Origin: Candidatus Omnitrophota bacterium
GTDB lineage: Bacteria > Omnitrophota > Omnitrophia > Omnitrophales > JACQLI01
Reading direction: 5' to 3'
Assembly (NCBI GenBank): GCA_016179745.1
Contig: JACPCP010000008.1
Span: forward strand, 34,103 to 98,102
Length of the DNA stretch: 64,000 nt
Position 1 is the stretch's first letter, and every line of letters starts with the position of its first letter. A model generated the notes under the pieces. The model ran no database searches. It saw nothing but the letters and a program-made list of their open reading frames with translations, and was not told the origin of the DNA. The position numbers were made by a program, and so were the translations under genes. Below, piece after piece: positions 1-64,000 of the stretch.

Positions 1-1205
1 AACGTCGGGTGCAAAAGCTGGTCAAGCTGTTCCGCCTTGACCCGCAACAGCGCCTCGGAGGGCGAGATCAATTTTTCACGGACCAACTCAACGGCGGTTC
101 TCACGGCCGCCTGGGCCGTCCGTTTCCCGTTTCGAGTCTGAAGAAGAAAGAGCTTCCCTTCCTGAATCGTGAATTCCATGTCTTGCATGTCCCGATAGTG
201 GCGCTCAAGCCGCTCCCGGATTTTGCAAAGCTGCTTGTAAATTTCGGGCATCTTCGTCTTCAGCTGGTCCAGGGGTTCCGGGGTCCGGATGCCTGCCACG
301 ACGTCTTCCCCCTGGGCGTTGATCAAAAATTCCCCGTAAAATTTGTTCTCTCCCGTGGAGGGATTGCGGGTGAAACAAACCCCCGTGCCCGAGCTTTCAC
401 CCATATTGCCGAAGACCATGGCCTGCACGTTGACGGCCGTCCCGAGAAGCCCCCGGATGCTGTTCAGGTCACGGTATTTGAGGGCCCGGGGATTGTTCCA
501 GGAGTTGAAGACCGCGTCGATCGCCTTGACGAGCTGCTGGTAGGGGTCCTGCGGAAATTCCTCTCCGGTTTCCTCCTGATAGGCCTTCTTATATTGGCGG
601 ACAATGTCCTTCAAATCGTTGGCCTTCAATTCCGTGTCCTGCTTCACGTGGAGAAGTTCTTTTTTCTTCTCAAGAATATGCTCGAAGGTCTCGTGCTTGA
701 CGCCCATCACGACATTCCCGAACATCTGGATAAACCGGCGGTAGGCGTCCCAGGCGAAGCGCTCATTCTCGGTCTTCATGATGAGACCCTGGATGACGTC
801 GGAGTTGAGCCCTAAATTCAAGACGGTGTCCATCATGCCGGGCATGGAGACGGCGGCGCCGCTCCGGACAGAAACGAGCAAGGGATTATTCCGGTCGCCA
901 AAGCGCATTCCCATGGCCTCTTCCAGCCTCGCCAAGTGGGTCTTGATCTGGCCCTCCAAACCCTCTGGCCACTTTTGGCCCTGTTCGTAAAAAAGGGCGC
1001 AGGCCTCGGTCGTGAGGGTGAAACCTGCGGGAACAGGGATCCCGAGCCGGGTCATCTCCGCCAGGTTGGCCCCCTTGCCCCCCAACAGGTTCTTCATCCC
1101 GGCCTCTCCTTCGGCCGCATTTCGACCGAAGAAGTAAACAAATTTTTTAGTTTTTGACTGCCTCTGGGTTTTCTTTTTTGTTTTCATCGTTGCCACACCG
1201 GACAT
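1..1205 (-). CDS. ppdK: Pyruvate, phosphate dikinase, N-terminal ~400 aa (rest of gene lies beyond window start)
   Basis: The minus-strand frame is open to the window edge, so it is missing from the ORF track. My translation from ATG 1205 reads MSGVATMKTKKKTQRQSKTKKFVYFFG..GMKNLLGGKGANLAEMTRLGIPVPAGFTLTTEAC..NPLLVSVRSGAAVSMPGMMDTVLNLG..FTRNPSTGENKFYGEFLINAQGEDVVAGIRTP, a typical PPDK nucleotide-binding region. AAAGGAG lies 7 nt upstream of the ATG. Plus ORF 9..815 is its antisense shadow. Confidence 0.9.
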   Translation of the reverse strand, partial: MSGVATMKTKKKTQRQSKTKKFVYFFGRNAAEGEAGMKNLLGGKGANLAEMTRLGIPVPAGFTLTTEACALFYEQGQKWPEGLEGQIKTHLARLEEAMGMRFGDRNNPLLVSVRSGAAVSMPGMMDTVLNLGLNSDVIQGLIMKTENERFAWDAYRRFIQMFGNVVMGVKHETFEHILEKKKELLHVKQDTELKANDLKDIVRQYKKAYQEETGEEFPQDPYQQLVKAIDAVFNSWNNPRALKYRDLNSIRGLLGTAVNVQAMVFGNMGESSGTGVCFTRNPSTGENKFYGEFLINAQGEDVVAGIRTPEPLDQLKTKMPEIYKQLCKIRERLERHYRDMQDMEFTIQEGKLFLLQTRNGKRTAQAAVRTAVELVREKLISPSEALLRVKAEQLDQLLHPT

Positions 1206-1250
1206 GCAAAAGCTCCTTTCTTGCGTTGAGTGAAATGAAAAAGATTGCGT

Positions 1251-3365
1251 TTACTCTTTGACCTGGGTCAGGAGCGACAAATCTGCCACCCCGTCGGTAT
1301 ACAACCGGTTGATCCGTCTCATGAGCGCCTGACGGTTCCTGCGGACGGAGGCATTATCGACATTGATCATCACCCGGTCAAAGAATTCGTGCAGAGGATC
1401 AAAAAATATCTCTCCATAGGCACGGGTCAGTCCCTCGTAATCCTTTTTCTCCGTAAAACCCCGCAGGCCGGGTTCCTTCTTCTCGATCATTTCAAACAGG
1501 CCCTTCTCGAGGGGATCCTGAAAAAGACCGGGATCGACCGGGCCCAAAGGTTCCTTGACGCCTTTCAAAATATTTCCCGTCCGCTCCACCACCTTGCTGG
1601 TTTTGAAAAAGACCTCCGGCTGCTTCACGCTGAGCCGCTCGAGCATCTCAAACCGGTCGAAGACGTCCGCCAGATCGTCAAACGAGGACTTCATCACGCC
1701 CTGAAGGATTTCGTAGTTTCGGGTGCCGGGCTTGAGTTCCAGCTCAAAGACCGCCCGGGCCTTGAAAAACTCGGCCAATTTTGGGAAAAGTTCCTCAAAC
1801 GAAAGCTCCGATTTTTCCCGATAAAGAGAATGGCTCTTTTGGACCAGAGCGGCCAAAGAAAATCGAAAGGAAAAGGCCCGAAGGAGTTTGACCACACTCC
1901 CGGCCGCCCGACGGAGGGCATAAGGGTCTTCGCTCCCGGTGGGTTCAAGACGGACGCCAAAGGCGCCCGTCAAAAGGTCGATTCGGTCGGCGATCCCAAA
2001 AAGCGCCCCCATCGGGCTCAATCTTTTGGCCAGGACCTGATGACCTTCTGACAAATTTTTCGGAAGGTACTGCTCCCCGATCGCCCGCGCCACCTCTGAA
2101 GGTTCACCGGCCTCTCGAGCGTATTCCCGGCCCACCCTCCCCTGCAGCTCCGGAAATTCCCCCACCATTTGTGTGGTCAGATCCGCCTTGGCAAGCTGGG
2201 CAACCCGGTCCAAATTTTTCTCCCACTCGGGACGGCCGCTGAGTGCGGCAAGCTCCCGCACCAGGCCGCGAAGCCTCTCCGTGCGTTCCGCCACGGTCCC
2301 GAGCTTGCCGATGAAGACCAGCTCCCCGAGCCTGGCCGCTTTCTTTTCAAGCGGTTCTTTCGTGTCCTCATCATAAAAATACTGCGCATCCCGGAGACGG
2401 GACTCCAACACATTTTCAAAATCGCGCCGGATCCCGGCCAGACCCGATCTGCCGCCGTTCAGGACGGCCACAAACCGGTTCACGAGAGCGCCCTTTTCAT
2501 CCCGGCAGGCAAAAATCTTTTGATGCTTCTTCATGCAGGTGGCCAGCACCTCCTCGGGCAAGTCCCGGTAGGTGCCGGAAAATTTTCCCTGAAGAAGAAA
2601 AGGCTCCTCCACGAGGCCGGCGGCCTCCCGGACCAGATCGGGGTCATAATTCTTCTGGCGGAATTTTTTCTCAAGCTCCTGACAGATCCTTTTCTCCCGG
2701 TCCTCCCGGCCAAGGAGGATGTGGCGCTGGCGGAGTCTTTTCTCATATTCCGTCCAATCGGCCCGGGAAACCGAAAAGCCCTGGGGGGCCAGGAACCGGT
2801 GCCCCGCGCTGACACGTCCCGTCTTGACCCCGGCCATGGAAAATGAAATCACCTTTTTCCCGAAAAGGACCACGCCCCATTGGACCGGCCGGGGAAATCG
2901 GAATCCGGATTTTTCCCAGCGCATCGTCTTTCGAAACGGGAGACCCGCCAAAATTTCAGGAACGAGGCGCGGGAGAAGTTTCGCCGTCGGCTCCCCTTTG
3001 CGGATTTTCTCGATCGCGACAACCCGGCCGCGCGGGGACTCCTGGATCTTGATCTTCTCCGGCTTCGCGCCGTGGGCCTTCAGAAACCCCTCCAGGGCCG
3101 GCGTCGGTTTTCCGGCCGCGTCGAAGGCCTTGTCGTGCGCCGGACCGGTGACGATTGATTTTTCCTCTGCCTGCCCGACGGCGAGATCTTCAATGAAGAA
3201 GACAAGCCGTCTGGGAGTGGCCTCGGTCCGGACCTTTCCAAAAGTCAGCCGGTTTTTCTTCAAGAGGCTTTCCGTGACCCCGGCCGCGTGGGTATAAAAA
3301 ATCTCGATCGCGTCCAAAGGAAGCTCTTCCGTTCCAATTTCAATCAGGGCAGAGGGGGCCATCAA
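1251..3365 (-). CDS. glyS: Glycine--tRNA ligase beta subunit
   Basis: 704-aa ORF with N-terminus MMAPSALIEIGTEELP, and the length and overall pattern of GlyS. It starts 1 nt after the glyQ stop. Confidence 0.95.
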   Translation of the reverse strand: MMAPSALIEIGTEELPLDAIEIFYTHAAGVTESLLKKNRLTFGKVRTEATPRRLVFFIEDLAVGQAEEKSIVTGPAHDKAFDAAGKPTPALEGFLKAHGAKPEKIKIQESPRGRVVAIEKIRKGEPTAKLLPRLVPEILAGLPFRKTMRWEKSGFRFPRPVQWGVVLFGKKVISFSMAGVKTGRVSAGHRFLAPQGFSVSRADWTEYEKRLRQRHILLGREDREKRICQELEKKFRQKNYDPDLVREAAGLVEEPFLLQGKFSGTYRDLPEEVLATCMKKHQKIFACRDEKGALVNRFVAVLNGGRSGLAGIRRDFENVLESRLRDAQYFYDEDTKEPLEKKAARLGELVFIGKLGTVAERTERLRGLVRELAALSGRPEWEKNLDRVAQLAKADLTTQMVGEFPELQGRVGREYAREAGEPSEVARAIGEQYLPKNLSEGHQVLAKRLSPMGALFGIADRIDLLTGAFGVRLEPTGSEDPYALRRAAGSVVKLLRAFSFRFSLAALVQKSHSLYREKSELSFEELFPKLAEFFKARAVFELELKPGTRNYEILQGVMKSSFDDLADVFDRFEMLERLSVKQPEVFFKTSKVVERTGNILKGVKEPLGPVDPGLFQDPLEKGLFEMIEKKEPGLRGFTEKKDYEGLTRAYGEIFFDPLHEFFDRVMINVDNASVRRNRQALMRRINRLYTDGVADLSLLTQVKE

Positions 3366-3366
3366 A

Positions 3367-4245
3367 CTATTTCAACAGGGGGAAATTCAATTTTTCCCGG
3401 CTCGCCAGATACCCCTCGGCGCAAGCGCGGGCCAGGGCACGCACGCGGGCAATGGTTCGGGGCCTCTCATTCACGCTGACCGCACCCCGGGCATCCAGGA
3501 GGTTGAAGACATGGGACGTTTTCAGACAAAGATCATAGGCCGGAAGGACCAGCCCTTTTTTCAAAAGCCGGTGGGCTTCCGTTTCGTATTCCTCAAAATG
3601 GCGGCGGTAGATTTCAATCGAGGCCTCTTCGAAATTGAACCGGGAAAACTCCTTCTCCCCTTGAAGATGGACTTCTCCATACGTGACGCCCCCGTTCCAA
3701 TCGATGTCAAAAACCGAGTCTTTGCCCTGCAAAAACATGGCGAGCCGTTCCAGACCGTAGGTGATTTCACAAGAGATGGGGTCCAGGTCGATCCCGCCGC
3801 ACTGTTGAAAATAAGTAAATTGGGTGATCTCGAGGCTGTCGAGCCATACCTCCCACCCCAGTCCCCAGGCGCCGAGGGTCGGGGATTCCCAGTCGTCTTC
3901 CACAAAGCGAAGGTCGTGCGAAAGCGGTTTGATCCCGCAGGCCTCGAGGCTTTTGAGATAGAGTTTCTGTGCTCCCCGGGGGGAGGGTTTAAGGATTACT
4001 TGATACTGATAATAATGCTGGAGCCGATGGGGATTTTCACCATAACGGCCGTCCGTGGGCCTTCGGGAAGGTTCCACGTAGGCCGCTTTCCACGGCTCGG
4101 GCCCCAGGGCCCGCAAAAAGGTGTGAGGCGAGAAGGTACCAGCCCCGACTTCCAAATCATAAGGCTGGACAATCAGGCAGCCTTGATCGGCCCAATAGGT
4201 GTTAAGACGCTGTATTAACTCTTGAAATTTCAGGGGCTTAGGCAT
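3367..4245 (-). CDS. glyQ: Glycine--tRNA ligase alpha subunit
   Basis: Contains [46 protein letters not shown], a GlyQ hallmark. I moved the start from 4341 to the internal ATG 4245 (MPKPLKF), giving 292 aa, because a near-consensus promoter lies inside the longer ORF. Confidence 0.93.
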
Positions 4246-4267
4246 TTTTTTGAAAAAATGTGGCCTG

Positions 4268-4296
4268 ATTCTATCAAGCCCTCCCAGCCCCGTCAA
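4268..4296 (-). promoter_or_regulatory. Putative sigma70-type promoter of glyQS (TTGACG-17 nt-TAGAAT)
   Basis: On the minus strand, TTGACG is at 4296..4291, the spacer is 17 nt, and TAGAAT is at 4273..4268. The glyQ ATG lies 22 nt downstream. Confidence 0.5.
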
Positions 4297-4407
4297 GTCA
4301 GGCGCCCGAAACCCCCGGGGTTCGGGGGTCCGGAAGGGCACGGACCGCGCGAATCCGTGCTTTCCTTCCGAAACGAGAGACCTCGGTTTTGTTCCTCCCT
4401 GAGTTAA

Positions 4408-4719
4408 CTACAGGGTGATTTCTTCTTTGATCCGTTCAAACTTTCCCTGGCCGATGCCGGGGACACGGACCAAATCGTCGAGACGCTCGAATCGGCCGTT
4501 CGCCTCGCGGTATTGGATAATCCGCTCAGCCAGGGCCGGCCCGATGCCTCGAACCGTTTCAAGCTCGCCCGAGTCGGCCTTGTTAATGCTGACCGAGACC
4601 GGCTTTGCCGCCTTTTCAGCGGCTGGCGCAGCCTGAACCCGCTCAAGGGGCATCGCCAAGGAACCCCCCAAGAAGGAGACCGCCACCAGGGCAAGCCACC
4701 ATTGATTCTGTCGCTTCAT
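4408..4719 (-). CDS. comEA: ComEA-like helix-hairpin-helix DNA-binding protein with signal peptide
   Basis: C-terminal INKADSGELETVRGIGPALAERIIQYREANGRFERLDDLVRVPGIGQGKFERIKEEI is a tandem HhH (ComEA) motif. The N-terminus MKRQNQWWLALVAVSFLGGSLA is a signal peptide. I chose ATG 4719 (GGAGG 8 nt upstream) over the track GTG at 4728. Confidence 0.85.
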   Translation of the reverse strand: MKRQNQWWLALVAVSFLGGSLAMPLERVQAAPAAEKAAKPVSVSINKADSGELETVRGIGPALAERIIQYREANGRFERLDDLVRVPGIGQGKFERIKEEITL

Positions 4720-4853
4720 CGCACTCACCTCCTTTCCTCTTCCTTACTTTCACGACAGGGAGGAAGGTACCAGAGACTTACAGTAATGTCAACATTATAT
4801 TTATATTAAACAATAAACCACCTTTCTTCCCTTTTTACAGTTTTGACATTTAT

Positions 4854-4884
4854 TTGTTGCGCACGGTTTCGGAATCCGTATAAT
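4854..4884 (+). promoter_or_regulatory. Putative promoter of the XRE/cupin regulator in the AT-rich divergent region 4729..4882
   Basis: Perfect TATAAT at 4879..4884 with TTGTTG at 4854..4859 (19-nt spacer, suboptimal). A TTGACA at 4843..4848 is too far away for a standard spacer. This is the most AT-rich stretch of the window. Confidence 0.4.
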
Positions 4885-5449
4885 GACCCCCGCTATGTTA
4901 AAAGTGGGGCCTCGCATTCGGGAAATCCGGAAGGGTAAAAAAATTACTTTGATCGAACTTTCCAAACAAACCGGCATTGCCCAGGCCACGCTCTCCCGCA
5001 TCGAGACGGGCCGCATGATCGGAACCGTGGAGAGCCATCAAAAGATTGCGGACGCCCTAGGCCTCACCCTCGCCGCGCTTTACGCGCCGCTCGACCGGCG
5101 TTACGAGGAAGTCGCGGTCTCAAAAAAGGAGACGCCCCGAAAGCTGGTCCATCAGGGCCGGGGCTGTCAGATCGAGCTCCTGACGCAGGAAGTCACCAAG
5201 AAAAAGATCACGCCCCTTTATGTAACCCTCTCCGGAAGCTCAAAGACCGCGTTGGAGGAAAACGAGCGGGGTGTCGAGAAATTTATTTGGATCCAGGAGG
5301 GTGAAGTGGAGGTCAGCCTGGAAAAGGAAGTGCATTCTTTAAAGGAAGGGGAAACGCTCTACTTCGACGCCTCCCTCCCCCACCGGATCACGAATCCCCG
5401 GTCCAAAACCGCGAAGGTCTTCGTCGCGGTCTCTCCCTCAAAAATTTAA
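4883..5449 (+). CDS. XRE-family HTH transcriptional regulator with C-terminal cupin domain
   Basis: N-terminal IREIRKGKKITLIELSKQTGIAQATLSRIETGR is an XRE helix-turn-helix. C-terminal EKFIWIQEGEVEVSLEKEVHSLKEGETLYFDASLPHRITN is a cupin fold. The start may instead be ATG 4895 (MLKVGPRIREIR), because ATG 4883 lies inside the TATAAT box. Confidence 0.85.
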   Translation: MTPAMLKVGPRIREIRKGKKITLIELSKQTGIAQATLSRIETGRMIGTVESHQKIADALGLTLAALYAPLDRRYEEVAVSKKETPRKLVHQGRGCQIELLTQEVTKKKITPLYVTLSGSSKTALEENERGVEKFIWIQEGEVEVSLEKEVHSLKEGETLYFDASLPHRITNPRSKTAKVFVAVSPSKI

Positions 5450-5459
5450 ACCCTCTAAA

Positions 5460-5789
5460 TCAAATTTGGGTCTCGGCCTTGAGCCACTGAAGGTAGGCGG
5501 AGTTCGCCCTGGCACAGGGAAGCGCCACAATCTCCGGCACTGAATAGGGATGATTTTTTTCGAGGACCTGTTTCAGACGGGGAAATAAGGCATTCCGGGT
5601 TTTGAGAATGAGGAGGTATTCCTTTGCCCGTTCGATTTTTTTCTTCCACCGGTAAACCGATTCGATCGGCCCCACCTGTTGGATGCAGGCGGCGAGTCTT
5701 TTTTTGAGAACGAGTTCTGAAAGGCGGCGCGCGTGCAAGCGGTCCGGAAGGGTCGTGAGGACAATCAGGAAGGAACTCGGCACGGACAA
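5460..5789 (-). CDS. cutA: Divalent-cation tolerance protein CutA
   Basis: 109 aa. The pattern LAACIQQVGPIESVYRWKKKIERAKEYLLILKT..HPYSVPEIVALP matches the CutA1 family. Confidence 0.85.
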   Translation of the reverse strand: MSVPSSFLIVLTTLPDRLHARRLSELVLKKRLAACIQQVGPIESVYRWKKKIERAKEYLLILKTRNALFPRLKQVLEKNHPYSVPEIVALPCARANSAYLQWLKAETQI

Positions 5790-5790
5790 A

Positions 5791-5994
5791 TCAACGCTGG
5801 GTCAGCGTCGCACGAAACCCCGTCTGGGCGTCTCCCAAACTGATGTGGCCTTCACGGGCCAGCCATCCCAGGCTCATCAAAAGCAAGCTCCGGTCTTTTT
5901 TGATGGTCTTGGCCAATTCGTCCAAGGTCCCGGAACCTCTCTGGTCCAGGTAGTGCCAAATGTCCCCTGCGGCGATGCCGATTTCAGTAATCAT
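5791..5994 (-). CDS. Small winged-helix protein (DUF2582-like)
   Basis: 67 aa. IAAGDIWHYLDQRGSGTLDELAKTIKKDRSLLLMSLGWLAREGHISL resembles the winged-helix DUF2582 family. It starts 1 nt upstream of the cutA start region. Confidence 0.6.
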   Translation of the reverse strand: MITEIGIAAGDIWHYLDQRGSGTLDELAKTIKKDRSLLLMSLGWLAREGHISLGDAQTGFRATLTQR

Positions 5995-6012
5995 GCCGAC
6001 ATGTTACCACTT

Positions 6013-8817
6013 TCACCGGGCCCTTTCAACCAACCTTCCTGACGGGTCCAGCATTTTCTTCAGAAATTGTCCCGTGTAGGAGCGCGGGTTTTGAGCGACC
6101 TCTTCGGGGCTTCCTTCGGCCACAATTTTACCCCCCTCCTCCCCGCCCTCGGGACCCAAATCCAGAATAAAATCAGCCATCTTGACCACCTCCAGATTGT
6201 GCTCCACCACCAGGACCGTGTGGCCCGAATCCCGGAGTTCAAAAAGCGCCGTCATCAAGTTCTGGATGTCCGCAAAATGAAGGCCGGTCGTCGGCTCATC
6301 CAAAAGGTAAAGGGTGCGGCCAATGGAACGCCGGCTGAGTTCGCTCACGAGCTTGATTCGCTGGGCCTCGCCTCCCGAAAGGGTCGTCGAGGACTGTCCC
6401 AGTTTGAGATAACCCAGCCCGACCTTTTTCAAAAGCTCGAGCCTTTCGCGAAGAAGGCTGAAGTTCGAAAAAAAATCCAGTGCTTCGTTCACAGAAAGCT
6501 CCAAAACCTCCGCAATCGTCTTTCCGTGGTATCTCACCTCCAGCGTCGGCTCGTTGTAACGCCTCCCCCGGCAGACTTCACAAACAACGTAGAGGTCGGG
6601 CATGAAGCTCATTTGGAGTTTTTCCGCCCCTTCTCCCCCGCAAGTCTCGCACCGCCCGCCTTTCAAATTGAAGCTGAAACGGGACGGCGTGTAGTTCCGC
6701 ACCCGGGCCTCGGCGGTCTGGCTGAAAATTTTCCGGATCCAGCCAAAAAGGTCCGTGTAAGTGGCGGGGTTGGAGCGGGGGGTTCGGCCGATCGGAGATT
6801 GATCAATCTCGATGACTTGTTCAATTTGTTCGGCCCCTCGAAGGGATCGAAAACGGCCGACACGGACGTTTGTCTTCCAAAGACGGTTGTGGAACTCCTT
6901 GTAAAGGATGTCGTGGACCAGCGTGCTCTTGCCCGAACCCGAGACGCCCGTCACACAGACCAAAAGACCCAGCGGGATCCTGGCATTGATTTTCTTCAGG
7001 TTGTTTTCGGCGCAGCCGGTCAATTCAAGACACGGGGCCTTTCGCCAGTCTCTCCGTGAAGCCGGCAACGGAATTTTCAGCTGCCCGGTCAGATATTTCC
7101 CGGTGAGGGAACGGGGAGCCCGGGAAAGGTCCGGCACCCTGCCTTCCCCGACCAGTTCGCCGCCTTCCCGTCCGGCGCCCGGCCCCAGGTCCACCACGTG
7201 GTCGGCCCTGCGGATGGTCTCTTCATCGTGCTCGACCACCAGGACGGTATTTTTGAGGTCCCGAAGTTTCTCGAGGGTGTCAAGCAGCCGATGGTGGTCC
7301 CGAGGGTGCAATCCAATCGAAGGCTCATCCAGGATATAAAGCACTCCGCTCAACCCGACCCCGATTTGCGCCGCCAGGCGAATCCGCTGGAGTTCCCCGC
7401 CGGCCAAGGTGGCGACCGAACGATCCAGGGCCAAATATCCCAGACCCACATTTTCCAGAAAGGACAGCCGTTCGCGAATCTCTCTCAAAATAGGGTCGGT
7501 GATCTTCCTTCTTGATTCCGGGAAGGCGAGGTCGGAAAATTGCCGGCCCGCCTCGTCAACGGAGAGCCGGCACCATTCGACGATATTCCTCCCGCCGATC
7601 CTGACGCCGAGATTTTCCTTTCGAATCCGGGCCCCCCGGCATTCCGAACAAACATCCTCTCTCAGGAATTTTCCGATCTTATGACGAACGACTTCGGACT
7701 TCGTCCTGTGAAAAAGGTCCTCCAGTTCATCCACGAGGCCGTAATGATCGTCATCCCCCCAGAAAAAGGCCTCCCGGGCGGACCCGGGCCAGTCCTGAAA
7801 AGGGAGGCGAAGATCAAACCGGTATTTTTCCCTCAGGTCGGAAACAAGATCCTCAATCACATATTTGTTGAAGGAGAAAAAAATCTCCTCGTTAAGCGCC
7901 CCTTGAAAAATGGGCTTCGCCTCATCGCGAAGGACCCCCTGCGACAAAAGCTGGGAAAGCCTCCCCATCCCCTTGCAGCGGGGACAGGCGCCATAGGGGC
8001 TGTTGAAGGAAAAAAGATTGGGCTGAAGCTCCGGAATGCTGATCCGGCACCGGGGGCAGGCGCGCCGGGTCGAAAAGAATTTTTGAGCGCCGGGAGTTTT
8101 GACCGGCACCACCACGCATTCCCCCTCCGCCCATTCCAGGGACCGGCGAAGCGCCGGGTCGAGCCGCTTCTCTTCCGAAGCCCGAAGGGTGAAGGAGTCG
8201 ATGAGGACTTCAATGTCGTGGCGTTTTGTTTTCCGGAGTTTTGTTTTTTTGTCGATCTCACTCATCTCGCCGTCGATCCGGACACGGCTGTATCCTTTTT
8301 TCAAAATTTCCTGGAAGAGTTTCTGGAACTCGCCCTTCCGCCCCCGGACCAGGGGGGCCAGGACCTGAAGGGGTTGACCGAAAAACTGGTCCTTGATTTG
8401 AGCCAGGATTTCTGACGGTTTCTCGCCTCCAAGGGGATTGCCGCAGCGGTAGCAGAAGACCTCCCCCGCCTTTGCGAAAAGGAGCCGGAGATAATCGAAA
8501 ATTTCGGTCACCGTCCCCACGGTCGAGCGGGGGTTGTGGGCCACGGAACGCTGTTCGATGGCGATGGCCGGCGAAAGACCGGTGATCTGGTCCACCTCGG
8601 GTTTTTTGAGTTTCTCGAGGAATTGGCGGGCGTAGGAGGAAAGGCTTTCGAGGTAACGCCGCTGGCCCTCCGCATAAAGGGTGTCAAAGGCCAGCGTTGA
8701 TTTCCCGGAGCCCGAAAGCCCCGTGATGACCGTCAGCCGGTTGCGGGGGATCGCCAGATTCAGATTTTTGAGGTTGTGTTCCCGGGCGCCCCGGATTTGG
8801 ATGAAATCAGCTGCCAA
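6013..8817 (-). CDS. uvrA: Excinuclease ABC subunit A
   Basis: 934 aa. Starts [12 protein letters not shown], has two ABC ATPase modules ([23 protein letters not shown] and [11 protein letters not shown]) and zinc-finger Cys pairs. Confidence 0.97.
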
Positions 8818-9619
8818 GGTGAATCCGGCTGAAAATTTTTCTTAACGTGGCAACGGCGGAAAGGATCGCAAGCTCGCTCGTCTTGGGATTCGAGGCCGAA
8901 GGCCGGCTCCGGACCTCGGCCCGGAGGGTCCCAAAATCCCCTTCGGCCACGACCTCGTGCTGATTTTCACGGTAGGTGGGCGAGGCAAAAACCCGGACCC
9001 GGGTCTTCTCGGCGCCGACCCCGGCCAGGGCGAGAGTCGCCGCCACATTCACATTTTTCGGAAAGGCCCGGATCGCCTCCAGGGCGTTGCCTTCAAAAAT
9101 GAGGGTCGGCTTCTTGATGGCGTCCAGGCGGATCCCCTTCTCATTCAGATACGGTGCGCCCTCCAGTCCCCGGACCGGTTTGCGGGTGGTGAGGGTCACC
9201 TGACGAAGAGTCCCGGCGCCCGCCGCCAGAATACCGTCAATTCCCGCCAAGGCGCCGGAGGGAATCCAGAGCCGGCCTTTGGTTTTCTCAAGCAGAGAGG
9301 CCAAGTCCTTGGCCGCCAAAAGCCCGCCGACACTCAAGATCAAGACCTGCTTGTTAAGCCTGAGCGCTCTCTGGGCAACGGGGAAGGCAATCTCCTGCGA
9401 GGCTGTTTCAATCACTAGATCACTGGACGCCACGAGTCTTTGCCAGCTGAGCGCCCGGGCTTGGGGGGCAAATTTCTTCCGGATCTCCAGAATTTTTTCT
9501 TTCCGGAGGTCACAGAGATAGGCAATGCGTCCCTGCCGGTGAAATTCCCGGGACAGGATTTCAACCAGGCGGGACCCAATGGCACCGAGACCAATGACTC
9601 CGATCTTAAGGGGCTTCAT
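8807..9619 (-). CDS. nadX: L-aspartate dehydrogenase
   Basis: 270 aa. Rossmann start [14 protein letters not shown], plus the C-terminal pattern [26 protein letters not shown]...[12 protein letters not shown]...[12 protein letters not shown] typical of the NadX (Asp-DH, DUF108) family. Confidence 0.8.
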
Positions 9620-9655
9620 ATCTCGGGAAACGGACAGGGTGAGACCGTGGCAAAC

Positions 9656-10036
9656 TTAGAAAGATTCGAGCGGCCGGGTATGTTTCAACGAGAGAATTCG
9701 ATTTTGGCGGTCGACATAAACAACCTTCGGCCGATGGGTCTCGATCTCATTTTCCTCGAGCACCGCAAAGCTCATAATGATGACCAGGTCCCCCTTGGAG
9801 CCATACCGGGCCGCGCCGCCGTTCAAGCAGATCACCCCCGAACCCGCCTCACCCTGAATGGCATAACTTTCGATCCGGGAACCATTGTTCAGATTGGCGA
9901 TCAAAACTTTTTCATAGGGGAGAATGTCTGCCGCCTTGAGGAGCTCTTCGTCAATCGTGATGCTCCCTTCATAGTCCACTTGGGCGTCGGTGACGGTGGC
10001 GCGGTGAATTTTTGACTTCAAGAATTGGCGAAACAT
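9656..10036 (-). CDS. panD: Aspartate 1-decarboxylase
   Basis: 126 aa. MFRQFLKSKIHRATVTDAQVDYEGSITID with the G-S self-cleavage site, then ICLNGGAARYGSKGDLVIIMSF. Confidence 0.95.
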   Translation of the reverse strand: MFRQFLKSKIHRATVTDAQVDYEGSITIDEELLKAADILPYEKVLIANLNNGSRIESYAIQGEAGSGVICLNGGAARYGSKGDLVIIMSFAVLEENEIETHRPKVVYVDRQNRILSLKHTRPLESF

Positions 10037-10045
10037 GGGCTTTTT

Positions 10046-10888
10046 TTAGGGCCACATTATAGCATTATCAATCAACCGTGTCTTCCCAACCCATCCGGCC
10101 ACGGCGATCAAAAAAGGGGCCTTGAGCCCTCTAACCGGTGTTAGATCATCGGGTTCGACAAATTCGACATAATCTATCCTGACCTTCGAAGCCCGGAGCC
10201 GGCGAAGGATCCCCTGCTTGAGAGAAGGAAGACTCCGCTGTCCCTTCCGGACCTCGTCCCGGGCCCACGCGAGGGCACGGGGGATTGCGAGCGCCCGTTT
10301 CCTCTCTCGAGAAGAGAGGTAGCGATTTCGTGAACTCAAAGCCAATCCGTCACGGTCCCTCAAGGTCGGCAAAACTTTGATCTCCAGATTGAAATTCAAG
10401 TCCCGCACGAGCGCTTGCACGATCCGGGCCTGCTGATAATCCTTGGCGCCGAAATAGGCCCGGTGAGGCATCACGAGATTAAAGAGTTTGGTGACGACCG
10501 TGGCCACGCCCCGGAAATGCCCCGGCCGGAAACGGCCGCAAAGCCCCCGGCTTAACTCTCTCGCCTCCACAAAAGTCTGGTGGCCGGAAAGATAAAAGGA
10601 GGGGGCGAGCGGCCGAAAAAGGTAATCTACCTTCTCCTGCCGAAGGGCCCGGCGGTCCTCTCCCAGAGAGCGCGGGTAACGGCTGAAATCTTCCTTCGGG
10701 CCGAACTGAAGCGGATTGACAAAAAGACTGACCACGACGACATCGTTTTCCCTTCTCGCCCTCCGAACCAACGAAAGGTGCCCCTCGTGGAGCGCACCCA
10801 TCGTCGGGACAAAACCAAGGGTCCGGCCGCTCCGGCGAAGCCGTTCCATTTCCCGCTGGAGGGTCTTGGGGTTTTTGATTTCCTTCAT
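10046..10888 (-). CDS. panC: Pantoate--beta-alanine ligase
   Basis: 280 aa. GFVPTMGALHEGHLSLVRRAR, SLFVNPLQFGP and FGAKDYQQ are PanC motifs. Confidence 0.95.
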   Translation of the reverse strand: MKEIKNPKTLQREMERLRRSGRTLGFVPTMGALHEGHLSLVRRARRENDVVVVSLFVNPLQFGPKEDFSRYPRSLGEDRRALRQEKVDYLFRPLAPSFYLSGHQTFVEARELSRGLCGRFRPGHFRGVATVVTKLFNLVMPHRAYFGAKDYQQARIVQALVRDLNFNLEIKVLPTLRDRDGLALSSRNRYLSSRERKRALAIPRALAWARDEVRKGQRSLPSLKQGILRRLRASKVRIDYVEFVEPDDLTPVRGLKAPFLIAVAGWVGKTRLIDNAIMWP

Positions 10889-11358
10889 CGGTTTGACTCC
10901 AAACTTTCCAGAAGCTCTTTGACGGTTTTTTTCAATTTCGGATGGAACTTCCCGGGTGCCAATTCCGCAAGCGGCCCCAAGACAAAGGCCCGCTCGTGAA
11001 GCCGGGGGTGGGGAATTTCGAGAGGGGCCCCGGAGACAACCTCGTCCCCGTAAAAAAGAATATCGAGATCAATCGGACGAGGCGCATTCCTCACGGTCCG
11101 GACCCTCCCGAGTTCGGATTCGATCCCGAGGAGCCGGTCCCGGAGTTCGGGGGCGCCGAGTGACGTTTCGATCTCCCAGACCGCATTCAAAAATTTTCCC
11201 TGCGGCGGGCCGCCCACCGGTTCCGTCTCGATCACCGAAGAGCTTCGAAGAAAACGGGTCCCGGGGAATTTTCCGATTTTGAGCCGGGCCTCTGTCAGGG
11301 TGCGGCCCCGGTCCCCGAGATTGGATCCGGCCCCGATGAAGACGTGTTCCAAGCGCAA
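10885..11358 (-). CDS. folK: 2-amino-4-hydroxy-6-hydroxymethyldihydropteridine diphosphokinase
   Basis: 157 aa. FIGAGSNLGDR...RPIDLDILFYGDEVV...LEIPHPRLHERAFVLGPLAELAP is the HPPK signature. 4-nt overlap with panC. Confidence 0.92.
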   Translation of the reverse strand: MRLEHVFIGAGSNLGDRGRTLTEARLKIGKFPGTRFLRSSSVIETEPVGGPPQGKFLNAVWEIETSLGAPELRDRLLGIESELGRVRTVRNAPRPIDLDILFYGDEVVSGAPLEIPHPRLHERAFVLGPLAELAPGKFHPKLKKTVKELLESLESNR

Positions 11359-11365
11359 CCCCCAG

Positions 11366-12562
11366 TCACTTCCCGTGCCAGTGGGTGTGAATCTTTTCGA
11401 TTCGCCGAAGGGCCTCTTGAATACGTTCTTCGCGAAGGGTCAGGGAGGCCCGGACATAGCCTTCGCCATTGGGGCCAAAGCCATTTCCCGGCGTCACGAT
11501 GATTTGGGCCTCCTCCAAAAGTTTCATCGCCAATTCCTGCGAAGTGTAACCCGCCGGAACGGGGATCCAGCAATAGAAGGTTGCCTTGGGGAGCGGAACA
11601 TTCCAGCCGAGACCTTCCAGCCCCCGAATAAAAAGATTCCGTCTCTTCTGGTAAATTTTGACGAGCGGCTCATAGGCGGCCCGGCCCTCCTCCAGGGCCC
11701 GCTTGCCGGCCAGCTGGACGGCCTGAAAAATTCCGGAATCGATATTCGATTTCACCTTCCCGAGGAGCCGGATCACCTCCCGGTTTCCCACGGCAAATCC
11801 GATTCGCCAGCCGGTCATATTATAAGTCTTGGACAAGGAGTGAAACTCCACGGCCGTCTCCCGGGCGCCTTCGATTTCAAGGAGGCTCAAGGCCCGCTCC
11901 CCGTCAAAGGTCATTTCCGAATAGGCCGCATCCTGAGCAATCAAGATTCCGTGCCCTCGGGCCCAAGCAACGGCCTTTTCAAAGAATTCTCTCGGAGCAA
12001 CCGCTGCCGTGGGATTGTTGGGGTAATTCAGAAAAAGAAGCCGGCTCTTCTCCAGAATCGAAGGTTCGACCGAGTCCAGGTCGGGCAAAAAATCCGCCGA
12101 CCCGAGAAGCGGGAGAAGGTGCGGAACGCCCCCGGCCAGGTGCACGGCCGACTTGTAGACCGGGTAACAGGGGTCGGGCACGAGCGCCACGTCGCCCGGA
12201 TTTAAAAAAGAGAGCGGCAGGTGCGCAATCCCCTCCTTGGAACCAATCAAGGGCAGAATTTCTTCGTGCGGATCGAGTTGGACCCGAAACCGTTCTTCAA
12301 ACCAGCGGGCAAAGGTCTCCCGAAGTTCCGGCAGGCCCTGATCAAGGGCATAGCGGTGGTTCTTGGGGTCCCGGGCGGCCTCGGCCAGGGCCTCGATAAT
12401 GAAATCAGGGGTCGGAAGATCCGGGTCCCCCACCCCCAGGTCAATCACATCTTTTCCCTGGGCCCGGAGCTCCCGCTTTCGCCGGTCCACCTCCACAAAA
12501 AGGTAGGGCGGCAGTTTTTTAAGCCTTTCCGGAGGTTCAAAGGAAACGGGTTTATGTCGCAT
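11366..12562 (-). CDS. dapL: Class I/II aminotransferase, LL-diaminopimelate aminotransferase type
   Basis: 398 aa. The N-terminus LKKLPPYLFVEVDRRKRELRAQGKDVIDLGVGDPDLPTP and the lysine region SLSKTYNMTGWRIG are typical of proteins annotated as DapL-type aminotransferases. Substrate assignment is by family resemblance only. Confidence 0.7.
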   Translation of the reverse strand: MRHKPVSFEPPERLKKLPPYLFVEVDRRKRELRAQGKDVIDLGVGDPDLPTPDFIIEALAEAARDPKNHRYALDQGLPELRETFARWFEERFRVQLDPHEEILPLIGSKEGIAHLPLSFLNPGDVALVPDPCYPVYKSAVHLAGGVPHLLPLLGSADFLPDLDSVEPSILEKSRLLFLNYPNNPTAAVAPREFFEKAVAWARGHGILIAQDAAYSEMTFDGERALSLLEIEGARETAVEFHSLSKTYNMTGWRIGFAVGNREVIRLLGKVKSNIDSGIFQAVQLAGKRALEEGRAAYEPLVKIYQKRRNLFIRGLEGLGWNVPLPKATFYCWIPVPAGYTSQELAMKLLEEAQIIVTPGNGFGPNGEGYVRASLTLREERIQEALRRIEKIHTHWHGK

Positions 12563-12645
12563 CGGAAGTCCTTCTAAGGAAAGGCAGGATTATAACAGAC
12601 TCCCCGGGAAAGAAAAAGGCGGCCGGATTTTCGGAGCGGGGCTCG

Positions 12646-12822
12646 TTAAAAGGCCCGGTCAAACGGGTGGCGGAAGGAGTAATGCGGATTCAATTCCATC
12701 AGTTGTGTGAGGAGCTTGAGACAGGCCACGGCCAGCTGCAACTGATGGGTCTTTTGCCAGGTGGAATAAAGCTGGAGGAGCCGGTCCTCCAAAGATCGGA
12801 ATTTACGGGCCCTTTGGGTCAC
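12646..12822 (-). CDS. Possible small helical protein (58 aa), hypothetical
   Basis: GTG at 12822 is preceded by AAGGGAG with 6-nt spacing, and overlaps the end of the upstream gene by 20 nt. Product: MTQRARKFRSLEDRLLQLYSTWQKTHQLQLAVACLKLLTQLMELNPHYSFRHPFDRAF. I recognise no family. This is the 3' part of track ORF 12646..13008. Confidence 0.3.
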   Translation of the reverse strand: MTQRARKFRSLEDRLLQLYSTWQKTHQLQLAVACLKLLTQLMELNPHYSFRHPFDRAF

Positions 12823-13573
12823 TGAAAACTCCCTTTCCGAACTGGGGATCAAACTGCCTGAGTTTCCCGAGTTCATCATGAATTCTCTGCTCCAGCTGAT
12901 GATCTTTGGTCCGGAGCCACGCCGCATAAAGATCGAGGAATCGGTCAATCCTCTCCTGCCGGGTCGTCTCCTGCTCATAGCGCCCGAACTCTTCCATGAA
13001 CTTGTCAAACGCCTGGTCCCGGAACCGGTTCAGAAAACTGAAGTAATCCCTTCGGACGGTCCGAAGGATATTCGTATAAAGATCAAAATTCCTGGAGAGC
13101 TTCTGGAGGACATCCCCGATGCCGGTTCTCTTCCGATAAATCCGGGCGTGATAATTGGCCGCCTGCTCGTAGTAAAGCCGGCCGAGTTCAGAAAAGTGCC
13201 TTTCAGAGCGCCGGAAAATCCCATGGCGGGCCTTGGCGGCGAGGTCCTCAAAAATAGCGAGGTGAACGAGAAGGTAGTCGGCATTCACCTTAAAAATAAA
13301 ATAGCGGATGGTTCGGTCCTCGGTCGCCTGCACCCAGCGCAGGACATCGCTCGAATCGGTGGAGAGATAGGGTTCGGCCAGTTCGTGATACTCGGGGAGC
13401 GCAATGGCAAAAAGCAGGTGCGACAGATAGACATTCACGTCCTCATCCTCCTGCTCTTCCGAAGGAGCCACCTCCAAATCCATCCGGGAGCGCACCAAAG
13501 ACCCGAGGAGATAACGGATCACCGTGTCTCTCTCCTGCTTGTCGATATCGAAGTAGAAGCAAGGTTCTTTCAT
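12803..13573 (-). CDS. Hypothetical all-helical protein (about 256 aa), no family recognised
   Basis: Long ORF with a non-shadow composition (MKEPCFYFDIDKQERDTVIRYLLGSLV...). ATG 13573 is preceded by GGAGAG at 5 nt. The track start at 13594 is a GTG. Confidence 0.75.
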   Translation of the reverse strand: MKEPCFYFDIDKQERDTVIRYLLGSLVRSRMDLEVAPSEEQEDEDVNVYLSHLLFAIALPEYHELAEPYLSTDSSDVLRWVQATEDRTIRYFIFKVNADYLLVHLAIFEDLAAKARHGIFRRSERHFSELGRLYYEQAANYHARIYRKRTGIGDVLQKLSRNFDLYTNILRTVRRDYFSFLNRFRDQAFDKFMEEFGRYEQETTRQERIDRFLDLYAAWLRTKDHQLEQRIHDELGKLRQFDPQFGKGVFSDPKGP

Positions 13574-13628
13574 TTTCTCTCCACCCCTTCTCACTTAAAT
13601 CTTTTTAAACGCCCTTAATTTAGGTGCC

Positions 13629-13651
13629 AATAAAAAGGCCTTTTCGGCCTT
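13629..13651 (-). terminator. Weak hairpin plus T-tract downstream of recO (possible intrinsic terminator or 5'-UTR stem of the next gene)
   Basis: Minus strand reads CCG-AAGGCC-GAAAA-GGCCTT-TTTATT: a 6-bp stem, a 5-nt loop and a T-rich tail. Confidence 0.4.
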
Positions 13652-13658
13652 CGGAAAA

Positions 13659-13687
13659 AAGATAGCACCCACTTCCGGGCTTGTCAA
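13659..13687 (-). promoter_or_regulatory. Putative sigma70-type promoter (TTGACA-17 nt-TATCTT) between recO and the hypothetical gene
   Basis: On the minus strand, TTGACA is at 13687..13682, the spacer is 17 nt, and TATCTT is at 13664..13659. A second candidate is TTGGCA (13630..13625)-16 nt-TAAAAA (13608..13603). Confidence 0.4.
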
Positions 13688-13731
13688 ATGAGCGAAAAAT
13701 AAGCTCTCTACTTGTATATGAAAATAAGGGG

Positions 13732-14505
13732 TTAAGATATTTTTACGCTGCGGAGTTTGAGGGAGCGGACTTGATTCAGGAAGCGGCGGCTCCGGAGGCG
13801 GCCCCCCAGGCGGTCAGACAAGAACCCCTCCATCAGGTTCCCTATTTCCTTTTCCACCCCCGGATCCAAAGATTGGCGGATCGCCTCCGAGGGGGACTCG
13901 CTCACGACCCTCCTAATAGCCTCCAAGGCCCCGGGATTCAAGGCCTTTGCCCCGGGAGATTTGTGCCGGCACTTGGAACAAAAAAGGGCCCCATGTTTTT
14001 GACTGAAATAGATTTTTTCCAGTCCCTTCTCGCCGCAGCCGAGGCAGCTTTCAAGATGCGGCAGGAGTCCGGCCTCGTGAAGGAGCCTCGTTTCAAAAAA
14101 CAGGACCATGAAGGCGGGTGAAAGCGTCGGCAGGAATTGAAAGGCAAAATGAAGGAGATCGAAAATCGCTTCGTGGGGATCGTGGGGCTGGGTGACCTGG
14201 TCTACCAATTCAGCCAAATAGTAAGCAGTTGCCAGGGTTTCGAGATTGGAACGCAGCGGATTAAAACTTTCCAGGATGGAGGCCTCTGAAATCAAATGAA
14301 TTTCGGAACGGATCTTTTCATAGAAGACAATCTCAAGCAGTGTGAAGGGCTCGAACGTGCCGGGCCGGGGAATCCCCTCTTTGCGCACTCCCTTGGCCAC
14401 CCCCTTCACTTTCCCGAAAGAACGGGTGAAGGTGGTCACCAAAAGGGAGCTGGTCCGAAAGGGCAGGGACTTTAGAACAAAAGCTTCCGATTTTTGGATC
14501 GCCAT
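13732..14505 (-). CDS. recO: DNA repair protein RecO
   Basis: From the internal ATG 14505: MAIQKSEAFVLKSLPFRTSSLLVTTFTRSFGKVKGVAKGVRK (OB-fold start typical of RecO). A zinc-binding CLGCG...CSKC lies in the C-terminal half. The longer track ORF (to 14640) would overlap ybeY extensively. Confidence 0.88.
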   Translation of the reverse strand: MAIQKSEAFVLKSLPFRTSSLLVTTFTRSFGKVKGVAKGVRKEGIPRPGTFEPFTLLEIVFYEKIRSEIHLISEASILESFNPLRSNLETLATAYYLAELVDQVTQPHDPHEAIFDLLHFAFQFLPTLSPAFMVLFFETRLLHEAGLLPHLESCLGCGEKGLEKIYFSQKHGALFCSKCRHKSPGAKALNPGALEAIRRVVSESPSEAIRQSLDPGVEKEIGNLMEGFLSDRLGGRLRSRRFLNQVRSLKLRSVKIS

Positions 14506-14966
14506 CGTGCGCCCAAGACCTTTCTCAGGAGATTCTGCTGCTTCCGATCCATCCGGGCCCTTTGGGCCGGTGTCGAATCCTGCCAGCCCATCAAATGGAG
14601 GATCCCGTGGCAGAGATAAAGAAGCAGTTCCTCGTCCCACCGGTTTCCATATTCGGGGCCGGCCCGCCTTGCCGTTTCAACCGAAACGACCACGTCCCCC
14701 AAAAAGGGCGTCCCCCGTCCCGGAAAGGGCTTACCTTCCTGCTGACCAAAGGCCAGGACGTCCGTCGCACGGTCTTGACCCAGGAACCGGCGGTGAAGAC
14801 GGCGGATTTCGGCATCGTCCACCAAAAGAAGGGAAAGGCCCGCCCGCTTCCACCCGAGCCGTGCCAGAACTTCCCGAACCCGCCGAAGGAGCCGGGGGCG
14901 TAAAATCCGGATTCGCTTCTGGCGGTTTTCAACGGTAATCTCAAAACGGTGCCGGTCGGAGGTCAA
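14472..14966 (-). CDS. ybeY: rRNA maturation endoribonuclease YbeY
   Basis: 164 aa with the metal-binding motif HGILHLMGWQD near the C-terminus. Confidence 0.92.
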   Translation of the reverse strand: MTSDRHRFEITVENRQKRIRILRPRLLRRVREVLARLGWKRAGLSLLLVDDAEIRRLHRRFLGQDRATDVLAFGQQEGKPFPGRGTPFLGDVVVSVETARRAGPEYGNRWDEELLLYLCHGILHLMGWQDSTPAQRARMDRKQQNLLRKVLGARWRSKNRKLLF

Positions 14967-17068
14967 TGGAACTTTGAAAACTGGTCCGATTCAAAAAGGT
15001 CCGGCTGGTGCGGATCGGGTTGGGCGACGGGGTAATTGACACGGGTATGAAAAATTGCCGTCAGGTTCTGGACAAAACTTTCTTGAATCTTATGGAGGTT
15101 TTTCAGCGTGAGGTCGCACTCGTCAAGCTGCCCATCGATAAACTTGTCGTTGATGATTTTCCGCACCAGCGTCCGGATCACGGCTGGGCTTACCTCCTTT
15201 AAAGAACGGCTCGCCGCCTCGACGGAATCCGCCAAAAGGGCCACGGCCGTCTCCCGGCTCTGCGGCTTGGGCCCGGGATAACGGAAATCATCCGGATTCA
15301 CCTTCTCGCCCGGGGCCGCCTGGTCCAGGGCCTTCCGGTAAAAGTAATAAACAATCCCCTGGCCCTGGTGCTCCGGAATGAATCGGACAATCACTTCCTT
15401 CAGCTTGTATTTCCGGGCCAGCGTAATTCCGTCTTTGACGTGATTCATCACCACGAGCGAACTCATGCTGGGAGTCAATTTCTCGTGTTTGTTCCCCGTC
15501 TGCGGCGTCTGGTTCTCGGTGAAATATTCCGAGCGGGCAATCTTTCCGATATCGTGAAAGTAGCACCCGACACGGGCCAGGAGGGCGTTGGCCCCGATCG
15601 CCTCCGAGGCCGCCTCCGCCAGGGTGCTGACCACCAGGCTGTGGTGATACGTGCCGGGCGCCTCAACCACCATTTTTTTAAGGAGCGGGTGGTTCAGGTC
15701 GGAAAGTTCGAGAAGGGTAATGTCGGTCGTCAAATTGAAGAGGGACTCCAGGAGGGGCACCAGGAAAAAAGAAAGCATCGTCACGAGAAAGCCGTTGGCC
15801 AGGCCGAGGGGGGTGATCCCCAGGGCTTCCCTGAATTCCCATTCCTGGAAAAAGGAATAGGCCGCCAGCGCCAGCGTATTGACCAAACCCACCACCAGAC
15901 CCAGCCTGAAGAACTGGATCCTCTTTCGAATTCCCCGGGCCGCAAAAACCGCCGTGAGGGAGCCCAGAAGAATCATAAGAAGGATGTCGATCCGAAACTC
16001 TGCCAGGGGGGCTGAAAAAATGGAGACGGCCAACGCCCCCAAAATTCCCAGCCCGGGGCCCCGGAGGAGCGTCAAAAGGATGGCGGCCACGGCGCCGGGC
16101 AAAAGGTAGACGGAGGAATTTGGAAATAAAAGGGCGGCTTTTTCAACTCCGAGGGTCACGCCAAAAACGGTCAGGACCAGAGCCAGAAAGGCGGGCGAGT
16201 TCTGTTCCCTGGGTTCAAACTGCCCAAGATAAAGGGCCGTCACCAGGAGCCCCAGAAAAATAAAGAGGGCCGAAGACACCAGGCGGCTTTGGACCTGCTT
16301 TTTGGCCATCTTTTTCCGGACCTGACGAAGCCGCTCCTGATCTTCGGCCGTCACAAGGAGCCCCCTCTGCACGATCATCTCTCCCCGCTTGACCACTTCG
16401 GCCGCCGGAGGCACCGAATCCGCCGCCTGCTTGAGGCGTTCTTTCGTTTTGGCTTCATCAAAAACAAGGTTTGGCCGGAGGGCCTTCGAAAAAATCTCAA
16501 GCGCCGTGGAACGCACGGGCCGGTCCTTGAAGCCCTCCCGATCAAGAAGGGCCGCAGCCTTTGCCCTGGCTTCCGAAACGGTCACAAGGGACTTGACCTC
16601 CCGGGGAGCTTCCGCCCTGCCTTCCGAATCCCCGAGCTCGATCCGGAGGGTCCCGGAACCGGACAGCTTTTCTTTGACCGAATCCGGGAAAACCCCCTCC
16701 TTCAGAAATTTCTCCACAAGCCGGGCAACGGCCTTTGAAACCTCCTCCCGGGCCTCCGGTTTCTCCAGGCCTGCCTCGCCGATCTGTTTCTCCGTCTCTG
16801 AAGAAATTTCCCGCTCCACCCGGGGATCGAGGGAGTAAACGCTCAAGACCCCGGCCTCTTTTTCCCGCCGGAGCCGTGCCGTCTCCTCCTCATCGACAAA
16901 AGAGACGTGGATCGGGGAAAAGACAGTGCGGGGCGCCGGCTCACCGATGACAAACTCTGTCTTAATGTCAGGCAGGGATTTCTGAACCACCAGGAGGAAG
17001 GTGCCGAGAAAAAACGCCAGAGCGTAAAGACCCCAGCGGAAAAATCTAGGGCCGTTCGTGCTTTTCAT
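14963..17068 (-). CDS. Membrane HD-domain phosphohydrolase (7TM-HDED plus HD; PgpH/YqfF-like)
   Basis: About 700 aa with an N-terminal TM helix, a long extracytoplasmic region, seven hydrophobic helices, then an HD domain ([11 protein letters not shown]...CYFHDIGK). Start taken at ATG 17068 ([10 protein letters not shown]). It sits in the conserved phoH-pgpH-ybeY context. Confidence 0.85.
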
Positions 17069-17972
17069 AGGCCCGGATAATTTCCTGGACGAGCGGGTGT
17101 CGGACCACATCTTTCTCCGAGAGGAATGCGAATTTGATGCCCTTGATGCCGGCCAGAATGGTCTGGATTTCCACGAGGCCGGAACGCTTGGCGCCCGGAA
17201 GGTCGATCTGGGTCACGTCTCCCGTCACGACGACCTTGGAAGAGAAACCCAGGCGGGTCAAAAACATTTTCATCTGGGCGTGCGTCGTGTTCTGCGCCTC
17301 GTCGAGGACCACGAAGGAATCGTTCAAGGTGCGGCCCCGCATGTAGGCCAGGGGCGCCACTTCGATGATCCGTCTCTCAAAGTAACGGGCCGCCTCGTCA
17401 AAATCGACCATCTCGTAAAGGGCATCGTAAAGCGGCCGGAGATAAGGGTTGATCTTGGCGTAAAGGTCGCCGGGGAGAAACCCGAGGCTCTCGCCTGCCT
17501 CCACGGCGGGGCGGGTCAGCACAATTCGATCGACCTGTTTTTTCTTCAGGGCATCGAGCGCCGCCGCCATCGCCAGAAAGGTCTTTCCGGTGCCGGCGGG
17601 TCCGATGGCAATCACAATGTCGTGCGCCTGGATGGCCTCCAGATAATCCTGCTGGCCCTTGGACTTGGCTTTGATGATCGCCCCTTTGTGGAAAAAACTC
17701 ACCTCTCCACGGCTTGGGACCTCCGGCTTTTTTTCACCGGCGTCCCGCCCCCGAACCTTGGGGGCCTCACCGGATCGAATTCGTTCCAACTGATCGAGGA
17801 AAAAATCGTGGGCCCGGCTGACATCCCGTTTGGCGCCGGTCAAGGTCAGGACGTGGTTGCGGGCGGAGAGGTGGACCCCGAATTCCTTTTCCGCAAAGCG
17901 AAGGTTCTCATCGAGACTCCCGTAAAGCTTGATCGCCTCTTCGTTGGTCCGGAGCTTGAGTGTCTTTTCCAT
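17046..17972 (-). CDS. phoH: PhoH-family ATPase (YbeZ-like)
   Basis: 308 aa. Walker A at [16 protein letters not shown] and LDEAQNTT are PhoH signatures. Confidence 0.92.
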
Positions 17973-18007
17973 TGATTAAAGGATAGCCTGTGTTCCCTTT
18001 TTTTGCT

Positions 18008-19771
18008 TCAAGCCGGCTTGATATGAAGCTCCTTCAATTGCCTCGGAGAAACGCCCGAGGGGGCATCCGTTAAAAGGCAGGTCCCCTTCTGGGTCTTGGG
18101 AAAAGCAATGACCTCCCGGATGGAATCCTTGCCTCGTAGAATGGCAACAAGGCGGTCGACCCCCAGGGCAATTCCGCCGTGGGGAGGGGCCCCGAAACTA
18201 AGGGCCTTCAGGAGAAATCCAAACTTTTCCTCCGCCTCCTGGGCGCTGATTTTGAGGGCCCGGAAAAGTTTTTCCTGCACCGCCCGTTTGTGGATTCGGA
18301 TACTCCCGCCGCCGATCTCTGTCCCGTTCAGGACGAGGTCGTAGGCCCGGGCTTTGACCTTCTCAGGCGCCTCGCCCAGCAAAGGTTCATCCGCTTCCCG
18401 GGGAGAGGTGAAGGGATGGTGAAGCGCTACAAAGCGTTTTTCTTCCTCGCTCCATTCGAGGAGCGGGAACTCAGTGACCCAGGTCCATTCGAAACGGCCG
18501 GGGGGAATCAGTGGATAACGCTCCGCCAAGTGAGTTCGCAGCGCCCCGAGCAAAATGGAGGCCCCGGGGTCCGGACCGGCAACAATGAAGATGACTTGGC
18601 CCGGCCGGGCGGCCAATTTTTTAACGAGGGCGGCGATTTGTCCCGCTTGAAAAAATTTCGCCACAGGCGACTCCACTTCGTCCTCCCGCTTCACCTTGAA
18701 CCAAACGAGCCCCTTGGCGCCGAGGGCCTGAAGATGGGTCGTCAACTCGTCGAAATCCTTTCGAGAGAGCTCGCTCCCCGCCGGCGTTGGAAAGACGAGG
18801 GCTTTTATCTTCCCTCCTCCCTCGATGACTTCGTTGAAAATTTTAAACTCGCTCCCTTTGAGGAGCTCGGTCACGTCCTCCAAAAACATCTCATAGCGAA
18901 GATCGGGCTTGTCCGAGCCGTAACGGGCGAGGGCCTTCTCGTAGGGAATTCGGCGGAAGGGCCGCTCGATTTTCTTCTGAAGGAGTTTCTCGAAAATGTC
19001 GGCCGTCATCCCCTCCACCACATTCATAATGTCTTCCTCCGTGACAAAGGACATCTCCAGATCGATCTGCGTGTGCTCCGGCTGGCGGTCGGCCCGGAGG
19101 TCTTCATCCCGGAAGCAGCGGGCCAGTTGAAAATAGCGGTCAAAGCCGGAAACCATCAAGAGCTGTTTAAAAAGCTGGGGCGATTGCGGCAGGGCGTAAA
19201 AGGCCCCGGGTGTCAGACGGGAAGGGACGAGAAAATCCCGGGCCCCTTCCGGAGTGCTCTTCGTCAAGTCCGGGGTTTCGACTTCGATGAAATCAAGTGA
19301 ATGAAGATGATCCCGGACAATTCGTGTCAGTTCGTAACGGAATCGGAGGCTCTCCTGCATGTCGGGCCGGCGGAGATCAAGGAAACGGTATTTGAGGCGG
19401 AGGTCTTCCGAGATCACGTCGCTCCCGGAAATTTCAAAGGGCGGCGTCGGCGATTCGTTCAGGATTTCCAGCGCTTCGGCCAGGACTTCCACTTCGCCGG
19501 TCGGGATTTTCGGGTTTTCGGTCCCGGCCGGGCGGCGCCGGACTTCGCCCTCGACCCGGACCACAAATTCCGAACGGAGTTTCTCCGCCTGGCCGTGGAC
19601 GGCCGGGTTTGCCTTGGGATTGAAGACAAGCTGCACGATCCCCCAACGGTCCCGAAGGTCAATGAAAATGAGGCCGCCGTGGTCCCGACGGGTGTGGACC
19701 CAGCCGGCGAGCGACACCTTCTTTCCGATCTGGGCGCTTGTGAGAGAGCCTGCGGTGTGGGTCCGAAACAT
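18008..19771 (-). CDS. aspS: Aspartate--tRNA ligase
   Basis: 587 aa. OB-fold start GWVHTRRDHGGLIFIDLRDRWGIVQLVF, then class II motifs (FRDEDLRADRQPEHTQIDLEMSF and GGGSIRIH). Confidence 0.96.
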   Translation of the reverse strand: MFRTHTAGSLTSAQIGKKVSLAGWVHTRRDHGGLIFIDLRDRWGIVQLVFNPKANPAVHGQAEKLRSEFVVRVEGEVRRRPAGTENPKIPTGEVEVLAEALEILNESPTPPFEISGSDVISEDLRLKYRFLDLRRPDMQESLRFRYELTRIVRDHLHSLDFIEVETPDLTKSTPEGARDFLVPSRLTPGAFYALPQSPQLFKQLLMVSGFDRYFQLARCFRDEDLRADRQPEHTQIDLEMSFVTEEDIMNVVEGMTADIFEKLLQKKIERPFRRIPYEKALARYGSDKPDLRYEMFLEDVTELLKGSEFKIFNEVIEGGGKIKALVFPTPAGSELSRKDFDELTTHLQALGAKGLVWFKVKREDEVESPVAKFFQAGQIAALVKKLAARPGQVIFIVAGPDPGASILLGALRTHLAERYPLIPPGRFEWTWVTEFPLLEWSEEEKRFVALHHPFTSPREADEPLLGEAPEKVKARAYDLVLNGTEIGGGSIRIHKRAVQEKLFRALKISAQEAEEKFGFLLKALSFGAPPHGGIALGVDRLVAILRGKDSIREVIAFPKTQKGTCLLTDAPSGVSPRQLKELHIKPA

Positions 19772-21042
19772 CAGAGGAGGGCCTTTAAGGTGGAAACAAG
19801 TTGGGCCCGATCGATTTCCTGCTGCGTGTGTTTTTCCAAATCCTTCAAAGCCAGTTTCCCTTTTTGGACTTCCGACTCGCCGGCAATCAGGACGTGGCGA
19901 AGGCCCAGCCGGTTGGCCCGCTTCAAGTGTTCACTCAAGGAGGTTTCCTGAAGATGGGTTTCAACGGGAAAGCCGGCCTCCCTCAAATTCAGGATCAATT
20001 CACGGCAAAAATTTCGAATCTGCACATTCACCGCCAGGGAGGCGATGTAAAGGGTGCGGGCCTGAACGGCCTTCAAAGGGTCCCTGCCGGATCCCTCGAG
20101 GGCCGTGAGAAGCCTCTCCAAACCGATCGAAAATCCGGTCGCCGGCACACTCTCTCCGCCCAGCGATTCGTAGAGGCTGTCGTAGCGCCCGCCTCCGGCC
20201 ACGGCGTCCTGTGCCCCGAGCCCCGGGCCGGTCACTTCAAACACCGAGCCCGTGTAATAATCAAGGCCCCGCACGAGGCGTCTTTCTATCTGAGGCGTGA
20301 TCCCGTGTTCCGTTTTCAAAACAGTCTTCACCTCGTCAAAATTTTTCCGGCAGTGGGAGCAAAAATCCTCCCACGGCGCTTTTTGGATGACGGGCTGACA
20401 GCCTTCGTTTTTGCAGTCGAAAATCCGGAGGACATTTTTCTCCAGCCGGTAATGACACTCGGCGCAGAGCTTGGCCTTCTCCCCGGAAAAATAATTCTTG
20501 AGGGAAGTCACGAGGGCCGGCCGGTCCTTTGAGCAGCCGAGGTGGTTCAGCTTGAGCGTCGCCCCGTCGAGGCCCGCATAATGAAGGAACCGCCAGAGAA
20601 GTGAAATGACCTCGCCGTCGGCCGCCGGGCCTGATTCATTCACAAGCTCAATCCCGATCTGGTGAAACTGGCGTCTGCGGCCCGCCTGCGGGCGCTCGGC
20701 CCGAAACATGGGCCCCAGGTAGTAAAGCCGGAGGGACTTTGATTTCTTCAAGAGGTGGTTCTCGAGGACGGCCCGGGCCACGGAGGCGGTCATCTCCGGC
20801 CGGAGGGCGATTTTCCGCCCGCCCCGGTCCTCAAAGGCATACATTTCCTTATGGACGATGTCGCTCCCCTCGCCGAGCGAGCGGCTGAAAAGTTCCAGGG
20901 GCTCAACGATCGGGGTGCGGATTTCTTTATAGCCCCCGGCCTCCAGAAAAACCCGGGCCTTCTCCTCGAGCCACTGCCACTTCTCAATTTCCCCCGGGAG
21001 GAGGTCCACCATCCCCTTCAGGACCTGATATTTAGCCGACAT
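19771..21042 (-). CDS. hisS: Histidine--tRNA ligase
   Basis: 423 aa. KGMVDLLPGE, LRPEMTASVARA, YYLGPMFRAERPQAGRRRQFHQIG and GGGRYD are HisRS motifs. Confidence 0.96.
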   Translation of the reverse strand: MSAKYQVLKGMVDLLPGEIEKWQWLEEKARVFLEAGGYKEIRTPIVEPLELFSRSLGEGSDIVHKEMYAFEDRGGRKIALRPEMTASVARAVLENHLLKKSKSLRLYYLGPMFRAERPQAGRRRQFHQIGIELVNESGPAADGEVISLLWRFLHYAGLDGATLKLNHLGCSKDRPALVTSLKNYFSGEKAKLCAECHYRLEKNVLRIFDCKNEGCQPVIQKAPWEDFCSHCRKNFDEVKTVLKTEHGITPQIERRLVRGLDYYTGSVFEVTGPGLGAQDAVAGGGRYDSLYESLGGESVPATGFSIGLERLLTALEGSGRDPLKAVQARTLYIASLAVNVQIRNFCRELILNLREAGFPVETHLQETSLSEHLKRANRLGLRHVLIAGESEVQKGKLALKDLEKHTQQEIDRAQLVSTLKALL

Positions 21043-21094
21043 CAGATTGCCCTCAATAAATGAGTCATCATATCACGGAGTCTTTGCCGGCCCC

Positions 21095-21799
21095 TCACAT
21101 CGATTTGCCGGCCTGGAGGATGAAAAATTCGGCCACGCCGATGAGGAGAATTCCAAAGAGCTGTTTTAGGCGGAGAAGCCAGACGCCGGACTTCGGGAGG
21201 GAGGTAAGGAGGCCCGTAAAGGTCCCGAGGAGCACCAAAAGGGTCCCGAGGCCGAGGGCAAAGGTGAGAAGGAGCGAGGCGCCAAACCAAAGATTCCGGC
21301 TTTGAGCGACAAAGACAAGGAGCGCCCCCAAAACCGGGACCGTGCAGGGCGCCGCCACGACCCCCGAACCGGCCCCCATCAGAAAAACGCTGAAAGCCCC
21401 TCTTTCCCTGCCGCCTGCCCCGGCCTCACCCCACGGGCCCGGAAGTTTGATTTCAAAAAGCCCCAGCATGGAAAGGGCAAAAACAAGGCAGAGATTTCCC
21501 ACCAAAAGATAGGCGATCGGATGGCTTGTGAATTGCCCAAAGATCCGCCCCGTGAGGGCGGCCACGAGGCCCAGGAGAGAATAAGTGACGGCTGTCCCCA
21601 GGACAAAGGCCAAAGAAAGCTGAAAGGCCCTGAGCCGGCTCTTGACGCCTGTGGCGCCGATCACCCCCACCAAAATCGGAATGATCGGGTAAATGCAGGG
21701 GGTAAAACTCGCCCACACACCCCCCAGGAAGGCCACCAAATAAGCCAGCGGCGAGACCTCGGTTAAATACTGGGAGAAATTTTGGAAGAGGGTTTCCAT
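21095..21799 (-). CDS. ccdA: Cytochrome c biogenesis / thiol-disulfide transporter CcdA (DsbD transmembrane-domain family)
   Basis: 234 aa polytopic membrane protein with FTPCIYPIIP and AAPCTVPVLGA, the two conserved Cys-containing helices. Confidence 0.85.
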   Translation of the reverse strand: METLFQNFSQYLTEVSPLAYLVAFLGGVWASFTPCIYPIIPILVGVIGATGVKSRLRAFQLSLAFVLGTAVTYSLLGLVAALTGRIFGQFTSHPIAYLLVGNLCLVFALSMLGLFEIKLPGPWGEAGAGGRERGAFSVFLMGAGSGVVAAPCTVPVLGALLVFVAQSRNLWFGASLLLTFALGLGTLLVLLGTFTGLLTSLPKSGVWLLRLKQLFGILLIGVAEFFILQAGKSM

Positions 21800-21848
21800 G
21801 AAAATTCTCTACGCACGGGGCGCTCGAACGGGGGGCTCAAACTCGGGG

Positions 21849-22022
21849 TCAGAATCTTCTCTTTTTATTGCTCCGGATTTTCCGGTGGCGCTTTTCGCTC
21901 GGTTTCTCGTAGTGCTTGCGGGCCCGAAGGATTTTCAGGATCCCTTCACGCTCCATTTTTTTCTTGAGCCGTCTCAGGGCCTTCTCGAGGGGCTCGTTAT
22001 CTCCGACCAGGACTTTTGTCAC
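21849..22022 (-). CDS. rpsU: 30S ribosomal protein S21
   Basis: Absent from the ORF track (57 aa, GTG start). My translation is (M)[56 protein letters not shown]. This matches the bS21 pattern (xVxVxxNEPxxxALRRFKKxxxxxGIxxExRxRxxYEKPSExR). Confidence 0.9.
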
Positions 22023-22031
22023 AGTGGGGGT

Positions 22032-22078
22032 ATTATACCCGTCCCGTCCTTGAAATCAATCAGCAAGTCCAGTATAGT
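22032..22078. promoter_or_regulatory. Compact divergent promoter pair for rpsU (minus) and comF (plus)
   Basis: Plus strand: TTGAAA (22050..22055)-17 nt-TATAGT (22073..22078), with GTG 22087 only 8 nt later. Minus strand: TTGATT-16 nt-TATAAT (22037..22032), with the rpsU GTG (22022) 9 nt later. Confidence 0.55.
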
Positions 22079-22086
22079 AACGCCCC

Positions 22087-22797
22087 GTGAACTTCCACGA
22101 AACGCTCCCCCGTTACGGGGAGGCCTTGCTCAGACTCTTCTACCCCAGCCGGTGCGCCGCCTGCGAGAAGCTCCTGGAACTCGAAGAGCGGGGGATCTGT
22201 GCGGTTTGCCTCGAGGGGTTTCAAAAACTGAAATTCCTGCCCTCGGAGGAACGGATCCGGGTGCCGCTCACTCACGGAGAGGAGGCGTGGGCCCTTTTCC
22301 GTTACGAGGGATTGATCAAAGACCTTGTCCACCAGATTAAATTTGACCGCCGAAGGGACCTTCTCGAGATTTTCAGCGGGGCCTTGTCGCTTTTCCTGGA
22401 ACGCCGGCCGGGCCTCGGCCGTTACGACCTGATCCTCCCCGTCCCGCTCGACCCCCGCCGCCAATGGCAGCGGGAATTTAACCAATCCGCCCTTTTGGCC
22501 CAAAGGGTCCGGAAATGTCTGCTCTTGAGAGGCCGCGACCTCCCCGTAAAGGAACGGGGCCTCACGAAGAGGCGCTCCACCCCGCCCCAGAGCCTCCTCG
22601 GCCGGGAGGCCCGCAAGCTCAATCTCGACCAGACCTTCCGGGTTTCCTCCCGGGCCCGGGTCCGTTCGAAATCGATTCTCCTCGTCGACGACATCTTCAC
22701 GACCGGGGCCACGCTGGAAGAGGCGGCAAAAACCCTGAAGGCCCAGGGGGCGTCCCGGGTCGGCTGCCTCGCCCTGACCCGGGCCCTCCTTCACTGA
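22087..22797 (+). CDS. comF: ComF-family protein (phosphoribosyltransferase-like, ComFC)
   Basis: 236 aa. N-terminal zinc-ribbon Cys pairs (CAAC...CAVC) and the C-terminal PRTase motif ILLVDDIFTTGATLEEAAKTLKAQGASRV. Confidence 0.88.
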   Translation: MNFHETLPRYGEALLRLFYPSRCAACEKLLELEERGICAVCLEGFQKLKFLPSEERIRVPLTHGEEAWALFRYEGLIKDLVHQIKFDRRRDLLEIFSGALSLFLERRPGLGRYDLILPVPLDPRRQWQREFNQSALLAQRVRKCLLLRGRDLPVKERGLTKRRSTPPQSLLGREARKLNLDQTFRVSSRARVRSKSILLVDDIFTTGATLEEAAKTLKAQGASRVGCLALTRALLH

Positions 22798-22801
22798 TCC
22801 C

Positions 22802-23899
22802 ATGAGGGTCCTCGACCGTTACCTTCTCCGTGAACTTTTTTTTCCGGTCCTGCTCTGCTCGCTCATCTTGGTCTTTCTGGTCCTGATTGCGGATGTCTTT
22901 GACAACCTGGATGCGCTCCTGAAAAATCAAACGTCCCTCGCCCTGATCCTCCGCTATTATCTCCTGCTGATCCCGGTCTCCTTTTCACAGACCATCCCCT
23001 GGGCCACGCTCCTCGGGACGTTTTATCTCCTCGTAAGCTTCAATTTCCACAACGAAATCGTGGCCATGAAGGTGGCGGGGCTTGAGATCAACAGCATTGT
23101 CCGCCCGCTCCTTTTCTTCGGTTTTTTGATCGGCGTCCTCTGTCTCCTCCTGGGCGACACGGTCGTCCCGGCCACTTTCCACGCCGCCAGTGAAATCCGT
23201 GAAATTCACATTGAAAAGAAAAAGGGAGAGGGGGCGGGGCAGGTCGCCGAAAACGTCACCTACTACAGCGAGGGAAACCAGCTTCAATACTACCGCTATT
23301 TTGACTACGGGAAGAGGCGGGTGGAAGATGCCATCCTCCTCTGGCTCGACCCCCAGACCCGCAACACCCGGCGAAAGATGGTGGCTAAAAAAGGGGCGTG
23401 GCGGGAAAACCGCTGGGTCTTCGAAAACGTGACGGAATACGAGATGGACCCCGAGGGGCAAATTCTGGGGGAGCCGAGAAGTTTCGTGACCCGGGTCTAC
23501 GCCGACGTCCGGACCAGCCCCGAGGACCTGCGCCACGCCTCCAGCGAAAGCCAGTTCCTGAGCAGCAAGGAATTAAGGCACTATATCCAAAAGCTCGAAG
23601 AAAACGGTGTGCGGGCTTACAACGAAAAGGTGGAACACCAATACCGCATCGCCGCCCCCTGGCAGTCCCTTGTAATGATGCTGATTGCCTTTCCGCTTCT
23701 CTCCCCCACCCGTTCCAAAAAGGTGATCGCCTTTAACGTCCTGATTTGTCTGGGCGTGGTCTTCCTTTTTCACGTGACGGGGGCCATTACCCTGGCCCTC
23801 GGAAAAACCGGGAGGCTTCTCCCCTTTTTCAGCGCCTGGCTGAATACGATTTTATTTTCGGTGGCGGCGGTGTTTTATCTGGAGAGGGCGAACGAGTAG
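22802..23899 (+). CDS. LPS export ABC transporter permease, LptF/LptG family
   Basis: 365 aa. Starts MRVLDRYLLRELFFPVLLCSLILVFLVLI (YjgP/YjgQ family start), with a central periplasmic domain and three C-terminal TM helices. Confidence 0.88.
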   Translation: MRVLDRYLLRELFFPVLLCSLILVFLVLIADVFDNLDALLKNQTSLALILRYYLLLIPVSFSQTIPWATLLGTFYLLVSFNFHNEIVAMKVAGLEINSIVRPLLFFGFLIGVLCLLLGDTVVPATFHAASEIREIHIEKKKGEGAGQVAENVTYYSEGNQLQYYRYFDYGKRRVEDAILLWLDPQTRNTRRKMVAKKGAWRENRWVFENVTEYEMDPEGQILGEPRSFVTRVYADVRTSPEDLRHASSESQFLSSKELRHYIQKLEENGVRAYNEKVEHQYRIAAPWQSLVMMLIAFPLLSPTRSKKVIAFNVLICLGVVFLFHVTGAITLALGKTGRLLPFFSAWLNTILFSVAAVFYLERANE

Positions 23900-23905
23900 A
23901 AGGAC

Positions 23906-25162
23906 TTAGGTGCCGAGCTCCCAGGAAGCGAGGTAGTGCTTCTGTTCGGGAGTCAGGGAGTCGATGGAAATCTTCATTTCCTTGAGCTTCAGCCGGGCCA
24001 CCTTGGCATCAATCGTCTCGGGGACCCGGTAAACTCTTTTCTCAAGCATCCGGCCCGAGCGGGCCAGGACCTCCACGCAGAAAGCCTGATTGGCAAAGGA
24101 CATGTCCATGACGCTCGCCGGGTGGCCCTCAGCCGTGGAGAGATTCACAAGCCTTCCCTCGGCAAGAAGGTAAATCCGCTTTCCGCCCGAAAGGACAAAC
24201 TCCTCGACATAATCCCTCACGAGACGGCTCTTCCGGGACAATTTCTTAAGCGCCGGGATATCGATCTCGGCGTTGAAATGGCCGGAATTGGCCACGATGG
24301 CACCGTCTTTCATGGCCCGAAAATGTTCCTGGCGGATCACGTTGAGGTTGCCGGTCACGGTCACAAAAATATCGCCCCGGCGGGCCGCCTCTTTCATGGA
24401 CATCACCTGAAACCCGTCCATCACGGCCTCCAGGGCCCGGAGCGGACCGGTTTCCGTGACAATGACGTGCGCCCCCATGCCTCGTGCCCGGGACGCCAAC
24501 CCCCGGCCGCACCAGCCGTAACCGCCCACCACAAAGGTGGAGCCGGCCAGGAGAACATTGGTCGCCCGAATGACCCCGTCAATCGTGGATTGGCCCGTGC
24601 CGTAACGGTTATCGAAGAGATGCTTTGTATCGGCATCGTTGATGGCAAAGATGGGAAAACGAAGAAGCCCCTTGGCCTCAAGGCTCCTCAAGCGGATCAC
24701 CCCGGTGGTCGTCTCCTCGGTCCCGCCAAAGACCCCGTTGGCGAGTGACTTCATCTTTCCGTGGATCTCCGACACCAGATCGGCGCCGTCGTCCATCGTA
24801 ATCTCGGGATGATGCTCCAGGGCAGAACGAATATGGCGGTAATACGTCTTGGAATCTTCGCCCTTCCGGGCAAAAACCGGGATGCCTTCATTTTCCACCA
24901 GGGAAGCCGCCACGTCATCCTGGGTGCTCAAGGGATTGGAGGCGCAAAGAACCACGTCCGCCCCGCCCGCTTTCAGCGTGCGCATCAAATTGGCGGTTTC
25001 GGTGGTGACGTGAAGGCAGGCCGAGATCCGGAACCCCCGGAGGGGTTTTCGCTTGCGGAAATCTTCCAGGATGGAGCGGAGGACGGGCATCTGCCGCTCC
25101 GCCCAGAGGATCCGCTTATTCCCGTGTGGCGCTAAGGAGCGGTTCTTGACGTCGAGTTTCAT
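23906..25162 (-). CDS. ahcY: Adenosylhomocysteinase
   Basis: 418 aa. WAERQMPVL, the NAD-binding segment [27 protein letters not shown], and GHFNAEID. Confidence 0.96.
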
Positions 25163-26336
25163 GAGCAGCAGAACTTTTTTCGGAGTTTAAACCCAGGGCC
25201 TTCCGGATCCTCGGCGCACCGTCAAGCGCCTCCCAGGTAAAGTCTTCCTCGTTCCGGCCAAAGTGCCCATAGGCCGCCGTCTTTTGGTAAACGGGCCGGC
25301 GCAGCTTGAGCTTTTCGATGATCCCCTGGGGCGTGAAGTCAAAGAGTTCCTGAAGGGCCTTCGCAATCTGCAAATCGGACACGACGCCCGTTCGAAACGT
25401 ATTCACCATCACGGAGACGGGCTCCGCAACGCCGATGGCGTAAGCGATCTGGATTTCACATTGCGTTGAGACCCCGCTCGCCACGACATTCTTGGCCAGG
25501 TAGCGGGCGAAATAAGAGGCGGACCGGTCCACCTTGGAAGGGTCCTTTCCGCTGAAAGCGCCGCCGCCGTGGGCCCCGTAACCCCCGTAGGTATCGACGA
25601 TGATCTTCCTCCCCGTGAGCCCCGTGTCGCCATGCGGGCCCCCGACTTCGAAACGGCCGGTGGGGTTGATATAAATCTTCGTGTTAGGATCAAGGTAGAT
25701 CTTGGGGATAATCTCCTGGATGACCCATTTCTTCAGGTCCTGTTCAATTGTCTTGAGGGGGACTTCCCCGTCATGCTGCGCACTCAAGACCACGGTGTCC
25801 ACCCGGACCGGTTTCCCGTCATCATACTCCACGGACACCTGGCTCTTGCCGTCCGGGCGAAGGTATTTAAGGATCCCGGCCTTGCGGATTTCGGTAAGAC
25901 GGCGGACCAATTTGTGGGCAAGGATAATCGGAAGTGGCATCAGCTCTTCGGTCTGCGTGGTGGCGTAGCCGAACATCATCCCCTGGTCGCCCGCCCCGCC
26001 CCGGTCCACTCCCATGGCAATATCCGGGGACTGGCGCTGGACTTCTACGAGGACGCCGCAGGTCTTGTAATCAAAGCCGTAGGAGGCGTCCGTGTAACCC
26101 ACTTCCTTAATGACCCGGCGGGCAATCTCCGGAAGGTCCACCTGGGCGTGGCTCGTGATCTCTCCGGCAATGATGACCGTGCCTGTGGTCACCAGGCATT
26201 CGCAGGCGACCCGGGAGGCCGGGTCCTTGGCCAGATAGGCATCCAGAATGGCATCCGAAATTTGATCGCAAAGTTTGTCCGGGTGACCTTCGGTCACCGA
26301 CTCGGAGGTAAAAAGATGTCTCTCTTTACTTTTCAT
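25116..26336 (-). CDS. metK: S-adenosylmethionine synthase
   Basis: 406 aa. [37 protein letters not shown] and [19 protein letters not shown]-terminal tail of about 20 aa overlaps the ahcY start by 47 nt. Confidence 0.96.
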
Positions 26337-27112
26337 GATCTCCCTTTCCTTATCCTTGTTTGTTTGACGGGGGTCTTCGAAAAGAGCCTTTCCGCTTCCC
26401 GGTAAGTATCGAAGTCACCGATATCAAGCCATTTCCCTTCAAAAGGATACGCATAGACGGCGTCCTCTTTCACGAGCCAGTGGATGAAGTCGCCGATGCG
26501 GTCGGCATTATCGCTTTCACGAATATATCTGTCAAGAAGATCTAGGCTTTCCCGGGCAAACCAGTAGATCCCGGTGGAGGCCAGCGTGGAAGGCGGGACC
26601 TTGGGTTTTTCGACAAATTCCGCAATCTTCCCATCCGGGCCGATACGGACAATCCCGTAGCGGGAGGCCCGATCCCGATCCCGGACGTCCACCACCCCCA
26701 AACTGACGTGCGGACGGCGGGACTCGGCGAACCCGAAAAAATCTCTCAACGAAAAATCAAAGAGGTTGTCCCCGGCCAGGACCGCAAGGTCATCCTGAAT
26801 CGCAAATTTTCGGCGCACCAAACCCAAATCGCCGATCGCCCCGAGGCGTTCCTCCTCGCTCCGGGTGCCGTCACTCACAAGCTCAATCCTATCCGTTGTG
26901 GTCTGTTTCTTCGCCAGCCAATCGTTGAAGCGGGAATGGAAGCGTCCGTTGGTCACGACGAACACCCGATCCACTGCAGGGATCTCTTCGATTTTCTCGA
27001 GGAGGTGCTCTAGGAGGGGCCGGCCGGCCACAGAAAGCAGGGGCTTGGGTTGATTTTCGGTGAGCGGACGAAGCCGTGTCCCGTAACCGGCGCAAAGCAA
27101 AACGACCTTCAT
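26333..27112 (-). CDS. Sugar-phosphate nucleotidyltransferase (NTP_transferase family; substrate unknown)
   Basis: 259 aa. [26 protein letters not shown] is the G-x-G-T-R-L nucleotidyltransferase signature. Confidence 0.85.
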
Positions 27113-28170
27113 TTTGCCCTGGCAAGCTGCTTTTTCAGGTCTTCAATGATCGCAACCGGAGTGGGGTCCACGCCGTAAAAAAGCGCCAGGTAATAGCTGG
27201 TCCAATCCCCCAGGAGAATGGCCGAGAAAAGCCGGGCCAGCCGGCTTTTTCCCTCTGAGTGCATCTCCTGGATTTCAATTCCCCGCTCCGCCAGGAGCTT
27301 CCGGGTAATCTTGAACCGGAGCTGAATGCGGGGGTGGTCTTCTGAATCCCGCAGGAAAACGGCGATCGAGCGGCCAATCACAGTGCCGGGATTCTCCCAA
27401 CCGAGAATTTCATTGTGGTTCATTTCCGGAAGCAGGTGATGGGAGGCCAGGGCCTTGGCATTCTCTTCGATTTGATTCCGGAACCGGAGGGCCGCCGTTT
27501 CAAGGAGTTCCGTTCCGGCGTAGATCGCTACGAACCGGCCCCAGAGGGACTTTGCCGCCTGCCTTGCCGGATTTGATTTCAAGGGGATCTCGGGGGAAAA
27601 TTTTTCGCTGTTCAGTTTTTTGAGGAGCGCCAGCGTTTCCCGGACCGCCGGGGCGTCCCACTTCCACAAATTGAGTTTGGAGAAAAGTTTCAGGATCGGA
27701 AAAACGGAATACCCCAGGGCCGCCCGGGGCGGAAGCCCTTTGGGGATCTCGATCCAGGGAACGGACTGTTTTTGGGCAAGCTGGGCGAGTTCCCCTCCGG
27801 AGGTGATCACCACCCTTCGGAGTTTTCTCTTCATTCCCTCCTGGAAACCCGCCAGGGTCTCCTCGGTATTTCCGGAGTAACTTGAAAAAATGCACAGGGT
27901 TTTTGAATCGACCCAGGACGGGAGCCGGTAATGGCGGGACACACTGAGGGGGAGGGCCGAATCCCGGGCCAGGAGGGAACGGATCACATCGCCTCCGATG
28001 GCCGACCCCCCCATTCCGATAAAGATCACCTTCTCCAGGGGGCCTCGAAGCACTCCGGCGCCGCTGCCGCTGAAACCCTCCCCGATTTGAATGGCGTCTT
28101 CAATTTGCTGGGGAAAATTTTTTAAAAGTCCGGCCATTCCCAGGGAATCCAAACGATCGATTCGAGACAT
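27109..28170 (-). CDS. SIS-domain sugar isomerase, bifunctional phosphoglucose/phosphomannose isomerase type
   Basis: 353 aa with two SIS-like halves (VIFIGMGGSAIGGDV...IFSSYSGNTEETL), as in the PGI/PMI family. Confidence 0.75.
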   Translation of the reverse strand: MSRIDRLDSLGMAGLLKNFPQQIEDAIQIGEGFSGSGAGVLRGPLEKVIFIGMGGSAIGGDVIRSLLARDSALPLSVSRHYRLPSWVDSKTLCIFSSYSGNTEETLAGFQEGMKRKLRRVVITSGGELAQLAQKQSVPWIEIPKGLPPRAALGYSVFPILKLFSKLNLWKWDAPAVRETLALLKKLNSEKFSPEIPLKSNPARQAAKSLWGRFVAIYAGTELLETAALRFRNQIEENAKALASHHLLPEMNHNEILGWENPGTVIGRSIAVFLRDSEDHPRIQLRFKITRKLLAERGIEIQEMHSEGKSRLARLFSAILLGDWTSYYLALFYGVDPTPVAIIEDLKKQLARAK

Positions 28171-29966
28171 TACTCCTCCTCCAGACTTTTCAGAATTTTG
28201 TGCAGTTTTTGGTGTAAAAATTTCTGGACCTCGGCGCCGGTGCCGAACTGAAGGGCCTTTTGGGCCACTTCCCGGGCCAGTTTGTAGGAAACGAGACGGA
28301 TGGCCTTCTTCACCTTCGGCAGGACAAAGGGGCTCGTGCTGATCTCGTCAATCCCGAGACCCATCAGGAGGACCGCAATGGCCGGGTCGCCGGACATCTC
28401 CCCGCAGCTTCCGACCCAAATTTTATTCCTGTGGCCATTCACGATCACTTCCTTGATGAGTTTCAAGATGGCCGGGTGGGTGGGTTCGTAGAGGTAGGCA
28501 ATTTTCTCGTTCACCCGGTCCACGGCCAGGGCATACTGAATGAGATCGTTGGTCCCGATGGAAAAGAAATCAACCTCCCGGGACAGGGAATCGCTTGTCA
28601 GGGCGGCCGAGGGGATCTCGATCATGGCCCCCACCGCCATCTTAGAGTCAAAGGGGATCTTTTTCTTTTTCAGCTCCTTCCGGCATTCGTCCAGGAGACG
28701 GTTGGCGCTCTGGAGCTCGGTCAAATTGGAGATCATCGGATACATCAACTTTAAATTTCCGTGGACGCTGGCCCGGAGGACAGCCCGAAGCTGGGCCTTG
28801 AAAATGTCCACCCTCGCCAGACAGAACCGGATGGCCCGCCACCCCAAGAAGGGGTTCATTTCGTGGGGAACCTCGAGCGAAGAAAGAAACTTGTCTCCCC
28901 CCAGGTCCAGGCTTCGAATGATCACCGGATAAGGTTTCATCCTTTCCGCCACGGTCCGGTAGGCCTCATATTGCTCCTCTTCGAGAGGAAGGTCGGTGCG
29001 GTTCAGATAAAAGTATTCCGTCCGGTAAAGCCCGATCCCCCTTGCCCCGTGAGCCAGCACCGAGGGGATCTCGTCCGGGAATTCAATGTTGGCCGCCAAT
29101 TCAATCCGGTGGCCGTCAGGCGTTTCAGCCGGAAGATTTCTGAGCTTGTCCAGGTCGGAGGTAAATTCGATAAATCGTTTTTCTTCCCGGGTGAATTCCT
29201 CGACCGTCCTCTTGTCCGGGTGGACAACCACGATCCCGTGATTGCCGTCCACGACAAGCAGGTCCCCCGTGTTGACCTCCCGGCTGATTTGTTCCAGGCC
29301 CACCACCGCAGGGATCCCGATTGAGCGGGCCATGATGGCCGTGTGAGAAGTCGGCCCGCCCACGTCCGTCGCAAAGGCAATCACTTTTTGCTTGTCCATC
29401 GTGGCGGTGTCGGAAGGAGAAAGGTCGTGGGCAATCAGGATCACTTTTTCGGTCAGGTGGGCGAGCGGGTTCTGCCCCTTTCCCGCCAGGTTTTCCATCA
29501 GGCGGCGGGCGACATCCCGGATATCGGACACCCGCTCCTTGAGGTATTCATCGTCCACCTGGGTAAAGGCCCGGAAATACTTCTCCACCACCTCGGAGAA
29601 GGCAAATTCCGAGTTGACCTTCTTGTCCTTGATGACCGAGATGACGTCTTCGATTAAACTCCGGTCTTCCAAAATCAGGAGATGGGCCGTGAAGATGTCG
29701 GATTGGTCACGCCCGATTTCGTCCGAGAGTTTCTTCCGGATTCCGAGGATGTCGGCACGGGTCCGGGTCAGGGCATCCTCGAAGCGGGTGATTTCCTCCG
29801 GGATCTGGCGATCCGTGATCTTCAGACGGGGCACATCCAAAAAGTCTTCCGTATGCAGGACAAAGGCCTTGCCGATCGCCACCCCCGAGGAGACGGGGAT
29901 CCCGGTCCACTTTTTGGCCCCGGCCGGCGGCGTCTTTGCTTTCTCAACCTGGCTCTTCTCCTTCAT
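28170..29966 (-). CDS. ptsI: Phosphoenolpyruvate--protein phosphotransferase (PTS Enzyme I)
   Basis: 598 aa. Active-site region FATDVGGPTSHTAIMARSIGIPAVVG and the PEP-utilising C-terminal barrel (GLYRTEYFY, FFSIGTNDLIQY). No GAF domain, so it is ptsI-type rather than ptsP-type. Confidence 0.93.
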   Translation of the reverse strand: MKEKSQVEKAKTPPAGAKKWTGIPVSSGVAIGKAFVLHTEDFLDVPRLKITDRQIPEEITRFEDALTRTRADILGIRKKLSDEIGRDQSDIFTAHLLILEDRSLIEDVISVIKDKKVNSEFAFSEVVEKYFRAFTQVDDEYLKERVSDIRDVARRLMENLAGKGQNPLAHLTEKVILIAHDLSPSDTATMDKQKVIAFATDVGGPTSHTAIMARSIGIPAVVGLEQISREVNTGDLLVVDGNHGIVVVHPDKRTVEEFTREEKRFIEFTSDLDKLRNLPAETPDGHRIELAANIEFPDEIPSVLAHGARGIGLYRTEYFYLNRTDLPLEEEQYEAYRTVAERMKPYPVIIRSLDLGGDKFLSSLEVPHEMNPFLGWRAIRFCLARVDIFKAQLRAVLRASVHGNLKLMYPMISNLTELQSANRLLDECRKELKKKKIPFDSKMAVGAMIEIPSAALTSDSLSREVDFFSIGTNDLIQYALAVDRVNEKIAYLYEPTHPAILKLIKEVIVNGHRNKIWVGSCGEMSGDPAIAVLLMGLGIDEISTSPFVLPKVKKAIRLVSYKLAREVAQKALQFGTGAEVQKFLHQKLHKILKSLEEE

Positions 29967-30238
29967 CGAGAAGGCTCTCCGAATTCGTCCCGGACCAGTT
30001 TTTTGAGACAGGCAACCGCCTGGACGGCATCCGGTCCGGTCGCCCTGATTTTGATTTGGGCCCCCCGTCCGGCCGCCAGCGTCATGATTCCCATGATGGA
30101 TTTTCCGCTGACCTCGGAGCGGCCCTTTCGGACAAAGATCTCACTTTGAAACCGGTTTGCCGCCTGCACAAAGAACGCCGCCGGGCGGGCGTGCAGGCCG
30201 AGCCGGTTGCGGATGAGAAGCGTGGCGGTCCGAGTCAT
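29963..30238 (-). CDS. ptsH: Phosphocarrier protein HPr (or NPr)
   Basis: From ATG 30238: MTRTATLLIRNRLGLHARPAAFFVQAANRF, with the active-site His in GLHARPA and the regulatory Ser region GKSIMGIM. This start lies 1 nt after the yvcK stop. Confidence 0.9.
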   Translation of the reverse strand: MTRTATLLIRNRLGLHARPAAFFVQAANRFQSEIFVRKGRSEVSGKSIMGIMTLAAGRGAQIKIRATGPDAVQAVACLKKLVRDEFGEPSR

Positions 30239-30239
30239 G

Positions 30240-31505
30240 TCAGCGGACGGAGGCAGCGGCACGCTGCCGTTTGAGATAGTGGTCAAAAATCAGGCGGGCG
30301 AGCGCTTCCGGGTCGTGTCTCACCTGGCCGTCCGCCTTGAGGAGCTCCCCTTCAATCACCCGGTATCCCTTCTCACGGATCAGGTCCAGGTCCAGCTTCA
30401 CGAGGCCGGCCCCCCTCTCTTGATACTTCGCCACAATGGCCGGGGGCACGGAATTGACATTCACGATGCAAACATCCACCAAACGGGGATCGGTATGCTC
30501 CACCAGGGTCCGCAAATGATCGTAGGCGCTGAAGCCGTCGGTCTCTCCCGGCTGGGTCATGATGTTGATGACAAAAACCTTGTAGGCTTCGCTCTGAAGG
30601 AGGGCCTCCCGGATTTCTTCGATCAGAAGATTCGGGAGAATGCTCGTGTAGAGGCTGCCCGGTCCCATAACAATGAGGTCTGCGTTTCCGATGGCATCCA
30701 AAGCCTCCGGGGTCGCACGGCATTCCTTGGGTTTTAAGCGAATCGCTCTGAGCGGCTTATGTTCGTCGGTGATGTTGGTTTCTCCCTCGGCCACCGACCC
30801 GTCCATAAATTCCCCCACAAGGGTCACCTTTTCCAGGCTGGAGGGCAGCACCCTCCCCCGAATGGCCAGAACCTTGCTCGAGGCCCGAATGGCCTTCTCA
30901 AAATCCCCGGTGACTTTCGAAAGGGCCGTGATGAAAAGGTTACCGAAGCTGTGTCCGTGAAGGCCGTTGCCTTCTTCGAACCGGTATTGGAAAAGATTTC
31001 GAATCAAGGGTTCGGCATCAGCCAGGGCCACCAGGCAGTTACGAATATCCCCGGGCGGCAGGACGTCCATTTCATCCCGGAGGCGGCCCGAACTCCCGCC
31101 CGTGTCCGTCACCGTCACGATGGCCGTAATGTTATTGGTCATGAGTTTGACGCCTTGTAAAAGGGTGCTGAGACCCGTCCCCCCTCCCAGCACCACGGCC
31201 CGGGGACCCCGGGACAGGGATTCGATCTGTCGCTTTTGGTAAACCAGGTCCACCAAAGGGTCTTCCTGGTAGGGAGACACCAGGGTCCGGACGAAAATCC
31301 GAACCATGTTCCGAATGCCCATATAGACAAGGAAGATTCCGAAAATCAGAAGGGCCGTGGCAAAGGCCCCGAGAAGGATGCTCTTGTGGGTAATGATCTT
31401 GACGGCAAAAAGGGCGACCGCCACGATCAAACCGAGCCCCAGGGCGCACAGGATAATCCAGCGCTTGATGCCGAGCCCGGGGTAAAGCCACTTGAAGAAT
31501 TGCAT
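30240..31505 (-). CDS. yvcK: YvcK/CofD-family gluconeogenesis-factor-like protein with N-terminal membrane anchor
   Basis: 421 aa. The core has VVLGGGTGLSTLLQGVK and DLIVMGPGSLYTSILPNL (UPF0052/YvcK). The first ~95 aa contain three hydrophobic helices. Confidence 0.85.
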   Translation of the reverse strand: MQFFKWLYPGLGIKRWIILCALGLGLIVAVALFAVKIITHKSILLGAFATALLIFGIFLVYMGIRNMVRIFVRTLVSPYQEDPLVDLVYQKRQIESLSRGPRAVVLGGGTGLSTLLQGVKLMTNNITAIVTVTDTGGSSGRLRDEMDVLPPGDIRNCLVALADAEPLIRNLFQYRFEEGNGLHGHSFGNLFITALSKVTGDFEKAIRASSKVLAIRGRVLPSSLEKVTLVGEFMDGSVAEGETNITDEHKPLRAIRLKPKECRATPEALDAIGNADLIVMGPGSLYTSILPNLLIEEIREALLQSEAYKVFVINIMTQPGETDGFSAYDHLRTLVEHTDPRLVDVCIVNVNSVPPAIVAKYQERGAGLVKLDLDLIREKGYRVIEGELLKADGQVRHDPEALARLIFDHYLKRQRAAASVR

Positions 31506-31519
31506 GGATTCCGTCTCCC

Positions 31520-31987
31520 TCAGTGCTTTTTCTCTTCTTCGTTTTTGATCAATTGATGCAGCTCGTCGGCCGATTGACAGCGCTTGATCAATTCACAAAA
31601 ATAGCTGTCCCGGAGAAGCCGGGAAATCCGGGCCAGGGCCTTCAGGTGAGGCCCGGCCGTGTCCTTGGGCGCCACAAGGAGGAAAAAGATGTAGACCGCC
31701 TCCCCATCCAGGGCGTCAAAATTGACACCCTTCCGGCTGACCCCCAGGACCGCCACCAATTCCTTCACCCGGTCCGTCTTGCCGTGCGGGATGGCGATGC
31801 CTTGGCCGATCCCGGTCGACCCCAAACTTTCACGTTCCATCAGCGCTTTCAAAATTTCTTTACGGTCTCCGATGTCCTTCACGGAAGCCAGGACATCCAC
31901 CAGTTCCTGCAAGGCCTCCGGTTTGGTCGTTGCCTTGAGTCCGATCTTGATGGCCTCTGGACTGAGAAATTCGGTGATCTTCGTCAT
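31520..31987 (-). CDS. ptsN: PTS IIA-like nitrogen regulatory protein (EIIA-Ntr)
   Basis: 155 aa. GIGQGIAIPHGKTD (phosphorylatable His) and the fructose/mannitol-type EIIA fold pattern. Located between hpf and yvcK. Confidence 0.88.
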   Translation of the reverse strand: MTKITEFLSPEAIKIGLKATTKPEALQELVDVLASVKDIGDRKEILKALMERESLGSTGIGQGIAIPHGKTDRVKELVAVLGVSRKGVNFDALDGEAVYIFFLLVAPKDTAGPHLKALARISRLLRDSYFCELIKRCQSADELHQLIKNEEEKKH

Positions 31988-32301
31988 TCGCCTTTCCCCC
32001 TTTTGTCTAAATGGTGTCCCTTCAACTTTTCACGAAACTTTTTAAGTTGGACAGCAACCCGGTCACACGCCTGATCGATCGCCGTCAACAAACTTTCCTT
32101 GTCCCGGCCCTCCCCGTAAAGATAGAGATGGCCCCCCAACAAGGTCACTTCCGCCACGTAGAGATATTTTTCCTTCTTGAGAATGACGTGCGACTCCACG
32201 AGCCGGGAAGAATATTTCTCAAACTTCCCAACCTTCTCGAAGACCCAGCTTTTGATCCTTTCCGTGGCGGAAAGGTTTTTGGCCGTAATGTGAATCTCCA
32301 T
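31984..32301 (-). CDS. hpf: Ribosome hibernation promoting factor (short HPF/RaiA type)
   Basis: From ATG 32301: MEIHITAKNLSATERIKSWVFEKVGKFEKYSSRLVESHVILKKEKYLYVAEVTL. The start lies 4 nt after the lptB stop, so the longer track ORF is rejected. Confidence 0.9.
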   Translation of the reverse strand: MEIHITAKNLSATERIKSWVFEKVGKFEKYSSRLVESHVILKKEKYLYVAEVTLLGGHLYLYGEGRDKESLLTAIDQACDRVAVQLKKFREKLKGHHLDKRGKGE

Positions 32302-32305
32302 AAGA

Positions 32306-33058
32306 TTAAGCCAGCGTAAAACGCTCTCCCAGATAAATTTGCCGGGCCCGGCGGTCGGTCGCCAGAAACTGGGAGGACCCGGACACCTCGATCCTTCCCT
32401 CATTCATAATGTAAGCCCGGTCCGTGATCGAGAGGGTCTCCCGGACACTGTGATCGGTCAAAAGGATGCTCAGGCCCTGACGCTTGAGTTTGGTCAAAAT
32501 CTTCTGCACTTCAAAAACGGCAATCGGGTCCACCCCGCTGAAGGGTTCATCCAACAGGATGAGCGAAGGGTTCGTCACAAGGGCCCGTGTCAACTCCAGC
32601 CGCCGCCGCTCGCCGCCGGAGAGGGTGTAGGCCTTGTTCTTCGCCAGGTAGGCGATGTCGAGTTCATTCAAAAGCCGGCCGAGCCGGGCCTCCCGCTCCG
32701 CAGGGGTAATGTCGAGCGTCTCCAAAATGGCAAGGATATTCTCCTCAACCGTCAGCTTGCGAAAGATCGAAGGCTCCTGAGAAAGGTATCCGATCCCGAG
32801 ACGGGCCCGCTGATACATGGCGAGCCCCGTAATGTCTTCGCCTCGAAAATAGATGTGACCGCTGTCGGGCTTGATCACCCCGACCGACATGTAGAAGGTC
32901 GTGGTCTTTCCCGCCCCGTTGGGGCCGAGGAGGCCCACGATCTCCCCCCGAAAGACATTGATGGAAACCCGGTTTACGACCGTCCTTCCCCGGTAACTTT
33001 TCAGGAGCTGCCGGCTCTCCAGGAGGGGGGTCCCCGAAAGATTAGAAGCCGGTTTCAA
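32306..33058 (-). CDS. lptB: LPS export ABC transporter ATP-binding protein
   Basis: 250 aa. GLLGPNGAGKTTTFYM, LSGGERRRLELTRAL and LLDEPFSGVDP, with the LptB-type C-terminus. Confidence 0.93.
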   Translation of the reverse strand: MKPASNLSGTPLLESRQLLKSYRGRTVVNRVSINVFRGEIVGLLGPNGAGKTTTFYMSVGVIKPDSGHIYFRGEDITGLAMYQRARLGIGYLSQEPSIFRKLTVEENILAILETLDITPAEREARLGRLLNELDIAYLAKNKAYTLSGGERRRLELTRALVTNPSLILLDEPFSGVDPIAVFEVQKILTKLKRQGLSILLTDHSVRETLSITDRAYIMNEGRIEVSGSSQFLATDRRARQIYLGERFTLA

Positions 33059-33926
33059 CGGATTTCGTCCCTTCCTTGTAAAGCGCCTCGGCGTCGCCTC
33101 CCAAAATGATTCTCCCCTCTTCCGCCAGGTAAATGACGTTGTCGCTCAAGGTCTGGTGGCCGTCGGGGTTGTCGACGACCACGTTTCCCATCGCCACCAT
33201 CTTTGAAACCCGGCGGGTTTCCTTATTGTAATAAACATCCATCACATCGGCACGAATTTTTCCCCGCTCATCCACGGCCAGCACATTCTCAGTAAACCGG
33301 GCAAGGTTCTCGTCATAATTGACCACGAGGGGACCGTCGCAGGTAATCACGGTGGGGGTCTTGGATTCGGACTCCGGATTTTTCACGATGACCGTCACGT
33401 TCTTTTTGAATTTCACCTTTTTGAGCCGGCTGTCGCCCTGGGCCCCCGTTCCCTCCACATTGATGTTGTCCCGCTTCACCTCCGCCTCCAGGGCCGTGTC
33501 CAAAATCTTTTTCGCCGGAAAGATGTCCAGGGCCTCGGTCAGAAGACGGGTGCCGGTCTCTGTGGTAGCGACCACATTTTTTTCGAGACGGACCCTGCTG
33601 GTGGCCTTGTCGATTTCTCCGGTGTCAGCCGTGATCGTCACGGGGGACTCCTCGGCATAGGCCTTGGCAATGACATTTTTCAGGATCACGTTGCGGGCAA
33701 AGACATCGGCCGAGTCGCCTTCGATTTCAATCTCTTTGTCGCCGGCCGTGGTGTATTTGGAAAAAGAAAAGCTGTAGACCCGGTGGAAGGGGTCTTCGAT
33801 CTCCGGCCCCGGGACCGCCGAACCGCCCCGGGCCTCACGCCGCTCACTCAAAAAAAGCTGGAGCTGGATAATGCCTATGTAAAAAATGATCAGGGCCGCC
33901 GTCATCACCAAAAACCGTTTGATCAT
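33042..33926 (-). CDS. Membrane-anchored LptC/LptA-like (OstA-fold) LPS transport protein
   Basis: From ATG 33926 (ATGA overlap with the upstream stop): MIKRFLVMTAALIIFYIGII is a TM anchor. About 270 aa of beta-rich sequence follow, with two OstA-like stretches (VILKNVIAKAY...ITADTGEID and ITCDGPLVVNYDEN...VMDVYYNKETRRVSKMVAMGNVVV). Immediately upstream of lptB. Confidence 0.7.
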   Translation of the reverse strand: MIKRFLVMTAALIIFYIGIIQLQLFLSERREARGGSAVPGPEIEDPFHRVYSFSFSKYTTAGDKEIEIEGDSADVFARNVILKNVIAKAYAEESPVTITADTGEIDKATSRVRLEKNVVATTETGTRLLTEALDIFPAKKILDTALEAEVKRDNINVEGTGAQGDSRLKKVKFKKNVTVIVKNPESESKTPTVITCDGPLVVNYDENLARFTENVLAVDERGKIRADVMDVYYNKETRRVSKMVAMGNVVVDNPDGHQTLSDNVIYLAEEGRIILGGDAEALYKEGTKSVETGF

Positions 33927-34846
33927 GACACGGCCCCCAGGGCTGAAACTTCCTCCGGCTTTTGGGTCTTCCACCGGCGGTGCATCCAGGCCCATTGATC
34001 GGGGTAGGCCCGGATTTTTTCTTCCATCACTCGAGACCAGCGTTCGGTGTATTCCCGAAGGGCCTCCTCCCGGGTGGTCTTGATTTCAACCCGGATCGGC
34101 TCCTCCACGAGCAGGCGGTAACGATCCCCTTCCCGGACGAGAAAGGTCGGGACGAGCGGGGCCCCGCTCGCCAGGGCCAGTTTCACCGGGGCCGTCATCG
34201 TGTAGGCGGGCCGGCCGAAGAACGGGACAAAAATGCCGTCCGCCCAGTCCAAATCCTGGTCCGCCAAAAGTCCCAGGATCTCATTCCGGCGAAGGACTTC
34301 CAGATATTCTCTCGGAGAGGCGTCCTGATAGAGCGTCTTCAACATCGCCTTTTTTCTCAGACGAAGAATCATTTGATTGAATTTCTCATAGTAAAGGCGC
34401 CGGCCCACCACGGTCCCGGGAAATCCGTTGAAGCAGAAAAGGGCGCCCATGAGTTCCCAATTCCCCAAGTGGCCCGTCAGAAGGATCACACCGTTTCCCT
34501 CGGCAAGAAGACGCCGATACGTCTCAAATCCGTCTCCCACTTCCACGAGACGGTTCAATGCCTCACGATCCAGTTTCGGCAGACGAAGCACCTCTACGGC
34601 CGTTTCGGCAAAATGGATGAAGACCCGCTCTCCCAATTTTTTGATTTCCCCCGGGCTTTTCTCCCCGCCATACGCCCTCGTCAGGTGTTCCAGGGTCTTA
34701 TTCCGCTCCCGGCGGGCCAGGGCAAAGGCCGCCCGGCCGACCCTCCGGGCCAACGAGAGCGAAAAGTTCCGTGGCAGACAGAGCACGACGGCTTGAAACA
34801 GCCGGAGCATCAAATAAAGAGGATACCGGTAAGGCTTGTAACGCAT
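33923..34846 (-). CDS. Lipid A biosynthesis late acyltransferase (LpxL/HtrB family)
   Basis: 307 aa. N-terminal hydrophobic anchor, the catalytic LLTGHLGNWEL (H-x4-E) and the C-terminal YPDQWAWMHRRWK typical of the family. Confidence 0.85.
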   Translation of the reverse strand: MRYKPYRYPLYLMLRLFQAVVLCLPRNFSLSLARRVGRAAFALARRERNKTLEHLTRAYGGEKSPGEIKKLGERVFIHFAETAVEVLRLPKLDREALNRLVEVGDGFETYRRLLAEGNGVILLTGHLGNWELMGALFCFNGFPGTVVGRRLYYEKFNQMILRLRKKAMLKTLYQDASPREYLEVLRRNEILGLLADQDLDWADGIFVPFFGRPAYTMTAPVKLALASGAPLVPTFLVREGDRYRLLVEEPIRVEIKTTREEALREYTERWSRVMEEKIRAYPDQWAWMHRRWKTQKPEEVSALGAVS

Positions 34847-35829
34847 CAGACAAACCCGGCCTTGAGGAGGTCTTGAATATCGAGGAGCCCGACCGCTCTC
34901 CCCCGGCGGTCCACCACGGGAAGTTCATCGATCTTTTTCTCCCGAATCAGGTGGAGCGCCTCGGCGGCGAGCCGGTCCTCGTGGATCACGAGCGGTTTCA
35001 AGGTCGCAAATTCCCGAATGGGCCGCAGCAAAATTTTTTCCCCCTTCTCCCGAAGGCGGCGCCGGAGGTCGCCGTCGGTAAAAATTCCAACGAGCTTCCG
35101 GGAACCGTCCACGACCGTGCAGCTTCCGGCCCGGGCCCGGGTAATCGCAAAGAGGGCCTTTTGGATCAGGGTCTCCTCCCGGACCACGGGAACCTGGCGG
35201 CCGGTCCGCATCAGGTCTTTCACCTTCAAAAGTTTCCGCCCCAAATTCCCGCCGGGGTGGAGCTGGGCAAAATCCTCCTCCCGGAATCCCTTTTTCTTGA
35301 GAAGGGTGAGGGCCAGGGCGTCCCCCATCGCAAGCGCCACGGCCGTCGAGGTGGAAGGCGCCAGGCCGAGCGGGCAGGCCTCCCGGTCAATCGAAATGTC
35401 CAGCACCACGTCGGCATTGCGGGCCAGGGTGGAGCGGGGATTTCCGGTCAGGGCAATCATCTTGACGCCGAGTTTCTTAAAGGGGGAAAGGAGCCGGATG
35501 ATTTCCTCCGTCTCGCCGCTGTGGGAGAAGACCATCACCAGGTCCTCGCCGGTCACCATCCCGAGATCGCCGTGAAAGGCCTCGGCCGGGTGGAGATAAA
35601 GACTCGGCGTTCCCGTAGAAGCCAGGGTGGCCGAGATCTTCCGCCCAATGAAACCGGTCTTTCCCATTCCGGTCACAATGACCCGGCCGGAACACTGGTA
35701 AAGGAGTTGGAGGGCAGATTCAAAATTTTTTCCGATCCGGGGAAGGAGGCGGCGGATGGCGTCCGCCTCAATTTTAAGAATCCTCCGGGCCTCCAGGACC
35801 GTCCGGTTTTTCCGGGGCCTTTTTTTCAT
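34846..35829 (-). CDS. kdsD: Arabinose-5-phosphate isomerase (KpsF/GutQ/KdsD family)
   Basis: 327 aa. SIS domain (VIVTGMGKTGFIGRKISATLASTGTPS, FSHSGETEE) followed by tandem CBS domains. Confidence 0.9.
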   Translation of the reverse strand: MKKRPRKNRTVLEARRILKIEADAIRRLLPRIGKNFESALQLLYQCSGRVIVTGMGKTGFIGRKISATLASTGTPSLYLHPAEAFHGDLGMVTGEDLVMVFSHSGETEEIIRLLSPFKKLGVKMIALTGNPRSTLARNADVVLDISIDREACPLGLAPSTSTAVALAMGDALALTLLKKKGFREEDFAQLHPGGNLGRKLLKVKDLMRTGRQVPVVREETLIQKALFAITRARAGSCTVVDGSRKLVGIFTDGDLRRRLREKGEKILLRPIREFATLKPLVIHEDRLAAEALHLIREKKIDELPVVDRRGRAVGLLDIQDLLKAGFV

Positions 35830-36695
35830 TTCAAGACCCCGTCCAGAACCGGTGCCGCCCGGCGAATTTCGACGAGGACCTTCAGTAATTTCTCAAGTTG
35901 GCTGAGCACCAGCATGTTGGTCCCGTCCGAGAGGGCCCGGGCCGGGTTCTCGTGGACCTCCATGAAAAGGGCGTCGCACCCGGAAGCCACGGCGCAGCGG
36001 GCCAGTGTGGGAATGAATTCCGGCCGCCCGGCCGTGGACGTCCCCTCGCCGCCCGGGAGCTGGACCGAATGCGTGGCATCGAAGACCACGGGATAACCCC
36101 ATCCCCGCATAATGGGAATGGCCCGGAAATCGTTCACCAGGTTCTGATAACCAAAGGCAGACCCTCTTTCCGTGATCAAAATTTTCCGGGTCCCGGCCCA
36201 CTCCAGTTTATCGATGATGTTCCGGACCTCCCAGGGCGAAAGAAACTGCCCCTTCTTGACATTCACAATCCGCTTCGTCCGGCCGGCGGCCAGAATCAAG
36301 TCTGTCTGACGGCAGAGAAAGGCCGGGATCTGAAGGATGTCGAGCACCTCTTGGGCGGGGCCGATCTCCTCTCTGCAGTGGACGTCGCTCAAGACGGGAA
36401 CGCCGAATTCTTTTTTCACCCGGGCAAGGATCGCCAGGCCCTTTTTGAGGCCGGGGCCCCGGAAGGACTTCACCGAAGAGCGGTTGGCCTTGTCGTAACT
36501 CGATTTGAAGACAAAAGGAATTTTGAGGCGCCCGGCGATTTTGGAAATTTTCTCGGCGTGAGAAAACGCCATCCGCTCGCCTTCGATCACGCAGGGGCCG
36601 GCGATCAGGACAAAACTCCTCGGATCTCCAAAGCTGATCTTTCCCAGTTTGACGGTATGCATCGTGGTGGTTGGTAGAACGGGACAGGACTTCAC
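35826..36695 (-). CDS. kdsA: 3-deoxy-8-phosphooctulonate synthase
   Basis: FVLIAGPCVIEG, KSSYDKANRSS and DATHSVQLPGG are KdsA motifs. The track start is GTG 36695; ATG 36662 (MHTVKLGKISFG) is an alternative. Confidence 0.93.
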   Translation of the reverse strand: MKSCPVLPTTTMHTVKLGKISFGDPRSFVLIAGPCVIEGERMAFSHAEKISKIAGRLKIPFVFKSSYDKANRSSVKSFRGPGLKKGLAILARVKKEFGVPVLSDVHCREEIGPAQEVLDILQIPAFLCRQTDLILAAGRTKRIVNVKKGQFLSPWEVRNIIDKLEWAGTRKILITERGSAFGYQNLVNDFRAIPIMRGWGYPVVFDATHSVQLPGGEGTSTAGRPEFIPTLARCAVASGCDALFMEVHENPARALSDGTNMLVLSQLEKLLKVLVEIRRAAPVLDGVLK

Positions 36696-36721
36696 CTTCT
36701 CGTTCGAGGGAACGTCAGGGC

Positions 36722-38431
36722 CTAAGTCACCTCGCTCGCAGCCGGGGCTTCGGTCGGCTCTTTTTTGTTCTCCGCCGAAACACGATTCGGAGAATTTTCC
36801 GCCGAAGCGGCCCCGCCCGGCAGATTGTTTTCACGACGGTCGAGGGCGTGCCGGACAAACTCACGGAAGAGCGGGTGGGGCTGGTCGGGTTTGGATTTGA
36901 ATTCCGGGTGGAATTGGCTCGCCACAAACCAGGGATGGTCCTCAAGCTCCACGATCTCCACGAGCTTGCTTCCCGGCGAGAGGCCGGAGAGGCGGAGCCC
37001 TAAACGGCTGAAGGTCTCCCGGTATTTGTTATTGAATTCATAACGGTGGCGGTGGCGCTCCATCACCAGGTCGGCCTGGTAAGCCTCGTAAGCCAGCGTC
37101 TCTTTTTTGAGATGGCAGGGTAAGGCCCCGAGACGCATCGTCCCCCCCAAATCTTTGACGGACTCCTGCTCTTCCAGGAGGCTAATCACAGGGTGGGCGG
37201 TCTTTTTGTTAAACTCCGTGGAGTTGGCGCCTTTGAGCCCGGCCACGTTCCGTGCAAACTCAATCACCGCACACTGCATCCCGAGGCAGAGGCCCAGGTA
37301 GGGAATTTTATTTTCCCGGGCGTATTGAATGGCCTTGATCTTCCCTTCAATCCCCCGGGTGCCGAAACCACCCGGGACCAAAACGCCGTCGACCTCGTGG
37401 AGATGTTTGTCCGGCTTTCCCCGGTCCAGTTTTTCTGCGCTGACCTTCTTGATTTCAACCGCCGTGTCGCTCGCAATTCCGCCGTGGATCAGGGCTTCGT
37501 AGATGGATTTGTAAGCGTCCTGAAGCTGAATGTATTTTCCGACGACGGCGATTTTCACCTTGTGTTTGGGATGCAGGATTTTTTCCACCACGTCCCGCCT
37601 CCATTCGTTCAAGTCGCCAACCCGGTATTCCAGACCGAGCAGGCGTGAGATGACCCGGTCCAGCCCCTGCTCCTTGAAAATGAGCGGGACCTCATAAATG
37701 GAGGAAACATCACGGGCCTCGATCACGGCCTCCGCCTCAAGGTTGCAAAAAAGGCCGATTTTCGCCTTCAAATCCTTGGAGAGTCTTTTTTCGGTGCGGC
37801 AAAGAAGGATGTCCGGCTGAATACCGATTTCCCGCAAACGCCCGACACTGTGCTGGGTGGGTTTGGTTTTTAACTCTCCGGCCGCCCGAATAAAGGGAAC
37901 CAACGTGAGGTGAATAAAAATTGAATTTTCCCGGCCGACCTCTTGGCGGAATTGGCGCACGGCCTCCAGAAAGGGCAGGGATTCAATATCGCCCACCGTC
38001 CCCCCGACCTCAGAAATGACGATGTCGTAACGCTTGCCTTTGGAAACTTCCCGAATCCGGGTTTTGATTTCATCCGTGATGTGCGGAACCACCTGGACGG
38101 TGGCGCCGAGATATTCGCCTTTTCTTTCCTTGCTGATGACGGTGCCGTAGACTTGGCCCGTGGTCACGTTATTCACCCGGCTTAAAACCGAGGAGGTGAA
38201 ACGCTCGTAATGGCCCAGGTCCAAATCCGTCTCGGCCCCGTCCTCCGTCACGTAGACCTCGCCGTGCTGGTAGGGGTTCATGGTCCCGGGATCGACATTG
38301 AGGTAGGGGTCCAATTTTTGCAGGGCGACCTTGAGCCCCTTGGCTTCCATCAAGCGGCCGATGGAAGCGGAGGCGATCCCCTTCCCGAGGGAGGAGACCA
38401 CGCCGCCGGTGATAAAAATGTGTTTAGGCAT
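36722..38431 (-). CDS. pyrG: CTP synthase
   Basis: 569 aa. [21 protein letters not shown], and the glutamine amidotransferase domain with GLCLGMQ. It carries a low-complexity C-terminal tail of about 25 aa. Confidence 0.97.
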
Positions 38432-39443
38432 AATTCAAGACCCCTTCGTTCTCGAGCGCCTGCCTCAGTTCCGACGGTTCCACGGTCGCCGTTCCAAGTT
38501 TTCCCACCACAATGCCGGCGGCCAAATTTGAAAGAATGGCCGCCTCGGTCAGGGTCGCCCCGGCCGCCAACCCCATTGCAAATACGGCGATCACCGTGTC
38601 CCCGGCGCCTGAGACATCGTAAACTTCCCGGGCCGTGGTCGGAATTTTCACCGTGGGCTGGCTCTTTTCAAAAAGGGCCATGCCCTCTTCGCCGAGGGTG
38701 ATCAAGACCGCCCGGGATTGAAGCCGCTTCAAAAGGGCCCGCCCCACTTCTTCAAGGCTCCGCTGGCGGCCATTTTGAGAACCGCCGAAGGCCTCGTAGG
38801 CCTCGGTCCGGTTGGGGGTGATGGCCGTGACCCCTTGATAAATCGGAAAGTGCATGACCTTGGGATCCACGAGAATCGGCTTCTTGTAAGCCTTGGCAAG
38901 TTTCAAAAGGGGGCGGACCAAAAAGGGTTCGATCAAGCCTTTGCCGTAATCTTCCACGATCACCGCATCGACCTCCTTGATTTTCCTCCGGGCAAATTGG
39001 AGGATCTTTCGGGCATCGGCCTGAGAAATGGGTTCGGCCTTTTCCCGGTCGAACCGGACCACCTGTTGGGAATGGGCAATCACCCGGGTCTTGATGGTCG
39101 TCGGCCGATTGGCGTCCAGGACCACGCCGCCCGTGTCGATCCCGAACTGGCGCATTTTGCGGGCGAGGAGCCTTCCCTGAAGGTCCCGGCCGACCACCCC
39201 GCAGGGAAAAACCGTTCCGCCGAGGGTTCGGATATTATTGGCCACGTTCAAGGAACCGCCGGGCAGGAATGATTCACGATTGACTTTCACGACCGGGACC
39301 GGCGCTTCGGGAGAAATGCGGGAGACTGAGCCCCAGATGAATTCATCCAGGATGAAATCACCCACGACCAAGACCTTCGTCCTGGGGAAACGCTCAAAGA
39401 GGTTCAGCAAACGTTCCGGGGTCGAGCCCGTGGTTATTTTCAT
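38424..39443 (-). CDS. rfaE1: D-glycero-beta-D-manno-heptose-7-phosphate kinase (RfaE domain I / HldA type, PfkB family)
   Basis: 339 aa. [16 protein letters not shown], and the PfkB C-terminal motif [20 protein letters not shown]. No fused adenylyltransferase domain. Confidence 0.85.
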
Positions 39444-39495
39444 AAGTCCTTGTGCTAAAAAAACTTTGGTATTTTAACACCACACCCGGCGGGTG

Positions 39496-40392
39496 TCAAT
39501 TCAAGCCTAACTCGTTGGGGTGCCTGTAGTTAACGAGGCGGGCCGTGACCGAACCCAGAACGGGGACCTTCACGGTCATTTTAAGAGGAATGCGGCGTGA
39601 GTCGAGGGAGAGCCACCCCCGGATCTTTCCCCGCTTCACAAAGATCCCCTGAAACTGGATTTCGGGCTCCACCTCGACCGCTTCAAATTCCGGAAAGCCC
39701 TTTAATTGGACTTTCGTCTCCCTCAAAACCTTTACCCGAAGACTCCAATTTTTTTCGTCGGCGTTGACGGGAATAGAAATTTCCGTCCCGGGCTGAATCT
39801 CCTGCAGGCGGAACCAGAAACCGCACGAAAGCTGGTCCTGAACGTCCGGCGGAATTCTCATTTCCTTCCGGGAACCATTTTTGCGGGAGTAATAAGCGGC
39901 GGTGTGATTCACCTGATCGTATTCCATCACCTCGTCCGCCCGGTAACGGCCCTCCCGCAGGATTTTTTCATAACGGAGCGAGTGCAGCCTCTCGACATCA
40001 ATATAACTGTGGTGGGTGTCCCGCACCTTATAAATCCAGTCGATGATCCGAGCGGAACGAACCTGAATTTCAACGTGGTAGGCGTCCCGGTCACGCACCC
40101 TGACGATCTCCTTCACCTCGGCCTCTCCCCGGCCGACTTCGATCCCGAGCAGGCGGACGGAATAAACCAGTTTTTCCCCGACAAATAATTTTTGGGGAGG
40201 CGTTTCCTCGGCGGAAGCGTTTGGAGCGGCGAGAAGAAGGCAAAAAAAGAGGAAGCTAGCAGGCTGTTTGATAAATTCGTACCCCGTTTTGACCCCCTCT
40301 CCCTCCCCTCTCCCCCTGTGGGGGAGAGGGTTAAGGGTGAGGGGAAGACTAGGTACGAATTTGTCAAACAAGGTACTAGCGGCCGTTGACAC
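39496..40392 (-). CDS. DUF3108-like exported protein; N-terminal region interrupted by a palindromic element
   Basis: Beta-rich protein (LVYSVRLLGIEVGRGEAEVKE...) resembling DUF3108. The signal-peptide h-region ASFLFFCLLLAAPNASA begins only at residue ~44, because residues ~9-41 are encoded by the repeat at 40268..40367. The start (ATG 40392) is uncertain. Confidence 0.65.
   Translation of the reverse strand: MSTAASTLFDKFVPSLPLTLNPLPHRGRGEGEGVKTGYEFIKQPASFLFFCLLLAAPNASAEETPPQKLFVGEKLVYSVRLLGIEVGRGEAEVKEIVRVRDRDAYHVEIQVRSARIIDWIYKVRDTHHSYIDVERLHSLRYEKILREGRYRADEVMEYDQVNHTAAYYSRKNGSRKEMRIPPDVQDQLSCGFWFRLQEIQPGTEISIPVNADEKNWSLRVKVLRETKVQLKGFPEFEAVEVEPEIQFQGIFVKRGKIRGWLSLDSRRIPLKMTVKVPVLGSVTARLVNYRHPNELGLN
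40268..40367. repeat. About 100-bp nested palindromic element, copy 1
   Basis: Outer arms TTGATAAATTCGTACC (40268..40283) and GGTACGAATTTGTCAA (40352..40367). Middle arms CCCCTCTCCC and GGGTGAGGGG. Inner 11-bp stem CCCTCTCCCCC-TGT-GGGGGAGAGGG (40306..40330). Confidence 0.9.
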
Positions 40393-41491
40393 AATTTTTC
40401 CAAAAATTTTTCCGGTCCAGAAATACCTTCACGGCCTCGGGAGGAAGCTCCGTCAGGCATTCCCGGTCCACGCAGGCCGAATTGTAGCGAAAATTCGAGT
40501 AGCACGGCCGGCACGGCAGGTCCCTTCTCATCACCGGGACGGCACGAGGATATGCTGGGAAAGGACCATAAACTTTGGGGTCGGCAGGACCAAAAAGGGC
40601 CACGAGCGGAACATGAAGGGCGTGCGCCAAGTGGACAAGGCCGCCGTCATTGGCAAGGAGGAGCCGGGCCCCCTCCAAAATCGCCGCCGCTACGCCGAGG
40701 GAAACTTCCCCGCAAAGATTGATGACTTTAAAGTCCGGCGGATTTCCCGAATCAGACGCCAAAGTCTGTTCCATTGCTTCGCCGAGACTCCGCTCTCCTT
40801 TGCTTCCCAGGATCACGACCGAGCCGAAATTGACCCGCTTCCGGAATTCCAAAAGGGCCTGGGCAAAATAACAGGCGGGCCAGCGCTTAAAATGGGCGTC
40901 TTTTCCCCAGGACTCCCCGCCGCCCGGTGCTACAGCCAAATAAGATTCATCGGCAGGCCGATGAATCTCCCACGCCCGCTGCCGGTCTTCCTCGGAAACG
41001 TAAAACTCAAGAAAGGGCTCTTCGATCTCAAGACCCACGAGCCGCCCGAGCTCGGCGTAGAATTCGACGACCGAGCGGCCCTCAAATCCCCTCGGCAGAG
41101 AAATGGATTGGGTCAAAAACGTTCCCCGGTGTTTGAAATTAAAACCGATCCTTCTTGGGATCCCAAGAAAGACGCCGCTGTAAAAAGCGGTCTCCCGCTG
41201 GAGCGACAAATCGATCAAAAGGTCGTAGCGGCCTCTGAGTTTTTTCCACCAGAAAAAAATTTCCCTGAGGAGCTCCCTCCTTCCGAGCGAGTGCCACCGG
41301 TCCTTGTCGAGGGTGAAGATTTGGCCGGCGTGAGGGTTATTCCGAAAAATGGCCTCCGTCCGGGAACCGAGCAGAAGATCGACGGACTCGACACTCGGAA
41401 GGGTCCGGAGCGCCCGGAGGAGCGGCGTCGTAAAAAGGGCATCGCCCAGGCCGTAGGGCTGAACGATCAAAACTCGACGGATGGAATTCAT
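40376..41491 (-). CDS. Glycosyltransferase family 9 (heptosyltransferase-like), copy 1
   Basis: 371 aa. RVLIVQPYGLGDALFTTPLLRALR, and the C-terminal LLANDGGLVHLAHALHVPLVALFGP plus a Cys-rich tail. Confidence 0.88.
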   Translation of the reverse strand: MNSIRRVLIVQPYGLGDALFTTPLLRALRTLPSVESVDLLLGSRTEAIFRNNPHAGQIFTLDKDRWHSLGRRELLREIFFWWKKLRGRYDLLIDLSLQRETAFYSGVFLGIPRRIGFNFKHRGTFLTQSISLPRGFEGRSVVEFYAELGRLVGLEIEEPFLEFYVSEEDRQRAWEIHRPADESYLAVAPGGGESWGKDAHFKRWPACYFAQALLEFRKRVNFGSVVILGSKGERSLGEAMEQTLASDSGNPPDFKVINLCGEVSLGVAAAILEGARLLLANDGGLVHLAHALHVPLVALFGPADPKVYGPFPAYPRAVPVMRRDLPCRPCYSNFRYNSACVDRECLTELPPEAVKVFLDRKNFWKNCVNGR

Positions 41492-42518
41492 GCCAAAAAT
41501 TTCACGGCCTTTTTAAAAACATCGTCCACCGAGACCACGTCCAGACACAAAAAATTGATCCGACAGTTGTGGGCCAGACAAACGGGGCAGGCCACCTCTT
41601 TATGAATGACCCTCCCCTCCTCCCCCAAGGGCCCCCAGCGCCTCGGACTGAGGCCGGTCAGGTTCCTCCCGAAAATGGAGATCACCGGCGTGCCAACAGC
41701 CCGAGCCAAATGAACCGGCCCGGAATCGTTTGAAATGAGGAGCCGGGCGCCCTTGAGGAGCCAGCCCAGCAAACCGATCGAAATTTTTCCGCTCAAGTCA
41801 ATACGACCGGAAACCCGAATTTTTCCTGCAGGCGGTCGGCGAGCCGGGCGAAACGCTCGGCGGGCCAGACCTTGGAGGGACAACTGGCGCTCGGGTTCAG
41901 GACCCCGTAAGACCTTGACCCCTCACCCCCACCCTCTCCCCCTCGGGGGGAGAGGGCAAAGGGTGAGGGGGACAAATTCCGAAGTAGAAATTCAAGGGAG
42001 ACACGGTCCCGCTCCTTTAACGGGAAATAGGTCCGGAGTTTTTCCGGCGGTTTGACGTTTAAAAATTTTAAAAGATCGAAGTTGTATTCGGATTCGTGCT
42101 TCAAGCCCTCCCCTTTGCGGTCTTCAATTGTGTGGGTAAGGGCCCACGCATTTTTCTTCCGGTAACCGATTCGGACCGGAATGCCGGCCAGCCAGCTCAC
42201 CCAATGCATCCGGTTCGTCGGGTGGAGGTGGACAACCGTATCAAATCGTTTTTCGGCCAGCCGGCGGGCAAAGCGAAAATTCCCGAACCCGCCCTTCTCG
42301 CCCCCCCGCTTGTCGTAAAGAATCACTTCATCAAGAAAGGGGTTCCCCTCCACGAGCTCCCGGTTTTCCAGAAACGTGAGGCATGCCAAATGGGCTTTCG
42401 GAAATCTGAGACGGAGCGCTTCAAAAACAGGGGTTGAGAGAAGGAGGTCGCCCATTCGGTCCGTGCGGGTGATCAAAATCCGGGAGGGATCCCGGGATTC
42501 AATCAATGCTGGATTCAT
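41488..42518 (-). pseudogene. Glycosyltransferase family 9, copy 2: split by internal deletion and frameshift, and carrying an in-frame palindromic element
   Basis: The N-terminal half is in ORF 41793..42743 (from ATG 42518: MNPALIESRDPSRILITRTDRMGDLLLSTPVFEALR...VWPAERFARLADRLQEKFGFPVVLT-stop). The C-terminal half is in another frame (ORF 41488..41883: IDLSGKISIGLLGWLLKGARLLISNDSGPVHLARAVGTPVISIFG). The ~20-27 aa that paralogs have between VVL-G and the L-x-G-K/E motif are missing. Confidence 0.75.
41902..41979. repeat. Palindromic element, copy 2 (78 bp) inside the GT9 copy-2 reading frame
   Basis: CCCCTCACCC (41919..41928) pairs with GGGTGAGGGG (41961..41970). The inner stem is CCCTCTCCCCC-TCG-GGGGGAGAGGG (41932..41956). 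Flanks ACCCCGT..GACC and GACAAATTC are shared with copy 1. Confidence 0.9.
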
Positions 42519-43437
42519 CAAGAAGCTCCCGGCAGACGGCGTAGACCTTTTCCGGAGCAAGGTCCCGGAGAGAATCGGAATCCGGATTCCGGACAATCCG
42601 CCAAATCTCGTTTTCTCTTCCATATTTTTCGGGCTCGGTCGGGCCGAAGACCGCCACCACGGGACGGCAAAGCTCGTAGCCCAGGTGCATGCAAGCGCTG
42701 TCGTTACTGAGGACGAGGGCTGCTTCCGAGACGAGCGCCGCAAGTTCCCTCAGGGTCAACTCACCGGCCAGACTGACCACACGCCGGGGGTCCACCCCGG
42801 AAATTTTTTCGGCAAGCGGCGCCTCCCTGGAATCTCCCACGGCCGCAAAATTGAAGGAAGAGGTCTCCGCCAGGCCCTTGACGACCTCGGCAAAATTTTC
42901 GACCGGCCACCTCTTGGCCTCGCTCCCGGCGCCGGGCGCCACCACCACGCACGGCACCGAGGGCAAGAAACCTTTCGCTTTGAGTTTTTCAGAAAGGGCC
43001 GCTTCCTCCTCTTTCGAGAAAAAATCAAACTTCACGCTGCCGCCCGGCTTGAGATTCATCATCGGTAAGATCTCCAGATGACGGTCCCGGGCACGCTTCG
43101 AACGGTAATGCCGGAAAATGGGGCTCCGGCGCTCGGCCCGGACGAAAAAGGGCAGGGCGGAATTCCGCAAATCCACGGCCCACTCGTAAAATTCCTCTCG
43201 AAGGACCCGGACCAATCTGAGTTTGTGGGCGAGACCCGCCTGCTTGTCATAGACGAGGAGACGGTCGATCAAACGGCTTTTCTCCAAAAGCGGCGCCGCC
43301 CGGGGTCCCGCCACCACCGTGAGCCGGGCCCAGGGAAAAATCGAACGTAGGGAGGCAATGACCGGCGTCGTCAGAATGACGTCGCCGATATTGCTCAGCG
43401 TGACAAGGAGGATTGAGATTCTTTCCGGGGTCGCCAT
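42499..43437 (-). CDS. Glycosyltransferase family 9 (heptosyltransferase-like), copy 3
   Basis: 312 aa. ISILLVTLSNIGDVILTTPVIASLR, APGAGSEAKRWPVENF and LVLSNDSACMHLG. Confidence 0.88.
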   Translation of the reverse strand: MATPERISILLVTLSNIGDVILTTPVIASLRSIFPWARLTVVAGPRAAPLLEKSRLIDRLLVYDKQAGLAHKLRLVRVLREEFYEWAVDLRNSALPFFVRAERRSPIFRHYRSKRARDRHLEILPMMNLKPGGSVKFDFFSKEEEAALSEKLKAKGFLPSVPCVVVAPGAGSEAKRWPVENFAEVVKGLAETSSFNFAAVGDSREAPLAEKISGVDPRRVVSLAGELTLRELAALVSEAALVLSNDSACMHLGYELCRPVVAVFGPTEPEKYGRENEIWRIVRNPDSDSLRDLAPEKVYAVCRELLDESSID

Positions 43438-44453
43438 AACTCTTCGCTTTGAATTTTTTTAAAAACTTCTTCGGGGGTCATCCGTTCCATCCACCCCCCT
43501 GCCGGAAGGCTCTTCCCCTTCCAGGGGATTGAGTATCCTTCCGGGACAAATTGAATCACGATCTTTTTCCCCGTGCCCCGGGGCCCGGTCAAACGGGGGC
43601 AGGTCGGGCCAAAGAGCGCCACGACCGGGGTCCCCACGCCGGAAGCGATGTGGAGCGGGCCGGAGTCGCTCGAAACCACAAACCGGGCCTTTTGGTAAAG
43701 CGCCCCCAGCACTTTAAGTGACGTGATTCCACAAATAGAGAGCGGTTTTGAGAAGCGGGAATTCCGCAGAATTTCTTCGGCAATTCCCTCGTCACGGCCG
43801 GAACCGGTCAAGACCATCGGGAGTGAAAAATTCTGAGTGATCAGGTCAGCCAACACCGCAAAGTGAGTCGCCGGCCAGCGCTTCGGCTCCCAATTCGCTC
43901 CGATGTGAAAGACCGCAAAAGGTTTTTCCGCCAATCCCTTTGAGTGGAGAAGATTCAAAGCTTCAGCGTTGTGTTCGGGAGAATAGAAAAATTGATACTC
44001 CGCCCCGAATTTCACCCGGAGGCCGGCCCACTTCAAAAGATAAAGGAAGTAATCCACCTGATGCAAAGGCTTCGAAGGGGTCTCCACCGCACGGGTCAAC
44101 ACCCGCCGGCGTTTCGGTGTCGCAAAACCCACTCGCTCTGGAATTCCCCCGAGGGCCGCCAGGAAGGCCCGGGTGAAGGAACGATGAAAAAGGAAGACCC
44201 GGTCGAATTTCTCCCGCCGGAGCCAGGCAATGAATCGAAGCTTTGCAAAGAGGGACCGTTCCCCCTCCCGTTCATCGAATTCCCGCACTTCGTCAAGGAA
44301 GGGCACGGCCTCCAGAATTTCCCGGCAGCGTCCCGGCGCCAGGGCCGTGATCCGGGCCCCGGGAAAATTTTCCCGGAGGGCCTGGAGGGCCGGCACTTCA
44401 AACAGGACGTCCCCCAGCCAATTTTTGGTGAAGACAAGAATTTTCATGCTCAA
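43395..44453 (-). CDS. Glycosyltransferase family 9 (heptosyltransferase-like), copy 4
   Basis: 352 aa. KILVFTKNWLGDVLFEVPALQALR, HIGANWEPKRWPATHF and VVSSDSGPLHIASGVGTPVVALFGPT. Confidence 0.88.
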   Translation of the reverse strand: MSMKILVFTKNWLGDVLFEVPALQALRENFPGARITALAPGRCREILEAVPFLDEVREFDEREGERSLFAKLRFIAWLRREKFDRVFLFHRSFTRAFLAALGGIPERVGFATPKRRRVLTRAVETPSKPLHQVDYFLYLLKWAGLRVKFGAEYQFFYSPEHNAEALNLLHSKGLAEKPFAVFHIGANWEPKRWPATHFAVLADLITQNFSLPMVLTGSGRDEGIAEEILRNSRFSKPLSICGITSLKVLGALYQKARFVVSSDSGPLHIASGVGTPVVALFGPTCPRLTGPRGTGKKIVIQFVPEGYSIPWKGKSLPAGGWMERMTPEEVFKKIQSEELWRPRKESQSSLSR

Positions 44454-46561
44454 ACCGTCAGGGCCGGCAGGGAGGCGAGGTGTTTCTTCGTGGCCTCGAA
44501 GACTTCGTCAACCTCGATCCGTTTGAGGCAGGCCAAAAACTCCGGGTTTTGACAAACCCCCTTGTAGCACGGCTGACAGGGAAGTCTTTTTACAAAGAGC
44601 GTGGTCTGGGGGCTCGGCACGAGGTGGCGGCGGGGGTCGGTCGGGCCAAAGAGGGCCACCCGTCGAGTGCCGAGGGCACTTGCAATGTGAAGCGGTGCGG
44701 TGTCGCCCGTCACAAGCACCCCCAGCCGACGAATCACGGAGACAAGGTCCCGGAGCGAACTCTTGCCGACCAAGTCGAGGACAGCGTCCGAATCTAAATC
44801 AAAACCCTCCACGAGCGGCCGGTCTTCCGGGGAACCAATCAGGACCACCTTCGAGTCCAGTTCCTTCGTGAGGCGGCGGGCCAGGGCCCGGAAGGATTCG
44901 ATCGGCCAGCGCTTCGTCGGCCAGCGGGGGCTCGAACCGATCACGAGCCCCACCCATTTTCCGTTTTCAGAAAACTTCTTTTCCCCGAACCATTGCGTGA
45001 CAAGCGCCTCCGAGGCCGGGTCCGGCCAAAGCTCCAGCCTCTCCTCCATTTGATTGATCCCCAGGCGGGAAAGCAGGCGGAACTGGTGGCGGATCGGCGA
45101 ATCCATCTCGGTAAAAGTGAAATCCGGGTGGGTCAAAAGTCTCCCAAAGATCCCCCGGCTGAAGCCGTGCCGCTCCGGAATCCCCGCAAGCAGGGCCAGC
45201 AAATGCGTCCGCTTCGTGTTTTGAAAATCAATGGCGAGGTCGAAAGCCTCCCGGCGGAGCCGCTTGGCAAACCGGGCGAGCCAAATCCAGGAACGGGACT
45301 TGCTGCGGTTAAAAAGGAGGATTTCATTCAGATAAGGGCAGCCTGCGAGGACGGCGCTGTAACGCTCATCCACCAGGACGCTGAGGCGGGCAGACGGAAA
45401 TTTTTTTCGGATCATCCGGAGGCTCGGGACGGCCAGGATCACGTCCCCCAAGGCCCCGATTTTGATCACGAGGATGCGCTTCTCTCCCCGGACCTCGTGG
45501 TAAACCTCAAGCGTCTTCTCCGTCATCTGATCGAGCGTAAATTGGGTTTCAACTTTCTTGCGAAGCGCCTGGGCCATTCGACCCGCCTCGTCCCGGTGCG
45601 TGAGCAGGCGTTCCATGGCATCGGCCAGGGCGTCCTCATCCCCGGGCGGCACGAGGAGCCCTTCTTTCCCGTCTTCAATAATGTCCACGACCCCGCCGAG
45701 CCGGGTCGCCACACAGGCGGTTCCCACAGCCCCGGCCTCAATCAAGACCCGGCCGAAAGATTCCGGGACAAGGCTCGAAAGCACCAAAAGATCGGCTTCC
45801 CGCAAAAGTTCCGGAATGTCCCGGCGGGTGCCGAGCATTTTCACATTTCTCTCAAGCCCCAGCCGGACCACGGTCCGCTCAATTTCACGGGTGTATTTCG
45901 TCTTCCCTTCCCCTTCGGAGCCCACCAGCCAGGCCTCGACCGGAAGTCCCCGCTCCCGAAGCCGGTGAACCGCACGGAGGAATTCCACCTGTCCCTTGAT
46001 CGGTGAAAAACGGCCCACGTTCAAAATTCGAAAAACCTTGGTCGTCTTCAAATATTTTTCGGAATGAAAAGTGAACCGGCTCAAATCGACTCCCCGGGGA
46101 ATTAAAACAATGCGGTCCGGCGGGACCCCGAAATCATCGATCATGTGACGGGCCATGACTTCGGAAGGAACGATGACTCTTTTTCCCCAGCCCATCACCC
46201 GGCTCAAAAAATGATTGGAATAATAACCGTGGCAAGTGGTCACGAGGGGGACGCCGGCCTTCCGGGAGGCCAGCCAGACAATCCAGGCCGGCACCCGGCT
46301 CCGGGCGTGCACCACGTCCACCCGTTCCTTTTGAATGATTTCCACAAGCCGGGGCACAAGGAAAAGGCTGAAAAGGGATTTCCGGTCCACGGGCAGGGAA
46401 TAATGAGGGATCCCCTCTTTTTGAAGTTCCTGGGCGAGGGCGCCGCCCGCTGAAACAACGACCGACTCCTCTCCCCGGCCCTTGAGGGCCCGGACGAGGT
46501 CCGCTACGCCCCGTTCTACGCCGCCCAGTTCCAGACGGGGAAGGATTTGTAAAATTTTCAC
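44450..46561 (-). CDS. Bifunctional glycosyltransferase: N-terminal GT4 (GT-B, group 1) fused to C-terminal GT9 (copy 5)
   Basis: 703 aa. Residues 1-~358 are GT4-like (MKILQILPRLELGGVERGVADL, ESFGRVLIEAGAVGTACVATRLGGVVDII.DGKEGLLV). Residues ~360-703 are GT9-like (RILVIKIGALGDVILAVPSLRMIR, SSPRWPTKRWPIESF, VTGDTAPLHIASALG). The domain junction is near nt 45484. Confidence 0.85.
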   Translation of the reverse strand: MKILQILPRLELGGVERGVADLVRALKGRGEESVVVSAGGALAQELQKEGIPHYSLPVDRKSLFSLFLVPRLVEIIQKERVDVVHARSRVPAWIVWLASRKAGVPLVTTCHGYYSNHFLSRVMGWGKRVIVPSEVMARHMIDDFGVPPDRIVLIPRGVDLSRFTFHSEKYLKTTKVFRILNVGRFSPIKGQVEFLRAVHRLRERGLPVEAWLVGSEGEGKTKYTREIERTVVRLGLERNVKMLGTRRDIPELLREADLLVLSSLVPESFGRVLIEAGAVGTACVATRLGGVVDIIEDGKEGLLVPPGDEDALADAMERLLTHRDEAGRMAQALRKKVETQFTLDQMTEKTLEVYHEVRGEKRILVIKIGALGDVILAVPSLRMIRKKFPSARLSVLVDERYSAVLAGCPYLNEILLFNRSKSRSWIWLARFAKRLRREAFDLAIDFQNTKRTHLLALLAGIPERHGFSRGIFGRLLTHPDFTFTEMDSPIRHQFRLLSRLGINQMEERLELWPDPASEALVTQWFGEKKFSENGKWVGLVIGSSPRWPTKRWPIESFRALARRLTKELDSKVVLIGSPEDRPLVEGFDLDSDAVLDLVGKSSLRDLVSVIRRLGVLVTGDTAPLHIASALGTRRVALFGPTDPRRHLVPSPQTTLFVKRLPCQPCYKGVCQNPEFLACLKRIEVDEVFEATKKHLASLPALTV

Positions 46562-48507
46562 GAGAGCAGGCCCTCCAGTTTCTCCCGGATCTCATTCCGC
46601 TCTCTTTTGAGGAATTCACCGGCTGGGACCCGCCGGATTTTTCCCAATGTGGCCGCAAGTTCGCCCACCGAAACTACGGGGACGCCCCAATCTTTTTTCA
46701 AACTTTCCTGAAAACGGGTGTGCTTTCGGGGAAGCCCGTCCGAACTCATTTTCACCACGACCACAGCTTTTCCGGAACTCACGGCCTCTGAGATCATCGA
46801 AAGGCTGTCTTCGGTCACAATCAAAAAATCCGCCAGGGCCATCATCCCGGGAACGACTTCCGGACGGCGGTCCTGGGAAGCGATGACACAAAGCTGGCAG
46901 CGGGAATTCTCATTCAGTTGTTCCTGAAGAAACCTGCAGATTTTTTCCGGTGTCCGGCGGCTGGTCGTCACAAGGTAATCCCCGGCAGCGGCCTCACTCG
47001 CCTGTTCCATCTGACGAATCAAGTTTTCCACCTCCGGGAGCAAAAGCTTGAAGCCCCGGGTTTCGCCTCCCAGAAAAAGACCCAGCCGGACCCTCTCCGG
47101 ATTTGGGAGCGACCCGATGAGTTTTCGTTTTGAACTCTCAAGCGCTTCCGGCCCCGCCGGGCTCAAGGCCCCTTGGATCCGGACCGTGCCCCGGGGCAGA
47201 AGCCCCCGGTCGTGGAAAGGCACCAAGGCCAGATCGTAACGGAAAAGGTTGAAGGGGAAGCCGGGTTTCATGACGACCACGGATTTCGAAAGATTTTCCC
47301 GCCCGAGACAAAGATTGAGCGGCACGAGGCGGGTCCCGGCCGAGATGACGATGTCCGGATTCACCTGTTCGATCCTTTCGGCGCATTCGGGAGTCAGAAA
47401 AAACCGGAGCCGGCGAAGCCGCCCCTGGGCCCACGGCATAAAGAAAAGGGCAAAAACCGGAAACAGGCGCCGGCGCCACTTTGAGGCAAACCGGACCTCC
47501 ACCGTTTCCGCCAAAATTTCATAGGGAGGGGCGGCCTTCCCGCCGACGGCCCGGATTTCCTCCAGAAGCGTCTCGGATTGCTTCACGTGGCCCGGCTTCC
47601 CGTCGGAAAGCAGAACGATCCTTTGGGTCCGGTTCCTTTTCCAACGCTTGTGGCCCCAGAGCCACTGCGAAGGATAACGGGCCAGAGTCGATTCCAAAAT
47701 TTCGATGTAGCGCTGGGTGTTGATTTCAATGTCCTTTTCATAATCGCCTGTGCGGACCAGCTCCAGGGCGTCGGGCCTGAAATAAAGATCGTGGCAAGGC
47801 CCCTTTCGCCGGACCATAAAAACCGGCAGCACGGGCACGCCGAACTTCAAGGCCAAGGCCATCGGACCCCGGGGGGCCGTCGTGAGGCGCCCAAAAAACC
47901 GCACCCAGACTCCGTTCTTTCCTCCCGATTGGTCCCCCAAAACTCCGACCGAACCGCCCTGGCGCAGGGTGCGGATCAAATCCCGGATCCCGGACCCCTT
48001 GTCCACCGCACGGGAACCGTAATACTGACGAAAGGAGCTCAAAAGCCGGTCCAACTGCTTGTGTTTCTGCCGGCGGGTCAGCACGGTCATCGGCCGCCCC
48101 CGGAGCCCCTCGGCAATTTGCGAGAGCTCCCAATTGCCCAAGTGCGCCGTCAAAAGAATCAAACCCCTTCCGGATTGTCGAAGTTCGAGATAGTTTTCAT
48201 AACCGTGGTTCGTCACGTAACGATTGATTTCGGATTCGCTCAAGACCGGAACCCTCATGATCTCAACGCCCGACATCCCAAGGTGTTCAAAAAGTTCCCG
48301 GGTCCACTGTTTCCGCTCCCGGGGAGCGCTGTGAGGAAAGGCGGCCTTGAGGTGGGTGTAAGCGACCCGGCGGCGCCGGCTGAAAAAATGGACCGCTCTT
48401 CCGATAGCCCGGCCCAGGGCCAGCGAAGTTTCCAACGGGAGGCGGCGAACCCAAAAGGCAATGAGACGGAGCGTCCAATAGCCCGTCCCGTCTAAAAAGG
48501 CGTCCAC
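46558..48507 (-). CDS. Fusion protein: N-terminal LpxL-type lipid A acyltransferase plus C-terminal ELM1/DUF1022-like (GT-B-like) domain
   Basis: 649 aa. Residues 1-~295 have LLTAHLGNWEL (H-x4-E) and YPSQWLWGHKRWK. Residues ~296-649 have RIVLLSDGKPGHVKQ, LVTTSRRTP and LIVTEDSLSMISEAVSSGKAV, hallmarks of the ELM1 family. The junction is near nt 47622. Confidence 0.8.
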   Translation of the reverse strand: MDAFLDGTGYWTLRLIAFWVRRLPLETSLALGRAIGRAVHFFSRRRRVAYTHLKAAFPHSAPRERKQWTRELFEHLGMSGVEIMRVPVLSESEINRYVTNHGYENYLELRQSGRGLILLTAHLGNWELSQIAEGLRGRPMTVLTRRQKHKQLDRLLSSFRQYYGSRAVDKGSGIRDLIRTLRQGGSVGVLGDQSGGKNGVWVRFFGRLTTAPRGPMALALKFGVPVLPVFMVRRKGPCHDLYFRPDALELVRTGDYEKDIEINTQRYIEILESTLARYPSQWLWGHKRWKRNRTQRIVLLSDGKPGHVKQSETLLEEIRAVGGKAAPPYEILAETVEVRFASKWRRRLFPVFALFFMPWAQGRLRRLRFFLTPECAERIEQVNPDIVISAGTRLVPLNLCLGRENLSKSVVVMKPGFPFNLFRYDLALVPFHDRGLLPRGTVRIQGALSPAGPEALESSKRKLIGSLPNPERVRLGLFLGGETRGFKLLLPEVENLIRQMEQASEAAAGDYLVTTSRRTPEKICRFLQEQLNENSRCQLCVIASQDRRPEVVPGMMALADFLIVTEDSLSMISEAVSSGKAVVVVKMSSDGLPRKHTRFQESLKKDWGVPVVSVGELAATLGKIRRVPAGEFLKRERNEIREKLEGLLS

Positions 48508-48524
48508 GGCGTCCCGCCCCTCCT

Positions 48525-49565
48525 TTAGTTCACTCCGAGCAGGCGGAAAATGCGGTCATTCAGGATTTCTTCGCCCGCCGAGATCTGAAGCCGGGCGGCC
48601 AGGACCAGGGGATTTAAAACCTCGCTGATCACCTGCGGGGCCCGGTAGAAATCCTTCTCGGTCGTCACAATTTCGTCGACCTCGCTTGCCTGACTCACCC
48701 GCCGGATTTCTTCAAGCTCCTCTTTCTTAAAGGCATGATGGTCGCAGAATTCGAAGTTGCGGACGGGGCGGATCCCGAGATGGGAAAGGAGCAGCTGGAA
48801 GGAACGGGGATGGCCGAGGGCCGAGAAGGTGGCGACCCGGCGGTTCCCGAGGCGGTCGAGCGGCACCCGGGTCCGCTGCTTCGAGCGGTAAAAAAACAGC
48901 GGCTCAAAGTAAGACTCCGTGACGGTTGCGTTCGGCGCCAATTTGTGAATTTCTGCCCTGAGACACTCCAATTCCTTGGGCCCCACCAAGTTGGCGTGGG
49001 ACAGCACAATCACACTGGCCCGGCGAAGGGCCCCGAGAGGCTCCCGCAAAATGCCCCGGGGGAAAAGTTTTCCGTTTCCGAAGGGGTTCAGGGAATTCAC
49101 GGTGAGAATTTCCACGTCCCTCTGGATTTTCCAATGCTGGAATCCGTCATCAAGGATCGCCACGTGGATCCGTTCCCGGCGGCTCATGCCCCGTGCCACT
49201 TCGTATCTTTCTTTGCCGACCCCGATCCGGGCGCCGGGCAGGTGGCTTCGAAACTGTTCCACCTCGTCCGAGTTGTAGCCCCGGGTCAGGATGAGCGGGG
49301 TCTTTCCCCGTTCGAGGACCCGCCGGGCGAGGTATTCCACAAGCGGGGTCTTTCCGGTCCCGCCCCACGTCAGATTGCCGACGCTGATCACGGGGAAGGG
49401 CAGTCTCCTTCTCGGGAAAATCCCGTGGCCATAGAAGGCCTTCATCAGACCGACGCCGGCGCCGTAAAGAGCACTGACCCCCGAAAGAAGAGGTTTCAAA
49501 ACGTGAGGGGACAGGCCGACTTGACGGTCTTCGGCCAACAATCGAAAGTAATTTTTAACCGACAT
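48525..49565 (-). CDS. lpxK: Tetraacyldisaccharide 4'-kinase
   Basis: 346 aa. VISVGNLTWGGTGKTPLVEYLARR (P-loop) and ILDDGFQH. Confidence 0.93.
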   Translation of the reverse strand: MSVKNYFRLLAEDRQVGLSPHVLKPLLSGVSALYGAGVGLMKAFYGHGIFPRRRLPFPVISVGNLTWGGTGKTPLVEYLARRVLERGKTPLILTRGYNSDEVEQFRSHLPGARIGVGKERYEVARGMSRRERIHVAILDDGFQHWKIQRDVEILTVNSLNPFGNGKLFPRGILREPLGALRRASVIVLSHANLVGPKELECLRAEIHKLAPNATVTESYFEPLFFYRSKQRTRVPLDRLGNRRVATFSALGHPRSFQLLLSHLGIRPVRNFEFCDHHAFKKEELEEIRRVSQASEVDEIVTTEKDFYRAPQVISEVLNPLVLAARLQISAGEEILNDRIFRLLGVN

Positions 49566-50871
49566 GAGCAGGCACTCCTTTGGTTGTTTTCAAAAAGGGT
49601 TCAATGAAATGAAGGTTTCGCTGGGTGGCGCCCCGAAGCTTCTCCAAAACTTCGAACGCCCGGCGGCCCATCGTTTGCCGCTCCGCCCGGTTGGGAAGAA
49701 TCCGCTTCAGGGTGAGAATGAGCTGGGGTTCTCCGTCGATCCTGAGACTTCCTCCCGCCTCGCCGAGCCGTTGGTAGAGCTCCTCAAAATTGAAGACCCA
49801 GGGACCGTGTAACAGGGCCCGGCCTGTGACGGCCGGCTCCGCCGGGTTCTGCCCGCCGTGAGGGACAAAGCTTCCCCCCATCACCACGACATCAGCGGCA
49901 AGATAAAGTTTCCGAAGTTCTCCGAGTTTGTCGAGAATCAAGACATCGTAGGAGGGCGGGGACGGGGCCGCTTCGCTCATCAGGATTCCCCGGAAACCCT
50001 CCCGCCGGACTTCCTCCAAAATCCGGCGTGACCGCTCAACGTGGCGGGGCGCCAAAACAAGTTTGAGCGGGACCCGTTCCTCCCGGAGAAGGCGGAGGAC
50101 CCGGAGGAGCATCTCGTCTTCCCCGGGGTGCGTGCTCCCCCCCATCAAAACCTGATCGGTCGCTTGAATCCCCCAAGCCTCCCGAAGGGGTTCCCGCTCC
50201 TTTTCCCGGTGCCCCTCCCAATCCAGGGCATCCAGTTTCATATTTCCCGTCACGGTGACTTTCTCAGGCGAGACCCCCAACTCCACCCACCGGGCCCGGT
50301 TCTTCTCTGTCTGGACAAGAAAAAAGGTCACCGACTTAAAGACAGGGGCGAAAATCCAGTGGAAGCGCTTGAAGGCCCGAAAAGATTTTTCGGAGAGGCG
50401 CCCATTCACAATCCCCACCGGAATTCCCCGGGTCCGGGCCTCCCGAATCACATTGGGCCAAATTTCGGTTTCGACGAGGAGGAGGAGTTTCGGTTTGAAG
50501 GTCTGAAAAAACCGGCGCACGGCAAAGCGGAAATCAAAGGGAAAATAGAAAACGCTCAGGCGCCCGCTCTCCCAGGATTTGGCAATCCGCTGACCGGTGG
50601 GGGTCACCGTGGTCAGAACCACTTGAAGCCCCGGCCGTTCTTTGAGAAGGAGGTGAAGGAACTTCTCGACGGCGAGGACTTCCCCCACGCTCACCGCATG
50701 GACCCAGACCGGGTGTTGGGTCCGGAACCGGGAGACCGTCTCCCGGGGAAAAATCCCGAGCCTCTCCTTCACCGAACGGACCGGGTCGTCTGCCTGCCCG
50801 AGCCGCTTGAGAAAGTGAGGAAGCGAAAAAAAGGCAAAGAGAAAAAATCCAAAGTTATAAATCCAACGCAT
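49555..50871 (-). CDS. waaA: 3-deoxy-D-manno-octulosonic acid (Kdo) transferase
   Basis: 438 aa. N-terminal anchor, VWVHAVSVGEV, ETEIWPN and GGSFVPHGGQNPAEPA are WaaA/KdtA motifs. Confidence 0.93.
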   Translation of the reverse strand: MRWIYNFGFFLFAFFSLPHFLKRLGQADDPVRSVKERLGIFPRETVSRFRTQHPVWVHAVSVGEVLAVEKFLHLLLKERPGLQVVLTTVTPTGQRIAKSWESGRLSVFYFPFDFRFAVRRFFQTFKPKLLLLVETEIWPNVIREARTRGIPVGIVNGRLSEKSFRAFKRFHWIFAPVFKSVTFFLVQTEKNRARWVELGVSPEKVTVTGNMKLDALDWEGHREKEREPLREAWGIQATDQVLMGGSTHPGEDEMLLRVLRLLREERVPLKLVLAPRHVERSRRILEEVRREGFRGILMSEAAPSPPSYDVLILDKLGELRKLYLAADVVVMGGSFVPHGGQNPAEPAVTGRALLHGPWVFNFEELYQRLGEAGGSLRIDGEPQLILTLKRILPNRAERQTMGRRAFEVLEKLRGATQRNLHFIEPFLKTTKGVPAHVG

Positions 50872-50879
50872 GGTTCCCG

Positions 50880-51770
50880 CTAAGCCCGGGGGTGCGCCCG
50901 GTGATAAGCCTCCTGAAGACGCCGTGTCGTCACGTGCGTATAAATTTGTGTCGTCGAAAGGTTCGCATGCCCGAGAAGTTCCTGGACGCTCCTCAGGTCT
51001 GCCCCCCGGTCCAGCATGTGGGTCGCAAAGGTGTGGCGCAGGGTGTGTGGTGAAATCCCCTTCTTTAAAGAAATCTGTCTCGCATACTTTAGAATCAGGC
51101 GCCGGACACTCCGGTCCGTCAGCCGGGTCCCGGACCGGTTCAGGAAAAGGGGGTGGCTCAATTCATCGGATTTCCGGCCGGCCGGGAGGGCCTCCAGGTA
51201 ATCCCGGAGGGACCCCAGCGCCTTTTCGCCGATGGGAACGATCCTTTCCTTTTTCCCCTTGCCCCGGATCTTCACAAGGCCGCTCAAAAGATCCAAGTCG
51301 CCCCGGTTGAGGCCCACGAGTTCGCTGACACGGACTCCGGAGCTGTAAAGCGTCTCCAGGATCGAACGGTCCCGCTTCCCCTCCCAATTTTTTCCGGAGG
51401 GGGCCTCCAGGAGATGGGTGATTTCGCCCAGATCGAGAAAGCGGGGCAGTTTCTTGTCCCGTTTCGGCGTGCTGATCCCCAGGACGGGGTTCGCCTGAAG
51501 CTGCTTTTCCCGGGCCAGGAACTTGAAAAAAGACCGGAGCGCCGCCAGCTTTCGGGAAAGGGTTGCCTTCGAACAGCCTCTCGATTTGACCTGCGTGAGA
51601 AAGCTTCGGATCAAGAGCGGATCGACTTCGCTCGTCTTTCTCGTGCCTAGAAACTGAAAAAATTCCCTGAGGTCGGCCCCGTAATTTTTGATCGTGTGGG
51701 GCGAAGCGCCCCGTCCTGCTTCCAAATACTCGAAAAATTGCCGGACCGACGGGTCCATCCTAGACTCCAT
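50880..51770 (-). CDS. xerC: Tyrosine recombinase XerC/XerD family
   Basis: 296 aa. N-terminal SAM-like domain, catalytic R...HTLRHTFATHML..GADLRSVQELLGHANLSTTQIYTHV with the Tyr. Assignment to XerC versus XerD is not secure. An alternative start is ATG 51758. Confidence 0.85.
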   Translation of the reverse strand: MESRMDPSVRQFFEYLEAGRGASPHTIKNYGADLREFFQFLGTRKTSEVDPLLIRSFLTQVKSRGCSKATLSRKLAALRSFFKFLAREKQLQANPVLGISTPKRDKKLPRFLDLGEITHLLEAPSGKNWEGKRDRSILETLYSSGVRVSELVGLNRGDLDLLSGLVKIRGKGKKERIVPIGEKALGSLRDYLEALPAGRKSDELSHPLFLNRSGTRLTDRSVRRLILKYARQISLKKGISPHTLRHTFATHMLDRGADLRSVQELLGHANLSTTQIYTHVTTRRLQEAYHRAHPRA

Positions 51771-54036
51771 TCGCCTCGGGGGGCTTCTCCTCCTCAGCCA
51801 CGGTCTCCTTGTCTCTCGGGAGCCGCCGGGTGACGTAAGTGCACTTGGGATAATTGGAACAGCCGTAAAAGGTCTGCCGGCGCTTTGACTTCCGTTTCAC
51901 CAGATCCCCGTTACAGCCGGGCTGGGGACACCGAAACCCCGTCGGCATGGATTTTGTGTAGCGGCAGGCCGGGAAACCCGAACAGGCCAAAAATTGCCCG
52001 AACCGCCCCCAACGGATGAGCATCTGTTTTCCGCAGAGGTCGCAGACCTCGTCCGTCGGAACGGCCTCCCGGCGGACACTCCGCATTTCGACTTTGGCAT
52101 CCGCCAAATACTTTGAGAAGGGTTCGTAGAAATCCTTGAGAACGGAATGCCATTCGAGCTCCCCCTCTTCAATCTTGTCGAGTTCCTCTTCCATTAAGGC
52201 CGTGAATTGATAATCCAGGATTTTGGGAAAATGTTTGACAAGGAGATCGACCACAATCTCCCCCAGCTCCGTGGGCACGAGGGCGCCTTTCCGCTCCACG
52301 TAGGAACGGTCGATCAGGACATAGATCGTGGGGGCATAGGTGCTGGGCCGTCCGATGCCCTTTTCCTCCAGTGTCCTGACGAGGCTGGCATCGTTGAAAC
52401 GGGCGGGCGGCTTCGTGAAGTGCTGGCTTGCCAGAAGCTCGTGCAGGCGAAGCGCCTCTCCTTCCGCAAGCGGCGGGAGCTCCTGGCTCTCCTCATCCTC
52501 CTCCGAAGATTCGTCCTCCTTCTCGGACTTTTCCGGAATCTCGAAAACAATTCCAAACCCCGGGAACAAATTCCGCCTCCCGCTCGCCCGGAAGAAATAA
52601 CGGTCCCCCGCCTGAATCGTGACGGAGGTCTGCTCGTCAATCGCCGGGACCATTTGGGAGGCGACAAACTTTCTCCAGATCAATTCATAAAGTTTGAATT
52701 CATCTTCATCGAGAAAGCCTTTGATTTTTTCGGGCAGTCTCAAAACGGAGCTGGGCCGGACGGCCTCGTGGGCCTCCTGCGCCCCCTTCTTGGATTTGTA
52801 GACCGGCGGGGCCTTGGGAAGAAACTTGGGTCCGTATTTTTCACCGATCCATTTCCGGGCCTCAGCCTGGGCCGACGGGGCGACATTGACCGAATCGGTC
52901 CTCATGTAGGTAATGAGACCCACGGCCTCGTCGGAGCCGAGCTCCACGCCTTCGTAAAGTTTCTGCGCAACCTTCATGGTCTTGGCGGCCGTGAAACCGA
53001 GACGGGTATAGGCCTCCTGCTGGAGACGGCTCGTGGTGTAGGGGGCCTGCGGCTTCCGGAGCCTTTCCTTTTTCTCGACCTTGAGGACCTGAAAGGGAAG
53101 TTTTTCGATCCGGGATTTGATTTCCTCGGCTTCTTTTTGATTGCCGATCTCGAGCTTCTTCTCGCCTTCCCGGTCGAGACGGGCGAGAAAAATCTTGGCG
53201 TCCTCACCGCCCTTTTCGGAAGAAAGCCGGGCCCGGATCTGCCAATACTCTTTGGGGACAAACTGGCGGATCTCCCGCTCCCTTTCGACAATCAGGCGAA
53301 GGGCCACGGACTGGACCCGGCCGGCGCTCAAGCCCTTCCCGACATTTTTCCAAAGAAGGGGGCTCAGCTCGTAGCCCACCAATCGGTCGAGGACCCGCCG
53401 GGCCTGCTGGGCATTGACCAGCTTGTCATCAATTTCACGGGGGTGTTTGAAGGCCTCCCGGACGGCGTCGGGAGTGATTTCGTTGAAAACGACCCGGTGG
53501 ATTTTTCCGTCGGTCTCGCCGTGAAGAATCGCCGCCAGGTGCCAGCTGATGGCCTCTCCCTCCCGGTCCGGGTCCGGGGCCAGGTAGACGGCCTTTTTCC
53601 CCTTGGCTTCCTTTTTGATCCGGGTCACGGTCTTTTTGGCTTTGGTCATGATGACATAGTCGGGTTTGAATTCGTGCTCAAGGTCAATCCCCATCCGTCC
53701 CTTGGGAAGGTCCCGGACATGGCCCATCGAGGCCTCAATCTGGTAGGCGGGCCCGAGGTAACGCAGGAGGGTCCTGGCCTTGGTGGGTGATTCCACAATC
53801 ACAAGGTTCTCCGCCCCTCCCTTGCCTCCCCCGACGAAATGAACCACCTCGATCTCATCTCCCTCTTCGACCGTGACCCGGTCAAATTCCTCCCGGGGAA
53901 TGACCTGGCGGTTCCGTTCGACCACGACGGAGCGGGGGTCCATCTGGAAGGATTGGAGGAGTCCGGTGACTGTGGTAAGCGGGTTGATCCGTCTTGCTTC
54001 GCCGTTCAACCGGAGCTGGATAAAGCCTGTTTTCAT
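51760..54036 (-). CDS. topA: DNA topoisomerase I with an in-frame N-terminal ThiS-like beta-grasp domain
   Basis: Toprim start LVIVESPTKARTLLRYLG, the type IA core (YMRTDS active-site Tyr region) and C-terminal zinc ribbons (CDLCG.., CPQPGC..). The frame stays open upstream through a ThiS-like segment to ATG 54036; the track start 54054 is a TTG. Confidence 0.93.
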   Translation of the reverse strand: MKTGFIQLRLNGEARRINPLTTVTGLLQSFQMDPRSVVVERNRQVIPREEFDRVTVEEGDEIEVVHFVGGGKGGAENLVIVESPTKARTLLRYLGPAYQIEASMGHVRDLPKGRMGIDLEHEFKPDYVIMTKAKKTVTRIKKEAKGKKAVYLAPDPDREGEAISWHLAAILHGETDGKIHRVVFNEITPDAVREAFKHPREIDDKLVNAQQARRVLDRLVGYELSPLLWKNVGKGLSAGRVQSVALRLIVEREREIRQFVPKEYWQIRARLSSEKGGEDAKIFLARLDREGEKKLEIGNQKEAEEIKSRIEKLPFQVLKVEKKERLRKPQAPYTTSRLQQEAYTRLGFTAAKTMKVAQKLYEGVELGSDEAVGLITYMRTDSVNVAPSAQAEARKWIGEKYGPKFLPKAPPVYKSKKGAQEAHEAVRPSSVLRLPEKIKGFLDEDEFKLYELIWRKFVASQMVPAIDEQTSVTIQAGDRYFFRASGRRNLFPGFGIVFEIPEKSEKEDESSEEDEESQELPPLAEGEALRLHELLASQHFTKPPARFNDASLVRTLEEKGIGRPSTYAPTIYVLIDRSYVERKGALVPTELGEIVVDLLVKHFPKILDYQFTALMEEELDKIEEGELEWHSVLKDFYEPFSKYLADAKVEMRSVRREAVPTDEVCDLCGKQMLIRWGRFGQFLACSGFPACRYTKSMPTGFRCPQPGCNGDLVKRKSKRRQTFYGCSNYPKCTYVTRRLPRDKETVAEEEKPPEANGV
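53824..54036 (-). other. ThiS/MoaD-type sulfur-carrier-like domain (71 aa, ends VGGG) forming the N-terminus of the topA ORF
   Basis: MKTGFIQLRLNGEARRINPLTTVTGLLQSFQMDPRSVVVERNRQVIPREEFDRVTVEEGDEIEVVHFVGGG has ThiS length and motif pattern. There is no stop codon before KGGAEN-LVIVESPTKA. Confidence 0.8.
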
Positions 54037-54126
54037 TCGGGGGATTCTATTCAAATAGTCGGAACATGTAAAGAAAAGTTTATCGGACGCACTAAGAATA
54101 GTCTTAACTTGTTTTAATTCTTTACC

Positions 54127-54489
54127 TTAAGAAATATCTTCCCAACGATCCTCCGATTTGGGCCTCGGAGAGTGGACTTTTTTGGCGGGGTGAGGGGGGA
54201 GTTTGTAGAGGCTTTCAAGCTGGTGGATCTGGGTGTCTTCGATGACTTCCTTCTCGATCTTCTTGATCATACGCTTCAAGACCCCGAGCCTGATCCCAAG
54301 CTTCTCCACGCAGAGGGCCGTCACCAGCCTCGTCAGGAGGTTCAGGTGGACTTCGACGTCTTGAAGCCGCTCCGAAGAATCCTGGGCACGCTCCCAGAGT
54401 TTGTCGACGTGCTTCTTCAGGTATTCGATCTCGTGTCCCTGAAAAAGATCGTCTGCTTGCTTCTCTTTCTTCCGAATCCGTTTTCTCAT
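54127..54489 (-). CDS. Hypothetical protein (120 aa), basic N-terminus and predicted coiled coil
   Basis: ORF bracketed by a strong upstream terminator and the AT-rich topA leader. Sequence MRKRIRKKEKQADDLFQGHEIEYLKKHVDKLWERAQ...; I recognise no family. Confidence 0.6.
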   Translation of the reverse strand: MRKRIRKKEKQADDLFQGHEIEYLKKHVDKLWERAQDSSERLQDVEVHLNLLTRLVTALCVEKLGIRLGVLKRMIKKIEKEVIEDTQIHQLESLYKLPPHPAKKVHSPRPKSEDRWEDIS

Positions 54490-54546
54490 AGGCCTTCGTT
54501 CCTGCTAGAAAAACTAACACAGAGATCGTCAGAATACAAAAGCGCC

Positions 54547-54584
54547 AACAAAAAAGGGGTCAGATCCTGAACGGACCTGACCCC
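54547..54584 (-). terminator. Rho-independent terminator downstream of the RDD gene
   Basis: Minus strand reads GGGGTCAGGTCC-GTTCA-GGATCTGACCCC (12-bp stem including one G-U pair, 5-nt loop), followed directly by TTTTTTGTT. Confidence 0.8.
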
Positions 54585-54615
54585 TCGAAGGACTGTCTTT
54601 GCCTGAAAATTTGCC

Positions 54616-55041
54616 TTAGGCGGTCACCACCCGGGTCTTGGCCCAGCCGTCGGCCACCCGTTCCCCCCTGGTAAGAAGGGACACGATCTCCACAATGTAG
54701 CCCACCACCAGCACAAAGGGAATGATGAGAAGGATGTTCCGGATGAAGGCCTGCGCCAGGGTCACCTTCCCGCCCGCAAGACTCACCAGTTTGGTGCCTA
54801 CCATCTTCCGGCCGGGAGAAAAGACGGCGTCCCGGAAAATCATCCAGAGGATGTTGATCACGATCAACACCACATTCCGAATCCCTTCAGGGGTATTCAG
54901 GAGTAAAAGACCCGCAATGACCCCCAGAAGAATGGGAATGAGAATCAAGTCGATCACCCCGGCGGCAAAGCGCTTCCCCTTGGAAGCGGCGCCGGACTCC
55001 CCCGCCCCCCCTGGGATAGATCCTGAAGAGAATTCTGTCAT
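54616..55041 (-). CDS. RDD-family membrane protein
   Basis: 141 aa. RFAAGVIDLILIPILLGVIAG..., three hydrophobic helices and conserved R/D positions. AAAGGAG lies 6 nt upstream of the ATG. Confidence 0.75.
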   Translation of the reverse strand: MTEFSSGSIPGGAGESGAASKGKRFAAGVIDLILIPILLGVIAGLLLLNTPEGIRNVVLIVINILWMIFRDAVFSPGRKMVGTKLVSLAGGKVTLAQAFIRNILLIIPFVLVVGYIVEIVSLLTRGERVADGWAKTRVVTA

Positions 55042-55084
55042 TGAAAGCTCCTTTCCTTTACAAGCCTAAAAAACGGCACAACCG

Positions 55085-56197
55085 TTAATCGGCTTGAGTA
55101 TAACTTGTTTCCCGGGTTTTCACCACCCGCTCGTAACGGCCGTCGAAGCGCTTCCGGAGGGCCCCTTTCAGCTCAAGCCGGGTCAGAAGTGCAGCGGTCT
55201 TTGAAACCGGGCCCTCGGAAATCCGGGCTGCCTGGGCCATCGAGAGAGGACGATTTCCGAAATAGGAGAGGAATGCCGTTTCACCGGGTTCCAAACCGTT
55301 TCCTTTCTCCTCCGGGACGTGCGCCCAAAGCTGCGAGCTGATTGCCTCAAAAAGTTCCTCGGGAGACTCCACCAAAGCGGCCCCTTCTTTAATCAGCTTG
55401 TGCGTCCCGCCGGAGCCCAATTGATCCACCCGTCCCGGCAGCGCAAAGACTTCCCGTCCCTCGTCCGCCGCCAAATGGGCCGTGATGAGAGAGCCGGAGC
55501 GGGAATGGGCCTCCACGACCAGGACGCCGAGCGAAAGCCCGGCAATGATTCGATTGCGCTTCGGAAAATTTTCGGCGAAAGGCTGGGTCCCCAGCGCAAA
55601 TTCGCTGATCAAAACTCCCCGCTCCCGGATTTCCTCGTAAAGCGCCTGATGTTCCCGGGGATAAATCACATCGAGGCCGGAACCCAGCACGGCCACCGTC
55701 CTTCCGTAGGAAATCTCGAGCGCCCCTTCGTGGGCCGAGCGGTCAATTCCCCGGGCGAATCCTGAAACGATCGTCAAACCCCAGGCGGACAATTTCTGAG
55801 CAAAGCGCTTCGCCTGTTCCTGACCATAGAGGCTCGGGTGGCGGGAACCGACAATGGCCACGGCCGCCTGGTCCGATTCGATCAGTTCGCCTCGCACGTA
55901 AAGGACAAAGGGCGGGTCGGAGGATTCTTTGAGGAGGGCCGGGTAGCGGGGGTCTGTGAAGGGAATCAAGTCGATCCCGAGATTTTCACAGCGTTCAATC
56001 TCCTTTCCGGGATTGAAAATCTTTTCCGTCGCCTTAAGCGATTCCCTCCATCTTGGATTTCCTCCGGATCGAATCCAGTCAAGGACCTCAGCCGGACTCT
56101 TCCCTTCTTCAAAAAGCGGACGAACGCCCGCCGCCCGGATCCCCGGCGTGCGGCTGAGAAGGAGAAGGGCTTCCAATTCGAAGAGTGTTGACATCAT
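55085..56197 (-). CDS. dprA: DNA processing protein DprA (Smf)
   Basis: From ATG 56197: MMSTLFELEALLLLSRTPGI... with VAIVGSRHPSLYGQEQAKRFAQKLSAWGLTIVSGFARGIDRSAHEGAL and SGSLITAHLAADEGREVFALPG. The start lies 4 nt after the stop of the upstream epimerase gene. Confidence 0.9.
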   Translation of the reverse strand: MMSTLFELEALLLLSRTPGIRAAGVRPLFEEGKSPAEVLDWIRSGGNPRWRESLKATEKIFNPGKEIERCENLGIDLIPFTDPRYPALLKESSDPPFVLYVRGELIESDQAAVAIVGSRHPSLYGQEQAKRFAQKLSAWGLTIVSGFARGIDRSAHEGALEISYGRTVAVLGSGLDVIYPREHQALYEEIRERGVLISEFALGTQPFAENFPKRNRIIAGLSLGVLVVEAHSRSGSLITAHLAADEGREVFALPGRVDQLGSGGTHKLIKEGAALVESPEELFEAISSQLWAHVPEEKGNGLEPGETAFLSYFGNRPLSMAQAARISEGPVSKTAALLTRLELKGALRKRFDGRYERVVKTRETSYTQAD

Positions 56198-56201
56198 CAG
56201 C

Positions 56202-57200
56202 TCATGCGACGGTCTGGCGCTCGAGAACCTGCGAGCGATACCAATCAAGGGTCTTCACGATCCCCTCCTCCAGGGTAATCTTGGGCGACCATCCGTAAAG
56301 CGATCGGGCCCGGTCGATATTGAGCTTCAAGCTGAAGGGGATGCTGGGTTTTTTCCGGTCGAACTCGACCTTTAAATTTTTCCCGGAATGTTTGATGATT
56401 TTTGCCACGAGGTCCCGGACGGCGATGGATTCGCCGGAACCCACGTTGATCAATTCAAAACCGCATTCCTGGGAGGCCACCGCCTTTTCCACAAAGGCCG
56501 TCAAATCGTCGACGTGAAGAAGGTCCCTCTCCTCAACCCCCTCGCCCCAAACCGTCACCTTCCCGTGGTCCGGGGCCGCCATCACCTTGGCCACGGTCGC
56601 CCCAAACACGTGGGACCTTTCCGCATCATATTTGTCAAAGGGGCCGTAAATATTGGAGTGGCGGATGACCGTAAACCGGGTCGGGCCAATCTTTGAGTAA
56701 AACTCGCACATCTTCTCGATATAAATCTTGGTCCAGCCGGCGCCAAAATAGGGCCCGGCCATTTGGTAATTAAAATCCGACTCCTGGACCGGCCCTTTTG
56801 CGCCCGGGGGATACACCACCGTGCAGCTAAAAAAAACAAAGCGCTCCACGTGGTTTTCGTGGCAGGAGCGCAGGATGAGAGAATTCATCACCGCATTGTC
56901 GGTCACGTGATGGTGGGGTGCGGCCAAAATCTCCCGGGCCCCCGAGGTCGTGGCGGCCGCCTGAATCACAATCTCCTTGCCCTGGACCGCCCGGTCGACC
57001 TGGGCCGGGTCCGTCAAATCCGCCTGAAGGAACGTCACCCGCCCGTCATTCCGAAGTTGGGCCGGCGGCGGGGTCCGGTGGTAGGTGCCGGTTATTTCAA
57101 ATTCTTCCTTTTTGAGAAAATGGCCCAGCAGATTCCTTCCGATAAACCCTGTGGCGCCGCACAACAAAACTTTTTTCCGTGGCTTAGACGAAGACATCAT
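56202..57200 (-). CDS. NAD-dependent sugar epimerase/dehydratase (extended SDR)
   Basis: From ATG 57200: KKVLLCGATGFIGRNL (Rossmann), with YFGAGWTK in the catalytic Y-x3-K position. About 330 aa. Confidence 0.85.
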   Translation of the reverse strand: MMSSSKPRKKVLLCGATGFIGRNLLGHFLKKEEFEITGTYHRTPPPAQLRNDGRVTFLQADLTDPAQVDRAVQGKEIVIQAAATTSGAREILAAPHHHVTDNAVMNSLILRSCHENHVERFVFFSCTVVYPPGAKGPVQESDFNYQMAGPYFGAGWTKIYIEKMCEFYSKIGPTRFTVIRHSNIYGPFDKYDAERSHVFGATVAKVMAAPDHGKVTVWGEGVEERDLLHVDDLTAFVEKAVASQECGFELINVGSGESIAVRDLVAKIIKHSGKNLKVEFDRKKPSIPFSLKLNIDRARSLYGWSPKITLEEGIVKTLDWYRSQVLERQTVA

Positions 57201-58152
57201 ACCGCTTCCCGGCCTCGGCCTTGTTCTTTTGATACCACTCCACCGTCTCGGCGATTCCGTCTTCAAAGGAAATCTCCGGCTTGAAGCCGAGGGACTCGGC
57301 CCGTGAAATGTCCATCACCCGAACCGGGTCCCCGGCCGGGCGGGACCGGTCCCAAATCACTTCGGGCTTTTTATTCAGGCGGCGCAGAATGACCTCGACC
57401 GCCTCCCGGATGGAAATCCCCGCACCCGTGCTCAAGTTGACCGGTTTCGTGGTTCCGCTTTCGGCGACCCGCAGCATTCCCCGGGCCACGTCCCGGGCGT
57501 GAATAAAATCCCGCTGGGCCGATCCGTCTCCCCAAACCCGGAGGGGGTTCTCCCCCTCCACGGCCCGTTTGATCAACGAGGGAATGACCATTGCATTTTC
57601 ACGGTCAAAATTATCGAACGGCCCGTAGGTATTCCCCGGCCGCACGATGCCGACCCGGTCCCAGCCGTATTGGATCTGATAGGCCTCGGCCTGCAGTTCC
57701 CCCATCCTTTTGGCCCAGCCGGCAAATTTGTCGTTCTCGGAGGGAAAGGTTTTCCAAACGTCATCTTCACGAAGAAGTTCCGCCGGCGAATAAACCGCAA
57801 TGGAACTGGCGTAGAGAAACCCCCTCACACCGGCCCGCCTTGCCGCCTCCATCAAATTAAGACTCAGAAGGAGGGTGGGCAGGAAAAAATTTGCGGGCTT
57901 GGCCGTGGTCACGGCCGGCGAACCTTTCACCCCGAGGAGGTTAAAAACATAATCCATCCCCTGTGAGACCTTTAGACAGTTTTCTAAAGACAAAAGATCC
58001 GTCGAAACAAATTCCGCCTGCCGATGGGCCCGGCCGGCGTCGTCCCGGGAGGCGATCCGGACCCGGGCGCCTTGGGCCACCAACATTTCAACCAGAGGGA
58101 TCCCGATCATCCCCGTGCCGCCGGCCACCAGGACTTTTTGATTCTTGAACAC
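57184..58152 (-). CDS. NAD-dependent sugar epimerase/dehydratase (extended SDR), second copy
   Basis: 322 aa. KVLVAGGTGMIGIPLV, SSIAVYS and FAGWAKRMGE (Y/K region). Confidence 0.85.
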   Translation of the reverse strand: MFKNQKVLVAGGTGMIGIPLVEMLVAQGARVRIASRDDAGRAHRQAEFVSTDLLSLENCLKVSQGMDYVFNLLGVKGSPAVTTAKPANFFLPTLLLSLNLMEAARRAGVRGFLYASSIAVYSPAELLREDDVWKTFPSENDKFAGWAKRMGELQAEAYQIQYGWDRVGIVRPGNTYGPFDNFDRENAMVIPSLIKRAVEGENPLRVWGDGSAQRDFIHARDVARGMLRVAESGTTKPVNLSTGAGISIREAVEVILRRLNKKPEVIWDRSRPAGDPVRVMDISRAESLGFKPEISFEDGIAETVEWYQKNKAEAGKRYDVFV

Positions 58153-58154
58153 GG

Positions 58155-60143
58155 CTAGAAGTGCCCCGCCAGTTGGGGGCCGACGGTCGAGTTGCCGTAA
58201 AGATAGGCCCCTTTTTTATTCCCATACCACACCACCTCCCGATACCACTCCTCCCAGGAGGTCCACGACTCCCGGCTGCGGTCAATGCGGTAACAATGCT
58301 TTTTTTCTTCCAGCGGGATTTTCACCCCCCGGAGCGCCGCCTGATAGACTTCGAAAAGGTTGTAAGAGACCTCGAGGTAGGTATCTTCCTCCTGGAAGGG
58401 ACGCTTGATCAGGGCCCGGTTCAACGCCGCCGACTCCTGAAGGATCTCCGGAGGAAGCGAGACCCCTTTCGATTCCAGGAGCTCGTGGAGCACTTGAACG
58501 GACTCCTCGTAAAAAGTGCCCAGTTTGTTTTCTGCGCAGAGCTTGATAAAAATATACTCGTCCGCCGGCCACCAGATATTCAGCCACTCGATCGAGCAGC
58601 AATATTCGGGGCCCCCTTTCTGAATGTCTTCGGCCTTCTCCAGAAAAAAGGTGCGGATCTCCGAAAGGACGGGAAAGCGCTCCGGCCCCCCCGCTGCGAA
58701 GGCCTCCAGCAATTCACGGTAGCTCAATGAACAGATTTCGTGGATCAGGACAAGGGGGATCTGCAGAAGTTTGTCGAAATGAAGCAGGCCCGTCATCCAC
58801 GAGAAGGCCCGGACCCGGCGCCAGTCCTCCGGAGGCATGGCCTGGGTCGCCACCACCAACTGCTGCGTCTCGTAGATCTCCCCCTCCGATTCCTCCAGGG
58901 AGCCGTGAATATTGACCACCTTGGTTTCGACGCTCTTCATCCCGTATTTTTTCTGGTATTCCGGGTCTCCCATTTCGGCGTTCGGGAGAATCGAGAGATT
59001 ATTGAATTGGATGCGGTTGTGCTGACCGTTTTCGATCACACGGGACACCCCGTCAACAAAGGAGTCGTAGGTCTCCCCGGGCAATGCCAGAATGAGGTCC
59101 GTGTAAGTCTCCACGTTGTCCCGGGTAAACCGCTGCTGCAGCTCCTGAAACGAGGCAGATGAAATATTGGCCCGCTTGACGCTCGTCAGCGTGTTGCGGT
59201 CGATGGATTGGAGCGAGATCGTGACCCCTTTATTCAACCCCGAATCGGCCAGGAGCTTTTGGACCTTGTAGGCACGCTCGGTCGCATTCTTCGTGTTCTG
59301 AACCGAAAGGGCACGGGGGTAGCCACGGCTTTTCTTGACGCCCGCCGCAAACTCGACAATCTCCAGGTCCCGGGGCAGGATGCCGAAATTTGCGTCGCAG
59401 CAAAAAATAAATTCTATCTTCCGCTCTGCGAACCACTCGATTTCTTGATACAACCTCTCCAGCTCAAACGTGAAGACCTTGCTCTGGACGGAGGACCCCC
59501 AGTCGCAGAAGGTGCAGGAGAAGGGGCAGCCCCGGTTCGTCTCCCACAGGATCAGCCATTGCTCCCGGGAATTAGCCTGCATCAAAGCGTCAAAGGTGCC
59601 GTCCAGGTAGGGGGAGGGAATCAGGGCGAGATCCCGGACCCTCTCCGCCTTCGGATGAGAGACGAAAGAACCGTCTTCTCTGAGGAAACTCACCGACGAG
59701 ACCTCTTCCCAGTTCCGTGAGGCCTGGTTCTCCAGGAGGGCTAGAAAAACCCGTTCCCCTTCGCCGTGACAGCACACATCAATGAAAGGGTTCTGCCTGA
59801 GGAAGTCTTCGCACCGGTCCGGGACCTGCGGCCCTCCAAAAATGATCAGGGTCTCGGGCCGGGCCTGCTTGAGGGCCTTCGCAATTTCAAGCGAGATCCG
59901 GATATTCCAAACGTAGGTGCTGAAACCGACGACCCTGGCACCCTGCAACTGCTCAACGGCCTGAGGGACCGTCAAACGGGAGTAAATGGGAAGCAGGAAT
60001 TCATATTGTTCCGGCGTCTTCGCATATTTTTCCACATAGGACTGGAGGAGACCTGCGGAATAGGGAAGGTAATTTTGGTTGGAGAAGCTGTTATTGATCT
60101 GCACCAAACCGACGCAGATCTTTTCGGGATCTCTTGGGGTCAT
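58155..60143 (-). CDS. B12-binding-domain radical SAM enzyme (class B type), function unknown
   Basis: 662 aa. N-terminal cobalamin-binding-like Rossmann region (VVGFSTYVWN...LIIFGGPQV), the radical SAM cluster motif NRGCPFSCTFCDWGS (CxxxCxxC), and a long C-terminal domain. Confidence 0.85.
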   Translation of the reverse strand: MTPRDPEKICVGLVQINNSFSNQNYLPYSAGLLQSYVEKYAKTPEQYEFLLPIYSRLTVPQAVEQLQGARVVGFSTYVWNIRISLEIAKALKQARPETLIIFGGPQVPDRCEDFLRQNPFIDVCCHGEGERVFLALLENQASRNWEEVSSVSFLREDGSFVSHPKAERVRDLALIPSPYLDGTFDALMQANSREQWLILWETNRGCPFSCTFCDWGSSVQSKVFTFELERLYQEIEWFAERKIEFIFCCDANFGILPRDLEIVEFAAGVKKSRGYPRALSVQNTKNATERAYKVQKLLADSGLNKGVTISLQSIDRNTLTSVKRANISSASFQELQQRFTRDNVETYTDLILALPGETYDSFVDGVSRVIENGQHNRIQFNNLSILPNAEMGDPEYQKKYGMKSVETKVVNIHGSLEESEGEIYETQQLVVATQAMPPEDWRRVRAFSWMTGLLHFDKLLQIPLVLIHEICSLSYRELLEAFAAGGPERFPVLSEIRTFFLEKAEDIQKGGPEYCCSIEWLNIWWPADEYIFIKLCAENKLGTFYEESVQVLHELLESKGVSLPPEILQESAALNRALIKRPFQEEDTYLEVSYNLFEVYQAALRGVKIPLEEKKHCYRIDRSRESWTSWEEWYREVVWYGNKKGAYLYGNSTVGPQLAGHF

Positions 60144-60889
60144 AAGACGTTTGGTTCTACATTCGGAGGCGGCCCGATTTTCGTCTTTTTTACTCCTGCA
60201 TAGGCGGGCGCCTCTTTGAAATCCTGATGGCTGAAAAATTCCTTAAGGATCAAAACCAAGATCGCCCATGCGGAGCTAAACTTGTTCACCTTGGAGTTCC
60301 CCCAGATTCTCCGGGGCTCCTCTCCGGGAATTTCTGCGGCCCTCAACCCGTGTTTGCCGCACAAAATACAAAATGCGGGTTCAAATCCCGCTTCACTGAC
60401 ATCGTTTTTTACCCGCCAAAGAAGGTCCCGCCGCCAGGCACGGAACATGACCAGGGAATCGGTGTAGCGGGTGCCAAAAAGGAGGTTGATCGTGCTTGTG
60501 AAAAGCCAATTCCCAAACGCTGACATGAAATCATCGTCAAAGCTTTTCGCCCCCCGGCAATACCGGGAGGCAATCACCATATCGTAACCTTCTCTTATTT
60601 TGTCGAGCAATTCGGGGATCCGTTCCGGAACTGAATTCCCATCCGGACTGAAAGTCAGGATGACGTCTCCAGTGGCCGTTTCGAGGGCCTCCGGATAAGC
60701 CTTGATCGATCCCCGGGATTTCTGACGTAAGGCAATGTAGCCGTGTTCCTGGGCATATTCGAAGGTCCCGTCCGTCGAGTTGCCGTCAATCACGATAATC
60801 TCATCCACCCATTCCCTTTTGATCCGGGGCATGATCTGGCGCATCCCTTCAATCTCATTCAACGTAGGAATGATGAGGCTCACTTTCAT
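60140..60889 (-). CDS. Glycosyltransferase family 2, polyprenyl-phosphate sugar synthase-like (DPM1/GtrB/ArnC type)
   Basis: 249 aa. VSLIIPTLNEIEG...IIVIDGNSTDGT...FSPDGN, with a C-terminal hydrophobic segment FSSAWAILVLILKEFF. ATGA overlap with the radical SAM gene. Confidence 0.8.
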   Translation of the reverse strand: MKVSLIIPTLNEIEGMRQIMPRIKREWVDEIIVIDGNSTDGTFEYAQEHGYIALRQKSRGSIKAYPEALETATGDVILTFSPDGNSVPERIPELLDKIREGYDMVIASRYCRGAKSFDDDFMSAFGNWLFTSTINLLFGTRYTDSLVMFRAWRRDLLWRVKNDVSEAGFEPAFCILCGKHGLRAAEIPGEEPRRIWGNSKVNKFSSAWAILVLILKEFFSHQDFKEAPAYAGVKKTKIGPPPNVEPNVL

Positions 60890-61544
60890 TAGAAGCTTCG
60901 GCCCTCTCCGCCATCGATGGCCACGCAGGTTCCGTTGACGAAGCTTGCCTGTTCAGACGAGAGGAAGACAATGACCTGGGCCACCTCTTCAGGAGTCCCC
61001 AGCCGTCCCAGCGGCAAAGTGGATTGAACCATTTTTTCGAAGCCGGACGGATCTTTCCCTTGGCCATGCTATACCAGGGCCGGCCACCGCCTTCCCGGCC
61101 ATAGAGAGAGGCAACGGTCACAACACGGCCCCAGTGCTGTTTCCGCATCCAGGGCAGGGCCTGTTTCGTAAACCGGAGGGCGGCCGTCACGTTTTTATGA
61201 TAAACGTCCTTCCACACTTCTTCCGGGGTTTCTTCAACGGAATCACTCCCCCAGCGGCCCCCTCCCCCCACATTGTTCACAAGAATGTGGAGGGTCCCCC
61301 ACAAACGGATCACTTCTTTCATCACCCGTTCAATGTCGCCGGCAAGAAGGGCGTCCGCCGAAACCCCGACCGCCTCGACGTCATGGGCCTGGATATCCCG
61401 CACGGCCTGGTTGAGCCGGTCCTCTTTTCTTGCCGTGAGGGCCACGTGGCAGCCCTCCCGGGCCAGGGCGTGTGCGGTCGCTAGCCCGATCCCGTGACTC
61501 CCGCCCGTCACCAGAGCGTATTTACCCTTGATTCCCAAATCCAT
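60889..61544 (-). pseudogene. Short-chain dehydrogenase/reductase with internal deletion and frameshift
   Basis: Frame A: YALVTGGSHGIGLATA...NNVGGG...through the catalytic YSMAK (near nt 61060), then nonsense. The canonical SDR C-terminus KDPSGFEKMVQSTLPLGRLGTPEEVAQVIVFLSSEQASFVNGTCVAIDGGEGRSF-stop is in another frame and ends in TAATG, overlapping the GT2 start. About 30 aa between YxxxK and the PG..T region are absent. Confidence 0.7.
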
Positions 61545-61553
61545 CTTTGAACC

Positions 61554-62594
61554 TCAAAAGGGCCCCTTGAATTTCCGCTCATGACTGTAAAAATCTTCCT
61601 TTGTAAGATCGATCGGGGGCAGCCCGAGTTTTTCTTCCGCCGTCCGGATGATTTCCTCGGCGTTGGGGTAGAACTCATTCTCGAGACAGCGGACGGTCGG
61701 GCAAGGTGTAGGGGCAAAGCCGATTCTCTTCACGGGGGATTTTAACCGGCCAAAACATTTTTCCGAGACCCGGGCCGCCACCTCGGCACTGAAACCGCAA
61801 TCGAGCCAGTCGTTATCGGCCACAATACAGTGTCCGGTCTTTTCGACCGACTGGATCACAAGACGATCGTCAAAGGGGGCAATGGTCCTGGGGTCGACGA
61901 TTTCCAGGCTGACCCCTCTTTTTTCCAAAACCTCGGCCGCCTTCAGGGCCTCCACATTCATCCAGGAAGTAGCGACCACCGTCAAATCGTTCCCCTGCCG
62001 CAAAATATTTCCTTCACCGAGAGGAATCGAAAATGGCTCCTCCGGAACTTCTTCCTCCGCCCAATACAGCCAGCGGTGTTCCAGAAAAAGAACCGGGTTC
62101 TCATCCCGAATCGCTGCGGTCAGAAGCCCTTTCGCATCCTTCGGGGTCGTGGGAAGAACCACTTTCAAGCCGGGAATATGGGCAAAGAGGGCATGAACAC
62201 TCTTGCTGTGTTGATAACCCTGTCCCCACCCCCGCCCCACAACGGCTCGAATCACGAGAGGCACCTTGACGTTCCCACCGTGGCTGTAACTATAGGTAGA
62301 GATCATATTCACCAACTGGTTCATAGCGAGCAGAAGAAAATCAATCCGGATATGAATATGAACGGGACGCATTCCATTGATGGCCGCCCCCAGGCCAAAA
62401 CCGGTCATGGCTTCTTCGCTAATGGGAGTGTCAAAGCACCGTTCGGGACCAAACCTCTCGGCCAGGCCGGCCACCGTGCCAAAAATCTTCGAATGGGCCG
62501 GCACCGTGACCCCATAAACAAAGACCTGGGGGTCCCGCTCCATCTCCTGCCACAGGGCCTCCCGGATCGCTTCGCCGAAATTAATGCGTCTCAT
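61554..62594 (-). CDS. TPP-dependent 2-oxoacid dehydrogenase/transketolase-like E1 component, beta subunit
   Basis: 346 aa. FDTPISEEAMTGFGLGAAINGMRPV, then the C-terminal transketolase-C-like domain (LEIVDPRTIAPFD). Confidence 0.85.
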   Translation of the reverse strand: MRRINFGEAIREALWQEMERDPQVFVYGVTVPAHSKIFGTVAGLAERFGPERCFDTPISEEAMTGFGLGAAINGMRPVHIHIRIDFLLLAMNQLVNMISTYSYSHGGNVKVPLVIRAVVGRGWGQGYQHSKSVHALFAHIPGLKVVLPTTPKDAKGLLTAAIRDENPVLFLEHRWLYWAEEEVPEEPFSIPLGEGNILRQGNDLTVVATSWMNVEALKAAEVLEKRGVSLEIVDPRTIAPFDDRLVIQSVEKTGHCIVADNDWLDCGFSAEVAARVSEKCFGRLKSPVKRIGFAPTPCPTVRCLENEFYPNAEEIIRTAEEKLGLPPIDLTKEDFYSHERKFKGPF

Positions 62595-63486
62595 AAAAAA
62601 CTCCCCGGTGTAAATCTTCGGATGGCGGGAAGGGTGCGGCCTGGGCGTTCCGGAGACTCTTTTCGAGATGGCGGTTGATTTTCTCCTCCTCCTCGGCGAG
62701 CTCCGCTTCGCTCCAGCCCTGACTCAAAAGCCTTTTTCGCTGCAGGGCAATCGTGTCCCGTTTGAACCATTCCTCGAACTCTTCCTTCGAACGGTAGCCG
62801 AGATCAAAGTCCTCTTGGATCCCAATGTGATCGAGATACCGGTAACACTTTAAATGAAGAAACGAGGGCCGCCCCTCAGACCCGATGGCCTCCACGGCCT
62901 GCCGGACCAGGCGGTAAAGGACTTCGACATCCGTTGAATCAGATTGGAAGGTGGAACATTCAAAGTTCCGCACAACCTCCGTAATGGACTTGAAGCCCTG
63001 CCGGACATCCTGTTTGGTATGAATCGCCAATCCGTTGTCTTCGCACACAAACAAAACCGGAAGCTTCATGACCGAAGCGGCGTTCAAACTTTCCCAAAAA
63101 ACACCCTCCTCCAGCGCACCGTCGCCAAAAAAGGCGCATGCGATGCGGCCATTCCCCTTCCTTTTATTTGCAAAGGCCGCCCCGACCGCCAACGGAATGG
63201 AGCTGGCCACCACGGCCGAGGTGCACAGGAGGCCCTTGTCGGGGGCGGCCAAATGCATCGAACCCGCCCTTCCCGAAGCAGAGCCCGTGACCAGGGCGTG
63301 ACACACCGCGGTGGCCGTGGCCTCCTGCCCCATCGACATGTGCATGGGAGTCTTCATCTGGTCTTCGGGATAATGCCGGATGATCAGGCGCTCGGCCTGC
63401 CGGATCAGGTATAACTTTCGATACAAATCAAGACCCGGCCTATTTTCTGTTTTGTTTTTCAAAGTCTCCGTAACTGATTTTTTCAC
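62581..63486 (-). CDS. TPP-dependent E1 component, alpha subunit (shortened: lacks the conserved segment between GQEA and GSMH)
   Basis: 301 aa. MSMGQEATATAVCHALV-TGSASGRAGSMHL...FFGDGALEEGVFWESLNAASVMKLPVLFVCEDNGLAIHT. Only 18 residues separate GQEA from GSMH, versus about 50 in canonical E1 alpha (compared from my memory of PDHA1). Confidence 0.75.
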   Translation of the reverse strand: MKKSVTETLKNKTENRPGLDLYRKLYLIRQAERLIIRHYPEDQMKTPMHMSMGQEATATAVCHALVTGSASGRAGSMHLAAPDKGLLCTSAVVASSIPLAVGAAFANKRKGNGRIACAFFGDGALEEGVFWESLNAASVMKLPVLFVCEDNGLAIHTKQDVRQGFKSITEVVRNFECSTFQSDSTDVEVLYRLVRQAVEAIGSEGRPSFLHLKCYRYLDHIGIQEDFDLGYRSKEEFEEWFKRDTIALQRKRLLSQGWSEAELAEEEEKINRHLEKSLRNAQAAPFPPSEDLHRGVFYETH

Positions 63487-64000
63487 TCCGGTTTCCTTTG
63501 ATAAATCTTGATCGCATGGGAACGGCGGGGATTATTGACTTCCCAGGGCTCGCCGAACCGGCGGACTTCCCGGTAATGATCAAACACGTAGGCCCCCAGT
63601 TTTTTAACGTAAGTTTTTCCAAAAACTCCAAAACCGGACGACTGGCCGTCCAGATTGGTCAGGACAACGAGAGGAACGGGCCGGGCCTGAATTTCATAAA
63701 GCATCCTCTCCTCCTGCCAATCCCGCAGCCAGCCGATTTCCCCGAAATAAATTTCCCGGACCGCATGCCGGCGGCCGGACAAAAAGCAATAAAGGGGGGC
63801 GACGGGCACGGCCAGGATTTCGTCCCCGGGTTTTGTATTTTCCAGAATGAACCGGGTTCCCTTCCGAAGGGCCTCCGTGGTCGACGGATTCTCATCGACA
63901 AGATAGACTCCGCCCCGTTCAAAATCAAGAAAGCGCTCCGGGACATGCGCCGCAAAGGCCTTCTTCACGCTTTGAAGGGGAAGCGCCAGGACCGCCAGAA
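63483..64000 (-). CDS. C-terminal part of a membrane protein (possibly a GT-C/PMT_2-type glycosyltransferase); the 5' end lies beyond the window
   Basis: The frame stays open upstream of the track start, to the window edge (..LAVLALPLQSVKKAFAAHVPERF...). The last hydrophobic helix is followed by a ~160-aa soluble domain. 4-nt overlap with E1 alpha. The functional call is a guess from context. Confidence 0.5.
   Translation of the reverse strand, partial: LAVLALPLQSVKKAFAAHVPERFLDFERGGVYLVDENPSTTEALRKGTRFILENTKPGDEILAVPVAPLYCFLSGRRHAVREIYFGEIGWLRDWQEERMLYEIQARPVPLVVLTNLDGQSSGFGVFGKTYVKKLGAYVFDHYREVRRFGEPWEVNNPRRSHAIKIYQRKPE

Follow-up and report, generated by a model that had tools for sequence, protein, structure and literature searches.

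Rickettsia palindromic elements (RPEs; Ogata et al. 2000, 2002, in the form in which PMC10969869 and PMC3733652 summarise them) are palindromes of ~100-150 bp that insert in frame in unrelated coding genes, where they add a stretch of peptide at structurally permissive positions and the gene still seems to function. REPs are short palindromes found mostly just 3' of ORFs, some sharing the TAG stop of the ORF (PMC3733652). A minority are intragenic, notably in DNA replication and repair genes, and the RAYT-associated GTAG- and CGTC-tagged REPs have been described in this position (Di Nocera et al. 2013, PMC3733652); such insertions were argued to be neutral where they affect an N-terminus or a modular protein (PMC3733652). 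Bacterial MITEs (Correia/NEMIS, ERIC, RUP, the Coxiella QMITEs; PMC10969869) measure less than 300 bp, have terminal inverted repeats and a short target duplication, encode no transposase, fold into long RNA hairpins and occasionally fuse in frame with a host ORF.

A fourth element, the BoxC/PIT/TM(ECO) motif, is a G/C-rich intrastrand triplex motif (Holder et al., Nucleic Acids Res 2015, PMC4666352, which cites the earlier work of Bachellier et al. and Hoyne/Maher). Its E. coli copies are described as “always intergenic” and “not associated with mobile elements”. The motif has been linked with local genomic instability, it has neither promoter nor terminator activity in E. coli, and in vivo footprinting revealed no stable triplex (PMC4666352).

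The window analysed here is a stretch of 64,000 nt from an Omnitrophota bacterium. One palindrome (copy 1) lies in frame in a DUF3108 gene, and a second copy of its core (copy 2) in a glycosyltransferase gene. The explanation that we consider probable is that copy 1 is a lineage-specific in-frame insert, read through and tolerated, and that copy 2 came via a recombination tract. What is new is the clean in-frame example; the class of tolerated selfish DNA and the triplex motif itself are already known. The locus provides an unusually clean pair of filled and empty sites for a motif whose spread has been puzzling since the 1990s. The motif was reported never to be tied to mobile DNA; here copy 1 is bounded by inverted arms and a duplicated target, while the other copy travelled inside a recombination tract.

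A 120-nt insert in the DUF3108 gene

The features around copy 1 are as follows.

39496..40392, minus strand: DUF3108 gene, 298 aa from GTG 40392 (Pfam PF11306, E = 2e-35, residues 77-286)
40376..41491, minus strand: upstream family-9 glycosyltransferase gene (heptosyltransferase-like), overlapping the DUF3108 start by its final 17 nt
40376..40380, minus strand: GCTAG direct repeat, left copy, holding the TAG stop of the upstream glycosyltransferase (40376-40378); the right copy is 40256-40260
40256..40375, minus strand: inserted block including one GCTAG copy, 120 nt = 40 codons TLFDKFVPSLPLTLNPLPHRGRGEGEGVKTGYEFIKQPAS, missing from the relatives L001 and L002
40345..40380, unstranded: left outer arm on the coding strand (inverted repeat I1), best conserved at 40352-40367
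40294..40344, unstranded: G/C-rich core, an 11-bp hairpin plus a third homopurine/homopyrimidine block on each side
40255..40290, unstranded: right outer arm (inverted repeat I1), best conserved at 40268-40283, encoding ...GYEFIKQPAS
40210..40254, minus strand: hydrophobic core and putative A-S-A cleavage motif FLFFCLLLAAPNASA, then EE; unchanged, and conserved in the homologs P0002 and P0003

An initial annotation had described a three-tier palindrome at 40268-40367, and all three tiers were found there. The inner stem (40306-40316 / 40320-40330) is 11 bp long and 100% complementary around a 3-nt loop (TGT). The middle tier, CCCCTCTCCC (40294-40303) and GGGTGAGGGG (40335-40344), is complementary at 9 of 10 positions, and the outer arms (40268-40283 / 40352-40367) are 16 nt with a single mismatch, a G-U pair in RNA. 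The palindrome nevertheless exceeds this span: arms of 36 nt (40255-40290 / 40345-40380) are 78% complementary. These arms, A/T-rich, imperfect and about 28-36 nt long, enclose a core (40294-40344) which forms a triplex-type motif readable from either strand and carries G-quadruplex motifs on both strands; hairpin and G-quadruplex are computed to be competing folds. The predicted RNA structure of the palindrome has a free energy of -83.4 kcal/mol versus -43.9 +/- 4.1 for shuffled sequences (z = -9.64; none of 200 shuffles folds as well), and the DNA fold gives z = -8.9. A scan of the whole window with Rfam gathering thresholds matched no family, and the element was not called by an intrinsic terminator scan. 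A run of seven Ts starts 8 nt past the stem and is already there in the empty sites.

In the DNA alignment the empty sites have a single GCTAGC (L001) or GCTAAG (L002), while GCTAG is present twice in the window, i.e. there is a target-site duplication with a single-copy empty site. The length of this duplication is ambiguous (2, 4, 5 or 6 bp) because the left side reads GCTAGT and the right side GCTAGC, and GCTAGC is itself palindromic. The insert begins directly past the TAG stop of the upstream gene and falls in codon 7 of the DUF3108 gene. Judged from these filled and empty sites, the alignments show 40256-40375 as a lineage-specific 120-bp insertion at GCTAG(C) after the upstream stop. 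Its size had been put at ~33 codons; the empty sites revise this to 120 nt, i.e. 40 codons, and assign to the insert the KQPAS residues first taken as original signal peptide. The possibility that copy 1 arrived by recombination, like copy 2, was considered and rejected: its flanks are closest to L001 on both sides (86-96% identity to the empty-site relative), with no mosaic.

The ORF continues because the block adds a whole number of codons, exactly 40, with no stop in the frame where it is inserted; by six-frame translation 4 of its 6 frames are open, and the ORF list confirms that the DUF3108 frame stays open across the palindrome. The DUF3108 proteins of the relatives with an empty site, P0003 and P0002 (90% and 88% identical), lack the extra residues (MPTAASV-LFFCLLL and MAAKA-LFFCLLL respectively). 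More generally, the number of residues before the VGEKL anchor is 70 here versus a median of 38 across 120 homologs. A protein search with the 42-aa insert peptide returned no matches, missing even the gene's own database entry, P0001, and is therefore uninformative.

The start codon at 40392 is GTG and not ATG as first described. It aligns with the start in L001, where the 17-nt overlap with the glycosyltransferase gene is also seen, and this ancestral start lies ahead of the insert. From the end of the insert to the hydrophobic core there is no canonical start (ATG, GTG or TTG), so the frame must run through the insert. Thus the proposal that the insertion preserved the ORF, as RPEs do, is supported on the two points that could have overturned it: the orthologs lack the extra residues, and the true start is not downstream. 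The annotated NCBI start is TTG 40371, inside the left arm of the insert, giving P0001 (291 aa). Exact look-ups of this protein and of the truncated 241-aa glycosyltransferase found neither on record. The locus shows that the motif can reside within genes. Gene callers and annotators differ over the start of such genes and may mishandle them, and signal-peptide and domain predictions are affected.

Copy 1 resembles RPEs in being a frame-preserving palindrome (120 nt, 40 open codons). The resemblance is one of behaviour alone and no sequence relationship is expected; membership is not claimed because the host is an Omnitrophota. Hosts and base composition differ, only two copies are present in the 64 kb, and RPE families are defined by a conserved peptide whereas the reading frame here differs between copies (PLTLNPLPHRGRGEGEG versus SPSPFALSPRGGEGGGEG). 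Its position past a TAG stop recalls REPs, but neither GTAG/CTAC nor CGTC/GACG tags occur within the 126 nt of 40255-40380, and the core is of the homopurine/homopyrimidine triplex type, not a generic REP stem. With MITEs it shares terminal inverted repeats (the 36-nt arms, whose best 16 nt have one mismatch), the target duplication, a size below 300 bp, the lack of an encoded transposase, the long RNA hairpin and the in-frame fusion with a host ORF. It differs in that the outermost 5 nt at its two ends mismatch, that it has no known parent IS, and that no further unit with these termini turned up. The inverted arms and the 5-6-bp target duplication suggest, less firmly than the insertion itself, that copy 1 may have arrived by MITE-like transposition; since one full-length armed copy was found, the MITE label depends on this one pair of filled and empty sites.

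Neither the rest of the window nor viral contigs (0 hits) yielded the arms a second time, and JGI metagenomes gave no two-armed unit. In the metagenomes, a scan for arm plus core gave 14 hits, 11 of them at chance level (3-6 of 18 extra matches); L130, L135 and L140 alone share one arm (12/18 and 10/18 extra matches).

The triplex-type core and copy 2

Sequence and block order show the ~50-nt core to be a two-sided variant of the published BoxC/PIT/TM intrastrand-triplex motif. The three-block architecture is the same and the sequences are nearly equal: CCCTCGCCCC-TTT-GGGGAGAGGG-TTA-GGGTGAGGGG in E. coli versus CCCTCTCCCCC-TGT-GGGGGAGAGGG-TTAA-GGGTGAGGGG on the plus strand of the window. The strict published pattern (CCCTCNCCC-N3-6-GGGNGAGGG-N3-GGGNGAGGG) has 0 matches in the window. 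It fails solely because the stem is longer (11-12 bp), so that the published spacing is missed by one base, and because the second loops measure 2-4 nt. With spacers relaxed to N3-7 and N2-4, 4 matches appear where 0 are expected by chance, namely the two loci in the window, each read on both strands. In all four readings the geometry is that of the purine motif: the C block pairs at 9/9 positions with the first G block in Watson-Crick fashion, and the second G block mirrors the first at 8-9/9.

As with TM(ECO), the motif is scattered over very distant bacteria and accompanied by local indels or rearrangement, seen here in the recombination tract and in the difference between 1 and 3 units. 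Disparities nevertheless appear. The hairpin is flanked by a third block to its left and another to its right, which makes the motif two-sided; copy 1 adds A/T-rich inverted arms of 28-36 nt and a target duplication; the host belongs to the Omnitrophota, outside the survey of PMC4666352. Moreover, the copies are not intergenic, copy 1 lying in the DUF3108 ORF and copy 2 in a 365-aa glycosyltransferase ORF.

41910..41972, minus strand: copy 2, 21 codons SPSPFALSPRGGEGGGEGSRS in place of 7 codons in the linker of a heptosyltransferase II-like gene; core motif at 41919-41971
41906..42075, minus strand: approximate recombination tract with copy 2, ~170 nt, delimited by sliding-window identity
41794..41799, unstranded: site of a 62-nt deletion present in this contig only, which falsely splits the copy 2 host into ORFs 41793-42743 and 41488-41883

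Copy 2 lies 1.6 kb from copy 1 in the same LPS-core gene cluster; the two have only the ~53-nt G/C core in common, the flanks of copy 2 matching the arms weakly. The initial annotation had seen a repeat family in this pair. For the core, which is already known and occurs very widely, that holds; for the complete 120-nt unit it does not yet, a single copy having been found. The split ORFs had suggested that copy 2 sits in a pseudogene, a view we rejected because the gene is an intact 365-aa ORF in L149 and the window contig has three internal deletions. Copy 2, which is also present in L149 and L150, is thus in frame in an intact gene for a heptosyltransferase II-like protein, at the linker between the two domains. 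The protein has 14 aa more than its orthologs, and the linker measures 63 residues versus 49 in 52 of 60 homologs.

The tract 41906-42075 is 91-92% identical to L153 (GCA_964373135.1) and only 54-59% to L152, the closest relative outside it. The mosaic identity profile shows that copy 2 was gained or exchanged within this ~170-nt homologous-recombination tract, common to another Omnitrophota lineage; it does not represent an independent transposition. The array at this site has 1 hairpin unit here versus 3 in the other lineage, and in one relative the equivalent LPS-core cluster contains 7 hairpins within 5.9 kb.

Readings of the in-frame insert

If copy 1 is read through and tolerated, translation would start at the ancestral GTG, or else at the TTG that follows seven codons later, and proceed through the hairpin. 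By hydropathy and charge counts, the 40 Pro/Gly/charged residues would then affect only the n-region of the Sec signal peptide, which would grow from 3 to 44 residues while the hydrophobic core behind it stays as it was. Cleavage would be expected after A-S-A. The mature protein would be unaffected because the extra residues would be removed with the signal peptide. For this reason the element is best viewed as tolerated selfish or structure-prone DNA at a permissive site and not as a functional domain; the open frame is weak evidence of function since the element has no stop in 4 of its 6 frames in any case. The locus bears on how short structure-prone repeats give proteins disordered segments.

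The palindrome could also be an intercistronic or 5'-UTR hairpin, with DUF3108 initiating downstream at a non-canonical codon such as ATC 40271 (M-KQPASFLFF...), and the hairpin acting as a post-transcriptional regulator or, REP-like, as a 3'-end stabiliser of the glycosyltransferase message. It does start right past the upstream stop, a typical REP position (PMC3733652). The NCBI annotation and the longest ORF differ over the start, and ATC-AAA-CAG... gives a textbook signal peptide with a GGGG run 9 nt upstream of the ATC. We judge both this initiation and this role improbable. From the insert to the hydrophobic core there is no ATG, GTG or TTG; the ancestral start is conserved with its upstream context intact; ATC is a very poor initiator codon, and the ATC and the GGGG run are both buried in the stem. 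The missing terminator call and the lack of promoter or terminator activity of the published motif in E. coli (PMC4666352) also speak against a regulatory hairpin. That the insertion silenced or crippled DUF3108, either because a hairpin 13 nt from the start blocks initiation or because an n-region of 44 residues abolishes export, seems unlikely, as does its corollary that the ORF is open only since the event is recent and 4 of 6 element frames are stop-free. The stem near the initiation region is indeed very stable, the open frame discriminates little, and the insertion cannot be dated because all six samples are one set of runs. But the remaining 251 codons are intact, with Pfam DUF3108 aligned at 207 of 209 profile positions, and translational coupling with the overlapping upstream gene would be expected to open the stem. 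In addition, in-frame palindromes of this motif and of other families persist in the essential genes ligA and uvrB (PMC3733652), which indicates that such hairpins are translatable.

It is likewise improbable that the element is maintained because it is itself functional, with a triplex, G-quadruplex or cruciform in the DNA promoting recombination and variation in the LPS-core cluster or tuning its expression. The two copies 1.6 kb apart in one such cluster, the recombination tract with 1-3 units between lineages, the relative with 7 hairpins in the same cluster, the G-quadruplex motifs and mirror-symmetric purine blocks on both strands and the published link to genomic instability (PMC4666352) would all fit. 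A structure-prone repeat would however be just as likely to cause instability passively, the closest relatives thrive without either copy, and footprinting saw no stable triplex in vivo (PMC4666352). An assembly or binning artefact, i.e. a chimeric join at the repeat, is effectively refuted. The contig does have assembly defects (62, 127 and 97 nt are missing relative to independent assemblies), but the identical 298-aa ORF is present in six per-run assemblies, which are 100% identical (one 99.96%) over 2.7-5 kb around copy 1, and L149 and L150 carry copy 2 likewise.

In-frame copies in other phyla

The range of the motif is extended here to the Omnitrophota and many other phyla, which makes it all the more puzzling that a single sequence should be conserved so broadly. 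A crude test for ORFs spanning the motif across phyla was discarded: most of the long open frames had no Pfam match and are probably spurious in GC-rich DNA. In-frame copies were counted only with domains on either side of the motif.

We tentatively propose, as a possibility that we hold short of even odds, that BoxC/PIT/TM is a pan-bacterial “protein-coding palindrome” of ~35-55 nt residing in permissive loops, linkers and leader peptides in at least 5 phyla, and not merely an enterobacterial or cyanobacterial intergenic curiosity. It would be tolerated because, with its homopurine/homopyrimidine composition, 4 of 6 frames are free of stops and the encoded peptides are flexible and Pro/Gly-rich, and it appears to spread through precise MITE-like insertion and short homologous-recombination tracts. 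If this is true, its housekeeping-gene hosts include ligA, uvrB, mfd, hrpB, vgrG, an ABC exporter, the heptosyltransferases and DUF3108; the first six are those in which in-frame copies were found in other phyla. In ligA the motif occupies the same loop in two phyla. Further in-frame copies are found in the linker of a glycosyltransferase (L126) and in P0123.

The insert in the DUF3108 gene

Reading of the minus strand (40100-40520) and an inverted-repeat finder both return the nested palindrome that the initial annotation had placed in the DUF3108 gene. The outer arms of 16 nt with one mismatch were found as described, but the real arms are longer: 36 nt, 78% complementary, at 40255-40290 and 40345-40380. 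The features are:

39496-40392, minus strand: DUF3108 gene, GTG start, 298 aa (Pfam E = 2e-35, residues 77-286)
40376-41491, minus strand: upstream family-9 glycosyltransferase ORF, TAG stop at 40376-40378
40306-40316 / 40320-40330: copy 1, inner stem, 11 bp, perfect, loop of 3 nt
CCCCTCTCCC / GGGTGAGGGG: copy 1, second tier
40268-40283 / 40352-40367: copy 1, outer arms, 16 nt, one mismatch
41910-41972: copy 2, 21 codons (SPSPFALSPRGGEGGGEGSRS) in a heptosyltransferase II-like gene, in place of 7 codons of its linker

Copy 1 ranks first among the local inverted repeats of the 64-kb window. Folded as RNA, its 136-nt region reaches -83.4 kcal/mol vs -43.9 +/- 4.1 for 200 dinucleotide shuffles (z = -9.64; 0/200 as good); for DNA folding z is -8.9. 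No Rfam family was matched anywhere in the window.

The window protein has 70 residues ahead of the conserved VGEKL anchor vs a median of 38 in 120 homologs. The initial annotation had proposed an alignment with orthologs: the two closest DUF3108 relatives lack the block at both the protein and the DNA level. Their N-termini read MPTAASV-LFFCLLL (P0003, 90% identical) and MAAKA-LFFCLLL (P0002, 88%), and their loci, L001 and L002, match the window base for base either side of one gap. The empty site of L001 is ...GCCGCTAGCGTTCTCTTTTTTTGC... and the filled site of the window is ...GCCGCTAGT[ACCTTGTTTGAC...CAGCCTGCTAGC]TTCCTCTTTTTTTGC... Thus the claimed in-frame insertion stands, the extra block being absent from the closest relatives and the frame kept, but it measures 120 nt or 40 codons (40256-40375, one GCTAG copy included) and not about 33. 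The start codon does lie upstream of the element, although it is GTG and not ATG: its counterpart in the alignment is the GTG at which L001 starts, the sequence 5' of it is conserved, and no ATG, GTG or TTG separates the insert from the hydrophobic core in the window. In the NCBI record of this gene (P0001, on a 122.5-kb contig) the start is TTG 40371. Given the single-gap alignment, the conserved GTG start and the lack of a later start codon, the ancestral N-terminus was M(S/P)TAAS-(V/F)LFFCLLL... Residues KQPAS, initially assigned to the original signal peptide, are encoded by the right arm of the element instead. Identity to L001 is 86-96% on both sides of copy 1, whose flanks are therefore not mosaic.

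Copy 1 is no artefact: six separate per-run assemblies (SRR12113431, SRR12113419, SRR12113433, SRR12113426, SRR12113421 and SRR12113390) encode exactly the 298-aa product, and their contigs are 100% identical to the window (one 99.96%) over 2.7-5 kb across copy 1. Comparison with per-run assemblies L141, L142 and L149 reveals three stretches missing from the window contig, all intragenic: 127 nt at 61057/61058, 97 nt at 63291/63292 and 62 nt at ~41794-41799. They are ordinary coding sequence, and false frameshifts appear in the short-chain dehydrogenase, E1 dehydrogenase and glycosyltransferase genes; P0156 (241 aa), the NCBI annotation of the frameshifted glycosyltransferase, is truncated by the contig gap. 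Two independent per-run assemblies, L144 and L145, end at the same base (window 41754), ~40 nt from the 62-nt deletion and ~150 nt from copy 2, a possible sign of strain variation or of a tangle in the assembly graph.

The insert is open in four of the six frames and, being 120 nt long, never causes a frameshift, so that an intact ORF is to be expected and is unremarkable. The stretch ahead of the hydrophobic core grows from 3 to 44 residues (5 K/R, 4 D/E), while FLFFCLLLAAPNASA and the A-S-A motif are unchanged. Judging from the sequence, cleavage of the signal peptide would also take off the extra residues, provided that export of the precursor persists, and at residues 77-286 the folded DUF3108 domain is probably unaffected. 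Copy 1 occupies a typical landing place of such repeats, just past a stop codon: the glycosyltransferase TAG lies 14 nt past the DUF3108 start, and copy 1 is intragenic for the sole reason that the two genes overlap (by 17 nt). Ribosomes terminating at this TAG would open the outer stem, and translation might then re-initiate more readily at the DUF3108 GTG 14 nt upstream.

The host is an uncultured Candidatus Omnitrophica bacterium, and the syntenic loci form an LPS-core cluster (GT4/GT9 fusion, four GT9 genes, DUF3108, PfkB kinase, PyrG, KdsA, KdsD, lipid-A acyltransferase, LptC). Four successive family-9 glycosyltransferase paralogs lie ahead of DUF3108 (40376-44453, minus strand), with overlaps of 17-43 nt between neighbours; these tight overlaps, with almost no intergenic space, may account for the repeats of the cluster falling inside ORFs. 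Long N-terminal extensions made of differing repeat-like peptides (SESAAGGRRISEILRPLRGLRMT; GTVPLRGSLRQ twice; SLRGGEADEAISKSGLLRPSGARNDV; RRGVIPE...SSFWIPAFAGMT) are present in DUF3108 orthologs of other Omnitrophota (P0014, P0022, P0038, P0111, P0116). The glycosyltransferase/DUF3108 junction seems to be a collecting point for several unrelated palindromic repeat families; alternatively, these extensions are ORFs prolonged through repeats by gene callers.

The core and the BoxC/PIT/TM motif

The core of copy 1 and copy 2 is the BoxC, PIT or "TM" G/C-rich intrastrand-triplex motif of Holder et al. 2015 (PMC4666352). The strict published pattern, CCCTCNCCC-N3-6-GGGNGAGGG-N3-GGGNGAGGG, has no match in the window because the stem of the window copies is 11-12 bp. 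With spacers loosened by one base the pattern matches both loci, each on both strands, and nothing else in the window (0 expected by chance). The C block pairs with the first G block at 9/9 positions, and mirror symmetry between the two G blocks holds at 8-9/9. In both window copies the third block is found on both sides, so that a triplex motif can be read on either strand; a G-quadruplex pattern is also present on both strands.

Genomes were scanned, one per species, for CCCTCTCCCC-N3-7-GGGGAGAGGG; the matches listed, which are no random sample, include Alpha-, Beta- and Gammaproteobacteria, Planctomycetota, Verrucomicrobiota, Acidobacteriota, Rokubacteria, Peribacteria, Atribacterota, Omnitrophota and others. 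In most of the matches listed, CCCCTCACCC or GGGTGAGGGG flanks the hairpin on one side.

The TM motif has 3610 copies in 262 proteobacterial genomes, and cyanobacteria have further ones; the E. coli copies are "always intergenic" and "not associated" with transposons, phages or plasmids (PMC4666352). It has no promoter or terminator activity, its triplex is stable in vitro and undetectable in vivo, and it is linked to local instability (PMC4666352). Earlier descriptions thus confined this motif to intergenic DNA and took it to be immobile; the window copies are intragenic. In-frame palindromic inserts as such are established: RPEs, intragenic ERIC or MITEs (PMC10969869). What is new is the motif family: a triplex-type BoxC/PIT/TM core inside genes, in copy 1 with MITE-like arms and a target duplication and in copy 2 within a recombination tract, in a phylum outside earlier surveys. 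We found no description of this in the searchable literature, the coverage of which is incomplete.

Arms and recombination tract

The arms of copy 1 are A/T-richer (...TGTTTGA[C/T]AAATTCGTACC...) and, by comparison with the empty sites of L001 and L002, do not derive from the target site. With the duplicated GCTAG, they give the copy 1 unit the anatomy of a MITE. No second full copy with arms is present in the window, and no arm was found in viral contigs. A metagenome scan for arm plus core gave 14 matches, 11/14 at chance level, and no second full copy. We thus infer the transposition of copy 1 from one event, since no second full copy was found. Three loci of one project (L130, L135, L140) show 12/18 and 10/18 further arm positions beside a triplex-type core (P ~5e-4 and 1e-2 before multiple testing), without the second arm. 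At least two loci of that project carry left-arm-like sequence (TTGTTCAACAAATTCGTACC) directly 5' of a triplex-type core with no matching right arm (left-arm-like loci L130:760-900, L135:1440-1600 and L140:1590-1750). The L135 copy is intergenic and adjoins a prepilin-like gene.

Copy 2 lies directly 5' of a conserved YxVLNPSASCPSK motif. We rejected a split of its host gene: L149, an independent assembly of the same organism, encodes an intact 365-aa protein including the insert, and the split in the window is therefore a contig defect. The linker from EYNFD to LNPSASCPSK has 49 residues in 52/60 scoreable homologs, 63 in the window gene and 92, with identical boundaries, in P0123, a glycosyltransferase encoded at L153 in MAG GCA_964373135.1. 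By sliding-window DNA identity, the host gene is 88-98% identical throughout to L152 (P0121, no insert) except for ~130 nt upstream of the insert; this stretch is 54-59% identical to L152 and 91-92% to L153. By this mosaic profile, copy 2 lies in a short recombination tract that the window has in common with the L153 lineage. L153 and the window have the same outer blocks, with three hairpin units in between in L153 and one in the window; PMC4666352 ties expansion and contraction of this kind to the TM motif.

In-frame copies in other genomes

A third Omnitrophota genome (L126:5310-5365) carries the same two-sided core, again in frame, in the linker between the domains of the paralogous glycosyltransferase immediately upstream of DUF3108 (...ILRR-PLTLPSPQRGEGGGEGRNIS-RFVAVAPGGG...; peptide PLTLPSPQRGEGGGEG). 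MAG GCA_964373135.1 is very motif-rich, with 7 hairpins in 5.9 kb (L153:1-5905). The P0123 ORF (440 aa) holds 5/7 of them, with motif-derived peptides at the N-terminus, the linker and the C-terminus. The DUF3108 N-terminus of this MAG (L003:575-700) has another motif at the same gene junction as in the window; its hairpin loop contains an ATG, a possible start of DUF3108.

Among the matches listed, 102 hairpins across phyla were evaluated: 33% of them are flanked on both sides by 60 or more open codons vs 69% of random positions, so that most copies of the motif are intergenic. Nevertheless, at least 8 hairpins of these matches, spread over 7 genuine genes, lie between Pfam domains:

Genes with hairpins between Pfam domains
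L035, 3173-6157, minus strand: NAD-dependent DNA ligase, Planctomycetota MAG
L112, 128-2365, plus strand: NAD-dependent DNA ligase, same loop as L035, Sphingomonas MAG
L005: mfd, MAG
L081: uvrB, Verrucomicrobiota MAG
L087: hrpB, Verrucomicrobiia MAG
L079: vgrG, Stutzerimonas stutzeri cultured isolate
L009: ABC exporter, Verrucomicrobia MAG

Sphingomonas LigA has 38 extra residues relative to 2owo_A, between E. coli positions 159 and 162, and UvrB (L081) has 63 relative to 2fdc_A, between positions 402 and 405; in both the rest aligns. This cross-phylum pattern of in-frame copies is the part most worth pursuing.

In L035 and L112, from unrelated genomes, the motif is in frame at the same adenylation-domain loop of the ligase, directly after the conserved RTIxxxPLxL, which the CCCCTCACCCT block itself encodes in L035 as (L)PLTL. 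The shared site suggests either a common permissive site or microhomology-guided capture. The in-frame inserts in mfd, ABC exporter, vgrG, uvrB and hrpB show a bias to DNA repair genes, which echoes the report of Di Nocera et al. on other REP families.

Follow-up and report, generated by a model that had tools for sequence, protein, structure and literature searches.

How a GC-rich palindrome came to lie in frame inside a GT9 gene (heptosyltransferase-like, PF01075; minus strand, 41488..42518, 365 aa when intact), and what it does there, are the questions raised by this locus. We approached them within the window, that is, the whole 64-kb stretch of DNA analysed, which carries two copies of the palindrome. 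The copy in the GT9 gene, copy 2, has a nested GC-rich core of 53 nt (41919..41971, no strand assigned) with a BoxC/TMECO-type motif on both strands. The core consists of a C-box CCCCTCACCC (41919-41928), a hairpin CCCTCTCCCCC-TCG-GGGGGAGAGGG with an 11-bp stem around the loop TCG (41932-41956), and a G-box GGGTGAGGGG(G) (41961-41971), and the mirror symmetry of the G-rich stem and the G-box, with one mismatch, is visible in the sequence. When the window was searched with the 25-nt hairpin pattern, allowing up to three mismatches, two matches were found, at 40306 and 41932, and none appeared in 100 shuffles; the chance expectation of such palindromes is none. The predicted RNA fold of copy 2 has an energy of -54 to -62 kcal/mol (z -3.1 to -3.8) and that of copy 1 an energy of -83 to -85 kcal/mol (z about -9.7). 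No Rfam family matched the window at gathering thresholds.

A preliminary description had delimited copy 2 as a 78-bp element at 41902-41979. The sequence there is as described, and the palindrome is real, but the outer parts of the 78 bp are gene sequence and lie outside the element, for example TACG.GGTCC (Pro-Tyr-Val-Val) and CGGAAT (Arg-Asn) at its edges. TACG.GG and GGAAT are also present in orthologs free of the insert, which identifies them as gene sequence, and one matching flank base is a window-specific substitution. As proof of a common element end, the flanks ACCCCGT and GACAAATTC were rejected in part; GGGGTCAA beside the G-box is truly common to both copies.

The host gene of the window is split into two ORFs (41793-42743 and 41488-41883), a frameshift that had been overlooked, and the minus-strand ORF 41793-42743 reads through copy 2 as ..EFLLRNLSPSPFALSPRGGEGGGEGSRSYGVLNPSASCPSKVWPAERF... 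The frameshift is caused by a 67-nt deletion, relative to the Logan assemblies L003-L006, with its junction at 41799..41800 (no strand assigned); the deletion is bounded by the imperfect direct repeats ATTGATT and ATCGACT and lies 100 nt from copy 2. The locus was recovered at ~100% identity from eight Logan assemblies of one study, and in four of these eight (L003-L006) the 67 extra nt at 41799/41800 give an intact GT9 protein of 365 aa with an identical element. The first 241 aa encoded by the host gene are an NCBI protein (P0036) from a 122.5-kb contig of the Candidatus Omnitrophica MAG to which the window belongs. In the window's assembly, where the copy is frameshifted, a decaying gene may be under relaxed selection; against this stands the intact GT9 gene in the four sister assemblies. 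The setting is a minus-strand LPS-core operon with five GT9 domains, a DUF3108 gene and an RfaE-like kinase gene, in which every GT9 gene, like the DUF3108 gene, has overlaps of 4-43 nt with its neighbours. That two of two copies lie within ORFs and keep the frame, as had been noted, was borne out by empty ortholog sites (+120 nt for copy 1, +42 nt for copy 2), but since the operon has no intergenic space, the coincidence is less remarkable than it seems.

To delimit the insertion, the linker of the host protein was compared with that of its orthologs. The stretch from the N-lobe motif's end to NPSAS measures 42-45 aa in 77 of the 80 orthologs with recognisable anchors, whereas it is 57 aa in the window and 86 aa in P0003, a protein encoded by the related genome segment L009 (GCA_964373135.1); these two are the only carriers of the insert among the 80. 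DNA and protein alignments with the related segments L010 and L011 and with 31 orthologs place the insert tract of copy 2 at 41910..41973 on the minus strand, and its product SPSPFALSPRGGEGGGEGSRS lies between the final helix of the N-lobe and the first strand of the C-lobe. Where L010 and L011 have about 22 nt, the window has about 64 nt, which makes it longer by a net 42 nt, and at the protein level 23 residues take the place of nine. The gain is thus 14 aa and not the roughly 25 extra residues estimated before, while the placement of the insert in the linker between the GT-B lobes was confirmed. In the alignment of the GT9 domains of the locus that had been suggested, the four paralogous domains are without a counterpart of the copy 2 stretch.

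In principle, there might have been no insertion at all, if an ancestral linker had been lost elsewhere or if the sequence were an assembly artefact or chimera. Part of the flanking sequence beside the core belongs to the gene, chimeras do occur among MAG assemblies, and the 67-nt deletion in the window is odd. Nevertheless, four independent Logan assemblies and the NCBI MAG all contain the identical sequence, the element occurs in only two of the 80 orthologs, and the same repeat is found elsewhere in the window, in the genome of a relative and in E. coli. We consider this account extremely improbable and already largely refuted.

The insert of P0003 is 147 nt long, contains three hairpins and has junctions identical to those of the window, and an element-encoded peptide of 53 aa is present exactly in the protein. 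In an AlphaFold2 model of P0003, which carries this homologous larger insert and is not the window protein (mean pLDDT 83, pTM 0.81), the GT-B fold was predicted with pLDDT above 90. The insert was modelled as low-confidence coil between helix 178-191 and strand 242-246, at the inter-lobe hinge, and the element-encoded N- and C-terminal tails of the protein are likewise low-confidence coil; the three element-encoded segments have pLDDT ~40-60. The PDB relatives 3TOV and 1PSW align on either side of the insert gap. Based on the model, the homologous insert in P0003 is predicted to form a disordered loop.

The origin of copy 2 in the window's lineage can be traced from the flanking gene sequence. 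Overall, the host gene is nearest to L011 (~93%), then to L010 (~86%) and then to L009 (~72%). Within a tract at 41900..42069 (minus strand; gene nt about 450-620), the window agrees with L009 at 42 of 49 informative sites. The run of L009-like sites is limited to gene nt 450-557, directly 5' of the element and into it, and over these positions identity to L011 and L010 falls to 50-60%. From this run we infer that copy 2 entered the lineage inside a recombination tract of ~170 nt, at whose 3' edge it lies with one breakpoint at the element itself. The direction of transfer is fixed by the other orthologs, whose consensus ..SL..LLRNL.. is of the tract's type, so that the window's close relatives are derived. 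Judging from these patterns, copy 2 was imported, together with ~110 nt of flank, from an L009-like relative that has the larger insert. For copy 2, which has no terminal repeats, the mobility that had been proposed is not borne out in this lineage, as it arrived by recombination and not by transposition into this gene.

Copy 1 is of a different kind. It is a MITE of 118 bp (40259..40376, no strand assigned) with its GC core hairpin at 40306-40330, and it is thus longer than first delimited, having terminal inverted repeats of about 25 nt (GYAGGCTGTTTGAYAAATTCGTACC) whose ends match at ~20 of the first 25 nt. A TA target duplication at 40257-40258 and 40377-40378 lies inside CTAG in the arrangement C-TA-[118 bp]-TA-G, and taking out the 118 bp and one TA gives exact colinearity with the empty site in L010. 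The upstream GT9 gene (40376..41491, minus strand, 371 aa) ends with a TAG stop at 40376-40378; this stop is the CTAG target of the MITE and has been rebuilt from the duplicated TA and the first G of the element. In the element-free L010, the ATG of the DUF3108 gene overlaps the stop of the GT9 gene before it. In the window, the DUF3108 gene (39496..40392, minus strand) carries the MITE and the TA after about codon 7, its ancestral ATG has become ACG, and a GTG lies two codons upstream. Copy 1 and the duplication amount to 120 nt and are in frame, adding 40 residues before a hydrophobic signal-like segment and leaving the DUF3108 domain unaffected. In every full-length copy seen, four of the six frames contain no stop.

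A possible source of mobility is indicated by the ends of copy 1. Its terminal repeat matches 30 of 33 nt (TA-GTAGGCTGTTTGATAAATTCGTACCCGGTTT) in L136, a 1.3-kb metagenome contig that does not come from the MITE-bearing genomes, and this repeat lies 78 nt upstream of a frameshifted transposase of the IS630 family (NF033545, 117.8 bits; cut-off 100). When metagenomes were scanned with an 18-nt terminal-repeat pattern, 36 of the 37 matches were chance or coding matches, including a conserved gene encoding LFDKFVPKFVKQ, and L136 alone was homologous. According to PMC2170065 and the Tenzen references therein, elements of the IS630 family target TA, which they duplicate, with a preference for CTAG. 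The mobile character that had been proposed was therefore upheld for copy 1 by its terminal repeats, its TA duplication and its IS630-like end, and an IS630 transposase probably mobilises the MITE.

Further copies were found when the MITE-encoded peptide was searched against 1.84 billion representative proteins, which returned two small ORFs, both from GCA_964373135.1, the genome that also harbours P0003. The first (L169) is a MITE of 142 bp with the same GC core and TA on both sides within CGCTAGCG, in the arrangement CGC-TA-[142 bp]-TA-GCG. The second (L170) is a MITE of 98 bp with the same GC core, a truncated right end and TA on both sides. Both are inserted at the TA of the stop codon of an upstream gene. 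Only three copies with terminal repeats were thus seen, namely copy 1 and these two. A length divisible by three was considered as a rule for the element and dropped, because it holds for copy 1 (120 nt) and for L169 (144 nt) but not for L170 (100 nt), and the copies are too few for a decision.

Terminal repeats were looked for on copy 2 and none were found. Its right junction is a TA, which belongs to a Tyr codon present in all orthologs, and at the left there is no TA and 21 nt of the gene are missing. Its core is almost identical to that of the L170 MITE, down to TTT as spacer and CGA as loop, and both copy 2 and copy 1 carry GGGGTCAA beyond the G-box. Since copy 2 has no terminal repeats, its origin is deduced from this similarity of the core and the sub-terminal sequence, which suggests that copy 2 derives from the MITE. 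Seven hairpin units are present in the 6.3 kb of L009, and no hairpin unit was found in the 21 kb of syntenic L010. L009 also has composite elements of inverted motif pairs with a spacer of ~30 nt. A composite at the start of the GT9 homolog supplies its TTG start codon, and another, in frame at its C-terminus, preserves the ATGA in which its stop overlaps the start of the following gene.

We then compared the core with known repeats. The consensus of the intrastrand-triplex motif known as BoxC, PIT or 'TMECO' is CCCTCNCCC-N3-6-GGGNGAGGG-N3-GGGNGAGGG (Holder et al. 2015, PMC4666352), and 3610 copies in 262 proteobacterial genomes are reported there, including 23 in E. coli K-12 that are all intergenic. 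The same study describes the motif as associated with local rearrangements and without a link to mobile elements; it cites earlier work on BoxC/PIT by Bergler, Bachellier and Hoyne, and its introduction mentions earlier in vivo work in which the motifs had no promoter, terminator or polymerase-blocking activity. The copies of the window fit the consensus on both strands once a loop 1 of 7 nt and a loop 2 of 2-4 nt are allowed. Loop length alone keeps them from the strict pattern; loop 1 comes to 7 nt because their real stems, 11 bp around a 3-nt loop, are counted as 9. The general TMECO definition (stems of 6-15 nt, loops of 1-6 nt, one mismatch) covers the window copies, and the L009 insert fits even the strict pattern, at 4946-4978 on the minus and 5048-5082 on the plus strand.

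A BLAST search of the core against E. coli gave 84% identity over 44 nt in 925 genomes, with an E-value of 0.1 that is weak because the query is short. The E. coli copy inspected lies in the ytfQ-ytfR spacer (CCCCTCGCCCCTTCGGGGAGAGGGTTAGGGTGAGGGGG), and among the E. coli matches listed no annotated feature lies under the core. When the genomes of GTDB species were scanned for CCCTCTCCCC-N3-5-GGGGAGAGGG, at least 120 loci were found, in Alpha-, Gamma- and Deltaproteobacteria, Planctomycetota, Acidobacteriota, Verrucomicrobiota, Omnitrophota, Atribacterota, Peribacteria and others. Among the matches listed, most copies have a GGG(T/A)GAGGGG box on one side, and 69 of 138 hairpins fit the strict pattern and 95 a slightly relaxed one. 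By these sequence comparisons, the core of copy 2 is most readily assigned to the known BoxC/PIT/TMECO triplex-motif family, an affiliation that the preliminary description had missed.

To see how often the family lies within genes, we took a census of 117 evaluable hairpins among the matches listed, in which an open frame was required to extend for at least 80 codons on both sides. Such a frame spans 31 of the 117 (26%), compared with 66% of 2360 random positions. Long antisense open frames occur in high-GC genomes, and most of the 31 were dropped as non-coding by codon-position GC. Excluding L065, which lies upstream of a gene, and L033, L090 and L095, which are unclear, at least seven copies, ~6% of the 117 among the matches listed, lie in frame in genes confirmed by Pfam. 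They are placed between or inside Pfam domains: one copy in the adenylation domain of LigA in Planctomycetota (L030) and two in the same domain in Sphingomonas (L074), and one each in VgrG (L054), an ABC-F protein (L097), an MmeI-type enzyme (L112) and a metallophosphoesterase (L117). The LigA inserts of L030 and L074 share one loop, from ..VRTI..P.TL to ..E(I/V)RGEIY... Considering these proportions, the family lies mostly outside genes, and the suspected preference for genes is contradicted by the figures among the matches listed, whereas the tolerance of coding sequence that had also been proposed is supported by the in-frame copies in confirmed genes of other phyla. Fusions of MITEs in frame with genes have been described for RPE, ERIC, QMITE1 and Anabaena MITEs (PMC10969869), and a limited literature search found no report of in-frame gene fusions for the BoxC/TMECO motif.

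Our best explanation, to which we give a probability of roughly 0.7, is that copy 2, a repeat of BoxC/PIT/TMECO type, is selfish, was imported by recombination and is tolerated in frame at the GT-B hinge. As a GC-rich palindromic repeat it would be non-autonomous, and in the Omnitrophota considered here its core would form the middle of a small MITE with IS630-type ends, which would insert at TA, preferably within CTAG and often at stop codons, with copy 1, 1.6 kb from copy 2, as the full element. Copy 2, without terminal repeats, would have entered the GT9 linker in an L009-like ancestor, where the MITE may have inserted at the TA of the linker and then lost its ends by deletion, only in-frame products surviving. 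From there it would have reached the window's lineage by homologous recombination, along with ~110 nt of gene flank, and it may persist because selection let only in-frame, stop-free versions survive. The peptide, rich in Pro, Ser, Gly and Glu, is predicted to be a disordered loop at a permissive inter-lobe hinge, so no gain for the host would be required, and the insert is probably neutral for the enzyme. The repeat may also destabilise its neighbourhood through expansions, collapses and nearby deletions; the three hairpins of the L009 insert against one in the window, and the 67-nt deletion 100 nt away, are signs of such instability. The earlier interpretation stands in large part but was incomplete: the in-frame position and the mobility of copy 1 are retained, and copy 2 would not have been transposed here.

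Two other explanations would give the insert a function. The repeat could act as nucleic acid, either as an mRNA structure in the polycistronic LPS operon that tunes how downstream genes are translated or how their mRNA decays, or as a triplex-forming recombination hot spot retained because it diversifies LPS genes. Its structure is very stable, the elements of L009 are concentrated in a single operon, at its gene junctions and in the linker, one recombination breakpoint coincides with the element, and the motif has been linked to genomic instability (PMC4666352). On the other hand, an intrinsic terminator was rejected, as there is no terminator-like T tail, and the earlier in vivo work summarised in the introduction of PMC4666352 reported neither promoter, terminator nor polymerase-blocking activity. 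Moreover, the operon is the same in the close relatives L010 and L011, which have no copy at all, and the sequence and number of the hairpins differ between the window and L009, so that we regard a role of this kind as unlikely. An adaptive extension of the hinge, which would alter lobe movement, partner binding or substrate range, seems to us more doubtful still. It would account for the exact position in the inter-lobe linker and for the presence in frame in two diverged lineages, with spread by recombination, but the length of the linker is conserved in 77 of the 80 orthologs, and the length of the insert differs threefold between its two carriers. The peptide, besides, is of low complexity and predicted to be disordered, and peptides of the same kind occur in proteins of no relation as well as at this gene's own termini. 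A selfish repeat tolerated at the hinge thus remains the reading we prefer.

Beyond this locus, BoxC/triplex palindromes have, to our knowledge, counted for 30 years as orphan repeats that lack a mechanism of mobility. They are abundant, and a MITE with IS630-type ends and a TA duplication offers a testable route by which they may spread. More generally, and only as a tentative proposal that we think has less than an even chance of being right, BoxC/triplex palindromes in some phyla may be the cores of MITEs moved by IS630-family transposases and may seed in-frame loops across bacteria. As most frames are free of stops, the element may seed in-frame loops rich in Pro, Ser, Gly and Glu in essential proteins, for instance the LigA loop. 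If this were true, an RPE-like process would be spread across bacteria and coupled to local recombination. In-frame palindromic insertion is best known from Rickettsia, and here it concerns a GC-rich family, candidate phyla and Proteobacteria, and essential enzymes. For annotation, low-complexity stretches of the type ..SP.G.GEG.. in predicted proteins of uncultured bacteria may often be derived from repeats, which can also supply start codons or C-terminal tails. The locus brings together a repeat, a recombination tract and a nearby deletion in one LPS-core operon, and suggests that selfish repeats can survive within genes by forming additional protein loops that do no harm.

Compared with known systems, the copies resemble BoxC/TMECO in the order of a C-rich stem, a loop, a G-rich stem, a short loop and a mirroring second G-rich box, and also in their inverted pairs and rearranged loci and, with two copies in the 64 kb, apparently in being repeated. 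They differ in having stems of 11 bp instead of 9-10 bp and boxes on both sides, which place the motif on both strands. Unlike the copies of E. coli K-12, both window copies lie in frame inside genes, an intergenic location being a property of the E. coli set and not part of the motif definition. In contrast with E. coli, moreover, the motif here is also the core of a MITE with terminal repeats, and, unlike the published set, it is found in Omnitrophota and, according to our scan, in many other phyla.

With RPE, which are translated as extra peptide segments, the family shares short palindromic repeats that lie in frame in unrelated genes at places compatible with the fold (PMC10969869). Only this in-frame behaviour is common to both, with no relation in sequence; RPE are about 100-150 bp long, confined to Rickettsia and without known IS630-type ends, and host and base composition are different here. 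The share of copies inside genes is nearly half for RPE compared with ~6% here among the matches listed. MITEs derived from IS630/Tc1-mariner elements, such as RUP of Streptococcus pneumoniae, resemble copy 1, which is likewise small and non-coding, with terminal repeats of ~25 nt, a TA duplication in CTAG and ends homologous to an IS630-family end. The biochemistry of ISY100 is described in PMC2170065. Our elements are set apart from this group by their BoxC/TMECO-type GC interior and by the lack of terminal repeats on copy 2. Finally, the GC-rich hairpins recall REP/REPIN, and the composites of L009 are spaced inverted pairs, as in REPIN doublets, but REP/REPIN are mobilised by RAYT (Y1) transposases and have a conserved 5' GTAG, whereas the ends of copy 1 point to IS630.

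In the window (40257-40392), the 118-bp MITE that forms copy 1 (40259-40376) inserted at the TAG that terminates the 371-aa GT9 gene, and this stop codon falls within the overlapping DUF3108 gene, at its 5' end. Where the ancestral start codon of the DUF3108 gene was ATG, the window presents ACG, and the start codon is likely a GTG located two codons upstream of the former ATG. The predicted DUF3108 protein is longer by 40 residues. Two further MITE copies in the related genome GCA_964373135.1 (L169:4170-4311 and L170:3108-3205) lie between operon genes, where each occupies the TA of a stop codon (TAG in L169, TAA in L170). With copy 1 of the window included, a stop codon is the site of all three copies with terminal repeats. 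The L169 copy carries an additional inner hairpin of 28 nt, CCGCCAGAGGCGGATCCGCCTTCGGCGG.

The same genome holds three composite elements in a single GT9 gene (L009), each consisting of an inverted pair of the triplex-motif palindrome. The elements are located at the gene start (4271-4425), in the linker (4930-5090) and at the C-terminus (5575-5680); the first provides the TTG start codon, and the last preserves the ATGA through which this gene overlaps its downstream neighbour. A further motif copy, at about 2231-2265 of this locus, separates the EF-G gene from the first GT9 gene.

Motif copies were also found in frame in other proteins. Two genes for NAD-dependent DNA ligase contain motif-encoded inserts, one from a Planctomycetota MAG (L030:3173-6157, minus strand) and one from a Sphingomonas genome (L074:128-2365, plus strand), the latter with two copies. 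Both ligases carry their inserts in the same adenylation-domain loop, near Pfam profile position 97/98, and this loop is either permissive or a target hot spot. In VgrG of Stutzerimonas stutzeri (L054), an ABC-F protein (L097), an MmeI-type restriction-modification enzyme (L112) and a metallophosphoesterase (L117), the copies are in frame between or inside Pfam domains.

Compared with four Logan assemblies that represent the same population, the GT9 gene that hosts copy 2 (41488-42518, minus strand) has lost 67 nt at 41799/41800, which shifts the frame. Three other contigs (L001, L002 and L007) all start at 41754, 46 nt past the deletion junction, and this common start may reflect an assembly-breaking polymorphism.

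A MAG labelled Pedosphaera parvula Ellin514 (L090:800-1120) has two motif copies with a distance of about 160 nt between them. Close to them lie GTTTGGAAACTTCTCACC and GTTTGGAAAATTCTTACC, which show a loose similarity to the window MITE's terminal repeat (12-15 of 18 nt). This pair may represent a related MITE family in Verrucomicrobiota. Separately, a conserved metagenomic gene (L138, L140, L141, L149, L150, L153, L159, L160 and L162) contains a palindrome, CTGTTTGACAAATTCGTACCGAAGTTTGTCAAACAG, which encodes LFDKFVPKFVKQ. Over 18 nt this palindrome is identical to the terminal repeat of the MITE, a match that we take to be due to chance, though striking.

In E. coli, the BoxC copy in the ytfQ-ytfR spacer (L171:190-370) is adjoined by sequences that resemble REP elements (GCCGGATAAGGCG..CGCATCCGGC). 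The G-box of this BoxC copy is followed by GACAAAC; copy 2 of the window has GACAAAT at the corresponding position.

Follow-up and report, generated by a model that had tools for sequence, protein, structure and literature searches.

A phylum-wide fusion in Omnitrophota joins an LpxL-type acyltransferase to a KdoT/ELM1-like glycosyltransferase domain and is a candidate bifunctional lipopolysaccharide-assembly enzyme

In E. coli, the KdoIII transferase WaaZ acts at the same pathway stage as WaaA, namely the addition of Kdo onto lipid IVA or Kdo2-lipid A. In Acinetobacter baumannii, KdoT (A1S_2903, also called GtrOC1), a member of the PF06258 family, was shown in 2024-2025 to be a CMP-Kdo:Kdo2-lipid IVA KdoIII transferase (PMC10936431; PMC12856342), which makes outdated the view, taken in an earlier note on the DNA studied here, that the bacterial ELM1 family is uncharacterised. 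KdoT prefers tetra-acylated acceptors, and Kdo-free lipid IVA is not a substrate for the purified enzyme (PMC12856342). R180 of the SRRT motif is required for activity in A. baumannii, the point mutants D8A, H13A, H109A, and D110A have no phenotype, and the A. nosocomialis and A. calcoaceticus homologues complement a ΔkdoT strain (PMC12856342). The only characterised family member, KdoT, and a distant Rickettsia homologue both act as KdoIII transferases; in Acinetobacter, KdoT is followed by the GT4 enzyme GnaT (PMC12856342). Plant ELM1 is a mitochondrial fission factor, described as an adaptor for DRP3A. The literature searched contained no structure of an Omnitrophota lipopolysaccharide (LPS).

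We analyzed a 64-kb stretch of DNA (the window) from a Candidatus Omnitrophota bacterium. On its minus strand, a GTG-initiated open reading frame (ORF) of 649 aa (46558..48507), preceded by a Shine-Dalgarno sequence, AGGAGG (48519..48524, minus strand), 11 nt upstream of the start codon, encodes an LpxL-type acyltransferase followed by a KdoT/ELM1-like GT-B glycosyltransferase domain. The earlier note had proposed an LpxL-type acyltransferase fused to an ELM1/DUF1022-family GT-B domain at exactly these coordinates, and Pfam bears this out: PF03279 (Lip_A_acyltrans) matches aa 11-291 (171 bits, E=3.7e-50) and PF06258 (Mito_fiss_Elm1) matches aa 305-606 (160 bits, E=9.9e-47), both far above the cut-offs of 22.3 and 27 bits, respectively. 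The AF2 model of the full-length protein has a mean pLDDT of 94.5 and a pTM of 0.91. All motifs quoted in that note were located, with HLGNWE at aa 122, YPSQWLWGHKRWK at aa 278, SDGKPGH at aa 301, TSRRT at aa 515, and VTEDSLSMISEA at aa 564.

The two halves are not separate genes. The fusion is also a single ORF in two independent Logan assemblies (L001 and L002), and more than 300 homologues have the same architecture; every named one is from Candidatus Omnitrophota, and they are found across the phylum at identities down to ~29-35%. In an alignment of 99 fusion sequences, the halves are joined by a nearly invariant linker of fixed length (aa 281-296, QWLWGHKRWKRNRTQR; 47620..47667, minus strand). 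No indels fall within aa 286-300, neither R288 nor K290 varies, and conservation is at least 90% at K287, W289, T294, K295, and R296. Because more than 300 homologues carry the fusion, the junction is nearly invariant and of fixed length, and the putative catalytic residues of both halves are invariant, an assembly artefact is ruled out: the fusion is genuine and phylum-wide.

Profile searches also confirmed the neighbors that had been named for this locus (lpxK, waaA, kdsA, kdsD, a second LpxL homologue, and glycosyltransferases); those given coordinates here are on the minus strand. Directly upstream of the fusion is lpxK, encoding the tetraacyldisaccharide 4'-kinase (48525..49565; PF02606, E=2e-66; above the TIGR00682 cut-off), and two genes upstream is waaA, encoding the GT30 Kdo transferase (49555..50871; PF04413, E=5e-61; NF004388, E=2e-102). 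Downstream, the start of a gene for a bifunctional GT4+GT9 glycosyltransferase (44450..46561; Pfam) overlaps the fusion stop codon (GTGA), and Pfam identified GT9 genes downstream as well. A second, standalone LpxL-type acyltransferase (33923..34846) contains HLGNWE and is 33% identical to the N-terminal domain of the fusion. It adjoins kdsD (34846..35829) and kdsA (35826..36695), both above NCBIfam cut-offs, which together with pyrG (CTP synthase) would supply CMP-Kdo precursors (34846..38431) and apparently belong to the same minus-strand gene string as the fusion. The order waaA-lpxK-fusion-GT4+GT9-GT9 genes-heptose/Kdo genes is conserved, and in each genome examined the fusion has lpxK/waaA on one side and the core glycosyltransferases on the other.

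The ELM1-like module also occurs in other architectures. It is fused to LpxK in four proteins (P0169, P0173, P0192, and P0206) and to a GT9 domain in another (P0194), and a standalone form (P0122) occupies the same slot after lpxK. In all architectures seen, the next gene contains GT4 (GT4+GT9). We count the LpxK and GT9 fusions and the standalone form as Rosetta-stone evidence that the fusion is a bifunctional LPS-assembly enzyme. On this and the homologies described below, we think it probable that the protein both acylates and glycosylates Kdo-lipid A intermediates, with Kdo as the most likely extra sugar.

The C-terminal domain (aa 296-649 plus the stop codon; 46558..47622, minus strand) was assigned to the KdoT/ELM1/GtrOC1 family by PF06258, BLASTP, hhalign, and AF2. 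BLASTP aligned aa 296-644 with residues 2-292 of the 294-aa Acinetobacter KdoT at 25% identity, hhalign gave a probability of 99.9% (E=9e-31), and the A. nosocomialis and A. calcoaceticus proteins aligned end to end. Primers gave the sequence of four A. baumannii KdoT segments, and all four were in register with motifs of the domain. In the alignment and the primer-derived sequence, SDGKPGH (aa 301-307; 47587..47607, minus strand) corresponds to KdoT SDGKAGH, containing D8 and H13, and D302, G306, and H307 are unchanged in ~370 C-terminal domains. Likewise, the invariant H432-D433 (47209..47214, minus strand) corresponds to H109-D110. TSRRT (aa 515-519; 46951..46965, minus strand) corresponds, by the alignment, the primers, and the published motif (PMC12856342), to KdoT SRRT (R179/R180), with S516, R517, and R518 unchanged across all architectures. 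Finally, VTEDSLSMISEA (aa 564-575; 46783..46818, minus strand) aligns with KdoT VTEDSVSMIYEA, and S568, M571, and E574 are invariant in the C-domain alignments. D302, H307, H432, D433, S516, R517, R518, S568, and E574 are each invariant in both the 99 fusions and the ~370 C-terminal domains. The biochemistry of KdoT now backs the idea, put forward in the earlier note, of Kdo2-lipid A as the substrate of the ELM1-like domain.

Since identity to KdoT is only ~25%, donor and acceptor specificity are not safely transferable to the C-terminal domain. It is possible, if somewhat unlikely, that a protein of this architecture and substrate class transfers a different sugar, such as a hexose, hexuronic acid, or heptose, onto the inner-core Kdo region, or adds a second Kdo that complements a monofunctional WaaA. 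In A. seifertii, another PF06258 protein besides KdoT keeps SRRT and is about as close to the C-terminal domain as KdoT is by tblastn (55 versus 56 bits). As four more PF06258 proteins (GtrOC14, 19a, 19b, and 22) map to A. baumannii OC loci, in their variable outer-core region, the family, with this paralogue, is probably not uniformly Kdo-specific. Profile scores, however, favor KdoT over the paralogue, 212 to 149, in an unlike comparison of a 10-sequence profile with a single sequence, and E566-D567-S568 matches the KdoT "EDS" where the paralogue has "PDS." The gene also lies directly after waaA/lpxK and before the first core glycosyltransferases, apparently in one string with CTP synthase, kdsA, and kdsD, and the one characterised family member and its distant Rickettsia homologue are KdoIII transferases. 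Transfer of an extra Kdo remains our preferred reading.

The N-terminal domain (aa 1-295; 47623..48507, minus strand) has the LpxL/LpxM/PatA acyltransferase fold by PF03279, Foldseek, and PDB profile searches. Its best structural matches were A. baumannii LpxM (5KN7/5KNK, E=7e-14) and also PatA. HLGNWE (aa 122-127; 48127..48144, minus strand), with the putative HX4E catalytic dyad H122/E127, aligns with LpxM HFGTWE, which bears the catalytic Glu mutated in 5KNK; H122, G124, W126, and E127 are unchanged across the 99 fusions. As the domain falls below every NCBIfam equivalog cut-off, it cannot be labeled LpxL rather than LpxM. The earlier note's membrane anchor was not recovered as a classical transmembrane helix: in the window protein the N-terminal Kyte-Doolittle maximum is 0.89 over 19 aa, and across the family the median maximum is 1.36, reaching at least 1.6 in only 21 of 99 members.

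That this domain acylates a different glycolipid or a lysophospholipid, in the manner of PatA or LPLAT enzymes, and that the whole fusion works on that lipid, seems improbable. PatA structures fit about as well as LpxM, and the sub-cut-off NCBIfam matches include PIM and lysophospholipid acyltransferase models. Yet the top models are lipid A lauroyl acyltransferases, and the best PDB sequence match is LpxM 5KN7 (E=3e-27, versus 1.5e-16 for PatA). The position of the gene in all genomes examined, and a fusion partner homologous to an enzyme that uses Kdo2-lipid IVA, also argue for a lipid A substrate.

Very improbable, in our estimation, is a non-catalytic ELM1-like domain that recruits or regulates the acyltransferase or neighboring enzymes. 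The adaptor role described for plant ELM1 and the four KdoT substitutions without phenotype would fit such a module, but purified KdoT is catalytically active (PMC12856342), the GT-B fold is intact (pLDDT 95.7; the structural neighbors are generic GT-B proteins), and ~370 domains show no change at the SRRT arginines or at about a dozen positions in the cleft.

The window lacks lpxB, as the earlier note had stated: ~55 ORFs contained no PF02684 match, and tblastn with E. coli LpxB found none. Since lpxA is absent from the window too, this is uninformative; the genome simply carries its early lipid A genes outside the window. We give hardly any credence to an LpxB-like disaccharide synthase, or an enzyme adding phosphate (an idea without support), standing in for lpxB: the GT-B fold is common to both, but hhalign of the C-terminal domain against E. 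coli LpxB gave a probability of 0.1%, LpxB is not among its top 50 Foldseek neighbors, LpxK, from the adjacent gene, itself depends on what LpxB makes, and KdoT does not use Kdo-free lipid IVA (PMC12856342).

We propose that the fusion enzyme most likely takes the product of LpxK and WaaA as its substrate, at the inner membrane's cytoplasmic face. Its N-terminal domain, through H122/E127, would attach a "late" (secondary) acyl chain to Kdo-lipid IVA, and its C-terminal domain would glycosylate the Kdo region of that lipid with an inner-core sugar. Homology with A. baumannii KdoT makes an extra Kdo from CMP-Kdo the probable sugar, with the SRRT arginines R517/R518 positioning the donor. The translationally coupled GT4+GT9 enzyme would then extend the product, as would the downstream GT9 heptosyltransferase-like enzymes. 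If so, the rigid, conserved junction would give the two activities 1:1 stoichiometry, and the fusion would tether an otherwise peripheral glycosyltransferase, with whatever channelling that may allow, beside a partner that also binds its amphipathic substrate.

The N-terminal domain resembles LpxL/LpxM and PatA in its PF03279 match, aligned HX4E dyad, fold, and lipid A operon setting; the fusion differs in having no clear N-terminal transmembrane helix and in carrying a 354-aa C-terminal glycosyltransferase. With LpxB (GT19), the C-terminal domain shares a pathway (lipid A) and a fold class (GT-B), but the pathway step differs. Plant ELM1 has PF06258 in common with it, but is a eukaryotic adaptor without known catalytic function and has no bearing on an LPS operon in bacteria. 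WaaA and WaaZ are functional analogues at the stage of Kdo addition and not family members; hhalign detected no sequence relationship between the C-terminal domain and the window WaaA (1.3%). The closest system is KdoT, with SDGKxGH, MKP, HD, LGG, TTSRRTP, and VTEDSxSMIxEA in register, PF06258, a GT-B fold, and an LPS-core gene context; the GT4 gene after the ELM1-like gene parallels GnaT after KdoT, next functionally or genetically. The Omnitrophota domain is ~55 aa longer through insertions (130 versus 101 residues from D to HD, and 85 versus 70 from HD to RR). Whereas KdoT is a standalone 35-kDa proteobacterial protein, its Omnitrophota counterpart is fused to an LpxL-type acyltransferase, so that two known enzyme types, and not a new kind of enzyme, are combined in one protein.

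The fusion gene (window 46558..48507, minus strand) encodes 649 amino acids from a GTG start, with a Shine-Dalgarno sequence (AGGAGG) 11 nt 5′ of the start codon. Two Pfam domains divide the protein: PF03279 (lipid A biosynthesis acyltransferase) covers residues 11-291 (171.2 bits, cut-off 22.3; E=3.7e-50) and PF06258 (Mito_fiss_Elm1) covers residues 305-606 (160 bits, cut-off 27; E=9.9e-47). An identical 649-aa gene is present in two independent Logan assemblies, and 309 of 372 fetched relatives carry both domains, which bears out the earlier proposal that an LpxL-type acyltransferase and an ELM1-like domain are joined in one gene. Every motif quoted in support of that proposal was found at its expected position in the protein. 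In a word-indexed search, at least 120 clusters (90% identity) among the matches listed contained both Pfam domains, the most distant at 38% identity, and each cluster with an organism name was Candidatus Omnitrophica/Omnitrophota. A search seeded with a very divergent fusion (C-domain 28% identical) again returned Omnitrophota, together with one "PVC group" record. Using the C-domain alone, an exhaustive HMMER search identified 2904 clusters (50% identity) at E<=0.001; the best 150 of these were mostly ~650-aa proteins with the domain at about 296-650.

When 99 fusions were aligned, the interdomain junction contained no indels and was nearly invariant at K287-R288-W289-K290 ... T294-K295-R296. 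The full-length AlphaFold2 model has a mean pLDDT of 94.5 and a pTM of 0.91, which suggests that the two domains adopt a defined mutual orientation. Automated database names for these proteins include "mitochondrial fission ELM1 family protein", "ELM1/GtrOC1 family putative glycosyltransferase" and "KDO2-lipid IV(A) lauroyltransferase". Neither LpxL-ELM1 fusions nor the chemistry or biosynthesis of Omnitrophota LPS turned up in the literature searched. The fusion is a new combination of two known families, not a categorically new protein.

The relevant window genes are closely spaced, and all lie on the minus strand. Their order is topA, an xerC/D-like recombinase gene, waaA (49555..50871), lpxK (48525..49565), the fusion, a bifunctional GT4+GT9 glycosyltransferase gene (44450..46561) whose GTG start overlaps the fusion stop codon as GTGA, and four GT9 (heptosyltransferase-like) genes, followed by DUF3108, heptose-7-phosphate kinase (RfaE domain I), pyrG, kdsA, kdsD, a second LpxL gene and an LptC/LptA-like gene. 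All of the neighbors named in the earlier note (lpxK, waaA, kdsA, kdsD and the second LpxL) are present in this string. The LptC/LptA-like gene, immediately 3′ of that LpxL gene, is a single 317-aa ORF (33042..33995, minus strand) containing an LptC domain and an LptA/LptD_N-like domain. At about 41794..41799, the window is missing 68 nt relative to L001, one of the independent assemblies, and the loss frameshifts a 365-aa GT9 gene (L001 7168-8265; window 41421..42518, minus strand) into two ORFs; the difference reflects a strain-level pseudogene or, alternatively, a collapse in assembling the MAG. The topA gene (51760..54054, minus strand) encodes DNA topoisomerase I with an N-terminal ThiS-like (ubiquitin-fold) domain at residues 15-77. 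Of two other contigs with ELM1-like loci, L015 has the same topA fusion, and in L014 ThiS is encoded separately, by a 66-aa gene just upstream of topA. Farther along, 58155..63486 (minus strand) encodes a B12-binding radical SAM enzyme, a GT2 glycosyltransferase, an SDR and a split transketolase-like/E1 pair; with two adjoining NAD-dependent sugar epimerase/dehydratase genes (56202..58152), this cluster may be a sugar-modification cassette.

The N-terminal half of the fusion qualifies as a late acyltransferase of the LpxL/LpxM type. In Foldseek searches, its best PDB fold matches were Acinetobacter baumannii LpxM (5KNK/5KN7; E=7e-14) and mycobacterial PatA, with target-normalised TM scores of 0.69-0.86 to the LpxM/PatA structures. 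A profile search of PDB sequences matched LpxM 5KN7 at E=3e-27, and HLGNWE (residues 122-127) of the fusion is in register with HFGTWE of 5KN7, the HX4(D/E) dyad. The 5KNK structure is the catalytic E127A variant of LpxM, and the mutated Glu sits in the HFGTWE motif. H122, G124, W126 and E127 are invariant among 99 fusions. Since all 17 NCBIfam equivalog models scored below their cut-offs (best NF006270, 141.9 bits against 248), the domain is not assignable to a specific orthologue (LpxL, LpxM or LpxP). The membrane anchor proposed earlier for this half is doubtful: the maximum Kyte-Doolittle value over 19 residues at the N terminus is 0.89 (family median 1.36; at least 1.6 in only 21 of 99 members), and the AlphaFold2 model has N-terminal helices. 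Instead of a classical transmembrane helix, a monotopic or amphipathic attachment to the membrane seems likelier. Together with the standalone LpxL paralogue (33923..34846, minus strand; 33% identical to the N-domain), the organism appears to have two late acyltransferases, as is common among Gram-negatives.

The view that the bacterial ELM1 family is uncharacterised is outdated. For A1S_2903 (GtrOC1) of A. baumannii, itself assigned to PF06258, a requirement in adding the third Kdo was demonstrated first (mBio 2024, PMC10936431); purification of the protein, and the name KdoT, followed (JBC 2025, PMC12856342). KdoT belongs to the GT-B enzymes; its SRRT motif is invariant, and R180 within this motif is required for activity. 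The enzyme does not accept Kdo-free lipid IVA and prefers a tetra-acylated to a hexa-acylated acceptor (PMC12856342). The GT4 enzyme GnaT acts after KdoT in the pathway, and homologues from A. nosocomialis and A. calcoaceticus complement a ΔkdoT strain (PMC12856342). Characterisation of KdoT dates only from 2024-2025, and the enzyme has been reported only in Acinetobacter and Rickettsia.

To compare sequences, we translated four native A. baumannii KdoT segments from the published primer table (PMC12856342). Segment MHIVYVSDGKAGHRSQALG pairs with RIVLLSDGKPGHVKQSETL in the window protein, AVIPEHDGIPA with ALVPFHDRGLLP, and ILTTSRRTPAE with YLVTTSRRTPEK, where TTSRRTP occupies residues 514-520 of the fusion; RVATYLLAKN is the KdoT C terminus. 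Whole kdoT genes were taken from Acinetobacter genome contigs by exact 5′ primer sequence, which matched in A. nosocomialis, A. calcoaceticus and A. seifertii; no exact match was found in A. baumannii among these contigs. In BLASTP, fusion residues 296-644 align with KdoT residues 2-292 (full length 294 aa in A. calcoaceticus and A. nosocomialis) at 25% identity (66 bits), with all KdoT motifs in register. Profile-profile comparison by hhalign gave 99.9% probability (E=9e-31). Across about 370 C-domains, S516, R517 and R518 are invariant; D302, G306, H307, H432, D433, G480, S568, M571 and E574 vary little or not at all.

Because the full-length model yielded smeared GT-B alignments in Foldseek searches, we modelled the C-domain alone and obtained a GT-B two-Rossmann fold (pLDDT 95.7). 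Its structural neighbors are generic (MurG, GT1, GT4 and UDP-GlcNAc 2-epimerases; TM about 0.45-0.54), and neither single-sequence nor profile searches found a sequence relative in the PDB. By Foldseek E-value, the leading matches were accessory chains (~500 aa) of respiratory complex I from Tetrahymena thermophila (8b6f_A0, 8gym_T1). These chains match at the level of fold only, with no sequence match, and may be of interest for the history of the ELM1 family on its eukaryotic, mitochondrial side. A tblastn search of plasmids returned only two partial Pseudomonas matches, annotated as ELM1/GtrOC1 family.

We consider it very probable that the fusion is a bifunctional late acyltransferase and KdoT-family inner-core glycosyltransferase. 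That the sugar transferred is Kdo is a closer call. As identity to KdoT is 25%, specificity is not confidently transferable to the C-domain, and the presence of four further PF06258 proteins in A. baumannii's variable outer-core region urges caution in assuming Kdo as the donor sugar. We also identified a second PF06258 gene in A. seifertii NIPH 973 (contig L007 6255..7298, plus strand; 347 aa), about 1.8 kb downstream of kdoT, which probably encodes a GtrOC14/19/22-type outer-core protein. This paralogue is weakly similar to KdoT and keeps TDGKAGH and TTSRRT; in tblastn, the window C-domain scored 55 bits against it and 56 bits against KdoT. An E-D-S motif is common to the window C-domain and KdoT, while the paralogue has P-D-S, and the profile score of the C-domain was 212 for KdoT and 149 for the paralogue, a comparison that is not like-for-like. 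An apparent difference at the "HD" motif, which the paralogue seemed to lack in a MAFFT alignment, was discarded as a discriminator, since hmmalign placed "HE" there. Overall, we lean slightly toward Kdo.

The C-domain was also compared with other glycosyltransferase families. Comparison with the window's own WaaA (GT30) gave an hhalign probability of 1.3%, with no PF04413 match on the fusion, and comparison with GT9 gave 0.1%. An LpxB-related activity (GT19), as the earlier note had suggested, fails every test applied: hhalign against E. coli LpxB gave 0.1%, PF02684 did not match, and neither LpxB nor WaaA was among the best 50 of 115 C-domain Foldseek matches at E<=0.001. It is correct that the locus has no lpxB, as none was found among about 55 window ORFs scanned (nor was kdsB), but this absence carries no weight: a tblastn search of the window with E. 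coli LpxA was also empty, indicating that early lipid A genes are probably encoded elsewhere and that the missing lpxB is uninformative.

Gene context supports assignment of the C-domain to the inner core. Three loci with fusions 38-46% identical to the fusion in the window keep the order topA-xerC-waaA-(transporter)-lpxK-fusion-GT4+GT9-GT4/GT9 genes, and two of the three compared have heptose-pathway genes and kdsB-kdsA further downstream. A standalone ELM1-like gene (encoding P0122) can occupy the slot of the fusion, between lpxK and the GT4+GT9 gene. Other metagenomic contigs encode Pfam-verified LpxK-ELM1 fusions of about 680-720 aa (proteins P0169, P0173, P0192 and P0206; P0192 is L017 1784-3940) and a Pfam-verified 736-aa GT9-ELM1 fusion (P0194; L018 4116-6326). 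In every architecture seen (LpxL-, LpxK- or GT9-fused, or standalone), the next gene is the GT4+GT9 gene of about 700 aa, itself a conserved two-domain LPS enzyme (L014 11938-14076; L015 11974-14124; L016 10533-12641; L017 4030-6108; L018 6366-8426). Thus, the constant unit is an ELM1-like glycosyltransferase followed by a GT4-containing enzyme. Whichever partner is fused acts around the stretch of the pathway from lipid IVA through Kdo2-lipid A to heptosylation, which places the substrate of the ELM1 module there independently of Acinetobacter biochemistry. Fusion in at least three separate ways to lipid A/inner-core enzymes (LpxL, LpxK and GT9) provides independent "Rosetta-stone" support for bacterial ELM1-like proteins as lipid A-proximal core glycosyltransferases. 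Among the fetched proteins, we also noted three (P0369, P0371, P0372) in which a Nitrospirae-named heptose-1,7-bisphosphate phosphatase (GmhB-like HAD domains) is fused to a PF03279 LpxL-type domain, a further case of an LPS enzyme joined to LpxL.

From the observed domain identities, homologies, invariances and contexts, we infer a pathway in which both halves of the fusion would be active. LpxK would produce lipid IVA, to which WaaA would add Kdo. The N-domain would move a secondary acyl chain, presumably from acyl-ACP, and the C-domain, judging from homology and context, would use CMP-Kdo as donor and Kdo2-lipid IVA as acceptor (KdoIII transfer). Core extension would then fall to the GT4+GT9 enzyme, which is translationally coupled, and to the GT9 enzymes. 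Both fused activities would use the same amphipathic intermediate, with the fusion providing equal stoichiometry and co-localising the glycosyltransferase with a lipid A-binding enzyme. A bolder and, in our estimation, unlikely scenario is that the ELM1-like glycosyltransferase and GT4(+GT9) enzyme form an ancient, mobile "inner-core starter" cassette joined independently to LpxL, LpxK or GT9. The Omnitrophota fusion would then be a two-active-site machine in which late acylation of lipid A and the first core glycosylation not made by WaaA are physically coupled, by substrate channelling or as a pre-export quality checkpoint, with the C-domain perhaps installing a sugar or linkage new to any inner core.

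The glycosyltransferase family of KdoT is a core part of LPS operons throughout the Omnitrophota, a distant and mostly uncultivated phylum whose LPS is predicted to carry non-WaaA inner-core glycosylation, possibly a third Kdo. As a naturally tethered two-enzyme protein, the fusion lends itself to structural and mechanistic study of the order of late acylation and core extension. Our findings support the very recent KdoT work and extend it taxonomically, leaving current understanding in place. The succession of an ELM1-like glycosyltransferase and a GT4+GT9 enzyme echoes that of KdoT and the GT4 enzyme GnaT in Acinetobacter.
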